In this document: positions 1 through 64,000 of the stretch, piece after piece
Layout of the letters: every line of letters starts with the position of its first letter
How positions within the stretch are numbered: the first letter of the stretch is position 1
Assembly (NCBI GenBank): GCA_000091205.1
Contig: AP006494.2
DNA length: 64,000 nucleotides
Direction: 5' to 3' (one strand)
Source: Cyanidioschyzon merolae
Lineage: Eukaryota
Notes under the pieces: model-generated
What the model was told of the DNA's origin: nothing
Databases searched by the model: none
The model's input: only the letters and a program-made list of their open reading frames with translations
Made by a program: the position numbers and the translations under genes

Positions 1-1278
1 CTGTTCCACTTCCTTTCAGCGTTTGCAGTGTATCGCGAACGGCAGTACCGCGCGCGGGAAGAGGCGGGCGAAAAAATCGACTGGGATCGCTTTCGTCGCA
101 TTCGGCGATCGTTGCCATTGCCGGTAGCGCGCTTTATCGCAGCTGAGATCCTTGCCGCGCTGGAATTCCTGCATCGCGCGGATATCGTGTACAGAGACTT
201 GAAACCGGAGAACGTTCTAATCGACAATCAAGGGCACATTTGTTTAACGGATTTCGGTCTGGCGCGCGTTCTTGAAGCCGTTCCAGCACATGCTGGCTCT
301 GCTGCTACATTGAGCGGCGACGGTGACCTGGACGCCGCCCACCATATCAAGCCGGGTCGCCACGCAATATCCGACGTCTCGTCTCCATCGTCTTCGTCTT
401 CATCGACGTCGTCGTCGACAACAGCAAGCCCGGACAATTCTTTCGCAGCAGCCCTGGATGGCACCGCCAACGACGACGACGACGACAATGCTGCACCCGA
501 AGGTAAGCACCCCAGCAGCGGCAACGGCAACGAGACGGCATATGTGCGTCAACGAGCGTCGTCGTTCTGTGGAACCAAATCGTATATCTCACCGGAAATG
601 CTCAAGACACGGGCTCGTCTGCTGCATGGATACGGCTTCTCCGTCGACATCTGGGCGTATGGAGTGCTCCTCTATGACATGCTGGTTGGCAGACCACCGT
701 TTTATTCCAGCGATCGGGAGCGCAGCTTTGCGCTTACGATGACGGCGCGTCTGAGTATCCCAGACTTTGTGGATGAGACGAGCGCGGACTTCCTCATGCG
801 TTTGCTGGAGAAGAACGAACGAAAGCGAATCGGTTGCCGTTCTGCGTTTGCGACCGATTTCGACGAGATCAAACGGCACCCGTTCTTTGCGGGAATCGAC
901 TGGAACCTGGTGGAACAGCGCAGATTGCCAGTTCCCCAGGAGATTATGGATGTGCTCCAACTGGGCCCCGACGCGGCACAGAAGGCGAACGTCGACCCGT
1001 CCAGCGTCGAATGGATTGTGCGTAACTTTGATCGCCGCTTCACTGAAAGTGATATGGACTCGCTCATCGCCGCCCTGAACCGCTCATTCGATGAGTCCTC
1101 GCACCCGCTCGGTGTTGGTAGTGCAGTACAGGTGAGTACCAAACAGAGCGATCCAAGTGCCGCACGGCGTAACCGAGCCGGCAGCATTCCCGGCTTTATG
1201 TTTACGTATGAGGTTGCCGCAACCGGTGGAGCGCCCCTGAGCCGAGTGCGCACCGCTGACTCGAAAGCAGCTGCGTGA
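1..1278 (+). CDS. AGC-family Ser/Thr protein kinase, C-terminal portion (5' end lies outside window)
   Basis: Frame 1 is open from nt 1. [18 protein letters not shown] catalytic loop, DFGLA, an approximately 140-aa Ser/Asp-rich insert before [13 protein letters not shown] (APE region), [23 protein letters not shown]-tail [12 protein letters not shown] and a hydrophobic motif GFMFTYEV. Confidence 0.85.
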
Positions 1279-1551
1279 TCGACTTGTGCAGCGCTCTCGA
1301 TCCAAACTTGTTTCTATGTTTTTAGCCCCGTGATGTAAACACACCTGGTAGCCCGTGACGCCATCTAAAACCGCTAGTAGAACACAGCGCAAGCTTTCGT
1401 TCTAGGGGGAATTCCAGGCACGCTGGTTTGTCGCAAGCGCTTGATGCGGCTTCGCTTTGTACGCAGCCGCCGGCTCAGAGCGTCTGCGTTACCGGAATGG
1501 AGAAGAGAACGCTATCGATGCCCAGAGGGAAGAGACTTTACTGTTTCCGTC

Positions 1552-1766
1552 GATGCTTCCGTTTTTACCAGCTCCGTGCCAAAAACTTCCCCAGAACAAT
1601 AAAGGTGTGATCACTCTGACGACTTGCTGAGAACCGCGCCCCTTGCAGGCGCTCGGCGATGCTTCCGTTTTTACCAGCTCCGTGCCAAAAACTTCCCCAG
1701 AACCATAAAGGTGTGATCACTCTGACGACTTGCTGAGAACCGCGCCCCTTGCAGGCGCTCGGCGCT
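1552..1766. repeat. Two tandem copies of a ~107-bp unit (gatgcttccgtttttaccagctccgtgccaaaaacttccccagaac[a/c]ataaaggtgtgatcactctgacgacttgctgagaaccgcgccccttgcaggcgctcggc)
   Basis: Direct visual match of 1552-1658 with 1659-1766, with one substitution. The repeat lies about 280 bp downstream of the kinase stop codon. Confidence 0.85.
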
Positions 1767-3919
1767 GCGCTAGCTGTGCAGTCGCCGTCGACATACCGTA
1801 AGAGGAAGGCGTGGCCATGCCTACACGGGCTGCGCTTCCAGTCTCATCGCCGCGGTACCAGCATGACCTCGTCAACGGCACCGTTGCTACCGAGCGCGCT
1901 CAACGTCATCTCAGCGCTTTCTATGAGTGCACCAAGACAGAGCGGCAGCGATAGGCAATGAGACGGACCTTTCCATGAGGTACAGCACACGGTGCTGTGC
2001 TGCGCGTGGCCTGCATGCTCCCCAAAGACATAACTGGACAGAGGGTTTTTAGCGGCGCCAAGGTACAGCAAAGCACAGCAAAACGAGGCAAGGTACGGCT
2101 CTGTTGCAATGATGCCGAGCGAGCCGCGAAACGCGCTGGGAACGGTACAGTAGGCAAGCGGCGCGCGTGCTCCCCTATGCCCTAGTTATCGTAAAGTAGA
2201 ACACTGAAGTACTCGCTGTGTTCCCGCTTTTCAATTTTTCCAGAGTTGGTCTAGAAATACGGCATAGAAACTCGAAGTTCAGGAATGAATTCGAATGGAC
2301 GACTATGCAAATGTAGAATTCTTGAATGTTTTCTCGGAGTATTGTGTACGATGCTTTGCCACCGGAATTTGTTACGTAATCGTCATGATTCGCGTCGCAC
2401 TCGAACCCGGATTCGTAAAGTAACCGATATCGTTATGCGATGCTTGCGTACTAGCGTCGACTCATGTCCTGGCTGTAGGTGCAGCATGCCCAAATCAAGC
2501 ATTGTATGGAATTCGATCCTTCTGTTGCAAGGCCACTCGAGGCTGAAGCATCTTGCGCCGCCTAGTAGACGAGAAAAGCGAAAATGCTCGACTTCTTCTG
2601 TGAGCGACTTTATGACCTACTCATGCTGATAGCGTACTGAACGTCTCATGCCGAATACTCGATTCTGCTCGAAATACAAACGCTTTACACTGTCTGGTTA
2701 TTGATGAAATCGGAAATGAGCGCAGTATAACCATGCCTCTCACAGGGTATGTCGGTTGGGATCGTCTGTCTTCGGTTTGCACGGAAAATGGTCTTCGAAT
2801 TGCAGTTCAGTGAGCCTAGCGGTCAGTGGCTGTAGAGCGTGCATGTCGCTTCGCCTGAAACGAGCCTAAACGAATCGGAACTCCTCGACTTGATGTCTAA
2901 CCTGAATTTTCCTTACGATATGTGTTTAATCATGGATAACATCGTGTTCCATAAATCCTCTATCGAACGGAAATGCGCACACTTTCGCATATGCAGCGGA
3001 CCGGGCACCTGCCTTGGGGATCGCCTCGAAGAAGTCCTTGATCGTAGGACGCGGCACTCTGTGCGGATACAGAGGAAAACAGCGCTGGGAGCCTTGCGTT
3101 CACGTCAACCGCATGTACCGAGCGATGAAGCGCGCTGTCGTGCGACTCTGGGCGGCGCTCGGAGCCGCAGAAGGTCTAGTGCATCCCTGGGAGCACTTGA
3201 TCGCAGTCACTTGTCACCGCTGGAAAGCGCGCATGGAGACCGTCTGCATAGTAGGCGAAACAGGTGAACGAAACCTGGATCAGAACTTTTGCCTGTGCGA
3301 GGAACCCCCAGAGAACAACCGGAAGCGGCGGAAACGGGCTTTCATGCTGCGATCAGTATCCACGACTGATTCCAACAGAATTTGCGGGATAGGTAGGACC
3401 GGCGTATTCGAAGCGCGAGACAAGGGAGAGGAAAATGAACCGGTCGCAGAAAAAGCTTGCCATGGCTGGTGTTGATGACAATGCTGAGCGAGCCATACGT
3501 CAGTGTGTGTGTGTGTGCGCTCGTGCTATGTGAGAGCGCCCGTCCCACGGTATTCCGACATGAGTGTACGGCATGCAGGACGATACCGGAATGTTTTTTT
3601 CTGCGGTGAGAGGTCGACGCATCGATCCAGGGATCTGTAGCGAGTGCGATGCTCCTGCGTATCGATCGATGCAAACAGTGCGCGGGCCCAGTGCCCCCAG
3701 TGCTCTACGAACCATAGACCAGACTTCACTTTGTGAATAATGGTTTGTTCGCACGACCTTCCCAAGTATAGGTCCTACTGTGAGTGTCTAGAATGGCGCT
3801 AGTCGTAGCAGCAGCACTGCGGGCCGCTGAATGCAGACAGATCGGTTTCACGAGTCCCCGTCTGGCGCCCGCTCGAACGTCGATTCTCATCAGGGAAACG
3901 GATCACTACGGGCGCTATG

Positions 3920-5370
3920 AGATCGGCCTCAGAAGTTTTTGTCTTTCAACTCAGTTTCGTGGCAAGTCTGCTGCGGTGTGCAGTAGGCGGTTGAAATCTC
4001 CATGGAATGTACTGTACCGATCGTAGACGAATCGCCAATAGAATATGTTGTTTGCTGAACAGTGCACGGAGGGTTTCATTTCTCCATCGGATCAGTGATA
4101 CCACAATACCCATATGGTTGAGGAACACTGAACGAAGCAAGTACACGTGGTCTGCATTAAAACAACCGATATTCTCGAAGACTGCGACCTGTTAGTGGTA
4201 TAAACCAACCCACCGGACACGTTCCGGAAAGCGAAATGAACAATAGTAGGCAGCACGGGCGCCGCTTTTCTCAATTGCCTGTTCGCGTGATCCTGAAAAC
4301 ACTGGGATGCAGTCGGAATAAACTTCTGGTTCACGAACGGACATCTTCCACCAAAATCGGAACGAGAGCGTTCTCAGAATGTCGCGGTCGGTATGAAGCA
4401 GAGCATCATCGGTTTGTTTTACCGGTCGATGAGACTCGCTTCGGAAAAAGACGGTCCGAGCGTATATGGGTATTCGTGGCGGGGGCGCCCCCTTCTATGT
4501 ACAATCAAATTCGATGAGGACGATGACATCAACTGTCCTAGATGTAGTGGATTCTAGTGGCGGCCGCAGTTTCGCTCGTAGGCAAGGCTCACACAACAGC
4601 ATCTACATGCTTAAATCATTGAAGACATTTGCCTCTGACGTTTGATCACGTTCGTCCATTGGATATCGAGGCATCTCACTCTTCGCTTTACGTAACTGCA
4701 TTTGCTGCGCGTGCCGGAGGTAGAGCCGGTCTTTTCTTCCCTGTACGCCTAGTGCCTTAACTCCATCGACGGAGCGTTTCCATCGTGAAACGTAATGATC
4801 GCTCTAGTAGGCGAATCGTTGAAGCGTACATCACACGGTGACACGTTGACACATACCGTCTTTTACCAGCAAGTGCTTCTCCCTTTAGGATGGTTCTCAC
4901 CCAGGCACATAAATAAGTGCGTTCATTTTAGAAAAATAAGGGATGAGCTCGGACGTACATTTCAAAAGGTCGAGTTTGAGCAGAGGCAGTGGAGCGCTTC
5001 GGCTATAGAAAACTACGAAGCGCTGACCGAAGAGCAAATGGAAAGGAGGGCGAAAGCTCGTGGATTGCTTGCACCAGTGAGTACAACGAATGATGGCAAG
5101 AAACGTATGGAGTTCGTGAACCGAGACTTTAACGCCGCCATCAATATCAGGAGATGTGCCGTGGTGGAGCATAGACCTCCAGAGTGGACAAGAAGGTGTT
5201 TTGTTGGACAACCTCCCAAAGTCGAACTATATGAGAAAAAATTTGAAGCAGTAGAAGGTGGCCTGTCCCAAAAGACTGCAAGGCATCTGCACGTCAGTTG
5301 GCTACGTTTCCTCCAAGGCGCGTTGCCGCTACTACTGTGCACCGCTGGCGACGTTCGACTTTTGAATGGC
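3920..5370 (+). mobile_element. Composite repeat copy: HTH-like small ORF (4007-4195) plus non-coding segment plus Fanzor/TnpB-like C-terminal fragment; second copy at 29885-30950 (-)
   Basis: Nucleotide-level homology to the reverse complement of about 29885-30950 over more than 1 kb (for example gtatatgggtattcgtgg, gatgaggacgatgacatca and cgtagacgaatcg blocks). The peptide MYCTDRRRIANRICCLLNSARRVSFLHRISDTTIPIWLRN matches MYCIDRRRIVYKNYCLLNSARNTAFLLQVSHTTVFKWLRN on the other copy. Confidence 0.6.
4795..5299 (+). pseudogene. Fanzor/TnpB-like nuclease, C-terminal fragment (zinc-finger remnant plus RuvC-III)
   Basis: EEQMERRAKARGLLAPVSTTNDGKKRMEFVNRDFNAAINIRRCAVVEHRPPEWTRRCFVGQPPKVELYEKK aligns residue-for-residue with the 39354-39740 ORF. 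RDFNAAINIRR is the RuvC-III signature of TnpB/Cas12/Fanzor. The stop codon is lost and the ORF runs on into flanking DNA. Confidence 0.65.
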
Positions 5371-6781
5371 TATTGGCTGCATGGAGCAAACTCGAAAACG
5401 ACGGCGGACGGGATGTTTTCATACCCTCGGCTTTGACTGGAGACAAGCGCTCGCGACTGCCTTTATGCCACCAGAACCACGAGGCTTTTCCGCAGCCGCG
5501 TGCCAACGCGCAACACGTTGGCAGACGGTACAGCCTCGAGCTCGTCGACGGACGCTTTCAGAGCGTCGGCTACAAATGCTATACGTCAGCCGTCGAGAGT
5601 TTCTGTGGCAACTCGCAGCGGGCGCGGCAACGCTGGGCTTTCACAGTGTGAAAAAACCTGTGGCGCCAGCGGCTTCAAACTCGGCACCACCGGCGCCCGT
5701 GAATGGGCGCTTGGCACCACTGGGTGCTATCTTCGACACGATGATCGGCTCTTTTCTACCACCGCGACCTGAGCGACTCTTATCGAGGCGAATTCGGCAT
5801 AAAGGAGCACGCTCTGTTCTCTTGGTCGGGGAGACACACACGGACCGACAACACCATCGGGTGCAACTGGCGTTGCTGGACTCGTTTGTGAAGCATGTTC
5901 GAGGTCAGCGGAATGAGTCGATTGCAGGAGCTCCAATTGCGATCGGCATGGAGCATTTCTATCGGCAGCATCAAGTGCATCTGGATCGGTACATTGCGGG
6001 CAAGATTGAGCTACGACAGTTACTCGCTATTACTCGTTTCGAACTTACCTTTGGGTATAGCGCGCAACTTTGGCAGGATATTTTGGAGTATGCACGGGAA
6101 AACCGTATTCAGGTTGTTGGTCTCAATACTCCGTTCGAATTGGTGCAGCTGGTTGCCCACTACGGCCTGGATCACTTACCAGAACGTTTGTATGAAGTGC
6201 TTCCTCGCGATATGGATGTGCATGGTAATGCTGCACACCGTGAGCGTTTTATTCAGAGGATGAAAGCGTTGGGGGTGGAAGCGCATGGTCCACTCATTAA
6301 CGACGAGGCAGCACTGCAGCGAATGTATGAATCGCAGGTGCTCTGGGACGAATACATGAGCGAATCGGCGGCCTTGTGGCTAGAGCGGAACCCCCGCGGT
6401 CACTTGTGTATTTTTGCGGGTAATGGTCACGTCGAAGGCCGTGTTGGGATTCCAGACCGCCTGACTCGTCGTTCTGGGAGGCCGACCTTCACCGTCGTGC
6501 CGTATACGGTGCCGTTCCAATCAGACGGCTGGCCCGATATACCGCATCCCGGCAACAGAGATGTCGGAGATTGGCTCTGGTACCTGCCTGTAGGATCTGG
6601 GGGTGCCGAATCTGACGAATCGGACCCCAAGTCGCAGCGACAGCAACGGTTCGGGGAGCGTTTCGGCTATCGAATCGCACGCAGTACCGAGTCCGACATG
6701 AGACTGATGGGGCGAGGCGCAGCCAGAACCATTCAGAGAGGTACGCAGACGAAATCTGTGGACGAGCCGGACTGGGTATGA
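5366..6781 (+). CDS. ChaN/Tiki-like (haem-binding uptake / iron-regulated family) protein with twin-arginine-type signal peptide; the true start may be a downstream Met
   Basis: SRREFLWQLAAGAATLGF (RR followed by a hydrophobic h-region) at about 5585-5640, preceded by an approximately 70-aa basic leader. VLLVGETHTDRQHH and a GNGH motif are typical of the ChaN/Tiki/TraB GxxH fold. Confidence 0.55.
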   Translation: MAIGCMEQTRKRRRTGCFHTLGFDWRQALATAFMPPEPRGFSAAACQRATRWQTVQPRARRRTLSERRLQMLYVSRREFLWQLAAGAATLGFHSVKKPVAPAASNSAPPAPVNGRLAPLGAIFDTMIGSFLPPRPERLLSRRIRHKGARSVLLVGETHTDRQHHRVQLALLDSFVKHVRGQRNESIAGAPIAIGMEHFYRQHQVHLDRYIAGKIELRQLLAITRFELTFGYSAQLWQDILEYARENRIQVVGLNTPFELVQLVAHYGLDHLPERLYEVLPRDMDVHGNAAHRERFIQRMKALGVEAHGPLINDEAALQRMYESQVLWDEYMSESAALWLERNPRGHLCIFAGNGHVEGRVGIPDRLTRRSGRPTFTVVPYTVPFQSDGWPDIPHPGNRDVGDWLWYLPVGSGGAESDESDPKSQRQQRFGERFGYRIARSTESDMRLMGRGAARTIQRGTQTKSVDEPDWV

Positions 6782-7683
6782 ACGCGCGCGACTCGAGCTT
6801 TCGATAAGCGAAACAAGAGCAGCGCCACCAGACAGACTTGAGCAACTCGTCCTACCGGTTGTCAGCGTGGCACGGAGGACATGTTTATGGAGCCTTTCAC
6901 GGTGCATGCTAAGGAATCTAGCGAAACGTGACTAGCCTCTGGTAACTGCGGAGCGCTGGAGCGCCCAAGCGGTGTTGCGGCAGCGCAACAGCGCGCGCTT
7001 CGCACTGGATGAAACAGCTACGCGGGCGGCTGGATCGGTTCACCAGTCATACACACGCAAGACGATTGGAATCTTGGCTAGAAGCACGACGCTAGCGCAC
7101 ACATTGCAACGGATCAGGAGCTGTGCTTCATGACCCGTGATGGGTATGATTGATGACTCGAGCGGCCTGTGTAGACAGACATCCGACATAAGAGGGAACA
7201 AACGGGATACGAGGAAATCAAGTTCCAATGATTTGCAACTCCTATCCTGTGGAATCAGCTTTTCGCGCTCCTGCGTATACAGCCTGTCGATGCCCGCTCG
7301 GCGAAAAGGACCTGCAGAAAAGCAGCAGTGCGAAAGCGCGGGCGTGAAGCGTCACGACCTGGACATGACGCGCACGAATGACGACTTTGCTGGCAAGCCA
7401 GGCATGCTGGGTCCATCGCCTCTGATCCAGATCAGTCATCCATCGCGTTAAATATTTTTTTGTTGTTGTACGGGTAAATACATGATGCACAGTTACATGA
7501 TAATGCCGGCTTGCGTTCTTCTACATTCTGTGAAACAAACTGCACGGATTCCAGACGAGCGCAAGCGATGTCCATCCAGAGCCCAGCGGAGCGGATTGCA
7601 TCCTCCGGTGACGCGGACCAGTCTACGACGCAGTGGCGCTTGACGTGGCTCCATCGGCCTATCGAACATCTCCTGTAAGCAAT

Positions 7684-8736
7684 TCAGACTGGGAAGCCTA
7701 GCAGCGTCGCGACCTGAACTGCTAAATCACTGAACATGGTTTGCACGGCAGTGTCCTGCGCCATGCGACCTTGGTCGGCGGCCTCACAAAGTGTCTTGTT
7801 CAAAGGCAAGTGAGCGAGGACTTGTACGGAAGCGGCTTGTGCGAGCGCTGCGGCACGCTGTTCCGGCGCGCCGAAAACCTCCTCTTTATGCTGACACCGC
7901 GAGCACTCCACATATGCCATGTTCTCGACGATGCCGAGTACCGGTATCGAGAGGCGAGCAAGCGCCTCCAAGCCCCTGCGAACCTGAACCTCTACCAGCT
8001 GTGGCGGTGTGGTGACCAGAATCGCTCCCTGCACCTTGAGCTGTTGCGCCAAGGTCAGGAGAACGTCGCCGGTCCCCGGCGGGGTATCCACCACCAGAAT
8101 ATCAAGAGGCGCCCAGTCCACGTCGAAGAGCAGTTGCTGGACCGCTCTGGTGGCCACAGGTCCTCGCCATACCAACGCTTCGGTTGCTCGTTTCTGCAAA
8201 GCGGCCAGCCCGAATACTTTGAGCCCAGACTCGGTGACAAGAGGAACGAGTGGTCGACTCGTCTTGGGGTTGCGATCGCGGCTTGCTTGTGTGACGCTCG
8301 CCCGCAACAAGTGTAGAACCGATGGACCGTAAATGTCCGCGTCTAGGATCCCGCAACGTAGTCCAAGTCCCTGCTGCAACGCGCTTGCAAGACCCACTGC
8401 TACCGTAGACTTTCCCACACCGCCTTTGACGGCGCTCGAGAGCACAACCGCAGTCACGCCGGCAAGCACGCGTTTCTGGAACGGCCCGCTGACTGCAGCT
8501 CCCTGAGTCAAGTCTCGAAGCTGGAGAGGGGCGTGCCCGATCAAGCGTGAAAACACCGTGGTAGCTGGTGGCAGCCGCAGATATCGTGACAGCCAAGCCC
8601 GCTGCGTTGAGCAACCCCCGTACAAGTTCATGGGCTGGAGCGCTGGTACCCAGCAGGTGTTGCACGGGATACTGCGGACCCTGCTGGGCGCCCTGCTCGC
8701 GCCCTCAACCGCGCATAACCAGGCAGGGACGTGCAA
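7684..8736 (-). CDS. Mrp/NBP35/ApbC-family P-loop ATPase (Fe-S cluster carrier, HCF101/Ind1-like) with N-terminal extension
   Basis: AVKGGVGKSTVAVGLA Walker A (deviant), DADIYGPS, VVDTPPGTGD, and a CxxC motif (VECSRCQHK) characteristic of the family. An approximately 100-aa N-terminal presequence-like region is present. Confidence 0.8.
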   Translation of the reverse strand: MHVPAWLCAVEGASRAPSRVRSIPCNTCWVPALQPMNLYGGCSTQRAWLSRYLRLPPATTVFSRLIGHAPLQLRDLTQGAAVSGPFQKRVLAGVTAVVLSSAVKGGVGKSTVAVGLASALQQGLGLRCGILDADIYGPSVLHLLRASVTQASRDRNPKTSRPLVPLVTESGLKVFGLAALQKRATEALVWRGPVATRAVQQLLFDVDWAPLDILVVDTPPGTGDVLLTLAQQLKVQGAILVTTPPQLVEVQVRRGLEALARLSIPVLGIVENMAYVECSRCQHKEEVFGAPEQRAAALAQAASVQVLAHLPLNKTLCEAADQGRMAQDTAVQTMFSDLAVQVATLLGFPV

Positions 8737-9688
8737 CGGACTGCCAGCACTAGCGATTACGTCCGTTTCATGAGCAGGACTGGAGTGGATCAGTTGTATG
8801 TTGCGATGGCTTTCGTGAAGCGACGAGCACTGTCGTACTCGCTTTCGTCAGATCTGGCTTTCTTGTTGCGAGACGAGAACCTCTGGGCCAGGCACGAAAT
8901 AAGCGGGAAGGAATTTACGTTTTCCGCCTATGTGTGGACGTTACCCAGCAGCATCTTGACCGGCGAGCGCATACAGAGCGGCGAAAGGGCAACTACGCAC
9001 GTGCGTCCGCGGGTGCACATAGGAGCTTGCGCGCGACGCTGTTAGCAGGTAGTGCACCCTCATGACGACGTTCGCATTGTCAAGGCGTCATCAGACTCGA
9101 TTCGTACACGCACACGAGAAACTGTATGGATATGAGCAGCGCTTTTCTGGGAACGCCACGCTGAACGAGCGGGGATATCGTTCGGTGTACCTCGGTGCTG
9201 GCCGCATCAACGCGCACGCTGCAAGGAACGGTTGCGTCCGGTGGTATTCATCATATGCAGATATCTACAGAATGAACATCTCGCACAGATGTTGAACCCT
9301 TTGGATCGCTTCTCCCTAGGTGAACCGGTCGCGTCGAGGCGCGGGTGTACACAAGCCGCACATCGAAACGTCAGCGTGCTAGAAGGGATGAACTGTTTTA
9401 CCTCAAAACTGATGCCCACGACTGCAGCACGCTGCCCAGTCTAAATACTCGACATGAAAAAGATCCATACGTCCAAGTGCCGTACCAGTAAACCTAGACG
9501 AGACTCGAAGAACAGCGCTGGTACACCATGCAACAAACGCTTGCGTCAAGGAAACCGAGTCGCAGCCTCTGCTCTGCTGCACATAGGTGGCGACGTCCAT
9601 TGTCGATACTCAAATCGTCCACGCTTTAAAAGAGCGCCTTCATGGAAGCTGATTGAACGGTGAAGCGCTTTGAGTGTTCGTGAACGTC

Positions 9689-12600
9689 CTACAGTCCAGA
9701 ACGCGACGTCTGTGACGCACTGTCCGAGCTCGACGCCACCGGGTGACGCCTGCTGGGGACGCTACTGCTCCGACCGCTGGTGGCGCTTCGTGCTCGACTA
9801 ACTCGAGCCATGTCGAGGTTCATCGCCTCGAGACTGTCCAGATTACGAAAGGAGAAATCGGAAAAAGCGGGATCTGCCAAGGTAAGCACGCATTGCGATT
9901 CACTCGATGAGGGTCTGTTTGCCTTGTAGCGTGCTCGTCGGCCAGATTTGGCAAGGTTCACATTCGGATCGCTATAACTCGCTTCTGGTGGCCTTTCCGA
10001 AGACGAAACCCCAGCGCTCGCCTGAACTGGTGCGCTGCCCTCGCGTCCTATATTGGAACGCGCTAGCGTAGCTCGTCGAAAAGGATCCACGGCGTTGTTG
10101 TTGTTGTTGTTGAAATCGTCGTCGTCGTCGTCGTCGTCGTCGTTCTCGATATCGCCCTCACTACACAGGTTCGAGTCGCTACTTGAATCTTCGAATAAAA
10201 GCATACCGTCGCTGGTATTCCAAACATTGCGCGTGGGTGTTGTTGCCGCAACAACTGCTACGCTCGTCGCGTCGCTACCACGCAAACGCACATTGGATGA
10301 ACGTAGAACGCTTGGACTGGTGCATACCGATGCCGATCGTTCTCGATTCTGTTCATCGGCGGACGTGCTGACCGACGGATCCCGTTCTGTTTCCGAAAGC
10401 CAGCCGCGTGTAGGCGCTCGTCGACGCAAACAATGCTGCAAGAGCTGCTCCCGGGAGCGTTGCCGTCGATTGCGTAGGGTCCGCATGTCGACGCGTCGCC
10501 ACCCTGTTTCCGTCGAGCAAGTCGCAGACGATGACCAGCTCGGTACTTCCGTCTGTTTCCAGTCCATTTCCGGATGCGAAGTTTCCGACTGAGTTCCAGC
10601 TGGCTCCGAAGGCATCGCCGAAGCCGCTGCACCAGTGTTCCCCGAGACTCCCACGGCATGAGGCGAATCCGGTACCGCGACGATTTGCGTCGCTCTACCC
10701 AAAGCGCCGTCGGAGTCAGTGCTTACGTCGCCTGTTCCTGCTATCGACGTCGCCTCTGAGAGCGTCTCCTGCCCCTGAGTGCGCGTCGTGTGAGCGATGG
10801 AGCAATCGGCGGATATCCGTTGCGTCTTGTCTGCATCGAGCTCATGCTCGGGTACCGTGTACGAGAGAGACCATCCCGGGCGGTGCCGATAGAGCCCGTC
10901 AGCGCATGGCGCATCTCGGACCTGATCCTCAATGCCTTCTGCCGAATCTGTTGCCTGGCTCGATGTTGTGATGCCGCTCACCACGATCTGGTCGCTTAGG
11001 GACGAGTTCTCCGCGTTCACTGCATGCAGCAACCGCTGCGGCATAGTTTCCGCTCCCGAACGGGACAAAGGCTCCATGGATACCCCTGCAAGCGCCGTAC
11101 CATCGCTCCAGCGACACGCTCGCTCTGCAACCAATACCGACTCGTTGTGTTCGCATGTCGTATCTATAGCACTTTGCTCTCGGACAGACGATGAAGATAA
11201 TACAGGGCGCTCGGCATCATGTGAAACGGCAGGCAAAGCCGGGATCCCCAGATCGAGCGCTCCCGATGCAGCACACGGCGACGAGCGCGGTGCCGGCTCT
11301 CGTATGCCGCCAGGCGCCGCTGGTGCTCTGGAGACACCGTAGCAGCACGCGCTGCTCGAGGTCGCAAGTGGCTCTGTGGAACAAACTTTCCCATATGTAG
11401 AACAGTGCATGCCGCACGCCGCAGTGCCCTCATCGGCGCTACGCCAGTCGCCATCCGTGGGATTTTCCCGCGGCCAGCAATCCGCCGTAGCGCACCAGCG
11501 CATCATGACCTTCTGTCCACCCTGTCGCATTTCAAGATGCGCTGCTACGTCACTCCAGCGAGGCTCCGAAGCGTGCACAGACTGTCCACCCTGTCGCATT
11601 TCAGGATGCGCTGCTACGTCACTCCAGCGAGGCTCCGAAGCGTGCAGAGCCTCGGATGACGCGATCGCTGCGGTGCGTGTCTCGGGGACACGCATCCGTG
11701 ACGACGACGACAACGACAACGGCACGGACGCAACATGCGACTTCGAGGCCGTCACCAGCAACGGCAATGCTTCTGCTCGTTCTACGTCGCCCAGGCCGTG
11801 CTCGCTAAGCGTTCTCATTAGTTTCTGGGTGCTCTCGTCGTCAGGAGAGAGCGATCCGACCGCTTTGCGCGACGAAAAGTAGCTGGTGTCATCGGCGGCA
11901 GCAAACTGGGGTACGAAAGCCGGTGGCTGATTCCTTACATGCTCAAAATCAACATCGCGGAAAAAGGGATGGGCTTTCACCTCTGCTGCACCACGAGCAC
12001 CCAGTCTTTTGGAGGGATCCGGCTCCAAAAGACGCTGAATGAGGTCACGTGCCTCGGCACTCATGGCCTCATCGACATCGTCAGGCCACTGGATTCGACC
12101 CGACAATATGTTCGAGAAGATGCCACGCACAGAGCTCGCGTGAAAGGCAGGGATGCCCACGAGGAGCTCAAAGAGGACAACACCGAGAGCCCACCAGTCC
12201 ACAGCGAAACCGTGACCCGTTCCCAGCAGCAGCTCGGGAGCCAAATAGTCGGGAGTGCCCAGCGGCGGCTCCACAGGTGCGACCACCGTGGTGCCGCCAA
12301 CCGGGCTACCCGATTGACTCTCGGTTGCCAACGTCTGAGGTGACGGAGAACGGACACCTCTGACTCCATTCGCCCACAAGTGCCCTGTGTGGCTCTCAAA
12401 CGGACCGGCATACCCAGATCCGCCAGTGCTCGCAGCAGCCGAAAACTGACCGCGTGCATCCGACGCTGTTAGGGTGTTTTGTCGCCCGGCTGTGCGTGTG
12501 CCAGCTTGTACGGAACTCGTGGTCGTGTCCACAAGACGCATATCCACGTCACGCTGCAGGGGTACTGTGGACGAGCCTCGCTGGGTCCTGACCTCGGAAC

Positions 12601-15600
12601 CCGATCCAGACATCACGCTGACGCTCATGGAATCCATGCACAACTGACTGGAGGGTACTCCCGATGCTCCATGCATCTGTTGAGGACCAGTACCGGCACC
12701 AGCAATCGCTCCCGCACCAACCGATGTATCATACCGCGGCTTAGTTGCACCGGAGATGGCGCTCAAACCACTGACCGGTGCCTTGGCGGAGCGAGCAACG
12801 AACCCCGCCGGTGATAGTGCCCGTTGCCACAGGGTGTCGGTGCCCGGCGACAGGCTCGCTCTCGTGCTCGCAGGACTGCTGTGCGGAAGATCCAATGCCC
12901 CCTGTTTGCTTAGACCAAAGTCGGTCAATTTGATATGTCCATCCCGATCGATGAGAATGTTATCCGGCTTGAGATCACGGTGAACGATACCCGCTTGATG
13001 CAGATATTCCAAAGCGAGTACGATTTCGGCTACGTATTGTCGAGCAACATCTTCATCGAGATAGCCGAGATTGCTCAAGAGCGAGAAAAGGTCACCCCCG
13101 GGCAGAAACTCCATCACCAGAAACAATTTGCGTGCCGACTCGAACGACCAAATAAAGCGGACTACAAACGGGTTCTGGATGGTTGCCAGAATATCCCTTT
13201 CTGCACGCACGCGTCGAACGAGGTTTTTGCGCACGAGTTCGGACTTTTGAAACACCTTGATTGCGTAGAGATCACCAGTGGTTTTCTTGGACGCCAAATA
13301 CACTCTTCCGAATGCCCCGCGAGAGATTGGCTTAAGAATGTCAAAGTCGCGAATACTGGGTACCGCCGGATGCAGATGCGGACTCGCACCCACTCGTAGC
13401 GACTGCCGGGACGGGGACACTTCAGCGCCCCCGGAAGACCGCAAGCGACTCGAAGACGAATCCGAGCGATGCTGACCCTGCTTCCGACTTTGACTCGCGC
13501 CGTGCGCTTCACAAAGTGCATCCTGGAGATGATGACGACGACGACGACGGCGACTCGAACCGGTATCGGAGGAGTGCGCTGCTTCCGCAAACGCGACACC
13601 AGTGTCGGTCTTCGCCGCGTTGCCGAAGCGGATGTCGCCACCGCGATGTACATCCTCAGAGACGAGGCCACGCTCAGCATCGCATGGAGAGGCGGAATCG
13701 GCTGCATCACGTGTTTTCCAGTGAACGTGATCACAAGGCTCAACCGTAGCAGCAGCAGCAGCAGCAGCAGCGATATCGCAATTACGAGCGCTATCATCAT
13801 CAACAACAGCACCGGCACTGGCACCGGCACCGGCATGATCATCATCCGCGGCAGCGTCTTCGCTTGTGCGGCAGGAGACATCCTCCGCTGGGCGGGCTCT
13901 GCGAAGATCACTGGTCAATGCTCCCGACTCGAGGCTGCCGTCGTCAGCGGCGACAATGGCAGGTTCAAACACTGCCGGTATCATGGAAAGCGCTTCAAGC
14001 TTTTGGCTCACCAGGCAGTGTGCTCGTTCGACCAGTGCCAGACACCAGCGAGAAATCGTCGAACTAGTCGTATTGGCAGTCGCTGCCTGGCAGGCTTGCA
14101 GGGCGTGTTCCAACCGAGAACGAACGGCTTCCAGTTTCGCGCGTGCAACATTCTCCTCTAGATTCGGACGAAAGCTTGCCATATCTGAATCCGTTCGCAG
14201 ACGTAAACAAGAGCGAACTTGCTCATAGCTCTGATTCTCGAGATCATCCAGGTCAGCGGGGACAAAGCTGCTGATTCTCGTGCAACTCTCCGACGGCTCA
14301 ACTGCTGCGGCGTAGAGGCAGAGTTTTGCCACGCGCGATAGCAGCGCCTGCTGCGCACTGTCCACAGAAGCAGTAGACACGTCGCCCGCGGGTGCTTCGG
14401 TGAACGCTGAAGAGGTCGCTGCGCGAGCCCCGTGTCGTCCCAGTTTCTCGAGCTGCTTATCGCAGGCAGCAATGAGCACCGCTGCACGCGCTCGCGCTGC
14501 ACAGCATTTGGTGTGCTCCTCGAAGATCTCACACGGGTAGACTTCCTCACAGATGCGGCAAATGAGATAGGCATACGGATCCGTGACTTCTTCGTTTTCT
14601 TCCACGGCGTCCGCGTCCTTCTCGATTGCCTCTTCGTCTTCGTTGGAAATGAATTCCGCTCCAGAACACGGGGATGGCGGCATCGCGGTTTGTAGTGAAA
14701 CTGGGGTTTGTGAGCGAGCCGCAGGTAGCTGGATCAGTTTCGCGGTGGTGTTCTCTGGTCGGTGCAAGCCGCCAGCGTCGGCTTCTGTTGTTCGCACTTT
14801 CGCTAGCTCATTGGTTTCGTTGTTGTTGTTGTTGTTGTTGGTGTTGTTTTCTGCTGCGGGCGCTCCTTTTTCAGATAGGTTAGAGACGTCGAATGGCCCA
14901 TGGACTCGGAGCGAAAGGTTTCCCTCACGACCAGTGGTTTGCAGCGCTCTCATCGCTCGGACTGGATGCACATGAATCGCCTCATTCCGGGCAGCTAGCG
15001 CGACCGTATCAGAGCTGTAGCCTCGCTGAGCTTGTGTCTTACCAGTCAGCAGGGTCGCAAGTACCCCAGCAGGCAGCGATGGACGCTCGGCGGGCGTGGA
15101 ACGCTGCGTCGCCTCCGAAGCTGCTGCTTGCAACCCGGGGGCGTTGCTGCTCCCCGAGTGTACCAGAGTCTGCGAAGAACTCGGTTCTGTCAAGCGTTGC
15201 GTGTGACGCGACTTGTCGTCGTCGTCGTCGTCGTCGGGTTCAGCGCGCAGTTGCGTCGTGTCTGCTTCCGACTTTTCTAGATGCGTCGCAGGCGCCAGCA
15301 CTGCGATTCTATTGGGGTCTCGTTCGACTCCCAGACGCATCGTAGTCGCTTGAGCAACGCCTTGTGCTCCTGTCTCGCGTGCATGTTGTCGTGGACGTAT
15401 GCTCGTAAATAAATGCACATCTGAATTCGCCAAGTTCGGTGGCGAGCGCGGCCTCGTTTCCATGGATGACAGGCATACCGAGGAAACACAACGACGCGGC
15501 GGAAACGTCCAAGCATCTCGTGCAACCGCTATCGAAGGCTGCGGTTTGGCCCAAGGCGCCGGTTCATGAACACGTGCTGCAGCATTCGAGTCTTCCAGTG

Positions 15601-17599
15601 CGCGCTGCGCTTCCGATGTAGGTTCCGTTCGCTCGTAATACGCTGCAGCATACGAGTCTTCCACTGCGCGCTGTGCTCCTGCTGCAGGTTCAGCGACATG
15701 GTTGCTCAGGCTCGACTTGAGCGATATCCGGCCTGCCGCTACTGTAGCAGTTGACAGCTGCGTGCCCGGCTCTATAAAACGCTCATCCGCGGTTCCCGAT
15801 GACCACGACGAGGCATGAGCAGCGTCAGCCGGATCTATGTGCTCCGAACCGAAACCCTTCCCAGTCGACTGAGACATTCGCGTTCGGCGGGTGCCGCTCC
15901 CGCGCTGGCTGTTGCTCTCCGCCCGAAATTCAATGCGCTCAGCGGCTGCTTCGAGGAAACGCGTCAGCCTCGATAGCGTGAAGAGGAGGTGAATCACCGG
16001 CGAGGAGCGATGCGTCCACGAGACAAAGCTTACATGCATCCGCATTCGTTGCAGTTCATTCACGTACTCATGCAGATTGCCGCTGAATGCTATTACGGTT
16101 GAATGGCCCCGTGATACAAACGTTTCCGCCAATAACGCATCAGCGGACGTTGCCAACACGGCGGATGCAATATCCATCATACGGCGAACAGCTTTGCTGA
16201 GCTCGGGTGTCTCCTGCCCCTGCTGAAGTTCTGCTTCGCATTGTGCCATAAACTGCGCCAGCTCGTGATCAGTCTCCTTCTTGATCGCCTGTAACCGTCC
16301 ACGGATAGTTGACACGTTACCAGAGACAGCAAAATAACCCAAAGCACCCGCTAATAAGGCAGAATACGCATTGCCCCCCGAGGCGGCCGCAGTTGCAGGT
16401 GCCGCACCGGTGCCGATCGGGCTCGCCCATGACGCTGTGCGGTGTAGGCGTCTTGTAGTGCGTCGTCCCGCTTGTGTATGGCCCTCCATAAGACGCACCT
16501 GGTGCCACTGGAGCGTCGGCGTTGTAGCCTGGTCCGATGGACCGAGCCATCCGGTGCCGGCAGTGGACCACGATGTTGCCGCAACGCCGCCAGCGCCGAT
16601 CATTCGCCTCCAAGCGGATGCCACTGGGATTTCCCATCGATTTTGCGGCACTTTTTCATGCTCTTGCCGATGATGATAATGGTACTGATGGTGCTGATGA
16701 GCATCATGCTCGCTCTCACGATATTGTCGTCGGTGCGAATACCGATAGCGTAGGCGATGCGGGTCGCATCCCGCCAGTGACGTTGACTCGGGTGGCTCCA
16801 TCCGAAGGAGCATCACGTCTTGGTTGCTGCGCAGTTCGGTCGGAAGCGATGCACTCACGATGTGAGCGTCAGCGGGCTCAGAGTCGCTACTGGGCGCTTC
16901 GCAGCGTGCATCACTCACCAGTAATCGCTGTGACTTGGCAAACGCCTCCGATCGACGTCTTTCCCCAGAGGCTTTGCGTCGTTCGATCCGGGTAGTCTGA
17001 TCGCTCATCCGTGCCCTTCCAGTAGACTCCGCTTCGTCATCATCATCATCATCATCATCACCGTCACCATCGTGATCAGCCAGTTGTTGCAGCCGAGCGA
17101 AAACGGGAACGTCTCCGGTCGCCGCTGGGAACCCATCCGCTTCAACCGCTGCCTGCAGTGCTGCCACGTTGTCAACGCTTACAGGAGTCGAGCTCGCGTG
17201 CTTTATTGTCTCGTTAGAGAGCATCCAACTATCTTCGCGGCTTTCGGCGCCAGCGAGATAACCTTCCAAGCCGCTCGAGTCTGAGCTCCAGCCCGAGTTC
17301 CGTCTGAGGTCGAGCGCGTAGCGCTCCGCCAAGAGCTGCGCTGTTGTCTGTGGTCGTTCAACTGGAACGCTTACACCGACAGCGGTCAGCGCGCTCTGTA
17401 GCGACTGAACCTGGCGCTCGGTGGCGGCATCGCTTACCGGGTCAGCGACAGGCACGTCGCTTGCCTGCGCACCTGTGTCTACGCAAGCGCACTCACTACC
17501 TGGGACGTGCACCGGCTCATCAACGTGCGCACGCTCGCTCTCGTTCGCACCTGCTCGCATCCAAAGACGCGATGACGTCCACGATCGCAGGTTCCACAC
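9689..17599 (-). CDS. Giant (2636 aa) Greatwall/Rim15/MAST-like AGC protein kinase with long low-complexity arms
   Basis: A single uninterrupted 7.9-kb ORF. The kinase domain lies at about 13350-11900 ([16 protein letters not shown] ... [12 protein letters not shown] ... DFGLSK). An approximately 215-aa insertion separates DFG (about 12910) from GTPDYLAPE (about 12250), the hallmark of Greatwall/Rim15. [15 protein letters not shown] tail. A Cys-rich [21 protein letters not shown] motif sits at about 14470-14580. Confidence 0.8.
10094..10143. repeat. Coding microsatellite (GTT)n then (GTC)n inside giant kinase gene (encodes poly-Asn/poly-Asp on minus strand)
   Basis: gttgttgttgttgttgttg followed by gtcgtcgtcgtcgtcgtcgtcgtcg, read directly. 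Similar runs occur at 14820-14850, 15215-15235, 17040-17065 and 13760-13790. Confidence 0.9.
11513..11650. repeat. In-frame 69-bp tandem duplication (2 copies) inside giant kinase gene
   Basis: ctgtccaccctgtcgcatttca[a/g]gatgcgctgctacgtcactccagcgaggctccgaagcgtgca repeated back-to-back. It yields [12 protein letters not shown][P/L]EMRQGGQ twice in the protein. Confidence 0.8.
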
Positions 17600-18799
17600 A
17601 AAATAGTGACAGCAAGCACCTGCTCACGGCTTTTCGTACGGTGTGGCCGCCGCAGAAGCCCCGCTCGCCGGCGATGGCAACACACCGGAAACGACACTGG
17701 CCCCCGTGTTTCTCTGGAGTGCTGCTGCTGAGACCCCAATGGGTTCACAGCCAATACCAGCTGTTACAGCGTCCGCGTATTCGGTGTTCGCTGTCTCGAG
17801 CTGGCAGCGCAGTGCGCGAGGAGTACCAGATGGGCCCGTTTCAAGCTGCCCTGCGAGTGCCACGACGGTATTGTCCAGGTTGTCGTGAGGCACTGGGATG
17901 GACAGATTGGGAAATGGGACAGATTTGCCATCTGAGTGACTGCGGCGGCGGCGGCGGCGGCGGCGGGATCTCGACTTTGCGCATCGATCTGCGATCTGGG
18001 ATTTTTTCTCAGATGTCAAAAAGTGCCCAGTGATCAGGGATCCCAGATTGCGGGATGGGTAGGTATTCGTTATCGAAAAAGCGTCCATGATGCTTCACGA
18101 TACCTCCAAGTTCCATTACTTGTGCTTCCGCTAGGATGCACTGGTCGTTTCGTACGTTCTATCGAGCGCTAAGTGTCTGCTTTGCTGCACCCTGCTGAAG
18201 CGTCTACACCGACAGAGCAGATGCTGCGCGGAGACAGCGCGGCGTTGCTGTACCACTGATGACTTCGGCTCGAGGCGCGGTCCATCTGATAAGGGATCAG
18301 GATTCATGATCATTCTGGGATCCAGCGATCTGCGTAGACAGACGCACTGGCTGCGGCAGCGCGAAGCGATATGCTACGAGATAATCGTCATATTGGCGAC
18401 GCCCAGACGCAGTCTAAGTGTACCTGGTCTCGGAATAAACCGCGTTGCCGACGAGTTACTCAGATCTCAATAGAGTACTAGGCACTGGGTGCAGCATGGA
18501 GCACCAGCCTGGCAGACTTGTCCGGCTCGCAGGACATTCCGCCTGGAAGGTAAACGTTCGAAATATGGAAACATTTCCCCCCTTTGAACGTTTACCGTAG
18601 AGGGGAAAGAACATTTTATCCAGTTGGTAGTTAGTCCTTGGTTTATGATCCGTTTTGTACATGGTGCGCTCGAGATGCGCACACCCATATCTGGCAGGCA
18701 TGCGACCTAGCATGTGCATCTCGCCGCTGAGGGGAAACGCGAACCTGATCATGAGCGTATTGCTCTGACTAACAAGATGTATTTGCGTTCAAGGCACAA

Positions 18800-19915
18800 G
18801 AGAGTATGTTTTTCTCAGTTCAATTGTGTGTCAGCTCTCAAGTGAGTGTATTCGAGCGATTTTTCGCGGGTTGTAGCAGAAGCTTTCAAAGTGCGTTGTT
18901 TTGAAAAATAGTCGAGATAAATCGGGAAAAATATGGTTGTAGAAGTGGAGGATCCTGGAGGGCCCCGTATCGCCGGCTGCCGCAAAAAAAAACCGAAGAA
19001 CAGTGCCAACCAAAGAGGAACAACACAGGACCAGGAAGCAAGGCGGCGAGGGCCGACACCAAAACCTGCAGGGAAAACGACAGTACGACGAGATGGAAGT
19101 GAAAGCCTGTCTTTTACGCTGCGTCAAGGATCCGTGCAGGGCAAAGTTGCAAGAGGGCATCAGAAACCGTGTCGATTCGTACTCCAGGAGTATTGGAAAG
19201 GCCTGTTCAGGAATGATGCATGTGGTGAAGGTGATGTGTCGCGACGTGACGGACATCCAAACCGTCGAGGTTCCGGACGAGATTTTCGGCAAGACCTTCA
19301 TTCGTCACCTGATGGTTGGAACAGGGGAAACGTCGAGGAGAAATGAGCGAGTTCGTGCCCTCCACGAAAATTACACCAAATACCGCTCCAACGATACTCG
19401 ATACACGGGAGACTCGCGTATTTACGAATACGGGGCGATCAAGTACCTCACGAACCTGAAGAACCACGTGACCATGAACCTCAAAGGCTTCATGATACGC
19501 TCCGTCTTTGCCCTCGACCCGGAGCTGTCTCGCATAGGGATACGGGCCATCATCGACGGCATCAAGAACGATAGTCGGAATGAACAGGAGATCGAATTTG
19601 CCGACAAGAAGACATCACGCAGAGGAAAGAATGAACCTTCTGGAATCCCTGCGGCTATTCAGGAGCACCGTGCAGACTCGGGGCTTGTCAACCCAGCGGA
19701 TAAAGTATCAGAGATGAAAAAGATGACGAAAGATTTTATCCCCGCGTCCAGCGCTATTCCGTGTTTTTGGAGCGAGAACTCGAACGCCAGGCGGAGATGG
19801 AGCTCACTAGGGGAATACGTGAAGATTCGGAGAAGCGGAAGGCTTTCGTAATGGGTAAGCGCTTCAACGTCATTCCATTATGCAACAGCAAGTAGCACTT
19901 TGTGCGAATCGACGC
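18800..19915 (+). mobile_element. Fanzor-like element, 5' part only (left UTR plus N-terminal about 275 codons), truncated at a junction with an unrelated left-end repeat
   Basis: The 5' non-coding block (ttcaaagtgcgttgtt...) and coding sequence match 37250-38330 of the longer copy. YDEMEVKACLLRCVKDPCRAKLQEGIRNRVDSYSRSI matches YDEMVVKTFLLGHMKDPYKEKLRDAIETRVDSYSKSI, and IKYLTNLKNHVTMNLKGFM matches MKYITNLKNHLTKNLERFM. There is an internal frameshift near 19700. Confidence 0.6.
19093..19915 (+). pseudogene. Fanzor-like N-terminal coding fragment (frameshifted, truncated)
   Basis: Shares a conserved ATG (gagATGgaagtg versus gagATGgttgtg at 37481) and about 55 percent aa identity with the 37481-38330 region. 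The track ORF start at 19003 is a GTG, not ATG. Confidence 0.55.
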
Positions 19916-19917
19916 TA

Positions 19918-20140
19918 GCGTCCTTGAATGCACAAAACGACCAGTGCATCCGAGAACAGGTAATGGAACATGGAGGTAGGGCGCATCATGATGGACGCTT
20001 TCCCAAATGCTTGTACCCAGCTCGCAATCCTGGGTCCCTGGTCAACGTAAACGTTTTTTGAACAAAAATGCCTGAAGCAGCTGCATCGGGACTGCAATGC
20101 TGCCAGTATCGACCTTCGACAGTTGATAACGGAACTGGAG
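19918..20140 (+). repeat. Left-end-type repeat, copy A (solo), family shared with 36900-37080 and 57055-57330
   Basis: Three-way alignment: aaacgacc..ccgagaa..ggtaatg..ggaggtagg[g/t]gc..at[g/c]a[t/c]ggacgctttccc[a/g]aa..cg[c/a]aat[c/t]ctgggatcc[c/a]tgg..aacgt..ttg..aaaaa..., extending to aacggaactgg. Confidence 0.55.
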
Positions 20141-20487
20141 GGAAATGAGCACTCACATGAAATACACGCGAAATCTGGTATGGATGATCCCGAAGAGCGT
20201 GTCAAACTTTGAGGTTTCCAGTCGAATTTGAGAATATGTCATACTTTATGCTACCCTGGATGTATCATCGTGTACGGCACGTTCGTGGTCGACACCCCGT
20301 GTAACGCCGCACGTCGATACAACATAGCCCTTATTCTCCTCTAGACCAGTCACTGGCGGTGTACCTGTTTTGACACACGACCAAATCGAGTGTCTTACGC
20401 CTTAGTTCAAGCTCCACGGCACCAAGCGTAGTTCGTAGGCGGCCAAGTAGACAGACATGAACTGGACGCTGGCTCGCCGCGCTTGAC

Positions 20488-22275
20488 ATGCCTCAGCTCG
20501 ATTCCTTTACAGGCCGGCGTTTGGTGTTCCGGGCCCCTTTGCTGACGATTACGGCACTCTACAAGGAGCACTCTACTCGGAAAGCGCTCCAAGGCGTTGC
20601 TGTTGCAGGCGGTGGCGGTAGTCAGACTCGCTCTGGCGTGCCAAACGGACTCTGGTTCGTATCCTTGCACCAGCTCGGGTGCGACTCGGAAACCGAAAAC
20701 CTGCTCTACCTCGCGCTGGAAGAGACACCATGCTATGTACACGCTGTGCCCGGACCTGGATATTGGCTTGTGATTATCGTTGCGGCTGCCTGTGTAGAGT
20801 TCGTAACCATATCAACGGACACCACAGCGCACACGCAGCAGCGCGGTCGAATTGCTGCCCCCGCAAGAAACCGTATTTCGCCTTCTGAAACCCGTAATGT
20901 GTCAACAGGACTCGTGTGGCGATGGATCGGTGCCGCAGGCCCCTGGTTAGCTGGCATCGACGAGGACGACGAGGCCCGCGTCTGGTTGCTGCACTGGCCC
21001 AGTGCACGACGCTTTGCAGAGCAGAAGCACCTGAATGACTCGCCCAATGCACCGTCGCTTCAGGCCTTGTACCAAAGCATTCGACTTCCCGCTGGTTTCC
21101 AGTTTGATACGAGCAACGCTGATGCTCCGCTCTGGGCATACTTTCGAATCGACGGTATGGACCGTCTCTCGAGTGGCGCCTTGTCAAGCGACGGATCGTG
21201 GCTTGCGATCACAGGCCTTGCAGCGGATACCGAAGATGCTGCTGCTGCTGCTGCTGCTGCCGTCCTTCAGCACGGAACCAAGAGCGACCAGAGGACGCAT
21301 CGTATCTCGGGACAAGCGCCTCGAGATGCCCGTTCGAGCGCCCGGCTCGCACTGGTCATTTTACCGCTGTACGGTGCCGAGTGCACTGACGCCCTGGGTG
21401 CAAGCGCACCGAAACCAGTGCGGGAGCATCCACCCGCACCTCGTGGCAACATGCTGATCCTCGCGAGCAAGGCACGTTACCGTCACCACCACCGGTGCTA
21501 CGAAGCATGCCGTTCGCAACTGCAACGCGGGCGTCGACATCGTCCTCGTGCACGTCTAGCGCCTCCGTCATCACCTGGACCATGTGTGTTTCTGGATGCG
21601 CACACCTTGATCACGACATTCTGGGACGGCGACGACGCTTCGACGACATTCGCACTATGGCAATGCGGTTCCTCGTCCCGAGACGCACGCCACCGGGAAG
21701 ACTGGAACCTGCGCCGCACTTGGAAGTTGCCGCAAGCACAGCCAGTTACGGCAATGGACTGGTTTGCACCCAATCCATCGTCCACGACACCAGCCCAGAT
21801 CGGTGTGCTCGCCGTGGCGCTGGTGAACGGACACGTTCAAGCGTGGATTGTGGAGGTGCCCTTTGGATGCACGACACGAGCACCGCTGATGTGTTCGAGT
21901 TGGATCCACGATAGCGGACGCATGACAGGACAAGTGCAGCGCTTCTCGCGGCGCTGGTTGCGAGCGGGAGCAGCGCCCCGCCTGGTGCACGGCCTGCCCG
22001 CGAGCGCGCTGCTGGTGCTACCTGTCGCCGAACACCGAAGCAGCGCTGTGGATGACCTCGTCGCTTCAGAACAGTCGCGCTCGTGGCTCCTCTTCTCAAC
22101 CAGCACAGACGGAACGTTGCTCTGTATCGAATTGCGACAAGCATTCGCGAGAACACTACAGCGACGTGCGTTACGATCCCTGATGTTTTACGTTTTCGTG
22201 CTAGGTATTGTGCGCCTGCTGATGAGCCCATGGGCCAGGCAAGACGTCATACGCCACGTCTCTGCTATCGAGTGA
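20488..22275 (+). CDS. Hypothetical protein (595 aa) with predicted C-terminal transmembrane anchor
   Basis: A long ORF in GC-rich context. The C-terminal hydrophobic stretch SLMFYVFVLGIVRLLMS is present, and a (GCT)n Ala tract lies at 21240-21265. No family recognised. Confidence 0.45.
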   Translation: MPQLDSFTGRRLVFRAPLLTITALYKEHSTRKALQGVAVAGGGGSQTRSGVPNGLWFVSLHQLGCDSETENLLYLALEETPCYVHAVPGPGYWLVIIVAAACVEFVTISTDTTAHTQQRGRIAAPARNRISPSETRNVSTGLVWRWIGAAGPWLAGIDEDDEARVWLLHWPSARRFAEQKHLNDSPNAPSLQALYQSIRLPAGFQFDTSNADAPLWAYFRIDGMDRLSSGALSSDGSWLAITGLAADTEDAAAAAAAAVLQHGTKSDQRTHRISGQAPRDARSSARLALVILPLYGAECTDALGASAPKPVREHPPAPRGNMLILASKARYRHHHRCYEACRSQLQRGRRHRPRARLAPPSSPGPCVFLDAHTLITTFWDGDDASTTFALWQCGSSSRDARHREDWNLRRTWKLPQAQPVTAMDWFAPNPSSTTPAQIGVLAVALVNGHVQAWIVEVPFGCTTRAPLMCSSWIHDSGRMTGQVQRFSRRWLRAGAAPRLVHGLPASALLVLPVAEHRSSAVDDLVASEQSRSWLLFSTSTDGTLLCIELRQAFARTLQRRALRSLMFYVFVLGIVRLLMSPWARQDVIRHVSAIE

Positions 22276-22632
22276 GCGGTATGCTCATGGACTCGTGGAG
22301 CGACGGAAGCGCCACCAGTGACCGCAACGTCTCGAGGGCGGTTTCGTTGGCTGCTTTCGCTGCGCTCGCCATTCTCCAGGACTCGACAACGACGACGACG
22401 ACGACGACGACGACGGGGAGAGCGGCTCGGTATTCACAACGGTTATAGTGATGGATCCGAGCTCTACGTCGTCGTCATCGAATATCTTCAGGTCGTCGGA
22501 AAGCAGCGAATCACTGCGCAGTGCGGGCAGCGGCTTTGGCTCAGGGATCAGCGGTCGTGGCGGCATTGCCTGAACGAGAGAGTTCCTCGTTGGCGTTGGA
22601 GGCAGCGCCAGCCGTGCTTCTTCAGGGCCGCT

Positions 22633-25600
22633 TTACGCTAGCTGTGTTTCCGTAGTTGGAGGTCCCGCTTCGTGAGCTGACCTGCCTGTGCGCTCTAGTA
22701 CCATTGCTTTGGGCGCAACATTGCTGGTGGCGGTGCTGTGCGCGAATGCAGTACGAGCAGCGGAGGTGCCGCTCCCCGTTCCGCCTGCAATGGGAGCGCT
22801 CGCGTCTACACCTGCAGACGATAACAACAACGATGACGACGACAAGGACGAGTCTGGCGGTGCGAGGGAAAGCGGCGAGCCCGGCGCGGACAGGGCTTCG
22901 CGTCGTGCCTGCTCTGCCGCTAGGTCGCTAGTCTCGGAAGTGGTATCTGGAGGTATCTCGGGGCTTGCGTTCGTGACGACTACTGGACCACGTTCGGCGT
23001 TATCCTTTTGCGAGGCGCTCTGGCGAGTCGCCTCTGTAGGATGTCGCACAGATGCGGGCAGAGCGGTCCGTTCCTGGTCCAGGTCACTTCCCAGGTCGCT
23101 ACGGGAACATGTGGATCGAGGTGCCGGGCTCAGATGTGCGCCCTGCGACGTATCCGCGTCGCCTTCGGGGTAAAATACACGACGTTCCGTAGGTGTCGTC
23201 AGCGGAGCGGTGAATGCAGGTGCTCGAGCCGCATGCACTGCCGCCGCCGACCCAGTCGGGGTACCGTTCCTCATCGCTGGTGTCGATGGATCGACGGCAG
23301 CGCTAAGGCTACCAGCACCAGCATCAGCATCAGCATCGGCATCAGCATCGGCTTCAGCGTCGGTGTCACCTTTGGATGTGCCACCAGTACTGGCACTCGT
23401 GTGAGCAATGCTATCACTCGATTCCACCAGGATTTCCACAGACGGAGCTACGACGAACGGCTCCGTCAGCGCCACCATGACAGCCTCTGCAACCTGAACG
23501 TCCTCCAGCGTAGCAGCAACATCGAGCAACGTGCGCCCGTGCACATCATTCCAGGCGGTTGGATCAAATGCTTCGGCGAAAACGGATCCGCGAAGCTTTT
23601 GCAGTGCAGCACGATCACCCGTAGCTACAGCGGCAAAGAGGAACTGCCACTGCTCTCGCACGGACATGTGCAAGAGAAGCGTTTCCTCGTACATGACGAG
23701 AAAGCGTGCAACAGCGTAGGCAGCATCTTCGTGACGCGCTGCATGATCCAATGAAGCATCGCTATGCAGCGGGACACGACGACGGGCGTTGCCCCGAATA
23801 CCTCGGATATCCGGTTCTCTCTGGAACTTGGACCGGTCGCTTCGGGGCTGCTCATGCGTTCCACTGCGAGCACTGAACGTAGGCGACATGCCCGTCACGA
23901 CCGGTTGCAGCATAGAGATCGACTCGCGCAGGATGCGCACCCCTAATGGACTCTGAACGAAACGCCGGAGGCAACCGGGCTCATGATCATGATCATCATG
24001 ATCATCATCAGGGAACTCCGTGATTCGCATCAGGGCGGCCACAACCGAGTCCTGTGCATGAGCCAGTGCTCGAAGCACCAGAAACAGGTCGAATTCGTCG
24101 AGCAGCTGGAGTTTGGCACCCCGTTCAATGAGCTCGATTACCGTCTGGATGCGCTGGAGCGACGCCATCGGCACTTGTTCGCCAATAGCGCTTGTATCGA
24201 GCGGCAATAATCGCTCGGGATGCAGCGGACGCAGTGCCAGCTGGAGCGCACTGAAGCCGTCCTTATCGGTAGCGTTCACGTCCACGTCCAGATCCCGAAT
24301 GCAGAGCTTCACGAGTTCAGCCTTGCCCTCAGCGGCTGCCAACAGAAGCAGTTGAGTTCGCTCTTTCATCGCCAGTTTTCGGCGGTAGACGCTGATCGAG
24401 CGGTTCAAACGGAGCAAACGTAGGGCCATTTCCGTGTTCCCCAGGACGAGTGCTCGCACGAGGATATCAGCTGTCGGGTCCAAAACAACCGGATGAACGC
24501 TCTCGTTCCGCTGACTACGGGTAACCGCTTCGAGGAATGCATCCATGGTGTTGAGATCGTTTCCTTCGACCGCACAAAGAAGGAGTTCGTTGAGATTCGC
24601 TTGGGATATAGCGAGGCCGAGCTGGAGCAACAGTTGCAACAAGATCGCGTAGCGCTCGCGGACAGACCAGTTCAGCATCTGTACCAGCAGCGGTTGCCGG
24701 ATAGAGCCCAGACCTCTGAGGAGATACGCCGGTGTCGCTTCGTTGGAGGCGTTGCCAGCCGACTGCCTCTGCAGCGAGGCATGCTGTATTCGCGCACTGG
24801 ACGCTGCACCAGCGCTATTCACTGAGACAGAACATGCCTCCTGTTGATGGGGTTCAGTGCCGAACATACGAGCCGGGGACTGCTGGTGCTGGTGCTGGTG
24901 CTGGTGCTGGTGCTGCGGCGTCGTGATGGTGATCCGTACAAAGGACGCGTCATCGCTGGGAGCTCCAGCTGGGCTGCGCTCGTCGAATGCTCTGATGCGC
25001 TCCCCTGGAAAGAAGGTCGCTGGGCTTGGCAAACCGTCGCTAATCCGCTTCGATGCCCGACTCGAGTCGTCATCCATGGATGAAACGCTGGAGGCGTCAA
25101 GGCCGTACCGTCCTCGACTGACCTGGGATGCACGACGACTGCCATGCTTCTGTTCATGGCCAGCAACTGCATCGGTAGCACTGCCTGCATTAGGTGCTAC
25201 GGTCCCTGCATGCTCCCTGGTGCTGTTCGCGACCGGAGCACGCACGTTCAGTAGCTCAGTAAGCAAGGCAGCGGCCTTGTCGCGGGTGATTCCTTCCTCC
25301 ATCCGGTTATGGTAGATCAAGACCGTATTTTGTCCAATGCATGCCTCCGGTGCTCGATGAAGAACCGATGGATACCTCGCGCCAAGGAACCCAACGAGCT
25401 GAACGTGGCCGTACTGAACAGCGAGCCGCAAAAGCTCGATGAGCAGCTCATCACGACTCGAAGTATCCGTTGCAAACTCTCGAAAGAATAGCCGGATAGC
25501 GTCATGGAGCACTGCTAGATCGCCGTGCATCGCCGCTATGCGAGCGAGCTCACGCAGGTCAACGTCGCTGAGTTGCTGGAACAGCTCCATACAGGTGTGA

Positions 25601-27816
25601 GCTAGATCAGTCGTCTCTAGTCCGGTACCATATTTGTCGTCATAAAGTGCTTCGCACACCAGGCGATGCACTGAAAACAGCAAGGGAAACTGTCCTAGGC
25701 GGGCGGCTTTGGCCAGATTGACACTGAGCTCGGTGATATTTCTTAGTCGTCGCTGCTTGACGAGCAGCAGTTGACGCGCGAGCTCCTCATCGCCTTGCTC
25801 AGCGCAAGCATCGACTAGGCGAAATGCATCGGCGTCCGAGAGTACTGCAAGTATCTGGGCAGCGCTCTGATCTTTGCGACTCGTATCGATGGTGGCGTGT
25901 TCCAGGAGCAAGCGTACGCAGCTCAAGTTGGCACTGGGAATGACTCGACACAGCGCCTCCTGCAGTGTCCAGTCCCAGAGTTGCGGATACTTGCGGTACG
26001 GCTCCTGGTTGCGTTCCTGGGCCAGGAGGATACGGAGCAGCGTTGGCTCGCCGCGCTCGGCGCTCTGGAACAAGGCATGCTGCTCGTTGCGCAAGAGCAA
26101 CTGCCCTAAACGGATAACATGATGATGCGCAGCCCATTGAAGGAGGTTTGCGGATTGGAGCGCACACTCCTGAAACACTTTCTGGAGTGCGCTGTCGAAG
26201 GATGCATCCGCGGGCAGGCTGACACCGTCTTCCCGCTCGCCGCTGCTGGTAACGACCTGCTCATGGAGGCATGTTGAAGGCGTCGCTAAGAGTTGCTGCA
26301 CAAGCTGCACGATTAGGTTTTGATCTAGCGCATCTGGTTTCAAGGGCATTGCACTGAACTCCAGCTTCTTTTCTGTTTTCAAAAGCTCACAGCAGAGCAT
26401 GCCCAGTAGATGTGCATTGTGCGCAGCCGCAAACGGGAAAGTGCGCAGCACGTGAAGCAATGAAGGTGCAGGATGCTGGACTGCCCAGCGCATGCACTGA
26501 GCGCACACAGTATCGAACTGGGACGGATCGATTTGCAAGGCCCCTTGTCGCCCTCTGAAACGCTCCAGGATCTCTGCACACACATTTCGAACAGATTCTG
26601 AAGCACCGGTTTTCCAGCTGGACTCGAATAGACAGAACAGCGTCTGATCCGCGAGTTGAGATTCCATCGAGCGTTGAATTGCTGGATCCATCTTTTGAAC
26701 TGTTTCGTACAGAACAAGGAGCGAGGAGACATATCCCGCGTTTGCAAGCAGGTCCGCAACCAAATGCAAATCAGCGCGATGCTGCAACTGCAGCAACAGC
26801 GCATAGAGGCCATTGGCTGCTTCTGGACGAACCTGTTTCTCGTCGTGCGTACAAGCACGAATGATACCATCGAACATCACTGGGGAGCGTGCAGCTGCTG
26901 CTCTGTTCCAGAGCCAAACTCGCGTCGATAGGGTAAACTGTGTGTACGGCAAGCTCTGGATATCGAAGTGGTAGTGCGTGAACAACCAGTCGGCGGCATG
27001 CTCATGGTGGACCTCGACGAACCATTCGAGCATCAGCGGCGGAACCGGGCACAGAACGCATGTCAGAGCATCCAGTACACGTTCTTGGAAACCTTTATCA
27101 TGCGCCTGGTCATCCAAAGCAGAGGTATCGAGATCCGTTGCAGTTGCTGGCGAGTCGCTAGGCACCGACGGTGTTGCCGGAGCGAGCAGTGCACGCACCA
27201 TGTCCTCATCGGTGACGCGGGCGCTGGGAGCTTCAGATGCCACGAAATTTCCCGTATCTTTGTACCGCATCGTCCGATGATAGGCTCGAAGGAGCATCTC
27301 CGCCAGGAACAGCGGCTCGTGGAGCCGCTTTACTGGCGCGTTTCGCAGGATCCGTACTACGCCCGGCTCTTCCATATCGATTGCCTGCGTCATACAGGTA
27401 GTCCATGTGTCGCGGGGAATCTCAGAGGGGGCTAGGGCACGCTCCGACGCTGTCGCTACCACTTGCGTCAACACATCCATACGCTGTGCCGCTGGCTGGT
27501 TGGCCTCAGCGGATCCAGTGCAGTACCGTAATAAGACAGGCATCGTCCGTGAGAGAGATACTTCCTTCAAAACATGAGGATACTGGTAGCAAAGTTGGAA
27601 AAGGGCGTCATACCGCTTTTTCTCAGCTAACAGGTCAGCAACCTTGGCGAGGCGCTCGTATTCGAGGCCCTTGCGCCGGATATAGACCAGACGCTCCAAC
27701 GCTGCAACATTGCCAGCTCGAAACGCGCTTGCCCAGACCTGACGCAACTCTTGGTTACTTGCAGATTCTGGGTCTTCGATGATACGAAGCGCTTCCGCGT
27801 CAAAGGTTCCGGTCAT
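22633..27816 (-). CDS. Large (1727 aa) ankyrin-repeat-containing protein with low-complexity tracts
   Basis: An uninterrupted 5.2-kb ORF. Ankyrin-like repeats (GKAELVKLCIRDLDVDVNATDKDGFSALQLALRP, LLEHATIDTSRKDQSAAQILAVL). Poly-HQ (QHQHQHQHQHQ) from (GGTGCT)n at 24881-24915, and DAEADADADADAD from (GCATCA)n at 23316-23366. Confidence 0.7.
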   Translation of the reverse strand: MTGTFDAEALRIIEDPESASNQELRQVWASAFRAGNVAALERLVYIRRKGLEYERLAKVADLLAEKKRYDALFQLCYQYPHVLKEVSLSRTMPVLLRYCTGSAEANQPAAQRMDVLTQVVATASERALAPSEIPRDTWTTCMTQAIDMEEPGVVRILRNAPVKRLHEPLFLAEMLLRAYHRTMRYKDTGNFVASEAPSARVTDEDMVRALLAPATPSVPSDSPATATDLDTSALDDQAHDKGFQERVLDALTCVLCPVPPLMLEWFVEVHHEHAADWLFTHYHFDIQSLPYTQFTLSTRVWLWNRAAAARSPVMFDGIIRACTHDEKQVRPEAANGLYALLLQLQHRADLHLVADLLANAGYVSSLLVLYETVQKMDPAIQRSMESQLADQTLFCLFESSWKTGASESVRNVCAEILERFRGRQGALQIDPSQFDTVCAQCMRWAVQHPAPSLLHVLRTFPFAAAHNAHLLGMLCCELLKTEKKLEFSAMPLKPDALDQNLIVQLVQQLLATPSTCLHEQVVTSSGEREDGVSLPADASFDSALQKVFQECALQSANLLQWAAHHHVIRLGQLLLRNEQHALFQSAERGEPTLLRILLAQERNQEPYRKYPQLWDWTLQEALCRVIPSANLSCVRLLLEHATIDTSRKDQSAAQILAVLSDADAFRLVDACAEQGDEELARQLLLVKQRRLRNITELSVNLAKAARLGQFPLLFSVHRLVCEALYDDKYGTGLETTDLAHTCMELFQQLSDVDLRELARIAAMHGDLAVLHDAIRLFFREFATDTSSRDELLIELLRLAVQYGHVQLVGFLGARYPSVLHRAPEACIGQNTVLIYHNRMEEGITRDKAAALLTELLNVRAPVANSTREHAGTVAPNAGSATDAVAGHEQKHGSRRASQVSRGRYGLDASSVSSMDDDSSRASKRISDGLPSPATFFPGERIRAFDERSPAGAPSDDASFVRITITTPQHQHQHQHQHQQSPARMFGTEPHQQEACSVSVNSAGAASSARIQHASLQRQSAGNASNEATPAYLLRGLGSIRQPLLVQMLNWSVRERYAILLQLLLQLGLAISQANLNELLLCAVEGNDLNTMDAFLEAVTRSQRNESVHPVVLDPTADILVRALVLGNTEMALRLLRLNRSISVYRRKLAMKERTQLLLLAAAEGKAELVKLCIRDLDVDVNATDKDGFSALQLALRPLHPERLLPLDTSAIGEQVPMASLQRIQTVIELIERGAKLQLLDEFDLFLVLRALAHAQDSVVAALMRITEFPDDDHDDHDHEPGCLRRFVQSPLGVRILRESISMLQPVVTGMSPTFSARSGTHEQPRSDRSKFQREPDIRGIRGNARRRVPLHSDASLDHAARHEDAAYAVARFLVMYEETLLLHMSVREQWQFLFAAVATGDRAALQKLRGSVFAEAFDPTAWNDVHGRTLLDVAATLEDVQVAEAVMVALTEPFVVAPSVEILVESSDSIAHTSASTGGTSKGDTDAEADADADADADAGAGSLSAAVDPSTPAMRNGTPTGSAAAVHAARAPAFTAPLTTPTERRVFYPEGDADTSQGAHLSPAPRSTCSRSDLGSDLDQERTALPASVRHPTEATRQSASQKDNAERGPVVVTNASPEIPPDTTSETSDLAAEQARREALSAPGSPLSLAPPDSSLSSSSLLLSSAGVDASAPIAGGTGSGTSAARTAFAHSTATSNVAPKAMVLERTGRSAHEAGPPTTETQLA

Positions 27817-28040
27817 GGCGCTTGGACGGGGTCAGGTGTCGACGCCTTCCGAGAACAGGAGTATCATCCGCCCTCAACGGATGCGCCTCGGGGATTCCGT
27901 TTGAAATCAGGATTGCGGCGGGAGGTACAAAAGAACCTCTACATTTAGGGATATGATGGTATTTTGTTGGAAGCACGCGCTCGCTGTGATCTCGGCATCG
28001 CTGGTCGTCCAGCGATTCGGACTCTGGGCACGGGCGTAGT

Positions 28041-28067
28041 ACACACACACACACATATATATATATA
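28041..28067. repeat. (AC)n(AT)n dinucleotide microsatellite, intergenic
   Basis: acacacacacacacatatatatatata read directly. Confidence 0.9.
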
Positions 28068-29072
28068 CCCTGATGCGTCGACACGCATGCGAAGATGCCT
28101 CACGAGTGCTGGGAAGCAACGCAGGACTCAGTGGTTGGCATCGTTCGGGTTGATGCTCGAGGTTGCGGGAGCGTGGCATGCCCTGCGCCTAATGGAGGTT
28201 TACGCCCCGCTCGACTCGGGCGAGCGCGTTTTTGGATTGTGCTTTCCAGGCTGTAAGGATTGGGTCTCTGGTACCTTGCGGACGCGGTAAGAAGACGTAT
28301 GCTGGGTGCCATGATCGAGGAAAGTGATGCACTTTACTCGGCTGTGATTGTGATTGTGGTTGTGTGTGTAGCGGCGCCATGCAGATGCGTTCCCTGGCAA
28401 ACTTGAATAGCACTCAGGGCGAAGCAGAGCATGCGACTGCTGGCAGATGCCGAGCCCCGACAACTAGTGCTACAGCAAATCGAGGCACAAGGCTGTTCGT
28501 ATCTTTTGGGAGCAGAGAGTCGCCAATGATCCCGTGCACGGTGTCAGGGCGAATGCGCCGTGAAGTCCGCACCACCGGGCAGGTTGCGTAGGCAGCCTCT
28601 GCCTCAGTATCTCCCTCATATCCGAGAAAACGTGCGTCTGTTTTGCGATCGCCGTCAATGTATTGTAAAGCGATTTCAGAGAACGCCAGCGGTGCATCCC
28701 TCTTCGAGCCGCACATACAAACGTTTGCCTGGTTATGGCACCCTGCATCCTGCAAGTGACGACGACGACATGCTCGCTCCAACCGGTCGCCGTTGAAGTC
28801 TGTACACGAAACGGGCTGCGGTGCAGTGCCGGGTCTGTGCGCAGCCCGGCACGAAGTCACAAGTTTTCAGTATGAGCGCCCGGTGCGGGTGGCGCCTCGC
28901 TGCTGGCATCTGGGCAGAGGCGCTCGACCCGCGCCTTTCCAACGCTCGCGGACGCTTGGGTAAACACGCACCACCACAGCGCTGCTTCTACGCCTGCTTG
29001 CAGCACAAGGCGGCCTGAGGCGAGTTCGCTCGCGAAGCTCAACGCCAACTCGTTGTCAAAGACGTGTCTCGC

Positions 29073-29510
29073 TCACGATTCCTCCAAGTTGATTGCACTC
29101 CCAAACTTCCCGTATAGTCGCTTCTTGAGTTCAGACATGGTTCTAATGACCGACGCCCGCTGCTCCCGATGTTTTTCTAGGGAATCGTTTAATCGACTCC
29201 TCCGAATCGTTAGCTGGTGCTCCACAAACGTTTGCGGGACTCGAAAGAACGCACTACCGACACGCAGCTCTGCGGTCGCAAGCGAATCGCTTGGCGTGTC
29301 CTCAGTGCCCCTTTCCTCTGAAGCGTCTGTTTCTGGGTTCTCCATATCGTCGCCGAGACCGAGCATGAGCTCCTCTTCGGCGTCGTCCAGACCCTGGAGC
29401 TCACTCTCCTCGACTGCGATCCGTGCGCTAAGCTCGTTGCGTTCGTGGAGCAAACGATTGAACGTGCAGATTTCTTGGAGATCATCGGAAGTGACATCCA
29501 CTTTTGCCAT
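29073..29510 (-). CDS. PFDN4: Prefoldin subunit 4
   Basis: The N-terminus (QEICTFNRLLHERNELSARIAVEESELQGLDDAEEEL) and the C-terminal signature LKKRLYGKFGSAINLEES match the PFDN4 ending (..LYAKFGSNINLEADES). Confidence 0.75.
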   Translation of the reverse strand: MAKVDVTSDDLQEICTFNRLLHERNELSARIAVEESELQGLDDAEEELMLGLGDDMENPETDASEERGTEDTPSDSLATAELRVGSAFFRVPQTFVEHQLTIRRSRLNDSLEKHREQRASVIRTMSELKKRLYGKFGSAINLEES

Positions 29511-29884
29511 GTTCTCTTAAAGACTCGGTATAGGCACAGTGGGTGCGTCGTCCTTCGCCCCAGGAACCGGCTCGGTACGCACGCTGTCGCCCGTTGCGAG
29601 CACAAGTGCAAACCCAGCTGCACAACGCGTATCACTGCGTTCTGCGTTTGCGCACACCGGGGATGCAGCGCAGCCGCTCGAGCACTCGGACGTACCACTG
29701 TGAGAGTCGTCTGCCTGGACGCAGTCGAAAGCGTCCCGTCGGATGAATATATGTTCTTGCTTGTCTCCCATCTTCTTCTTCGTGGTCGTATGCTCTTCTT
29801 TGCTCCATAATCGGAGACAAGAGGATTTTCCGGTTTTTCGGGCATCTGGGGGTGACGGCGCGCCAGGATCCTCTGCTTGCATGT

Positions 29885-30950
29885 CCATACCTATTACTTG
29901 GATTTTGTATTTCTTCAAAATAAACGCACTTGTTAATGCCCTTAGATAAGGACCTTTTCGGAGGCAGGAGGACCTGCGGAAGAAAGACGACTTGTGCTCG
30001 CGGTTTGTCCCCGCGGGCTGCACGCTTCAGCGATTCCTCCAGTGAAGCGATCATTATGTGTCACAACAGAGAACAAGCCTTCGATGGGGATGAACCACGG
30101 AGCGTACGGAGGAACCACAAGGAGGTCTAGCACCCAACAGAATCCTCAAAAGCTCGAATGCAAGGGAAACAGTGAGATGCCACGCTGTCCAATAGAGGAA
30201 CGTCGCCAGACGTCAGGGGTAAAGTCGTCAATCCTTTGATAAACTGGGTGCTATTATGTGAGCCTTCTCCACTGGGGAAACTGATGTCGCCACTTGAATC
30301 CACTGCAGCTAGAGCAGATGATGATGTCGTCGTTCTCATCGGGTTCGACTGTGCATACGACGGGCTCCCTCTCCACGAATACCCATATACGCTCCCACGT
30401 TTCGTCCGAAGAAAGTCCTATCAACAGAAAAAAGAAACCGACGATCCTGTGCTTCTCACAGATCGCGACGCTCGATAAACCCTCTCGTTGGGATTTCGGC
30501 AGCAGATAGCCGAGTGTGAACTAGGACTCTCTTCTTGCGACTGTGCCCCTGTGCGTTTCGTAGGACATGAACTAGCCGTAGAGAAACAGAGATTCCGGTG
30601 GTGGCTGCAATCATCGCTTTTATTTTCCGCAAGGTGAACAAAGAGTCGGTTTTGTACCACTGGCCGCAAACAGTGTTTAAGAATATCGGATTCTAACGCG
30701 GACCGCATACACTCCTCTCTTTCAGCGTTCCGCAACCATTTGAAGACTGTGGTATGACTGACCTGAAGGAGGAATGCAGTATTCCTTGCACTGTTCAGTA
30801 AACAATAGTTCTTATAGACGATTCGTCTACGATCTATACAATACATTGCATTGTGATTTCGACCGCCTACGATACACCGCTACGAGGAGGGCACGGTCGA
30901 GTGAAACAAACCTGAGTCAAAAGAATATATAGGTTCACACATCAAGATTG
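29885..30950 (-). mobile_element. Second copy of the composite repeat (HTH-like ORF 30846-30421 plus Fanzor C-terminal fragment remnant 30054-29890), truncated before RuvC-III
   Basis: MIASLEESLKRAARGDKPRAQVVFLPQVLLPPKRSLSKGINKCVYFEEI matches MIALVGESLKRTSHGDTLTHTVFYQQVLLPLGWFSPRHINKCVHFRKI at locus 1. DNA homology continues through 30421-30950. Confidence 0.55.
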
Positions 30951-31301
30951 ATCAACACCGCACTGGGCCGAATGCGCGTCATTGCTCAGCCATTCAGCAG
31001 AGCCCCACATACCATAGTGCTCGGATACCCAAGCACCCTACATACACCAGCGCTCTGTGTTCGATACCACGCTATATGCTGCTGCTCGGGATGCCGCTGG
31101 CGCCTGTGGCAGCGTCGCACCACAGCAGTGCATGCGCGCGCGCGCGCCATCGCGTTCATGATCAAAAGTCTAGGGATGCGGTTTCCGCTGTCATCACTAC
31201 GACTCGAGGCAAGCGTTATTTTTACCGCGTGCCGCTCTCGAGTGTTTGCTACGAGAACGAAACTGGTGCTACGGAAAGCCTCCGCTCAATATAGCTAAAA
31301 T

Positions 31302-32177
31302 ATGTTGAATTTCACGACGAGTGCCGTGCTGGTCACGCGCACCTGGCGAAGGCGTTGCACGGGCTGCCAGCAGGCGCCAAGCGTCGCCTACCGAAAAAGC
31401 ACCTGCTTTGGTGTTGCTGGTGTGCGACTCTGTGCAGAGTCGAGTCCACCGACACCGGCAGGTGCGGCGTCTTTGGAGAGATCTGCGGGCGCTGGAACCG
31501 AGACTGCTGATGGCGGTGTCTCTGGCAGCGGACAAGGTTTCACACCTTCCATTACGGCCGATAACGAGTCGCAGTACTATGCGACGCGTCTCGTTGTGAC
31601 TTGTCGCGACCGAAAAGGGTTGCTGAGTGACCTCACCGATGCGCTGAAGTCGATTGGTTTGCAGATTCGGCGGGCGGTTGCGCGTACAAAGGACGGCATC
31701 GCGAGCGATGAGTTCTTTGTTACCCGGGACGGATCGCAGCTTTCGGACACCGACCTCGATGCAGTGGAGCAAGCACTACAGCCGGTTATGGGTACTTCGG
31801 GTCCGACGTGCCCTGTTCCGCAGAACACTGAACGGCGCCTTCCGGCTCCGCAGTCCCCGGTGCGTTTCGTCGACCACAACCGAGGCGTCCACGTCTACGT
31901 GGATAATCACGCATCGCAACATTATACGACCATAACGGTGAATGCCCCCGACCGGCCGAATCTTCTCAACGAAATCATAGATGTCTTGCACGAGCTAGAG
32001 CTTAATATTACGTTCGCCTGCTTATCAACCTACGCGGATGAAAACAAGTATCGGCATGACATTTTTCACGTTACGACGATGAGTGGCGAGCAAGTTGACG
32101 CAGTACTGCGGGATGAGATCATGAATACGCTGTATTTTCTGCTAACTTCCCGAGAGTCGGATGAGCAATCCTTCTGA
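31302..32177 (+). CDS. ACT-domain repeat protein (two ACT domains) with N-terminal extension
   Basis: ATRLVVTCRDRKGLLSDLTDALKSIGLQIRRAVARTKDGIASDEFFVTRDG and HYTTITVNAPDRPNLLNEIIDVLHELELNITFACLSTYADENKYRHDIFHVTT are typical ACT beta-alpha-beta-beta-alpha-beta units (ACR/GlnD-like). Confidence 0.6.
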   Translation: MLNFTTSAVLVTRTWRRRCTGCQQAPSVAYRKSTCFGVAGVRLCAESSPPTPAGAASLERSAGAGTETADGGVSGSGQGFTPSITADNESQYYATRLVVTCRDRKGLLSDLTDALKSIGLQIRRAVARTKDGIASDEFFVTRDGSQLSDTDLDAVEQALQPVMGTSGPTCPVPQNTERRLPAPQSPVRFVDHNRGVHVYVDNHASQHYTTITVNAPDRPNLLNEIIDVLHELELNITFACLSTYADENKYRHDIFHVTTMSGEQVDAVLRDEIMNTLYFLLTSRESDEQSF

Positions 32178-33300
32178 ATCTTTTGCTCCGCGGTGCGAGG
32201 CAATCTTCTGTTCCGGTAGGTTCGGTGTTGGTCTGGTATTCGATCTAGTGCAGGGCCGGTGCAGCACTGTGCTCTAGTGGTCGCGTGGACTGCCACAGAA
32301 CCGGGGCCAAAAGCCTTTGGGTTGTGTGCTAGCTCAGGGATCTGCGGATGAGCGGCGTGACGACCATGCGCGTTCGTCATTCACCGATGCTGGACAGCAA
32401 TGGTCACAGTCGACCTCCACGGCTGTGTCGAAGTCGGAATTCGCCTGCCTGGCAAATATAGCACTTTCCTCTGTAAACTGCGTGGAACGATCATGTCTAG
32501 TTTTCCATCGTCAGCTGAATCCATGCAGGCGCCCCAACGGCGACGCCAAATCCCCAGTTTACGACCGGATTGTATCGTCCGACTCGGTGAATGCGACGAC
32601 TGGACTAGTACTGGTCAAAGCACATCGCTGTCGTTGTTGCTGTTGCTGCAGCAGCGGCAGCAGCGGCGGTTATGCTTGACCAGCGTGCCGCCTTTCTGCA
32701 GCGCCACAGCCGCGGTCAAAGCGTCCGTGCGCAAAGAACGCGCTGAAATATCCAACACCGTACGCATCTCCACCAGGCAAGAGTTAGGGACCAGCATGCA
32801 TCAACATCTGACTTTCACAGACCGCTACAGTTTTCATGCTCGGACGCTCCATTTGCGGATCTTCAACATTAGCCAAGCGTTGCTGCATCCTTTTTCTCGC
32901 CGCATGAGCCAGCAGAGGCGAGCTCCAGAGCGCCGTGGGTGACTGCCGTTTCGGCTATGAATCCTCGCGCCACACCAAGGCATTGTTCAGCGGAAGCGTA
33001 TCGCGTGCTATCCACCGACTGCTCGTGCCCGCATGCGGACCGATATCACGTCGGGGCACCGCTTGTTGTAACAAGCAGCGAGCACGCTCGGTCAATGAAC
33101 CAATCATGTGCAGCGTTTCCATGCCGCTCGAAGCTTGCTCGCTATCCCGAAAAGTGTACGTTCGCTCGCAAACCCTCCTCGCTAGTCAACGGATCGTCAT
33201 GATGAACCTCCAGGGAAATGAATCCCGCGTTATCGTCGCTACCCGTGGTCGGGACTCTGCTCGTATTCGATTCCAAAGCTGCGAGCTTCAAATCCGACTT

Positions 33301-35028
33301 TTACTGCTCTGGACGGACGCGCTCTAGAAGCAGCTGCGCTTCAGAATAAAGAGGGCGCTGCAGGGTCCGGACCCAGCCACAATGTTGCGGAAAGGGTTCG
33401 CGCGGTTCCCAGTGATACAACCGCGCCCAGATCCGTAGATACATATCCTCAAGAGGTGCGGGTGTCATCAAAGTCTCTGGAGACTGATGCGCTCGCACGG
33501 GACGTTCTTGGCGAGACTGTGACGCCGTCGACGTCGACGACGATGACGTCGCGTCCGATGCGTGCAACGCCAAGACAGCGGGATCCAATAAAAGCCACTG
33601 CAGAAGCTCTGGAGTCTTCATGTGACTTGCGAGGAATCGAAGCGTGATGCGCGGCTCAAGACCGAGATCTTCAGCAATTTGCAAAATAATGGCGACTTGC
33701 ATTTGGTCTGTGTATGGAAGCAGGACTTTTCGAATCCTGGACTGGGTCTCGGATGTGAGAGGCGACGTGCTGGACTCTGTCATCGCAGCCTGCAAGCAGG
33801 CGAATGGCTGCGGTAGCATGTGCACCTGAATGCTGTGCAGGAGCGTACGCGTGTCCATGCTGGAAGCCGCTGGCACGTACAAGCTCTCGACGAGATCCCG
33901 GAATGCTGCCAGATGATGTTCATCACCAGGTTTTGGGGTCGATGGGTATCCCCGCATCCAGGGAACTGGTGTCCGTTGCTCAAAAATTGCATGCCTGGGG
34001 CAAGAGACACGCAAACGACCGCGGGAAACGAATCGCGGCTCTGGACGCCACCAGCCTGCCAGCAGTGCACACATGGGATGAAACACAACCGGGCAAGGAA
34101 CGTGGTGATCATCGTCTGGTTCGGAGTTTTTCTGCAACGGTACCCAGCAGCAGAACCGAAGTCCTCCCGCTGTTTCACAAAGCGTACATTGCTTGCTCAA
34201 GCACGAGTCGTGGTTAGGTGTCTCGTCCAGCACTTGCCGCGACACATGCTGCGGTGTGTGCGCGGATAGCGCAATCCCCTCGGCCGTTGAGGTCTCCTTC
34301 CCGAGTGAGGCTCTGTCTTCGCTCTTGACTGCGTCCTGGCAGCACCGAAATGCATCGAGGCATTCCCACGGCTCCGTAGGCTCTAATCGCGGATCCGCCA
34401 AGGCACAGATAACGTGAACGTAGCGCTCAACATGCGGTAGCTCGCTTGCAGCGTTCAGAGCGTTTGCTTCGATGATAGGTTTCATCGCTAGTCTATAGTC
34501 ACGTATCGGACACAATACACACTCAAATGGAGGCTCAGCGAGACACCGGGGCGATTCGCCGTGCGTACCGACGCCTGGACCAACAGCAGTCGACGGGTCC
34601 CTTTTCTTTCGTGAATCAACGGGGCTACTGGAAAATTCCAGATCGCAGTTATTTTCCGTGCGTGCATCCTGGTAGTTGTCCGGAAACACTGCATCAACCG
34701 ATGACGGTTCCGCTGTAGAACGTCGAGTGTCCCAGCAGACCGCGCAGTTCCACGCGAGTCCGAGCCAAGCCGGTTTCGTGCAGCTTCCCCCCGTTATCGG
34801 TGTCTGGTCTACGAGAGGGCTACGATGGACCTTCCGGTGCCGTTTCTGTGGGTTTTCGTTGGTTGGATGCACGTGTTGAGAAACGCTTGGTACTGATCTC
34901 CCTGGGAAGGGGAACGCCGGATAGCCGTAGCATGGCGCGTGTACCACGAGGCCACAGGCTTCGCAAGTCAGCGGCGGGTCTGACGGGGTAAACGGCTCGA
35001 GACAGACCCCACACAGTACCTTTTGCAT
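33301..35028 (-). CDS. PHD-zinc knuckle-ePHD (PZP-type, BRPF/JADE/AF10-like) chromatin reader protein
   Basis: N-terminal C4HC3 pattern CGVCLEPF..CEACGLVVHAPCYG followed by a second extended Cys/His cluster (CVLCPIRDY..HVICA..CTLCETAGGLRFCCW..HHVPCPVVFHPMCA). Confidence 0.7.
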   Translation of the reverse strand: MQKVLCGVCLEPFTPSDPPLTCEACGLVVHAPCYGYPAFPFPGRSVPSVSQHVHPTNENPQKRHRKVHRSPLVDQTPITGGSCTKPAWLGLAWNCAVCWDTRRSTAEPSSVDAVFPDNYQDARTENNCDLEFSSSPVDSRKKRDPSTAVGPGVGTHGESPRCLAEPPFECVLCPIRDYRLAMKPIIEANALNAASELPHVERYVHVICALADPRLEPTEPWECLDAFRCCQDAVKSEDRASLGKETSTAEGIALSAHTPQHVSRQVLDETPNHDSCLSKQCTLCETAGGLRFCCWVPLQKNSEPDDDHHVPCPVVFHPMCALLAGWWRPEPRFVSRGRLRVSCPRHAIFEQRTPVPWMRGYPSTPKPGDEHHLAAFRDLVESLYVPAASSMDTRTLLHSIQVHMLPQPFACLQAAMTESSTSPLTSETQSRIRKVLLPYTDQMQVAIILQIAEDLGLEPRITLRFLASHMKTPELLQWLLLDPAVLALHASDATSSSSTSTASQSRQERPVRAHQSPETLMTPAPLEDMYLRIWARLYHWEPREPFPQHCGWVRTLQRPLYSEAQLLLERVRPEQ

Positions 35029-37480
35029 CCTTTGGAGAAGTTTGTTGCCTAACCGACCCTACCAAACCAGCTTCAGAAGTCGCGGTTTTGGTCAACTCAA
35101 ACGTGGACTTTGCGTCGTGCTGCGGACAAACCCAGACAGCGCTGGTTGTCGCTTGGCGGTGGCGTCTCGCGGGCGCAGCACGCCGGCGTTGCCGCTGCGG
35201 ATGCTACACTCGAGTCGGATAAAAATCGAGCACAGAATAGCTTTCCATCTCTTCCCAACACTTCATTTATTTCATAGATTTTTCTTAAATGTACAACCTG
35301 AGCGATCGAAGTGCAGCAATGAGAGATGAAGAGATCATGCGTAAATGAAGGATTCTTGGTCGTTTTTTGGAGTGGCTCTTTCGACGCTTTTCCGCTGGAC
35401 CTCGTTACGTCATCACGATGAAGGTGCGTCACCACCGACGTCACCACGCGTGCCCGAAATAACCGATATTATTATCCAGCTCACACGTTCAAGGTTTTAG
35501 CCTTCTCCGATCCTTACGTGCAGTATGCTCTAATTCACGTACCCGTCGAGGTTTCGAGCTTTCTATTTGAAGTCATCTGCTGGGCGCACTCGTTGGCGCC
35601 TATGGATTGACGGGACATATACTCGACGGCGTGCCTCGATGATGTTTCCGCAGGCTCATGCAGAATATGTTATGAGTTTCTCATGTCAACGGATCGATTC
35701 CGTTCCAAACGCGAATCCTCCTCTCTTCGTGGCCATAACTACAACAAAACGCGACAGCAGCATGATTCCTGTAACGGGAGACGCGCCAACAGGCTCCCGC
35801 CTCTTCTGTCTGCACGGAAACGGGTGCCGGATTCGCACCTGAGCCATCACAACGATCGCTTGGAGTGGAACGTGCGCCAATGCTTCGCGTGAAAGGAGTA
35901 TCGACGGATCGAAACTTCTCGACTTGTTTTGCATACCGAGCCTCGCTCCTGATCCTGTTTCCGTAGCGGACAATGTCGCATTCCACAAATCCTCTATCGA
36001 ATAAGACAGCGTGCCGTTGCGCGTGCAGCGCACAGAGTGCTCATCGACGGGATCGCGAAGAAGAAGCTCTTCTTCGTAGGGTATTGCACAGGGCGCGTAA
36101 ACGGAGGAAAGCATCGAGGCGCGCCGCTCTCAACCCGTCCAGGGCAAGTACCGGGCAATGACGCAAGCGTTCACGCGCCACAGATCTACGCTCGAGGAAG
36201 GACGGGGTTTCGTGGACTTCCTGAAACATCTAAGCACATTCAAACGTCATCGTTGCAAAAGACGCACTGTGGCTGTATAAAACGAATAGAAACAACGCAA
36301 ACGAAGCGTACATCGTACCTACTGCTTCTGCGTAAACAACGTCGACAACACCCAGAAGCCCCCACTCGCGACATGCACGTCACCATCAACATCCCGCAAC
36401 TGCTTCCAACGGAGCTGGGGGCAACGGCGAAACCGACGTATTGAACGCCAGCGATAAAAGAGCATATACAAGAGCAATCATCAAAAAACCCGCAAAGACT
36501 TGTGTTGTTGATGAAGATAGAAACCTAGAACTTAGTGTTTACGTCCGAGTTCACGAAATGGACCCATCCCATGGTTCATACGAACATCGCTGCCTAGCGC
36601 AGGCGCTCCGCGAGGATGCGATCATTGCGTGCAGATCGCCTCAGCGAGAGAGCGCCCCATCGAGATGCTCGCCCCAGGGTATATTCTAACAGCCAAGTTT
36701 CTCCAGCGTGTCGTGCAACGAAGACAAGCCTGCATCCGCAGACTGTCCGAGCACAAACTGACGACGAGACCCGATTCTACGTCGGGTGAACCACGCCTCG
36801 AGCCGACGCCCTTTGTGGTATAGCAAAGCCGTTCGAGCTCTATGAACTATCTGCTCCAGCGGTTCAAGCGCAAAGGTGGATGATTAGGGTAGGTACGAGG
36901 CACACACGATAGGACGTATGAAACGACCAAAATATCCGAGAAGAAGTCTAGGTAATGTAACTTGGAGGTAGGTGCTTCATCACGGACGCTTTCCCGAAAG
37001 CCGTTATCCGTTCCGAATTCTAGGATCCATGGTGAATGAAAACGTCTTGTCAATAAAAAAATCGCGCTCAATGGGCGCACCCCGGAGATCGGGCAGTCAA
37101 CTGACGCGATGCGCGTGCCGTTGTTGAAGGGAAACTCAATTGGGATCAGTAACGTGTTGTTCAGCTGTGAACGTCGGATATCGGTTCAGGCCATAGCAAA
37201 GTACAGTCTTTCGGTTCATTTTTGTTTCAAACTTCAAACAAGTCCAGTCAAGTGTTTTTTTGCAGTATATAACAGCAGGGTTCAAAGAGCGTTCTTGTTC
37301 AAAAAAAACTAATAAAAGGAAAACTATGCAAAAGTAAGTCGACGATCCTGGAGGCTCAGTGTCGCCGGCTACCAGAAGAAAACAAAAAACAGTGCCGAGT
37401 CCAGAAGAAAATGAAGAGAAGGAGGACTGAAAGGGGAGGCTCTACGTCGAAGGCGGCAAGAAAGACGACTGTACGACGAG

Positions 37481-39740
37481 ATGGTTGTGAAAACCTTTCT
37501 TCTTGGACATATGAAGGATCCCTACAAGGAAAAGTTGCGAGACGCTATCGAAACACGTGTCGACTCGTACTCGAAGAGTATTGTCAAGGCGTCGTCAGGA
37601 CTGATGCATTTAGCGAGGGACATGTACGAATACGTCGCGCACATGGAAACAGTCGAGATTCCAGACGAGTTTTTCGACAAGACGTTTATTGGTCGCCTGA
37701 TGCTTGGTACAGAGGAAGCGCGGAAGGAAAATGAGCTAGTGCATGCCCTCCACGAAAATTTTGCGGAATTCCGCTTCGAGGGTATTCGAATCAAGGGTGA
37801 CTGGGGTATTTAAGACTCTGGGGCAATGAAGTACATTACGAACCTGAAGAACCATTTGACAAAGAACCTGGAACGCTTCATGAAACGCGCCGTGTTTGCA
37901 CCCTACCCAGGCATCTCTTGCAATGGAAAATGGGCGATTATCCATGGCATCACGAATGATCGAAAGTATGAAGATGAGATCGAATTTGTCGACAAGAAGG
38001 CGTCAAAAGAGAGCACGAAAGAAGCTTCTGCGATCCGCGCGGTTTTACAAGAGCATCGTGCGCGACTGGGGCTGGCGAATCCAACAGGCAAGGTATCAGA
38101 GCTCAAAAAAGATAAGGAGAGATACTATCGCCTCATCCTGCGCTATTTTGTGTTGTTGGACCGTGAACTCGAACGCGAAGCGGAGATGAAGCTGAGTGAA
38201 GAGACAAATGAAGAGTGGGAGAGACGGAAGGCTTTCCTAACGGGGAAGCGCGTCAATGTGGTTCCGTTGGGCAACATCAAGTCACATTTTGTGACTATCG
38301 ACTCCGCAGTCCTTCATGGCATCATGAGGGAGATCAGTCCCGAGTTCGATGTTAGCAGGGAGGAATTCTCCGGTGAAAACCGGGAGACGTACTGGATGAG
38401 CATCTTCGATTTCAAACGTCCCAAAGTGAGCAAGAAAAAGGTATTCACAGGGTCGATCGAAACAGATGGAGTAGCCTTGTGTGTACACTATCGGCGGTTG
38501 AAGAAAGTTCGTCCAACTCCGCCTTCGGCTGCGCCCGTCATGAAGGATGAAGAAAACAAAGAGGAGGTTCCTGTGACGCAGGAGGAGCAGGATGACGACC
38601 TTGTCGTTGGCGTGACGAAGGATGAAGAAAACAAAGAGGAGGATCCTGTGACGCAGGAGGAGCAGGATAACGATTTTGTCGTTGGCGTGACGAAGGATGA
38701 AGATGAGAAGGAGGCGAGTCCTGCGACGCAGGAGGTGGAGAATAACGACTTTATGGTTGACGCGACGAAGCATGAAGAAAAGAAGGAGGCGGATCCTGCG
38801 ACCCACAAAGTGCAGGATAACGACTTTGTCGTTGGCGCGGACCCTGGGAATACGAGTATCATAAACATCGCTGCTCCCAAGCGTGCGGAAGATGGTACTG
38901 ATGGTAACTTACGTCAGAAAGACATGCGTCTGTTGAGGTTCTCGAGAGCCAGATACTATCGAGAATCGGGAATCATAAATGCAAGGAAGAAAATCGAGAC
39001 TTGGAATTCAGGAATGAAAGAGCACCTGGAAGCTTCGAGCGAGGTGACGAGCCGAGGAGCGGACTTTGAAGCTTTTCGGAAATTCACGGAAGTTCGCGTT
39101 GCTCATTGGGAGGCGCCGTGGGAGGAGTATACCAAGCCCCGGTGGGCTCGTTGGCGTATGAATTTGTATTGTGGGAAGCAGCGGGCATTCGCGAATTTTT
39201 TCAATCAACTGAGTGCCCTGAAGGAGAATCAAAGTGAGAGGTTGGTAGTGACGTACGGAGCAGGGCGCTGGATGACCCAAAAAGGAACTACGCCAGCTCC
39301 AACGACGAGAACGTACAAGGAGTGTGCACGGCGTTTTGTTACGATACCTGTAGATGAGTTCCGAACCTCGTATACACACCATGAGCTGGTGTGTACACTT
39401 CAGAGAGTTCGAGATGGAAAAGTGCCAGACGAACCCTGAGGATATGAAAAAGTACGGACCGCTGACGGAGGAGCAAATGGAAAGGAGAGCGAAATTTCGA
39501 GGGCTACTTGCATTAGTAAGTACAACCAGTGATGGCACGAAACGTATGGAGTTTGTGAACCGTGACTTTCATGCCGCTGTGAATATACGGAGATGCACGG
39601 TGCTGGAGAAGAGACCTCCAGAGTGGACAAGAGAGAACTTTGTTGGACAACCTCTCAAAGTCGAACTATATGAGAAAAAGTTGGAAGCAATAATAGGTGG
39701 CCGGTCCAGAAAGGCTGGGACGCATCTGCACGTCAGTTGA
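37481..39740 (+). pseudogene. Fanzor-like nuclease ORF, disrupted by in-frame TAA (37811-37813) and a +1/-2 frameshift in a tgtgt run (about 39387-39397)
   Basis: Three track ORFs (37481-37813, 37826-39439, 39354-39740) concatenate into one protein when aligned to the 19093 and 4795 copies. The TAA replaces a sense codon (GI*DSGAMKYITNLKNH versus YEYGAIKYLTNLKNH). The frame changes exactly where ..HHELVC / CVHFREF overlap. Confidence 0.65.
38543..38840 (+). repeat. Four tandem approximately 75-bp repeats inside the Fanzor ORF encoding 25-aa acidic units (KDEENKEE[V/D]PVTQEEQD[D/N]D[L/F]VVGVT)
   Basis: Read directly from the protein and DNA. The last unit runs straight into the RuvC-I strand [12 protein letters not shown]. 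Confidence 0.75.
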
Positions 39741-39827
39741 TGACGATTTGTATAGCGCGCGTTCGCCGCCACTACTGTACACTGCCAGCGACGTCGTTCG
39801 ACTTTCGAAGGGCGGTGACACAAGACC

Positions 39828-40871
39828 GTGTACATAAACATGTCTCAGTTGGATGACACACACGATCTACTAAACATGGGGGATGCGGGTTCCGGATCGA
39901 AAGAATCAGACTCTGCCTTGAGGCGTGGTGGTGACGTTTCGGGCGGCAAAGCAGCGCCAGTGAACGGTGCCGTGGCTGCTTCCGAAAGCGACAACGCAAG
40001 CAGCAGTAGCGCCGCATTACGTAATAGCAGCGCGTCGTTCCGGGAAGGTCCACCTGGAAGGCCACCTCTATTGAGCCAGAGGTTTACGGTGGCCCGTCAG
40101 CATCTACCGGGTCAGCTGCATGAGATCCTTATGTGGCGGAACAAGTACCGCTCGGGGCTCGCTTTCGCCTTGGGTAACTTGTTCTTCTATTTCACCACGT
40201 TCGGGGAACTGAGCATCATCACCGTATTCTCTATGATCGTGTTTTGGATCGTGCTACTGGGTTCGTGTCTCGTTCTCCTGAGCCGCGCACTGGCGTACCT
40301 GACGTCAGCGAGCCCCGTACCTGGCGCATCACCCGTTGGTACGACGGCACCGACGCGTCGCTTGCTGAACCGAGAAACTGCGGAGCGGCTCACGGAGAGC
40401 ACCATGAAAACGGTTAACGGGTTGGAGAACCTTTTGCGCGACGCAGCGCATTGTCGTGATTGGCAGCTCACCGTGAAGGTGCTCCTTGGCTCCTATCTGA
40501 TCGGCAAACTGGGACCGCTGTTTCTGAATATGTACATGGGATGGCTCATCTTTCTCAGCGTAATGACGTTACCCAAGGTTTACGAATGGAAGCAGCGTGA
40601 CATTGACGATCTCATTCGGGAAATTCAACCCGTTCTCCAGAGCAAGCTCTATGAAGCCGAGGCGCTCATCAAGAATCATATCAGCAGCGTGCTCTCCCAG
40701 ATACCGCCCAAGGTCCACGAGTACTCCGAGATGCTTCGAGCGCAGCTGCGCGCGCTGACGGGCGCATCCGACCGTGCACGAAGCAGCAGCAGCCGCCCGC
40801 CGTTTTCAGCCGGAACCAGTGCCGCAACATCGTCGTCCATGACAACCAGCGCTGAAACAAAGGAAGACTAA
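39828..40871 (+). CDS. Reticulon-like protein (reticulon homology domain)
   Basis: W..KYRSGLAFALGNLFFYFTTFGELSIITVFSMIVFWIVLLGSCLVLLS, then a loop, then VKVLLGSYLIGKLGPLFLNMYMGWLIFLSVMTLPKVYE. Two long hydrophobic hairpins with the conserved GN..F and W motifs of the RHD. Confidence 0.65.
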   Translation: MYINMSQLDDTHDLLNMGDAGSGSKESDSALRRGGDVSGGKAAPVNGAVAASESDNASSSSAALRNSSASFREGPPGRPPLLSQRFTVARQHLPGQLHEILMWRNKYRSGLAFALGNLFFYFTTFGELSIITVFSMIVFWIVLLGSCLVLLSRALAYLTSASPVPGASPVGTTAPTRRLLNRETAERLTESTMKTVNGLENLLRDAAHCRDWQLTVKVLLGSYLIGKLGPLFLNMYMGWLIFLSVMTLPKVYEWKQRDIDDLIREIQPVLQSKLYEAEALIKNHISSVLSQIPPKVHEYSEMLRAQLRALTGASDRARSSSSRPPFSAGTSAATSSSMTTSAETKED

Positions 40872-41496
40872 GAGGCATCAGCAGGAGCGGTTATGGGCAT
40901 AAAGCTTAGTCTGCGATCTTCACAACAGATGAAACTGGTGTATTTTAAACGCGAGGTGAGGGGATGGAGATCCATTGTATTTGGACTGGTATAAAGTGCT
41001 TGAACTCGTTCGCCCTGGGCAGCATGCAGACGCTCACCATCCTTCCTGGCGAGGAACGCGTTTCGGACCGTGTATGTCTGCTGTTGACGGCTACAGCAAC
41101 TGACAGACGCCTGCTGCGCGTGCCTGTGCGCCGCGTGAATGAAGCAGGAGCAGCATGCCCTGCGCTCACTTGGACAACTTGCTCATAACCCGGAGACTGC
41201 ACCGTACGTGGCGACCAAGTTGTATCTGCGTTGCCGAGAGCATGCCTCACGCAGACGCGCCCTTCGAGTAACGAATGGGATACCGCCGCTACGGAGGATA
41301 CCCGGGGGGAATCGTCATCGCCACCATCCCCGAGGAAAGACGCGCACCTCGATGGCTGCGCCTCTCGAGCGGGGCGAGGCGGCCGCCGTCGGCTCCATGT
41401 CATAAATGTCTAGTTTGATCTCATTCGAGGCGGAAGTGCTGACAGCGCTGTGCGCCTCGATAGACGGCTTCACTGGCGCGTTCCAGGTGTGCCATT

Positions 41497-43191
41497 GTGT
41501 GCCCTGCTACGAAGCGCACTCGATCCTACTGGGGGTTACAGGGTGCCCGCTCGTGCTTTCCAATCGACGAGGACATGGGGGATTTCTTGTTAAACGGGAA
41601 CCCAAAGTCGCCAGTGGAACGCAAGCTTGCGTCTTCGCCCGTGCAGAAAGCAAAGCCGCTGCCTCCGTGTCCTTTTAACGAGCAGGAGCTTTTTTACTGC
41701 AGCGACGGTGCCTCCGCTGCGGAAGTTTTCGAGAACTCCACCGTAGGCTACGCTTACAACGACATCATACTCCTGCCTGGGCATATCTACTTCTCTTCGG
41801 ATGATGTGAGCTTAGAAACGCGTATATCGCGTCGCATCGCGCTGAAAACCCCGCTTGTCTCGTCGCCGATGGATACGGTGACCGAGTCCGCGATGGCGAT
41901 TCACATGGCGCTGCACGGGGGTCTCGGAGTCATCCACTACAACAACACGATACGTGAACAGAAGAAAGAGGTTGATCGGGTGAAGCGGTTCGAAAACGGC
42001 TTTATTACGGACCCCAAAACGCTCTCTCCGGAACACACAATCGCCGACGCGAGAGCGATCAAAGCGCGCTACGGCTTTATGGGTATACCGATCACGGAGA
42101 ACGGCGCCATGTATAGCCGGCTGCTGGGGATTGTCACGAATCGTGACATCGAGTTCATCCGCGACCCCAATACCAAGCTCGGCGACGTCATGACCCGAGA
42201 CCTGGTGACTGCCCCCGAAGGCATCGGCCTCGATGAAGCGTACGCGATCGTGAAGGAGAGCAAGAAGGGCAAGTTGCCGATTGTGAATGAGCGCCACGAA
42301 CTCGTAGGACTTGTTGCACGCACGGACATCTTGAAAAACCGGGATTTTCCGAACGCGACAAAGGATCGGGTGGGAAAGAAACTTCTCTGTGGCGCAGCGA
42401 TCGGTACACGCCTGGAGGATCGCGAACGCCTGGATGCACTCGTGGAGGTCGGGGTTGACCTCATTGTCCTTGATTCGTCCCAGGGCGACTCGGTATTTCA
42501 ATTGGAGATGCTTCGGTATATTAAGAACAAGTACAGCCACCTCGAGGTCGTCTGTGGGAACGTTGTGACCACGACCCAGGCGTACCATTTGCTCAAAGCA
42601 GGCGCTGACGGGTTACGCATCGGTATGGGGTGCGGCAGCATCTGCACAACCCAGGAGGTCATGGCGTGTGGTCGACCACAAGCCACTGCAGTGTATCAGG
42701 TAAGCAAGTTTGCGCGCGAGCACGGGGTCCCGACCATTGCCGACGGCGGTGTGAGCAGCATCGGCCATATTATCAAGGGTCTCGCATGTGGCGCCAGCTG
42801 TGTCATGATGGGCAGCATGCTGGCTGGTACCGAGGAGGCACCCGGCGAGTATTTCTACAAGGACGGTGTTCGCCTGAAAAAGTACCGCGGAATGGGTAGC
42901 GCTGAAGCAATGCAAAAAGGCAGCGCTGTGCGCTATTTTAGCGAAGATGATCGGATTTTTGTGGCGCAGGGGGTCAGCGGCGCCGTCGTCGACAAGGGTT
43001 CACTACGACGATACCTCCCGTATTTGATCAATGGTATCAAACACGGTTTTCAAGATCTGGGCGTACCCAGTTTGGAAGAGTTGCATAACCGGCTGTACAA
43101 CGGAAGATTACGGTTTCAAGTGCGCACGCTCGCGGGCCAACTCGAAGGTGCCGTGCACTCTCTCTACACTTATGAACGTAGCGCAGTTTAG
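41497..43191 (+). CDS. IMPDH: Inosine-5'-monophosphate dehydrogenase (with CBS pair); the likely true start is Met at about 41575
   Basis: [50 protein letters not shown] region, GAAIGTR, catalytic loop [39 protein letters not shown]. Confidence 0.9.
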
Positions 43192-44046
43192 CTGGCCGAA
43201 GCAGGTACTGCGACCTGGATCAGTCGAGTCTCCGTCTATACCTATGTACACAGCGTGGTGTTGATTTTCCCTGGAGGTCTTGGAGCATGTCGACGTCGAG
43301 CCAAGGCGCCAAGCGCACCCATCTACCAGGCATGTATCCGCTTTCCCGGACACGACAGACAACGCCGCCCGAGAAACCCATAGCCACGCGAGCACGCGCC
43401 CTGGCATACAGGCCCGGTGCCGTTGTGTCCCCCGTTTCCCGAGACAGGTCATAAACAAACCTCAGAAAAGCAGACTCCCACGACTAACGGTTACCGCTTG
43501 CACGCCTCATACGCTGTGCATGCTGCGTACGATCGACGGCATCGAATAAGCGCGTCATGAGGTTGCCGTTTGAGAGCGCCGGCCCAGAACGCCAAGCTAT
43601 GAAAAGCGCGCAGGTACCGGAAAAGCAGCTTGGTTTGTTACTGGAGCGAGGTTGTGTGCAGCTTTAGGAGGCGAGACATGCTGGAGACCGCGTTTCTTCA
43701 GTTGTTCCCGGTTGAAAAACCAGGAACAAGCAACCATTCGTCAACTGTGGTGGCACCGTGCGAAATGTTTGCATGCAGCATCTCGTCCACTGGCCTGGGA
43801 ACGTGCACGAACCGCTGGACGGTGCACGGAAGCCTTGCACCCGTCGTTTGGAATCCAGGCGGACACGAACAGTCCAGTCGCGATATCATGCAGGCATGCC
43901 GCTGACAACGCTGAAGGCACTGCTCCAGCGCTCTAGTCGTGTTGGATTAGAATGAAGCACTGAACTGCTTTCTGTATTTCTGGGCTGGGATTTTTCTCCG
44001 ACTTTTTTCTCTGAGACATACGGCCTCGGCGCTGGGAACGCAGCTA

Positions 44047-44672
44047 CAAGGGTTTACGGATGCGTACGCAGTTTGAGAATTCTCGGACGTCTTTTCGGTG
44101 TGGCCTGTTCGACTTTCTGCCGCTGGCTTTCGGTACATTACCGGACTGAAGATGGCTGGTGACGCTCTCGGAAACGGAGTCGTAAACTATCCGACATCAT
44201 GATCGAACGCTCACGTACAAATATTCATTCCTCAGTTTTCCTTACGTGTGGCATAGTTAAATCGTGCATGCTTTCTGTTTCTCTATCTTTCTATTTGACG
44301 CAACTCCCGGGGGCTGCAGTTCGTTGTCATGGACCTACGATCTTGTGAATTAGTCACCAAGCGCTACCATCGAGTTTTTTCCCTCGTCAATCCAGCTGCA
44401 CAAATTGCTATGTGCACAAGTTTCGCTGAAACAGAAAAAAGATAGACAGACGGCCAGCGTACGAAATCTGAGCATGCCAAACGTAAGGAAAACTGAGGAA
44501 TGAATACTTGTACGTGAGCGTTCGATCATGATGTCGGATAGTTTACGACTCCGTTTCCGAGAGCGTCACCAGCCATCTTCCGTCCGGTAATGTACCGAAT
44601 GCCAGCGGCAGAAAGTCGAACAGGCCGCACCGAAAAGACGTCCGAGAATTCTCAAACTGCGTACGCATCCGT
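44047..44672. repeat. Large near-perfect inverted repeat (2 x approximately 205-bp arms, 44047-44254 and 44468-44672, about 97 percent identical) around a 213-bp spacer
   Basis: Reverse-complementing 44468-44672 reproduces 44049-44254 with about 5 mismatches. The identical peptides MYRKPAAESRTG.. and MYRMPAAESRTG.. on opposite strands in the ORF track are its signature. Confidence 0.9.
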
Positions 44673-44890
44673 AAACCCTTGGTGGTGCTCGCTGAATGTC
44701 CGGAATGTACATCTGAAAAGAGTATCGAACAAGTCGCAAGGCAGGAGCACAGCGAGTAGTTCTGTGTTCGATTGTAATCTGACACGGGTGTTCGGTACAC
44801 GCATCAAAGTACATGCGTATCGTCGCGAAACTGCACGGTTCCCATGCTTGCCGCCTACCACGCAGCACACCCGTGATAAATCGGATATCG

Positions 44891-46480
44891 TCAAACCTGC
44901 TTTTTCGATTCGCTACTATTTCCCTGCTCGAGATGCTTCTGCTCTACGTTGCCGTTCCCATCGGATACATCTGCTTTGCCGCTTGCGTCCGGAAGAGCTC
45001 TAGTCCAGCCGATCTCGGTGACGAGCAGGGCAACTCGCTGTTTGAAGCCGGCTTCAGCGAGCGTCATCGCGCTGTGGCTCGCTGGCGAATACGCTCGCTT
45101 GGGAAAGTTCGTGGTGAGCTCGAAGCGATCAAAGTCGATATCGGCAGAGGTCTCGGCCCAGTCGAAAAGATCGCGGAAGCTCCGTGATAACTCGAAGCGA
45201 CGCTGAGTACTCTTTCCGTCTGGTAAGCGTAGTAGCACTGTGACGACATGCTCACCCGGTTCTGGCTCAGGGCCTAGGGCAGCCCGCTTACGATCCAGCA
45301 TCGCCATCCGTTCGCGCCTTCGTTGATCCTGCTCCGCTGCTTCCTCACGAGCGCGTTGCTCGAATTCTCGACGGGCACGTTCCGCTGCTTGATCCGCCGC
45401 CAGCGCCTCTTGAAACTCTCTATCTTGCTCCTCACGCAGTCGCTGCGCTGATCGGCGTCGCTCACGCATGGTATGAGCAGTTCGAAGCGCATCCCCGTAC
45501 TCCAGAAGCACATTCTGGAGCCATAACAGCACATCAGTGGCAGTGATTGGCGCGTCTCTGCCACCACGCATCGAACGATCCAAATCACTTAGTACTCGAA
45601 GATCGATCAGCTGCCCGAGCGGCCATCGACGTGAAGCGAAGACCACCGCCAGGTACGGGTATCCGGCAGGTGTGAAGTAGGAGGCCAGCTCTACTGCTTC
45701 AGGAGAACGGTTCACCGAGGCTGCATAGAAAACAAAGTTCTCATTCACAAACTGAATGAAGCTCTCATCCGAAAGTATCTCACGGACGAAACGATCTGTC
45801 GCGTGGTGAATTTCTGAATGCAAGTAGAGCAGCACCAATTTGCACCTCTGCGTTGAGTGCTCCAGGGCTTCCTTGAATGTTCCATGGTAAATCGTTGGAT
45901 AGCGGATTGTCATACCGTATCTAGTGCGCAAGTTCTCCTCTAGCTCGGCGACTGCGGCTGCGCCCACAGCTCGCGAGCGACCAGCGTATCGGTAATAACG
46001 ATCTATGCCCATAATACGAGTCACCAGAGATGCGCACCATGCTAATACCATGCGTAATGCTTGGAAGGGGAGCGCCAGGAGCCGACGCAGATGCCCCAGC
46101 ACACCTGAAGGTGTTGCTTGTGCCAGTGCCGGCTGCAGCGCCCGCTCCGGTGTCGACGTTTCCGCGAGTGCGGGTGTCAGCGGCTGCGACTCACTGAGCC
46201 TAGACGCGTGCAGCTGCCCAGAGACCGGGGCACTCGACAGCTCGGACGCATCTGGTGTAGTGCCCGAGGTGTCAGATGTTGACGCGAATTCCAAACTTCC
46301 AGTTCGATTAGGCGGCTGCAGTGCGCCCTCGACACCGCGAGTCAGGAAAGCATCAACGGCTCTTTCAATGTTCCAGTTGTGCGCAGACAAAATGGCTCTC
46401 GCAACTTCGTTATCATCCAGAGCGGCGATATTCTTGAAAAGTGCGAGGGTTTCGTTCTGAGAATCCTCCGTAGCAGCCAT
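44891..46480 (-). CDS. UBA-UAS-UBX domain protein (UBXD7/FAF-like / plant PUX-like p97 cofactor)
   Basis: An N-terminal UBA-like region (ALFKNIAALDDNEVARAILSAHNWNIERAVDAFL), a thioredoxin-like UAS (KLVLLYLHSEIHHATDRFVREILSDESFIQFVNENFVFYAASV..YPYLAVVF), a coiled-coil region with ERARREFEQRAREEAAEQ, and a C-terminal UBX (QRRFELSRSFRDLFDWAE..RFELTTNFPKR). Confidence 0.75.
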   Translation of the reverse strand: MAATEDSQNETLALFKNIAALDDNEVARAILSAHNWNIERAVDAFLTRGVEGALQPPNRTGSLEFASTSDTSGTTPDASELSSAPVSGQLHASRLSESQPLTPALAETSTPERALQPALAQATPSGVLGHLRRLLALPFQALRMVLAWCASLVTRIMGIDRYYRYAGRSRAVGAAAVAELEENLRTRYGMTIRYPTIYHGTFKEALEHSTQRCKLVLLYLHSEIHHATDRFVREILSDESFIQFVNENFVFYAASVNRSPEAVELASYFTPAGYPYLAVVFASRRWPLGQLIDLRVLSDLDRSMRGGRDAPITATDVLLWLQNVLLEYGDALRTAHTMRERRRSAQRLREEQDREFQEALAADQAAERARREFEQRAREEAAEQDQRRRERMAMLDRKRAALGPEPEPGEHVVTVLLRLPDGKSTQRRFELSRSFRDLFDWAETSADIDFDRFELTTNFPKRAYSPASHSAMTLAEAGFKQRVALLVTEIGWTRALPDASGKADVSDGNGNVEQKHLEQGNSSESKKQV

Positions 46481-48101
46481 TCAACAAACGTAGAGGAAAA
46501 TGAATAGAATCTTGACAAGTTCCTCAAGGTAAAAGAGCTGCGGCTACACAGAACGAACGCGATCGGAAGCGTCAACGTGTGCGCAAACAGAGTCCCAAGT
46601 GAGCCCGCAGCCGTGAAACTGCCCTGAAACAGTCGAAACACTTGTCACAACCGTCAAATCTTTAATCAGTTCTCTCAAACCGAGCGATGTAAGTGACTGC
46701 ACTTCTCTCTGTTGATCGTTGCACGAAGCCTGTCGTCGGTGACACGCGTAGAAGTACCGCGCGAGACGAGAGATGCTGCTGCTGCTGCTGCTGAATGCAC
46801 ACCATGTCACGAGCGTTCCTGTCACAGGCGTTGCGGCATTAACGATCGCCATCGAGTGCAGGCGCGGAGGCCGGCGTGCGTCGGCGTCCGTTCGACGGTG
46901 CCAACGGCACAGCGCCGACCACGCAAGCGCCGCGCAACGAGCGGTGCGTCTGGATATGCCCAACGCTGACTACCGCTGATGCTTGCATTGTCAAGAGCCA
47001 ATGATTTTAGGCAATATAGTACAAGCATTTCAAGTTGTAAGCGATGTTTGTGACGTAAAGAATCAAGGCTTTTAACTAGTAGAGTATACGGTGATTACAA
47101 GCAACGAGCGAGTCTTTTAGCATAGACAGTCAGCGTTTTCAACCGGTGTAGCATGGGGATTGCATGCAACAGGAGATGCCTCTAACGTGAAGAATCAAGG
47201 TTTCTGAACAGTGTCGCACTGGCATTACAGGCTGCAGGCGATGCTTCCGCTGTACAGAATGAACGCTATTGTTATTTAAACTCGGGAAAATCTCGGTGTC
47301 GGGTAGCATTGAGCAGCACACAGCCAGCAGTTGAAGCCAATTTTACGGGGAGCAATGCCTTTATACCCGTAGGCTGACCGGGGAAGCCCCATGCTCCGTT
47401 TGCTGCCCACGAGGTCGCAACATCAGACTCAGCGGCAGTGTCCTGCGGAGAGAAAACACTTTTAACGCATCCTATAAGTTCCATGTGACGGACGCTTAGA
47501 GCGTCCAGAGCACTCGAGCACAGGTGCACCCGTCGGTCTGAATATTCCCCGCCGAAGCAACACCTCTAACGATCGCAGACGCCGCCACGCGCCACGTCCG
47601 TACGGAGAGCAAGCGGTCGTCATTGCCTGCGCATGGGCGCTTCGCTGTGATTCCCGCTACTGAACGCCGGCGAACGCGCTTTTGAAGGGATCCCGAATAC
47701 AACCAGTATACCGATAATCGCGGGTGTCATGATAACACGAGCAGGTTCTCCGTGCCATGCCTGACGCACGCATGCGCCTCCAACGACGCCGTCCGTTGCG
47801 CCACGTATCTGTTGGCGATCACGCGATGCCCCGCGTGAACCTTGTTGCAGTCACGTGACATTGCTTCCGGCAATGCGCACCGATGGAGATGATGGCGCTG
47901 CGCGTGCGCGTAGCTGCATCTGCGCCGTCGCAAATGAAGTTTCGACGTCTTAGCGCGTGCACTTGCCAGGGAATCGACGCCCGGGAATGAGGGTTTAGTG
48001 TGGTATATTTTTGACGAGGAGCGGACCGGACTGCTGCGCAAAGGCAAAATCTTCCAAAACAACTTTACTGTACTTATATATAGGGAATTGAGTCCGTCAG
48101 T

Positions 48102-51100
48102 ATGCAGATTCCTGAGAACACCGACCATGTTCAGCTGGAACTTGAGGCACGTCGGCGGCCTGGTCGGCCTCCGGTGCACGTTTGGGTTGACCTCCCCGAC
48201 GAGCTTCTCTCTCCAGAACAGAAGCGAAAGAAAAGAGCGATACTCCTGCGCAGGGCGAGACAACAACGTCTGTATGAGCGCCGGAAACTGTTGAGGGCGG
48301 GTATAGTCTCGACACCGTCGGAGAAAGCGGTGATACCGCCGTCCTGCGAGCACGCAGCTGGTGCGCCTCCCGCCAGCCGTAGTCAGGCACAAGCCGAGCG
48401 CATCGACGGCGAACCGCGTTCTATGTCTGCTGATTCGGGACAATTTTCAGGTCGGGCAAACGTTGAATCCGGCGTTGAAGACACCTGGACTGCAGAGCTG
48501 TCCTATACAAATGCACCGAGTGGGGCTCGCAAAAACCTTGAGGGGCAGAAAATTTTTGCAGGGCGGCCACAACTGCTGCCGACCCCGGGACACATGGGAT
48601 TCCGTACCACAGATACACAGAAAAGAAACTGGGAAGGGGCCTTTCCAGATGGGAATAAGCCCAGTGGCATTCGTCTCGAGCCGATGCGGGGAGCACTGGC
48701 TTGCAGCAAGCCCTCGCTCAACGCACCGCATGACACAGACGGAGCGCATATCGACTCGCGATATCCGGACGCATCCTTGATGAAGCATGCCAAGGATGGG
48801 GTATTCGTCGCACAACCGACGCCTCTTGAAGGGGGATCTTATCCGTGCTACCGCGGCGCTTGGGAAGGGCCATCCCGGGAGGCACTTCGGATCCACCCCG
48901 TGACATCATGTGCACTGACGTCGGCCGGTGCCCCGGGCTATGTTTCGGCCTATGGTGAGATCACGGCTGCCCAGCTGGTGCCATCATACGTGATGCCGGC
49001 TGCAGCGCTCATGGGAATCAAGCAAGGCGCTCCAGCGATCGCGGGCAAGGCATCCGTCCATATTGGGAAAGCTGCACTTCCTTCTGTGGTGCCGGCATCT
49101 CCGGGAACCTATGGTGAAAGCCGAGGAATCCGTGAGCCCCAACAGACTCCAGGGATGACGGGCTCAGTCCTGGTCATGTCGCCGGTAACGCCTCCCGACC
49201 TGGATGTGAAGCATTTGGAGATGTCTAGTTCCCAGGCATGGATAACAAAAGGGAGCAACGAGCGGCACGGGCAGAGCTATCTTACGAGACCCACTGTCCA
49301 GGGTTTGCGCACCGATCAAATTTCTGTTGAAGGCCAAGGTCGGGGAACGAATATATGCGACGCGAATGGGATGCTATTGAAGGCTGGGCATCAGGGCGCA
49401 CACCAGGAGACACTCCACAGAACTAAAGCAGAGGCAGAGGTTTGGGGAGATGTGAGCACGCCTCGGCTGCTGGAATCGCGAGTGCGCACGGCGGGAACCT
49501 TACGGAATATCTCCACCGCAGACATGCGTGTTTTCCAACCTGATGCATTGTTGAAGCTTTACCATTCCGTATCGGACTTTGAGCAACGTCTTTTCGTGCG
49601 CCTTACGCTGCCTCCTGCGTGTATAGACGAAGAATTGGTTGCAGTATTGGTTTCGGATGAGGAAAATCCATCCGTATTGAAGGAATCGGATGAAAGCGCT
49701 TCGGGATCAGGGGGACGGCATCTCGAAGAGAACGCCACCGGCCAGGAACAGAGCCACAAGCATGAAGCCGGAAAACGAAGGGCCATAGCATCGGCATTGA
49801 GTGTGTTCGTCGATCACGGATTGTTGCGTCGCGCTAGTTCCTGCTATATTGCAAACGCTTCCTGGCGAGAATTTGTTCAAAGCGTCGTAGCAAACGATCC
49901 AGAGCAAGTTGCGCATGTCTCGCGAGAAGTTCGTGAACGATTCTGCGCCGAATCTTGCGATGCACAGCGCCGTTTTGTGGTATGGATACTCGATCGCTTC
50001 ATTCGCGACGCGCCTGCACTTCCGAATGGCCTGCATTTTGATGATCAAGTAGGCAGCTGTATTCAAGCATGGTTTGCGGAATCGAAGAATCTGTTGGCAG
50101 CGCTTGCGTTTGCATCTGCACAGCGAAGTCGAGCGCTTTCGCAGCTTCTGATTCGAGGCTATTCGGTGATGCGCATGTGCATTTCTCCAGAAGTGCGCGT
50201 GAACTATTTGAGACAAGCGCTGGCGCTGCTTCACCGAACACCGGACTCGGAATCGATTTATGAGTCGAGCGATGCGGCTTCGAGCGGATTGGCGTCGGAG
50301 CGCCAGCAATGCATGCTGGTCAAGTACATGCCACAGAGCGAAGAGGAGGCTCTCTTGCTGCAACTCTTAGGGGCGTCCCTAGTCGACATGCTTCACGTGG
50401 AGGAAGCAGAGCAGCCACTCTGCCAGGCGCTGCGTTATTTCATCGGAGCTCTGGCGCGTCAATTGGGCGTGTCCGATGCAACCATTGAAAAAATTGATGA
50501 TTTATGCCTCGATGAAGAGATCGCCCTCATTCAGAGCGGCTTCTGCGCCGGCGGTAACGCGCCATCAAAGAAACCCGCGCCCCAGGCAACCGAGCTAACG
50601 CGCAAGTGCCAAGCGCGTATGGCGCTTTTACGGTTGGATATGCTGCTGGAGTTGTATCAGCGAAAAGCTGCGGATCAAACGAGCGACGTGTCGTATGTAA
50701 CATCAGAGCCGCGATCCGTGAGTGCCTCACAATCACCAAGTGCTGCATCCGAAGCAAGCCCTCGTTGGAAGGAGGATACAGCGTGTGCGGTACACCAGCA
50801 AAACGCCAGTAATCCGCGAGAGCTACTCCAGTGCTGCGTTGTGTCGCTTCTGCTGCTGAGTCTTCGAATCGGTCTCGAGGGCTCTCGTTCCGAGGCCTGC
50901 GATCTTCTCTACATGTGCCTGCACATTCTCCACGCGCTGGGCTTTTCACGAAGCACGCATGCGGCTGCGACGCTGCTATCGCTCGCTGGAACCTACCTGA
51001 CAAGCGGGCAGTTGATGCGCGCCCGTGACGTGTGCCATCGAGCGCTGGACGTGCTGCGCGAGGGCAGCTTTACCCACACGCCCGTCTATGCCGACGCGCT

Positions 51101-51551
51101 CGGTATGGTCGGTGCAATCGAGCTCATCGAAGGACTGCACCCAGCAGCTGCGGAGCACTTTAGCGCTGCACTCAAAGTGCTAGACTCGTGGCTCGATACC
51201 TATGGAGGTCTACCGCACGAGCACTGTCTCAATAGTCCAGACGATGTCCAGTACTTGCCGCTTCAACACTGCCAAGAGTTGCATCTCTGGCTCTCCATTG
51301 GGCTAGCCCGCACCTGCCGAGCACAGCAGCAACATGAAGCAGCGGAGCGGATCGCGAGCGCTGCGATGACGTGCTGGCGGCGTATCGTTGCGGTCGCCGC
51401 AGTGGACGCAGCGCCGACACCAAAGCCGTGTGTGAGTCTCGGGGCGGCAAACGCTTCCATCCCATCACCGTCATCATCAGCGTATATGGAGGCAGTCTCG
51501 TTGTTGCCTCCTGTTTTTCAAGATTTTGGGAACCTGCGCCACATTTATTAA
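48102..51551 (+). CDS. Hypothetical protein (1149 aa); C-terminal half alpha-helical and repeat-like (possibly TPR-like)
   Basis: A long uninterrupted ORF. The N-terminal half is low-complexity. The C-terminal 500 aa is Leu/Ala-rich helical with periodic A..L..G patterns. No confident family assignment. Confidence 0.5.
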   Translation: MQIPENTDHVQLELEARRRPGRPPVHVWVDLPDELLSPEQKRKKRAILLRRARQQRLYERRKLLRAGIVSTPSEKAVIPPSCEHAAGAPPASRSQAQAERIDGEPRSMSADSGQFSGRANVESGVEDTWTAELSYTNAPSGARKNLEGQKIFAGRPQLLPTPGHMGFRTTDTQKRNWEGAFPDGNKPSGIRLEPMRGALACSKPSLNAPHDTDGAHIDSRYPDASLMKHAKDGVFVAQPTPLEGGSYPCYRGAWEGPSREALRIHPVTSCALTSAGAPGYVSAYGEITAAQLVPSYVMPAAALMGIKQGAPAIAGKASVHIGKAALPSVVPASPGTYGESRGIREPQQTPGMTGSVLVMSPVTPPDLDVKHLEMSSSQAWITKGSNERHGQSYLTRPTVQGLRTDQISVEGQGRGTNICDANGMLLKAGHQGAHQETLHRTKAEAEVWGDVSTPRLLESRVRTAGTLRNISTADMRVFQPDALLKLYHSVSDFEQRLFVRLTLPPACIDEELVAVLVSDEENPSVLKESDESASGSGGRHLEENATGQEQSHKHEAGKRRAIASALSVFVDHGLLRRASSCYIANASWREFVQSVVANDPEQVAHVSREVRERFCAESCDAQRRFVVWILDRFIRDAPALPNGLHFDDQVGSCIQAWFAESKNLLAALAFASAQRSRALSQLLIRGYSVMRMCISPEVRVNYLRQALALLHRTPDSESIYESSDAASSGLASERQQCMLVKYMPQSEEEALLLQLLGASLVDMLHVEEAEQPLCQALRYFIGALARQLGVSDATIEKIDDLCLDEEIALIQSGFCAGGNAPSKKPAPQATELTRKCQARMALLRLDMLLELYQRKAADQTSDVSYVTSEPRSVSASQSPSAASEASPRWKEDTACAVHQQNASNPRELLQCCVVSLLLLSLRIGLEGSRSEACDLLYMCLHILHALGFSRSTHAAATLLSLAGTYLTSGQLMRARDVCHRALDVLREGSFTHTPVYADALGMVGAIELIEGLHPAAAEHFSAALKVLDSWLDTYGGLPHEHCLNSPDDVQYLPLQHCQELHLWLSIGLARTCRAQQQHEAAERIASAAMTCWRRIVAVAAVDAAPTPKPCVSLGAANASIPSPSSSAYMEAVSLLPPVFQDFGNLRHIY

Positions 51552-53050
51552 GTAGGGGTTTATGTGTGTGTTCTCATGATTCTGTTTTAGGGGAATTCAT
51601 GAACGCGGGCATCATCATCATCGTCGTCGACTAGCTGGTCTTGCGGGGAAGGTGCGGCGTGAGCGCGGGCAGCGGCGCGCCTGGCGTTGATCGTGATGCG
51701 TATCCGCGGTGTCGCTAGTTAAAAGGTATTTTGAATGAGTATCAGATCTTGAAGAGGGATTAGAGCGTCTTCTGGTGCATGGAACACCTGCCCAAGAAAA
51801 CAGAGTGCTGCCGCGGTTGTCGGTCCAGTGTCTCGCGTGTTCACGAGTGCAGTGAGCGAGTGCACTGCTCCTGGTTAGGTGCCTGCGGCTCTGTGCTCAG
51901 TGGCATGATCGCCGCGTGATCGTTCGTGAAGGAGCTACCTGTTCCGCATCGGGTTGGCGGCCTCTCTGATACGGTAGATCGCGTTTGTGGTAGGTTGCTC
52001 CTGACGCTGAACGCAGCTCCTATCGCTGGCGGAATCACTTTGAGCGATGGACCACGGTGACATGGGACGTGTCCAGCAACTTGCTGCTCCGCTGTGACCG
52101 GTGGGACAATCCTTCAGTATATGCGTCGCTGCATTCATGCGCGAGGTCAGCTCCGTGTCGTTCCCAGGAGACTTGTTGGCCTGCGTCCATAGACAGGTGT
52201 CTATGGATTCTCGTTTACCGATGCAGTAGAGCATGCTTTGCGATCCCTGCGTGAAACGGAGCCAGGTAAGCCGATTGCAGATCGTGCCGCGTCACTAGAC
52301 CAGACGTTGGTTGCTTCGGAGCGTATCGGATGCTCGTGCATGTTGCTTTTTTCTTCGGAAGGTGCAAAGCGCATACGAAACAAAGCCCTATCACCGACAT
52401 AGGTTGTAAAGTTGCCGCAGCGCAAGCCACGTAGCACCGCTGTTGGCGATGCTGGTGATAAGCGAACCGGGATGCTTGGCGGATCCGCTGGCATCTGCAG
52501 CTTCCCCGCGTCAAAACTGGGACTGGAAGCGTCTTCACTCTACTGCGAAGAAACAGTTCCGAGAAAACTGGTACGACACTGTTATATGGGGCACGTGCCG
52601 CTCATTCAACAGCGCTACCCGTAGCATTTCGGTAAAGCGGGCGCGCCGCATCTCTCGCGGACGCCGCAGAACGCCCTGCAAGGCCGCCGAGTGTCCGTCG
52701 ACCGTTCCCGAGTTCTCACGAAACGAATGATGGGTATTCACAGGGTGCTCCGCCGAGGCATTTTGCCTCGATAAGTAAACCGGGCGAGGAAACTAGAACG
52801 CTGCTTCTGTAACTGGTGACCTGAGCCAGTCTAGCTGTCCACGGATTCCATCATCGGTTTTTTATGTTTTAAAATGCATGAAACAAGCCAGATGACCCCA
52901 GGTGTGCGAGTGATGCTAGGCGGTACCGATACCCGCGGCAGTGGCGTCAGCGTCGCTGTACCTGCCGCCATATCCGCTTCACAGCCATTCCATGCGGCAT
53001 GTGCGTAGCGACAGACCCCGCGAACATCGCGTCCGTTTTATACCATTGAG

Positions 53051-53058
53051 TATAAATA
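53051..53058 (+). promoter_or_regulatory. Candidate TATA box (TATAAATA) about 230 bp upstream of the MYB ORF
   Basis: gagTATAAATAaattcag read directly. The position is compatible with a core promoter, with no other support. Confidence 0.25.
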
Positions 53059-53281
53059 AATTCAGTTGCTGGAAGCTTTCCGTTGACGTCCTGCGCGCAT
53101 CACCATCCACGATCTCAGGGAGCGGCGCTCGCTACGTGCAGAAACGCCGCCGCCCCAGTGATCGAAGGCGGTCCAGATAGCAGCGCCCGCACCTGGAAAC
53201 AGTGCAGCGCCAGTGCACGCATAACGCCCTGCACGCGCGAGGCTCGTTGCGCGTCGGAAAGCGGCGTCGATCAGCGCACGC

Positions 53282-55216
53282 GTGCAAGGACACGTGTCCA
53301 TCCGCCGCCAGGTGATGGAGGCGACACTGCGGCGGCTCCGGAATCGGGGTGCCGCCGACATCGCTCACCCGTCGCAGGCGGGAACGGAAAATCACCCGAC
53401 ACCCGCTGCTTTGCGTGTGAGGCGCGTAATTATCCGTTGGTCTTCCGGAGCGCGCCTCGCTATGGGAAGTGACGCTTGTTATGGGCGTTGGGAGCTCCAT
53501 ATTAAGAGGAATAGACGTATACTTTTGCAGGGAAGTGGTGTTGATAAGTGTTCTTCGGAGAAGGCTTCTCAGGTGAAGTCTTCACCAGGTTCAATGGCCA
53601 GCAGAGCAACTGAAGCGCCGCGCGAGCAGCCAAGCACTGCCGCAGACGCAAGGAACCCAAGGAACCCAGTGGAGACTAGCGGTGTTTCTTGGGCAGCTGT
53701 GCAAGATGCTGACGTAGGAACCCATAAGAAAGAGTCGAAGACAGCTGGCACCGCAGCTGAGACTGGGGGAAGCTGTGAACCGCTTACGCCTCCAAAAACG
53801 GTTGGATCAAAGCGCCACCACAGTCCCATGGTGGCGGTGAAGGCGCGAATACCACCGAGCGGAGCAGGGGAGGCCGAGCTTTCGGCACCAGAAATACCGC
53901 AGGCACCAGTGGACAGGGCTAGTGGCGACGGGCGCAACTTTCCCGACGGTGTAACCTGGTCTGCGCTCTACACGCGCCTGTTACAGGCTATGCAGCGCAC
54001 GCGCGAGTTCGAGGTGCAGCTCTCCCTCGCAAAGTCTGACCTGATGCGCCTCCAGACAGAATGGTTACAAGCTGTCTGGACTCGACGTCATGCGGCCAGT
54101 TTAGAGCTGGTGACGGGTGTTTCCGAGACCGGCGTCAGCTGGGAAGTTCCAGCGCGAACATCAGTGCCAGCCGGGGCAGGGCCTGCACAGTTGTTCTCTA
54201 CGACGGGAATGCATGCGAATGCGTCAATAGGTACGATTCCAGACACACGAACAGCAAGTCATGGTGTCTGGTTGACCATTCCGGACGCACCTGCGGTGCC
54301 TCTCCAGTCCGCAGCACCAACGAGTTCGCTGACGCGCACATTGCCCTGTGGATCAAACCTGCAAAGTGACAGCATAGATTCGAGCTCGTGCTTGTACCAA
54401 GGAAGCGAAGCCAAACCAGGGGTGCATGCCTGCAACTGCTCAACTGCGAGCAGTCGAACATTTGGTGAGCACGACACCCCGTCCGCTTCAGAATCGGAGA
54501 AGTTCTATCCACAGCATCCAACTGCGGATGCACATTCGACGGAGCAAATATCGCTGCCGCCCGCTGCATCAACGACACCGAAGACGAGTGGCTCGAACCA
54601 AAGTCGTCGTCGTCGTTGTCGTCGTCGTCATCGACAGTCAAGTCCTGTCCCGGGTACGTCAAGATACTGGACGGAGGCTGAGCACAAGCTCTTCCTGGAA
54701 GCGCTCAAGATCTACGGCCACCGCAATCTCAAAGCGATCAGTGCTCATGTTGGCACGCGGAATCCGACACAGGTACGAACTCATGTTCAGAAGTACTTTA
54801 TGCGCCTCACTCGAGAAGCCCTGCGGCTCGAAGACACTCGCAGGACCTCAGTGCAACCCTCGATGCAGTCGGCGACATCCGCTACGTCCTCCCGCGGCGA
54901 CGGCGCGTCTGCGCCTTTTGGCAGCACAGAGCAGCTGCCAGCGCCGGGCATCGAGCTTCGCTGCAGCGGAGCGTGCGCGCAGCCGCACGCGTTAATGCCG
55001 TGCGAGCCTGCCCAAGCGCCTGCCTCTGCAGCATCGACCAGTTACACTGAGGAGACACCATCAGACTACCGAGCACGCAACCAGGAGCACGGCTCCAGTG
55101 TCCCTGGAGAGATCGAGGAGCATCCTCGCGAGACGCGTAGGCAGCCGTTCAACTCGGTACCAGATACTTGTGGCGTTCATTTGTTGTCACTTGTTGCACA
55201 GGAGAATATGCTATAG
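53282..55216 (+). CDS. SHAQKYF-class (CCA1/RVE/MYB1R-like) single-MYB/SANT transcription factor
   Basis: MYB repeat at about 54660-54810: RYWTEAEHKLFLEALKIYGHRNLKAISAHVGTRNPTQVRTHVQKYFMRL. The rest of the protein is low-complexity, including a poly-Arg from (CGT)n at 54600-54640. The N-terminal extent is uncertain. Confidence 0.65.
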   Translation: MQGHVSIRRQVMEATLRRLRNRGAADIAHPSQAGTENHPTPAALRVRRVIIRWSSGARLAMGSDACYGRWELHIKRNRRILLQGSGVDKCSSEKASQVKSSPGSMASRATEAPREQPSTAADARNPRNPVETSGVSWAAVQDADVGTHKKESKTAGTAAETGGSCEPLTPPKTVGSKRHHSPMVAVKARIPPSGAGEAELSAPEIPQAPVDRASGDGRNFPDGVTWSALYTRLLQAMQRTREFEVQLSLAKSDLMRLQTEWLQAVWTRRHAASLELVTGVSETGVSWEVPARTSVPAGAGPAQLFSTTGMHANASIGTIPDTRTASHGVWLTIPDAPAVPLQSAAPTSSLTRTLPCGSNLQSDSIDSSSCLYQGSEAKPGVHACNCSTASSRTFGEHDTPSASESEKFYPQHPTADAHSTEQISLPPAASTTPKTSGSNQSRRRRCRRRHRQSSPVPGTSRYWTEAEHKLFLEALKIYGHRNLKAISAHVGTRNPTQVRTHVQKYFMRLTREALRLEDTRRTSVQPSMQSATSATSSRGDGASAPFGSTEQLPAPGIELRCSGACAQPHALMPCEPAQAPASAASTSYTEETPSDYRARNQEHGSSVPGEIEEHPRETRRQPFNSVPDTCGVHLLSLVAQENML

Positions 55217-55670
55217 ATGCATGCGTATGGCATAGAGGACGATTAGAAGCGTTGAACGCGGCACCATGAATACAAAACGAGTCCGCATTCACTGCAATGT
55301 ATGTATAGCGAAGCGGCGGTCTGTAGCCAAGTACGAACGGCTGTTACTGGGACAAGTCGCGAAAAGCGCACTGTTGTATCATCGTTGGGGTTTGGATCCT
55401 GCGTTCATATGCAGGGTGGTTTTTTATGTTTTGTGTGGGAAGCATTGTCGTCACGGAGACAGTGCCGCATTCTGGGGCACGTGCATCCCGGACGGTGACG
55501 GCACTGCTTCCGAGACGTTCGCCTTTCACGGGCATATTTACGGGTAAAGGGGAACTTTCACTGGGCAAGCTCGCGCAGCATCTATTGCAACTCTGAGGCG
55601 CTGGTGCCGCCCATGCAAACGAGTCCAGCGGTTACCGACGAAGACAACCACGGCTGCCATGCTACTTGGA

Positions 55671-56531
55671 TCATCGGTTTGCGATTGCTCGCTCACAGCC
55701 ACTCCCAATGTACGTACGAATCGAAACGGCTGATGGACGCGCAAGGTGCTTTTCGTTCCTGTACATACCCAGATCAGGCTCGAGAAGTAGCAACTGCGAG
55801 GTATCTGCTGGATCGTGGATCGCTGCTGGCGACACCGTCCAGTCCAAAGCGTTGGCCGTACCACCGCCAGCACCCTCTTCTGCATCCGCGTCATCCAATG
55901 TCGTCCTGCTCGTTTGAACTCGTTGAGCTATCCGGGCGAGGTTCTGTTGGACTTGGCGAACGCGGTTCAGAGCGGCCACAAAGACGGGTACGAACTGTGC
56001 AAACCGACCCTGTGCAAACTCCAAGCGCAGCCGAAAACTCCGTGGTAGCGCCACCTGATCAGCAAAGGCGTTCACCAACAGCTCCAGACGACAAGCACCA
56101 AAAAGCGGCTGCTGAAAACGCTCGTTCCAAATGCCGTGCAAAGGCACCTCGAGACTGTACAGGGGCTGAGGTGCGCCCCAGTTTACCTCCCCTGGGGCAC
56201 GCGCTGGCGCCAGCAGCACCATGCGTACGTTCGTGAGCACTGCAGTCGCTCGGTACAAGTAGCCGAATTGTGACGGGTCCCTGAGTACGTGAGACAAACG
56301 AGCTTGCCAACGAACCGGTGTTTCCAGTGAGAACAGAAAGCAGTCCAGTCCAGACTGCCGCCCGAGGTAACGCTCATCCAAGTACGCAATCGGTAGGCGC
56401 TGTTCCGGGTCGAGTTCAACGTTCGTCGCCATAAACCAATGAATACTAGCCTCCGCCAATGCTTGCAACTGCCACACCGATGAACATGTTCCCAACGAAG
56501 GAGCGCTTCTCGAGAGCAAGCGACCACGCAA
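55671..56531 (-). CDS. Hypothetical protein (286 aa), no recognised family
   Basis: An ORF with ordinary (non-repetitive) amino-acid composition, better looking than the overlapping plus-strand ORF. It could alternatively be non-coding. Confidence 0.35.
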   Translation of the reverse strand: MRGRLLSRSAPSLGTCSSVWQLQALAEASIHWFMATNVELDPEQRLPIAYLDERYLGRQSGLDCFLFSLETPVRWQARLSHVLRDPSQFGYLYRATAVLTNVRMVLLAPARAPGEVNWGAPQPLYSLEVPLHGIWNERFQQPLFGACRLELLVNAFADQVALPRSFRLRLEFAQGRFAQFVPVFVAALNRVRQVQQNLARIAQRVQTSRTTLDDADAEEGAGGGTANALDWTVSPAAIHDPADTSQLLLLEPDLGMYRNEKHLARPSAVSIRTYIGSGCERAIANR

Positions 56532-57054
56532 GACTCGTAGCCTGTATTACTACGCTTTCACGAGCTGTTCACGCGTTCACCTGCCCGCGGGGAAACTTTC
56601 TCGCTTCAGGAGCGCAGGGTGCGCTGGCCTCGGCGACTGCCACGCACAGGCGTGTCCCGAGGCGCTACGCTGCGCTCTATCAGGAGACGCTCGCGCGAGT
56701 GCGCGACACTTGCCAGAAACAGTGAGGATAATGATCAAAGACGCACCGCCACGCGTACCACTGACCCTAGAACCGGCTTGCTACTTGGCATAGCGTCCAG
56801 ATCCGTTGTCGAACTGGGGGTCCTGCAATAGACGCTGACGCTGCGCCTCCTCTAACCCTCGCTACTGCGTTGGATGCTTGCTGCCGTCACCTGCGTGCCG
56901 TAACGACACACCGCAAGACTGGGCGGTGCACGAACCAATAGCTCTGGAGACAAGTCTGGGTCGCTATAATCGCACCATCCCCAGGACTTGGTGATGCAAT
57001 GAACAATGAATCCGAAGGCAAGCATTGGTGATTGCTAGCTAGTTAGCTAGCGGA

Positions 57055-57330
57055 TCCTGAAAGTAGGTGCGGCAGCATAATGGACGCTTTTTCAACTACC
57101 AATATCCATGCATTCCGCAATCTGGGATCCATGATCAATGGAAACGTGTTGTCATCGAAAAAGAATCAGCACTAGTGCTGCGGACGTGGCACTGCGATCC
57201 CGTGAACGCATCCAAGAGCGGACGCACCGAGAACGGAACTCTTGGCTTTGGCTGCCGTTGCCGACCGCTGTGGCATACGTTGAAGCGACTGTTTCGGCAC
57301 TTGCAAGGTATATTACAGAAAAGTGCGTTG
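57055..57330 (+). repeat. Left-end-type repeat, copy C (solo, internally shortened), immediately upstream of riboflavin synthase ORF
   Basis: The head (gtaggtgcggcagcataatggacgctttttc..cgcaatctgggatccatgatcaatggaaacgtg) aligns with 36965-37060. The tail (ggtatattacagaaaagtgcgttgtactaaatg) aligns with the Fanzor 5' UTR at 37255-37300 and 18880-18920. Confidence 0.55.
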
Positions 57331-57336
57331 TACTAA

Positions 57337-58125
57337 ATGCATTGCGTTCAGAAGTTGGGGTTTGTTCCACATTTGTTTGATGTGCACCGAGCAGGGGCCA
57401 CTGGACGGAAACAGAGCGCTGCAGCTTGTACAGCGATCAGGAAGCGTACCCGAAAACAAGTCCAGGCGCTCTTTACCGGGCTTGTTGAGGAGCTTGGCAC
57501 CATCGTGCAGCGCACGGAGACACAACGTGAGCCTCCCGCAGTGGAGCTCAGCATCCGTGCGCCGGGTATCTTTCCAAGTCTGAAGCTTGGCGATAGCGTG
57601 GCGGTGAACGGTGCATGTCTGACGGTCGCGTCGCTTTTGCCGCAACCGGCTTTCCAGGTGACCCTCGCCCCGGAGACACTGAGACGCACGAGTCTCGGGC
57701 AGCTCGGCCTCGGGGATCAAGTGAACCTGGAACGTTCCATGGCCGCTGACGGTAGGTTCGGAGGTCACATCGTGCAAGGACACGTGGACACCACCGGTGA
57801 GGTGCTCGACGTGCGCCTCGAAGGCGATGCGCTGTGGTATACGGTTCGGGTGCCGCGTTCAGCAGCGTCCATGGGGTCAGCGCTACAGCCGGACTGCTTT
57901 CTGTATGTTGTGCCCAAGGGGTTCATCGCTGTGGACGGGGTCAGCTTGACAGTGTGTGACGTGAACGATCGAGAGCGAACGTTCACGTTCATGCTTGTTC
58001 CATACACTCAGGAACATGTGACGTTACCGGGACGACGCCCTGGTGACCTCGTGAATCTGGAGATGGATATCATCGGCAAGTACGTTCAGCGACTTGTTGA
58101 ATCACGACTATCCGCGGTGCGCTGA
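57337..58125 (+). CDS. Riboflavin synthase (alpha chain; two lumazine-binding repeats) with about 45-aa N-terminal extension
   Basis: ALFTGLVEELGTIVQ matches bacterial MFTGIVEE. It is followed by GDSVAVNGACLTV, GHIVQGHVDTTGEV, GFIAVDGVSLTV and LVPYTQEHVTL, and ends with GDLVNLEMDIIGKYVQRL. Confidence 0.85.
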   Translation: MHCVQKLGFVPHLFDVHRAGATGRKQSAAACTAIRKRTRKQVQALFTGLVEELGTIVQRTETQREPPAVELSIRAPGIFPSLKLGDSVAVNGACLTVASLLPQPAFQVTLAPETLRRTSLGQLGLGDQVNLERSMAADGRFGGHIVQGHVDTTGEVLDVRLEGDALWYTVRVPRSAASMGSALQPDCFLYVVPKGFIAVDGVSLTVCDVNDRERTFTFMLVPYTQEHVTLPGRRPGDLVNLEMDIIGKYVQRLVESRLSAVR

Positions 58126-59990
58126 ATGCTCGAGAGAGATGACGCACCGGCGCCTGCACACGTGACGTCAGCGGTTGCAGCAGCGGCAGCACTGCTGGTG
58201 GCAAAGGCTAGGCTTTCGAGTGCAAAGCACAGCGGGCAAGCAACCCACGAGCACTCCCTGCCAGTGCTGAGAACCAGTGTCGATATTTGTACTTGCATGC
58301 ATCTTTTTATGGTTGATAGTCTGTGAAACACAACGTGGCATGGTCGGATGACCGTGTCGAATGTGGTGTAGCGTCTGACGTTATTTTGCCTCGGTTGGCA
58401 GCTGACCTCGGTAGCCAAGCGTGAGTGACTATCTAGGCGGGGTCCACTTGACTCGAGACGCCGTGACCCGCCGCAGGAGCCTACACAATGTCTTCCTCGC
58501 AGCCTCGATAACTGCATGCGCAGAAGCCGCTGATCCGGTGACATACATTGGTATGCACGGTTCATGCATGCGGTGTTGTGTTGTGTTGTGTGTCTTTTTC
58601 TATCACTCTCTCTCACTCAGAAGCCACTGATGCGGTACCGTATATTGGCATTCGCGGCGCGTGGATTCTGTGTTGTGTCCGTCCACTGGTGGCAGATGTG
58701 TACGGGATTTGCGTATGAGCGCGACACGCTGAACCGCAGACAATACCTGCATATGCCCCGTCCAGAGGTTGCTGTGTGCTGCATATGCTGCAGAAAACGA
58801 TTTCGGAACTCGTTGAGAGGGTGCTAAAACGTTGCACTCTAGTGTCCTTCTCTGCCGATTCCCCAAGTTGGTGTGCTCTTCAACGAAGCCGCGAGACGCG
58901 GGAAGCGTGCCGGCGTTTGGCAAGCGCTTCCACCACCAGACGAGCATTGTCTGATTCACGAACACCAGCATTGAGGAGCAGGCGCTTACCACACCGGCAG
59001 GCATGCCTTTCGGACGTTCTCTCGCGTTGCTGAAGCCTTCTACGAATGGAGAGAAAAGATGATCCATGAATATGAGAGCGCAGCAGGAAGCCACGAGCTC
59101 AGCACCCTCACGATACAAGTTCCAACCGAATCAGGCAGACTTGTTCCGGTCTCGTTGAAAAAGCGCTCCGCAACCGAGGCAGAACACAGACCCGTCTCAT
59201 GCATAGCACGCAACGTGAGTCGCGGCGTGCAGTTCTCGCGGAACATAGCGGCACCGGTGATTTCTTTGAAAATATCGATAAAAAACCGAGATTCTTTCGC
59301 GTTGCACCACAAGACCCTTCGAGTTAACGAGTCGAGAACGTGCGCGGCAACCTCGCATTGTTCTGGGTAGCCAAGCGGACGCTCGCAGAAACCGCTTGCT
59401 CGAACGTTCCTATACCGAACCGAGGACTCGGCCGGAGAGCGACCAGCGTCAGACGGTATGGAGGCAGCGGTTCGGTGCGGAAGCGCGATCTTGGCCAAAC
59501 ACCCGCTAAACTGAAGCGATGCGCATTTTACAGGCCTCTTTTGTTGTCTGGCACATCTCTAGTGTCTATCATGGTTGGCACTGTATCGGATACGCAGCGT
59601 GCTTTCGAAGAAGCTTTCGCGTATCTGCAGTCGAAGCGGTACCGAGCGCTGTTGCAGGTGCGTGCACAGCAGCGCTTCGTTACCCTAACCTATCCTTACG
59701 TGCTTCGCCTCACCAGGTAGTGCATTACCGTCGTGCTGTTCCGTGCTGGACGTTGTCGATAAGCACGTCAGCGAAGCGGAGCCACGCACAGCTCCGAACA
59801 GCTGGGGCTACTTCTGGGTAACCTTACGAACAAAGCGCGGACTTGCTGCTTCTTTTATTCTTAAAAGCCAATACCTTTTCAGGTTTAGGGCTGAAGCGCA
59901 CACCCCGCAGCGCAAACCGTTCGTGGGCTACCGCAGCGCTGGTGCGCACCCTCGGCAACTACAAGCGTTACGTCGTCAGCGTGCACAGCT

Positions 59991-61442
59991 TTGCGAAGTA
60001 ACAACAGCCGCTTGCACCCACAAGAACCTCCAACGTTACCTGAAGCACGCGCTGCAATCCGACTCTTTTACGCGTGCCCAGAAAAGGTGCCCATTAGCCT
60101 GTGGAGTCGGTGCCCCCATTACCACCGTAGCCGCCAGGCTGCGTCAAGCGCTCCGGGGCGAAGTATTTTCCCGCAGGCGGCGTTTCCCGCTTCAGTCATT
60201 GCGGAGATTGCATGGGCTCCACTTGTCGCCGCCATGACCCGCAAACGAGTCGAAGCCACTGTGGGGTTCGCAACCACCATAATCAGTGCGAGTGTAGTGC
60301 GCTCTGAAAGTAAGCTTAGAGCGAAGCGACGCCTTAGCAAGATTGCCCTCGCACTACGGGGCAGCGTCGCTAGCCTGGGCGAGGCCGGGCCTCCGCACAA
60401 GACCTGTTTCTCGCCGTGGTACGCGATCGCCGTACCTGTGGAGGAGCTGGATCTTCCTTTATGTCTAGAAGCCGGACAGACTTTTCGCTGGAAACAACGC
60501 GAGAATGGTCTTTGGTGCGGCGTACATGCTGAACTCGCTTGGAACCTCTACCGACCCGATGCCACCACGCTGCGCTACTGCTACGCGCCGGCTACCGTTG
60601 ATCCAGTTCGCGCCCGCCTCGTGCTACAGGATTTTTTGCGGCTATCCGATGATGCACCATCTCTAGTCAGTTTATATGAGGATTGGAGCAGCAGTGATCC
60701 GCATTTTCGTAGCGTTGCACCTTTCTTCCAGGGAACGCGAGTTCTTCGCCAGGACCCGGTCGAATGTCTGTTCTCGTTCCTATGTTCGAGTAATAACCAT
60801 ATTCGACGCATCTCGGGCATGGTCGAGTTTCTCGCTCGACGCTACGGGCGGGCGATCGGCTCTGTACCCGCGGGTTTGGCCGATGATGAATATTACGCAT
60901 TCCCGAGCGTTGCCGAGCTCGCAGCTCAAGCGAGTGTTGCAGAACTGCGGGCGAACGGTTTCGGGTATCGTGCGGAATTTGTGGTGAATACTGCGAAGGA
61001 GCTGGAGTCGCGCGGCGGCAACTCGTATCTGCGAGGTTTGCGGTCTCGGGAAAACAAGGATGAGGTTATTCGGGAACTTGTAACATTGCCAGGTGTCGGG
61101 CGCAAGGTCGCTTCGTGCATCGCGCTGCTGTCGTTGGACTGCGCGCACGAGGTGCCCGTCGACACGCATGTGTGGCAACTGACGCTGCGCCACTACGCGC
61201 CGGACTGGCGAACGAAATCCCTGACTGAGAAGCGGCACGAGGAGATCGGTGCGCTGTTCCGAGAGCGTTTCGGACCGCTTTGCGGCTGGGCACACCAGGT
61301 GCTCTTCATTGCAGACTTAGACGCCTTCCAGGATCGATTGCCGGAAGCTCTACGAGCAGAGCGTACGCTTGCCCGGAAGCGGACGCGGGCAGCAATATCT
61401 GCTCGAAAACCTGCAACTCCGCCAGCACAGCGGTCCGAATAG
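59991..61442 (+). CDS. OGG1: 8-oxoguanine DNA glycosylase / AP lyase (OGG1, HhH-GPD); the true start is probably a downstream Met (about 60234), suggesting an N-terminal presequence
   Basis: LCLEAGQTFRWKQ and FFQGTRVLRQDPVECLFSFLCSSNNHIRRISGMVEFL are near-identical to human OGG1 blocks. HhH LPGVGRKVASCIALLSLD with catalytic VPVDTHV. Confidence 0.9.
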   Translation: MRSNNSRLHPQEPPTLPEARAAIRLFYACPEKVPISLWSRCPHYHRSRQAASSAPGRSIFPQAAFPASVIAEIAWAPLVAAMTRKRVEATVGFATTIISASVVRSESKLRAKRRLSKIALALRGSVASLGEAGPPHKTCFSPWYAIAVPVEELDLPLCLEAGQTFRWKQRENGLWCGVHAELAWNLYRPDATTLRYCYAPATVDPVRARLVLQDFLRLSDDAPSLVSLYEDWSSSDPHFRSVAPFFQGTRVLRQDPVECLFSFLCSSNNHIRRISGMVEFLARRYGRAIGSVPAGLADDEYYAFPSVAELAAQASVAELRANGFGYRAEFVVNTAKELESRGGNSYLRGLRSRENKDEVIRELVTLPGVGRKVASCIALLSLDCAHEVPVDTHVWQLTLRHYAPDWRTKSLTEKRHEEIGALFRERFGPLCGWAHQVLFIADLDAFQDRLPEALRAERTLARKRTRAAISARKPATPPAQRSE

Positions 61443-62070
61443 TTGGCGCGCTGTTTAACTCAGTGAAGGACCGGAGTTACAGACGAAGCGCTACTCGAAA
61501 CTGGTTTCTTTGCAGGATGCTTTCTGCAACGCATCACATGATTCCATGTAGAAAAAAATGCGGCTGTTTCAGTCGCGCGGGTCAGCAGTCGGGCGCAATT
61601 TGCGCACGCACGCGCGCCCTGGATGTATCTGGATTCTCTTGTACTTTCAGGGTACATACTAAACATATATGAATCATCATGGACAGGATGTTTACGAACG
61701 TCGACGCTCGGCCGGCGGCGTGTCACGCATGCGTGATGTCACGCGTCCCCTCAGTCACGCCGACCTATTTGTGACCAGCGCTTTTGTTTCTTTCAACCGA
61801 TTTGAAGTTTTCGTTGAACGGGCGTTGAAGGCGTTGTTCACACGGTGTGTGTGTGTGTGTGTTCACAGTAGCACTCCGTCAAACTATTCATCTATCTCAC
61901 AAGCGGATCAGCGGTTAAAGATTGAGGCGTAAAGCTTGCCAGCGCTGTTGTGTCTCAGTCCACGCGGTCCGGCCTGGTGGGAAACCGAGGGTGCACGTAC
62001 GTCACGCAAGGGCCTCTCGAGGGACACGGTTTCACTGCCGGTACCCTGGGGTCCCGTACGCGGGCGCTTG

Positions 62071-64000
62071 ATGCCGTCAGCTCTCGATGCGCTCGCTGAG
62101 GCTGCAGTACTACAATCTATAGAGAGCAACAACGCGTCAGTTTCGTCGGATGTCAAGAAGCCGGTAGTCTGGGTGGACCCCCAGCGAACAAGCGATGTGA
62201 CTCGTGAGTGCACGACGTCGAACGCAGCGTCCACCGGGGGTTCAGGGCTTGCCTCCAGCGACGGCACTGCGACCGCTGTGAACTCGGACTTGAATCAGCG
62301 GGAGACGTCGCGCGTACCCGAGCGAACAGTCGTGGACGCAGAGCAGCAACAACACCAGCAAATCATTGGAACATTGTGCCAGTTGCGGAACGAGTCCATA
62401 CAGAAGTTTGATTCAGACAGTTACGCGCGTCAGAAGCACTCGTATTCGGAAAAACAATGTACGACAGATGCTGATAGTACGGGGCAGAGTTTCCTCGCGC
62501 AGGTGAAGCAAGAGCCACCGAGGGACGCGAACGCCGCAGTATGTATGCAGAGCAACCGTGAGCGGGCACTGCAAGCTGCACTAGCGTTCGGCTTTCGTGA
62601 CAAAGACGGCGAAATCACCCGCTGTCCCTGCGGAAGCAGCGCTTACCAGGGCTTTATGCTGGCCTGCGAGTCTTGCGGTGTCTGGCAGCACGGAAAATGC
62701 ATGGGTATTCGCCGCGCGGCAGATGCGCCTGATCAGTATTTCTGCGAATTGTGTCGCCCGGATCTTGTTCGTCAGCAATGCGTTATTTACGTAAGCAGTG
62801 CGACCGAACCGTCAAAGAAGAAGAAAAGCTCTCGGGGAAAGCGACCGGCGACAGAGAAAGCAAACAGTACGGACAGCAAGAGCACAAGTGGTCGTAGCGG
62901 GGCTAGTGCCGCCACAGCGCCAGCCGGTTCATTCGCTGCGAATGATCACGACAAGCCGGAAACGAACACCAGCGCTGCATCGGTTATGCAACGCACGTCA
63001 GAGAGCACTGACGTGTCGTCGATGACAAACCATTGCGCGGATGATGGAAGACCAGCAGTATGGTCCTCCGTCGACGGCAAGAAACCCGATGATATCGACA
63101 GCGGCAGTGGAAAAACAGAGACGAGTGCGCTGCTGGAAACGGAGCACAACTCCCCGAGACGCTCGCGCCACACAGCGCCGAAGACGACCACACCGGCGTT
63201 GAGCCCTCCGGTGCAGTCACGGACAGACCCGCAGACACCATCTTTGTTGTTTCCACAGTCGCCTGGCGGAAGTCTTAGCCGGGAGGAGCGGAAACTGCAG
63301 CATATCTTACAGCAATTCCAGCGCATGGAGGCGGAGGAAGAACGTCGGCGCCGTCGCGAGGCCGAGCAACACAACGTCCATGTGGAGCGGAGCCCCGGTG
63401 AAGGCAACCGCGGCACTAGCGGTTGCGGTAGCGCAACCGACTCAAGCACCGCCATGACAACAGCAACGACTGGCGTCCATGTGGAGCGTGCCCCAGTGAG
63501 TCCCAGGAAGTCAGCGCGTTCTGAACACGAAGCGAAGCGTGCACGTGGACCAGCGCGCGTGGGACGTAACCCAGGAGCGCCTTCCCCAGGTCAGGGTCTC
63601 GTGACGCATCACTGGGAAGAAACGGAGACTACATCGAGCAATGAGAGAATCGAGTCGCACGAGCGCCCGTCGTCGCCAACGCGTCAGTCGGAGCGCTCGC
63701 CTACGGTCGCATCTGCGGGTTCCGCAGCGGCAGCACCGGAGCATCCGAATAGTGCTTCCGTCGAGCTACCTGGCAGTAAGCGCGGAGCTACCCGTGGACA
63801 TTTAGCATCGGCATCGGAGAGTGATTCGAACGCTGGGAATCCGGTCCACCTGAGAATCCCCTTGCCCGCGAGCTTGTCGGCTTCTTTGCTGGGCAATATC
63901 TATGTCACCTGCGCACCGACAGATGCGACACCCGGAGATACCTACTCCAGTTCATCGTCGATGCAAATCGCTGCACCGCGAGCGTCCCCACTAGCCAGGG
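62071..64000 (+). CDS. PHD-finger protein (Cti6/Set3-like CxCG-type PHD), 3' end beyond window
   Basis: Frame 1 is open from the TAA at 61930 to the window end, with the first ATG at 62071. PHD: CPCGSSAYQGFMLACESCGVWQHGKCMGI..QYFCELCRP at about 62620-62760. A basic KKKKSSRGKR follows, and the tail is low-complexity. Confidence 0.6.
   Translation, partial: MPSALDALAEAAVLQSIESNNASVSSDVKKPVVWVDPQRTSDVTRECTTSNAASTGGSGLASSDGTATAVNSDLNQRETSRVPERTVVDAEQQQHQQIIGTLCQLRNESIQKFDSDSYARQKHSYSEKQCTTDADSTGQSFLAQVKQEPPRDANAAVCMQSNRERALQAALAFGFRDKDGEITRCPCGSSAYQGFMLACESCGVWQHGKCMGIRRAADAPDQYFCELCRPDLVRQQCVIYVSSATEPSKKKKSSRGKRPATEKANSTDSKSTSGRSGASAATAPAGSFAANDHDKPETNTSAASVMQRTSESTDVSSMTNHCADDGRPAVWSSVDGKKPDDIDSGSGKTETSALLETEHNSPRRSRHTAPKTTTPALSPPVQSRTDPQTPSLLFPQSPGGSLSREERKLQHILQQFQRMEAEEERRRRREAEQHNVHVERSPGEGNRGTSGCGSATDSSTAMTTATTGVHVERAPVSPRKSARSEHEAKRARGPARVGRNPGAPSPGQGLVTHHWEETETTSSNERIESHERPSSPTRQSERSPTVASAGSAAAAPEHPNSASVELPGSKRGATRGHLASASESDSNAGNPVHLRIPLPASLSASLLGNIYVTCAPTDATPGDTYSSSSSMQIAAPRASPLAR

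Follow-up and report, generated by a model that had tools for sequence, protein, structure and literature searches.

The repeat block upstream of the riboflavin synthase gene of Cyanidioschyzon merolae probably comes from the 3' terminus of a non-LTR retrotransposon family

We analysed a stretch of 64,000 nucleotides of contig AP006494.2 of Cyanidioschyzon merolae (assembly GCA_000091205.1), here called the window, which contains a repeat block upstream of the riboflavin synthase gene ribE. The block had been described, from the letters of the window alone, as the left end of a Fanzor element that also occurs solo and may have been co-opted as promoter sequence. Comparison with related loci suggests instead that it is the 3'-terminal ~165 nt of a Cyanidioschyzon non-LTR retrotransposon family, and that the copy upstream of ribE is a dead fragment; we consider this explanation likely. 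The homology, the boundaries, the reverse transcriptase (RT) partner, the truncation pattern, the A-runs and, in two relatives, the target-site duplications are all observed directly. The result is mainly corrective, as the supposed co-opted solo Fanzor ends appear to be truncated copies of the repeat TE-N2_CMe. The block upstream of ribE is largely known already and is an ordinary kind of object.

C. merolae is a genetically tractable red alga, and its nuclear genome is compact, almost intron-free and about half coding. The only retroelements reported in it are of the non-LTR type, in 26 copies, and it contains a transcribed interspersed repeat of ~3.2 kb, in 253 copies, with an ORF resembling WSV486 of WSSV; these Fanzor-type repeats were described as randomly distributed on the chromosomes (Nozaki 2007, PMC1955436). 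It was this 253-copy repeat, a Fanzor1 family, that later received the name CMe-1A. The CMe-1A consensus is 3169 bp long and represents ~150 copies, and its 5' 635 bp are 95% identical to a separate repeat, TE-N2_CMe, with ~70 copies, for which terminal inverted repeats (TIRs) were not found and the class was left unknown (Bao & Jurka 2013, Mob DNA 4:12, PMC3627910). The class proposed here for the latter repeat is a retroposon tail.

Copies of the block in the window

The recurrence of the block is real, but there are four copies rather than the three seen in the sequence-only reading, which overlooked the one on the minus strand. The CMe-1A consensus was taken from the supplementary file of Bao & Jurka 2013 (PMC3627910) and compared with the window by BLAST. 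The copy upstream of ribE (copy C, plus strand, 57044-57162, with the end given up to ~57167) has the form of a 5'-truncated TE-N2_CMe-type 3' end; positions 57157-57044 correspond to consensus 1-107 inverted (78%, E 2e-19) and are followed by an A-run at 57158-57162. Copy A (plus strand, 19926-20068) has the same form: positions 20057-19926 correspond to consensus 8-144 inverted (80%, E 5e-28), and the A-run is at 20064-20068. The longest copy (plus strand, 36673-37060) is a LINE-type 3' fragment, in which LINE composite positions 3856-4156 (88% identity) are followed by a TE-N2-like terminal block at ~36907-37060 with AATAAAAAAA and an A-run at 37053-37060. Its positions 37052-36770 correspond to consensus 4-282 inverted (80%, E 2e-65). 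This copy adjoins a Fanzor unit, in the orientation opposite to that of the published CMe-1A arrangement. The fourth block (minus strand, ~18002-18164) is the terminal part of a full TE-N2_CMe segment (minus strand, 18002-18665, consensus 1-~647) within a collinear CMe-1A copy, 18012-19925 being aligned to consensus 2-1895. Two further alignments, 37063-39814 to consensus 648-3169 and 4943-5370 to consensus 2737-3168, cover Fanzor sequence.

According to this mapping, the block corresponds to the first ~165 nt of CMe-1A/TE-N2_CMe in reverse complement. All window copies are homologous to TE-N2_CMe or the 5' region of CMe-1A (consensus 1-635), the aligned segments being 1-107, 8-144, 4-282 and 2-647 at 78-80% identity, and by these alignments the solo copies are, in published terms, fragments of TE-N2_CMe. 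The block is ~120-390 nt long across the window copies, as judged by self-comparison and alignment, and the similarity stops in each of them after the short A-run. Thus 20069-20140 and 57168-57330, which had been included in the repeat, lie outside it.

All three solo or terminal copies are situated in 5' intergenic DNA, namely upstream of ribE, of CYME_CML234C (20488-22275) and of a RIM15-like kinase gene (minus strand, 9689-17560); the last two are exact matches to annotated 10D proteins. Copy A directly adjoins a truncated Fanzor fragment, as had been noted, with the junction at 19925/19926, which is kept at 99% identity in the strains L052 and L053. The start of CML234C (20488) is 419 nt downstream of copy A, which is head-to-head with the truncated CMe-1A copy, whose own terminal block is directed at the kinase ATG (17560), ~440 nt away. 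Each tail of this pair faces its nearest gene, and the two distances are similar. Such head-to-head pairs, made of 5'-truncated retro-copies with outward A-tails, occur in the window (18002-19925/19926-20068) and in locus L031 (3546-4874/4959-6064); a single break primed twice, or two events independent of each other, may account for them.

Two coding-related interpretations of the block were considered and abandoned. A short conserved ORF (MDAFS..RNLGS..KK) can be read in two copies; it was rejected because the other copies have a 4-nt indel or no ATG, and the substitutions show no bias towards synonymous sites. A candidate 5' UTR intron, with the donor AG|GTAATGG in the block and the acceptor tttttgCAG downstream, was dropped, the block being a separate, invertible element.

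The ribE gene (plus strand, 57337-58125) encodes a riboflavin synthase alpha chain of 262 aa (Pfam Lum_binding, 3.5e-43) that matches the annotated C. merolae 10D protein with 100% identity and coverage. Its divergent neighbour (minus strand, 55692-56432) was located by tblastn of the genes of metagenome locus L017 against the window, and the intergenic region between the two (56433-57336) is 904 bp long. Copy C occupies ~120-170 nt of it, at 78% identity to the consensus. A palindromic insert gctagctagttagctagc lies within or adjoins the copy at 57034-51, and a weak similarity possibly extends 5' to ~56995 (nhmmer, 56995-57163). Many metagenome copies match this region by BLAST, over 57052-57171 only.

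According to the sequence-only reading, copy C ends about 7 bp before the ribE ORF, in a piece of the Fanzor 5' UTR at 57180-57330 with a TATA-like motif. The copy in fact ends ~175 bp before the ATG at 57337, since the spacer 57168-57336 (plus strand) has no detectable similarity to CMe-1A, TE-N2 or the LINE. Its Smith-Waterman score against the CMe-1A consensus is 22 (shuffled mean 22.3), and a profile of the 5' region of the Fanzor unit has no match in it even at E<=100 with filters off (nhmmer); the supposed 5' UTR piece is therefore at chance level. Both 57168-57336 and 56433-57051 are unique by BLAST among all fetched loci. The motif gtatat[a/t]acag, present as gtatattacag at 57308-57318, is not a family feature: as an 11-mer it matches only its two source sites, and this position varies in the family, being GTTTATAGCAG in the consensus and GGTTGTAGCAG in the 18-kb copy. 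Judged by these sequences, the motif is a resemblance, picked out after the fact, of a single element copy to the flank of ribE.

A related alga (L017) with the same gene order and a RibE protein 66% identical to that of C. merolae has a ribE intergenic region of 154 bp without the block. Thus the insertion is lineage-specific and not part of an ancestral promoter. In the near-identical metagenome strains the insertion is fixed, so they have no power for a test of constraint. The same strains, 97.6-99.5% identical to 10D, have the site already filled, and the next relative (RibE 66%) is too distant for intergenic DNA to be aligned in an empty-site comparison. No target-site duplications above chance were found around the window copies, copy C included; as these copies are only ~78-80% identical to the consensus, any duplication may have decayed.

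Since metagenome contigs show that the block is separable from Fanzor and forms the 3' end of a LINE, copy C is best read as a dead, 5'-truncated retroposon relic in the intergenic DNA that separates ribE from its divergent neighbour; this is likely to the same degree as the retroposon explanation as a whole, of which it is a part. The situation resembles transposon-derived promoters in that an element fragment is found no more than 200-450 bp from start codons. It differs from exapted promoters in that a relative lacks the insertion, and there is neither conservation beyond the neutral expectation nor any sign that the host depends on the ribE copy. We infer that copy C is more probably a passive passenger than a promoter.

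The proposed retrotransposon family

All 42 close homologues of the Fanzor protein come from JGI metagenomes. The L-numbered loci are metagenome contigs fetched for these homologues, together with 31 further loci picked with a 23-position pattern from the 3' part of the block. Some of them belong to the same species as the window, with 97.6-99.5% identity and the same insertions and junctions. As TE-N2 copies in the metagenomes were chosen by a 3'-terminal pattern, their shared terminus is partly a matter of ascertainment.

Locus L051 contains one contiguous element of 4260 nt, 90% identical to a composite of L014 and L001; the block and its upstream neighbour make up the final ~420 nt of the L051 element. 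The ORF of this element has the motifs PGIDGIP, YRTISL, FIDFQEAFDTV, RQGD..SPLLF and FADG and a CCHC-like tail. The RT ORF of this type matches Pfam RVT_1, its best matches among solved structures are R2 and LINE-1 ORF2p, and over the RT domain it is 82-85% identical to the protein annotated as 'retroelement, alive [C. merolae 10D]' (Nozaki 2007; NCBI cluster P0166/P0167). An autonomous, RT-encoding member with the same 3' end therefore exists, as read in metagenome relatives that are 82-90% identical to C. merolae sequences.

The LINE and TE-N2 share ~300 nt of 3' sequence, the terminal motif AAACGTYTTGTCA and an A-run. The common 3' end is combined with variable 5' truncation: five LINE-type fragments, which were not the basis of locus selection, start at 2929, 2999, 3615, 3703 and 3856, and all reach the tail. 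The last of these starting points belongs to the window fragment 36673-37060. The inner ends of TE-N2-type copies (107, 117, 142, 186, 275, 423, 566 and ~640) are similarly variable, although they constitute weaker evidence, as these loci were selected with the 3'-terminal pattern. The terminus is ...AAACGTYTTGTCATC(T)G, and GTCATC(T)G is followed by 4-8 A in most independent loci examined; L020 has no A-run. An A-rich 3' tail is thus present, as in non-LTR elements, with the reservation that runs of 4-8 nt are short and could be element sequence rather than a remnant of poly(A). The LINE fragments in L036 and L044 are flanked by 14-bp target-site duplications, 13 of 14 positions being identical.

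Solo full-length TE-N2 begins with GAACAAAGAACAG... and ends with ...GTCATCTGAAAAA; these ends are not inverted repeats. TIRs at both ends with a fixed target-site duplication, as in DNA transposons and MITEs, were not observed, the full copies having no inverted partner. The Rfam search yielded no match at the gathering threshold across the window and none at E<=1 on 17900-18750. TE-N2 is not a canonical SINE, since it has no recognisable Pol III head (tRNA, 5S or 7SL).

These observations suggest a family in two forms: an RT-encoding LINE of ~4.3 kb and a non-autonomous TE-N2_CMe of ~640 bp with the 3' region of the LINE. Copies of both would arise by target-primed reverse transcription, which would explain why they keep the 3' end and the short A-run and have a variable 5' cut. 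Copies C and A would then be dead-on-arrival fragments of this family. This is analogous to LINE-SINE pairs of the stringent type and to HAL1-like derivatives, where an RT element and a short non-coding element share the 3' tail and copies are 5'-truncated; two of the copies here have 14-bp target-site duplications. However, TE-N2 differs from typical LINE-SINE partners in having no tRNA, 5S or 7SL head and very short A-runs, and its mobilisation in trans by the LINE is putative. TE-N2_CMe was published as the 5' part of a Fanzor element, whereas here it appears as a non-LTR retroposon 3' end on the opposite strand.

Distance to start codons

The tail of the block lies 103-480 bp upstream of a long ORF on the same strand in about ten of the twelve independent copies, and six of the eight copies with both neighbours identifiable are between divergent ORFs (binomial p~0.004 against 25% expected); genes were approximated here by long ORFs in the fetched loci, and the samples are small. 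These counts are weakly suggestive of a preference of the TE-N2/LINE tail for promoter-proximal DNA.

One alternative, possible although doubtful, accepts the block as a retroposon tail and supposes that the LINE/TE-N2 machinery favours promoter regions, due to open chromatin or a tethering factor, with insertion typically 100-480 bp upstream of the start codon. Both counts agree with it, as do the near-equal distances (~440 and 419 nt) at which the two head-to-head copies of the window face their nearest genes. However, the same small sample and ORF proxies limit it, and in divergent regions either orientation faces a gene, so that no orientation bias is established. Moreover, in a half-coding genome only intergenic insertions survive, and short intergenic regions cap the distances. 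Two copies (L001, G9) face gene 3' ends, and the chromosomal distribution of the Fanzor-type repeats was described as random (Nozaki 2007, PMC1955436).

For the right end of the Fanzor unit, a separate feature, the support is much stronger. At seven of ten independent loci, the ATG of a long host ORF on the same strand follows this end (consensus 3169) at a distance of 0-55 bp: 39814/39840 and 5370/5366 in the window, 3725-3798 in L003, ~2632 in L009, 5970-6055 in L014, 818 in L032 and 4919 in L026. The host ORFs are a reticulon-like protein, a ChaN-domain protein, IF-2, a DAO-type oxidoreductase, SMC and ORFs of 308 and 575 aa; at the remaining three loci the distance is +177, +436 or there is no such ORF. 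The reticulon and ChaN starts named in the earlier observation are among these loci: 39814 is 25 nt before the ATG at 39840 of the reticulon-like gene (39840-40871), and 5370 compares with 5366, the start of the ChaN-domain gene (5366-6781), both genes being exact matches to annotated 10D proteins. The proximity of right ends to start codons is far tighter than the gene association of the left-hand block. The wider question raised is that of mobile DNA close to start codons in a very compact genome, the case being weak for the TE-N2 block and strong for the Fanzor right ends.

The Fanzor unit and its left edge

The Fanzor unit of the long element (plus strand, 37061-39814) corresponds to CMe-1A consensus 648-3169. 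Its ORF has the RuvC motifs GADPG, VDEFRTS and NRDFHAAVNI and is disrupted by an in-frame stop at 37811-37813 and a frameshift at ~39400; the homologous ORF in L001 is intact over 752 aa. A Pfam search with the window ORF yielded no match, and the assignment is based on the RuvC motifs, the DUF8286/PF26935 tags of the homologues and the identity to the published CMe-1 protein. A second unit is present as a fragment (plus strand, 18666-19925; consensus 648-1895), in which the left-edge hairpin and the 5' UTR are followed by a degenerate Fanzor ORF of which the N-terminal half remains. The ORF of the long element contains a tandem repeat of 75 bp (25 aa, acidic) at 38536-38840, with ~4 units in the window and in L001, 3-5 in other loci and 1 in the consensus.

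Homology between Fanzor units starts at consensus 648, that is, at 37061 and 18666 in the window, 9673 in L001, 3397 in L014, 8998 in L002 and ~1037 in L003, and this edge has a GC hairpin GCGCGGTCGATACGCGC. The sequence to its left varies. TE-N2 in antisense, as in the published arrangement, is found in the 18-kb copy of the window, L002 and L020; a sense TE-N2/LINE tail, whose A-run touches the Fanzor edge, is found in the long element of the window, L032 and L037; an RT-bearing element is found in L001 (1.3 kb) and L014/L051 (4.3 kb). The units in L003 and L026 have no block and share a different left extension of 55 nt (L003 958-1037; L026 2272-2325). This extension, a candidate for the original left end of the unit, holds a perfect palindrome, GGACACGTGTCC. 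Thus, unlike in the published presentation, the Fanzor unit is separable from TE-N2_CMe at consensus 648. Setting the real unit (consensus 648-3169) apart from its retroposon neighbour matters for the definition of Fanzor ends, TAM and ωRNA in C. merolae.

LINE-family sequences of three lengths (TE-N2 and the 4.3-kb LINE at full length, and a LINE truncated at 2999) and in both orientations meet the Fanzor unit at consensus 648. The junctions are at 37060/37061 and 18665/18666 in the window, 9667-9673 in L001, 3397 in L014, 1115/1117 in L051 and 4649-4660 in L032. Simple independent insertions do not explain such an exact meeting point, and this counts against the retroposon explanation. In L032 a repeat of ~15 bp, TCAAT[C/G]G[C/G]CGCA[T/C]CC, occurs on both sides of an inverted TE-N2; it is duplication-like and derived from the Fanzor hairpin, as if reverse transcription had been primed in the hairpin.

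One could imagine that the LINE family and the Fanzor unit are mechanistically coupled, with recurrent priming at the hairpin-bearing left edge, spread of the CMe-1A composite as antisense retroposon cargo, and effects on flanking promoters; we regard this as unlikely. Such coupling would explain why some copies retain the TE-N2 end and break off within Fanzor, at consensus 1084 and 1895 (one further copy with a TE-N2 end stops at 877, at a contig end). Given the right ends 0-55 bp before start codons, it would also place element sequence on both sides of divergent promoters, and the composite could drive or insulate the flanking genes.

That the block is a genuine left end of a Fanzor DNA transposon, its solo copies being remnants or MITE-like derivatives co-opted as host promoters or 5' UTRs, is very unlikely. 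The block is indeed at position 1 of the CMe-1A consensus and also occurs solo, and the Fanzor unit follows it immediately and with the same orientation in the long element, L032 and L037. The sense junction is 96.6% identical between two loci, so the composite may itself be a repeated unit, and the window copies are all in 5' flanks of annotated genes. However, the block is not intrinsic to the unit, which starts at 648: a Fanzor or TnpB left end should have a fixed position and orientation in all members, whereas the block has the opposite orientation in the consensus arrangement and is missing from some units. The same terminus ends an RT-encoding LINE, with 5' truncation, A-runs and target-site duplications. 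At ribE, the supposed 5' UTR piece is at chance level, unique DNA separates copy C from the ATG ~175 bp away, and the 154-bp region of the relative is free of the block. Under the retroposon explanation, the block would resemble a Fanzor left end because LINE-family insertions in either orientation adjoin the true left edge at consensus 648, and amplification of one such composite would have given rise to the published CMe-1A consensus.

The reading of 18002-18164 and 19926-20068 as TIRs of a ~2-kb DNA transposon, with solo copies as half-elements, is hardly credible. In its favour, a 2-kb segment is enclosed by these two inverted blocks, which are ~72% complementary. However, the right end of full CMe-1A copies (L002, L020, L030) is without an inverted partner, and in the window the right-hand block carries an A-run of its own and meets Fanzor at an internal position (consensus 1895). 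A LINE fragment and a CMe-1A fragment are arranged head-to-head in the same way in L031, and Bao & Jurka (PMC3627910) found no TIRs.

Degenerate fragments of Tc1/mariner-type transposases were observed together with Fanzor pieces at 3973-4938 (plus strand), 29908-30880 and 29834-29931 (both minus strand) and 2839-3267. The transposase fragments contain the motifs PPYAPWFIPIEGLF and LIMDNIVFHKS, are 68% identical to each other and are joined to Fanzor pieces, one to a Fanzor 3' end (4943-5370) and the other to a fragment of the Fanzor 5' UTR and start at 29834-29931 (nhmmer, E 2e-7). Finally, immediately beyond the 3' end of the minus-strand ORF 44891-46480 there is a 251-bp inverted repeat (44040-44290/44438-44688), whose arms are 91% complementary and separated by 147 bp; it is unrelated to the Fanzor, TE-N2 and LINE families.
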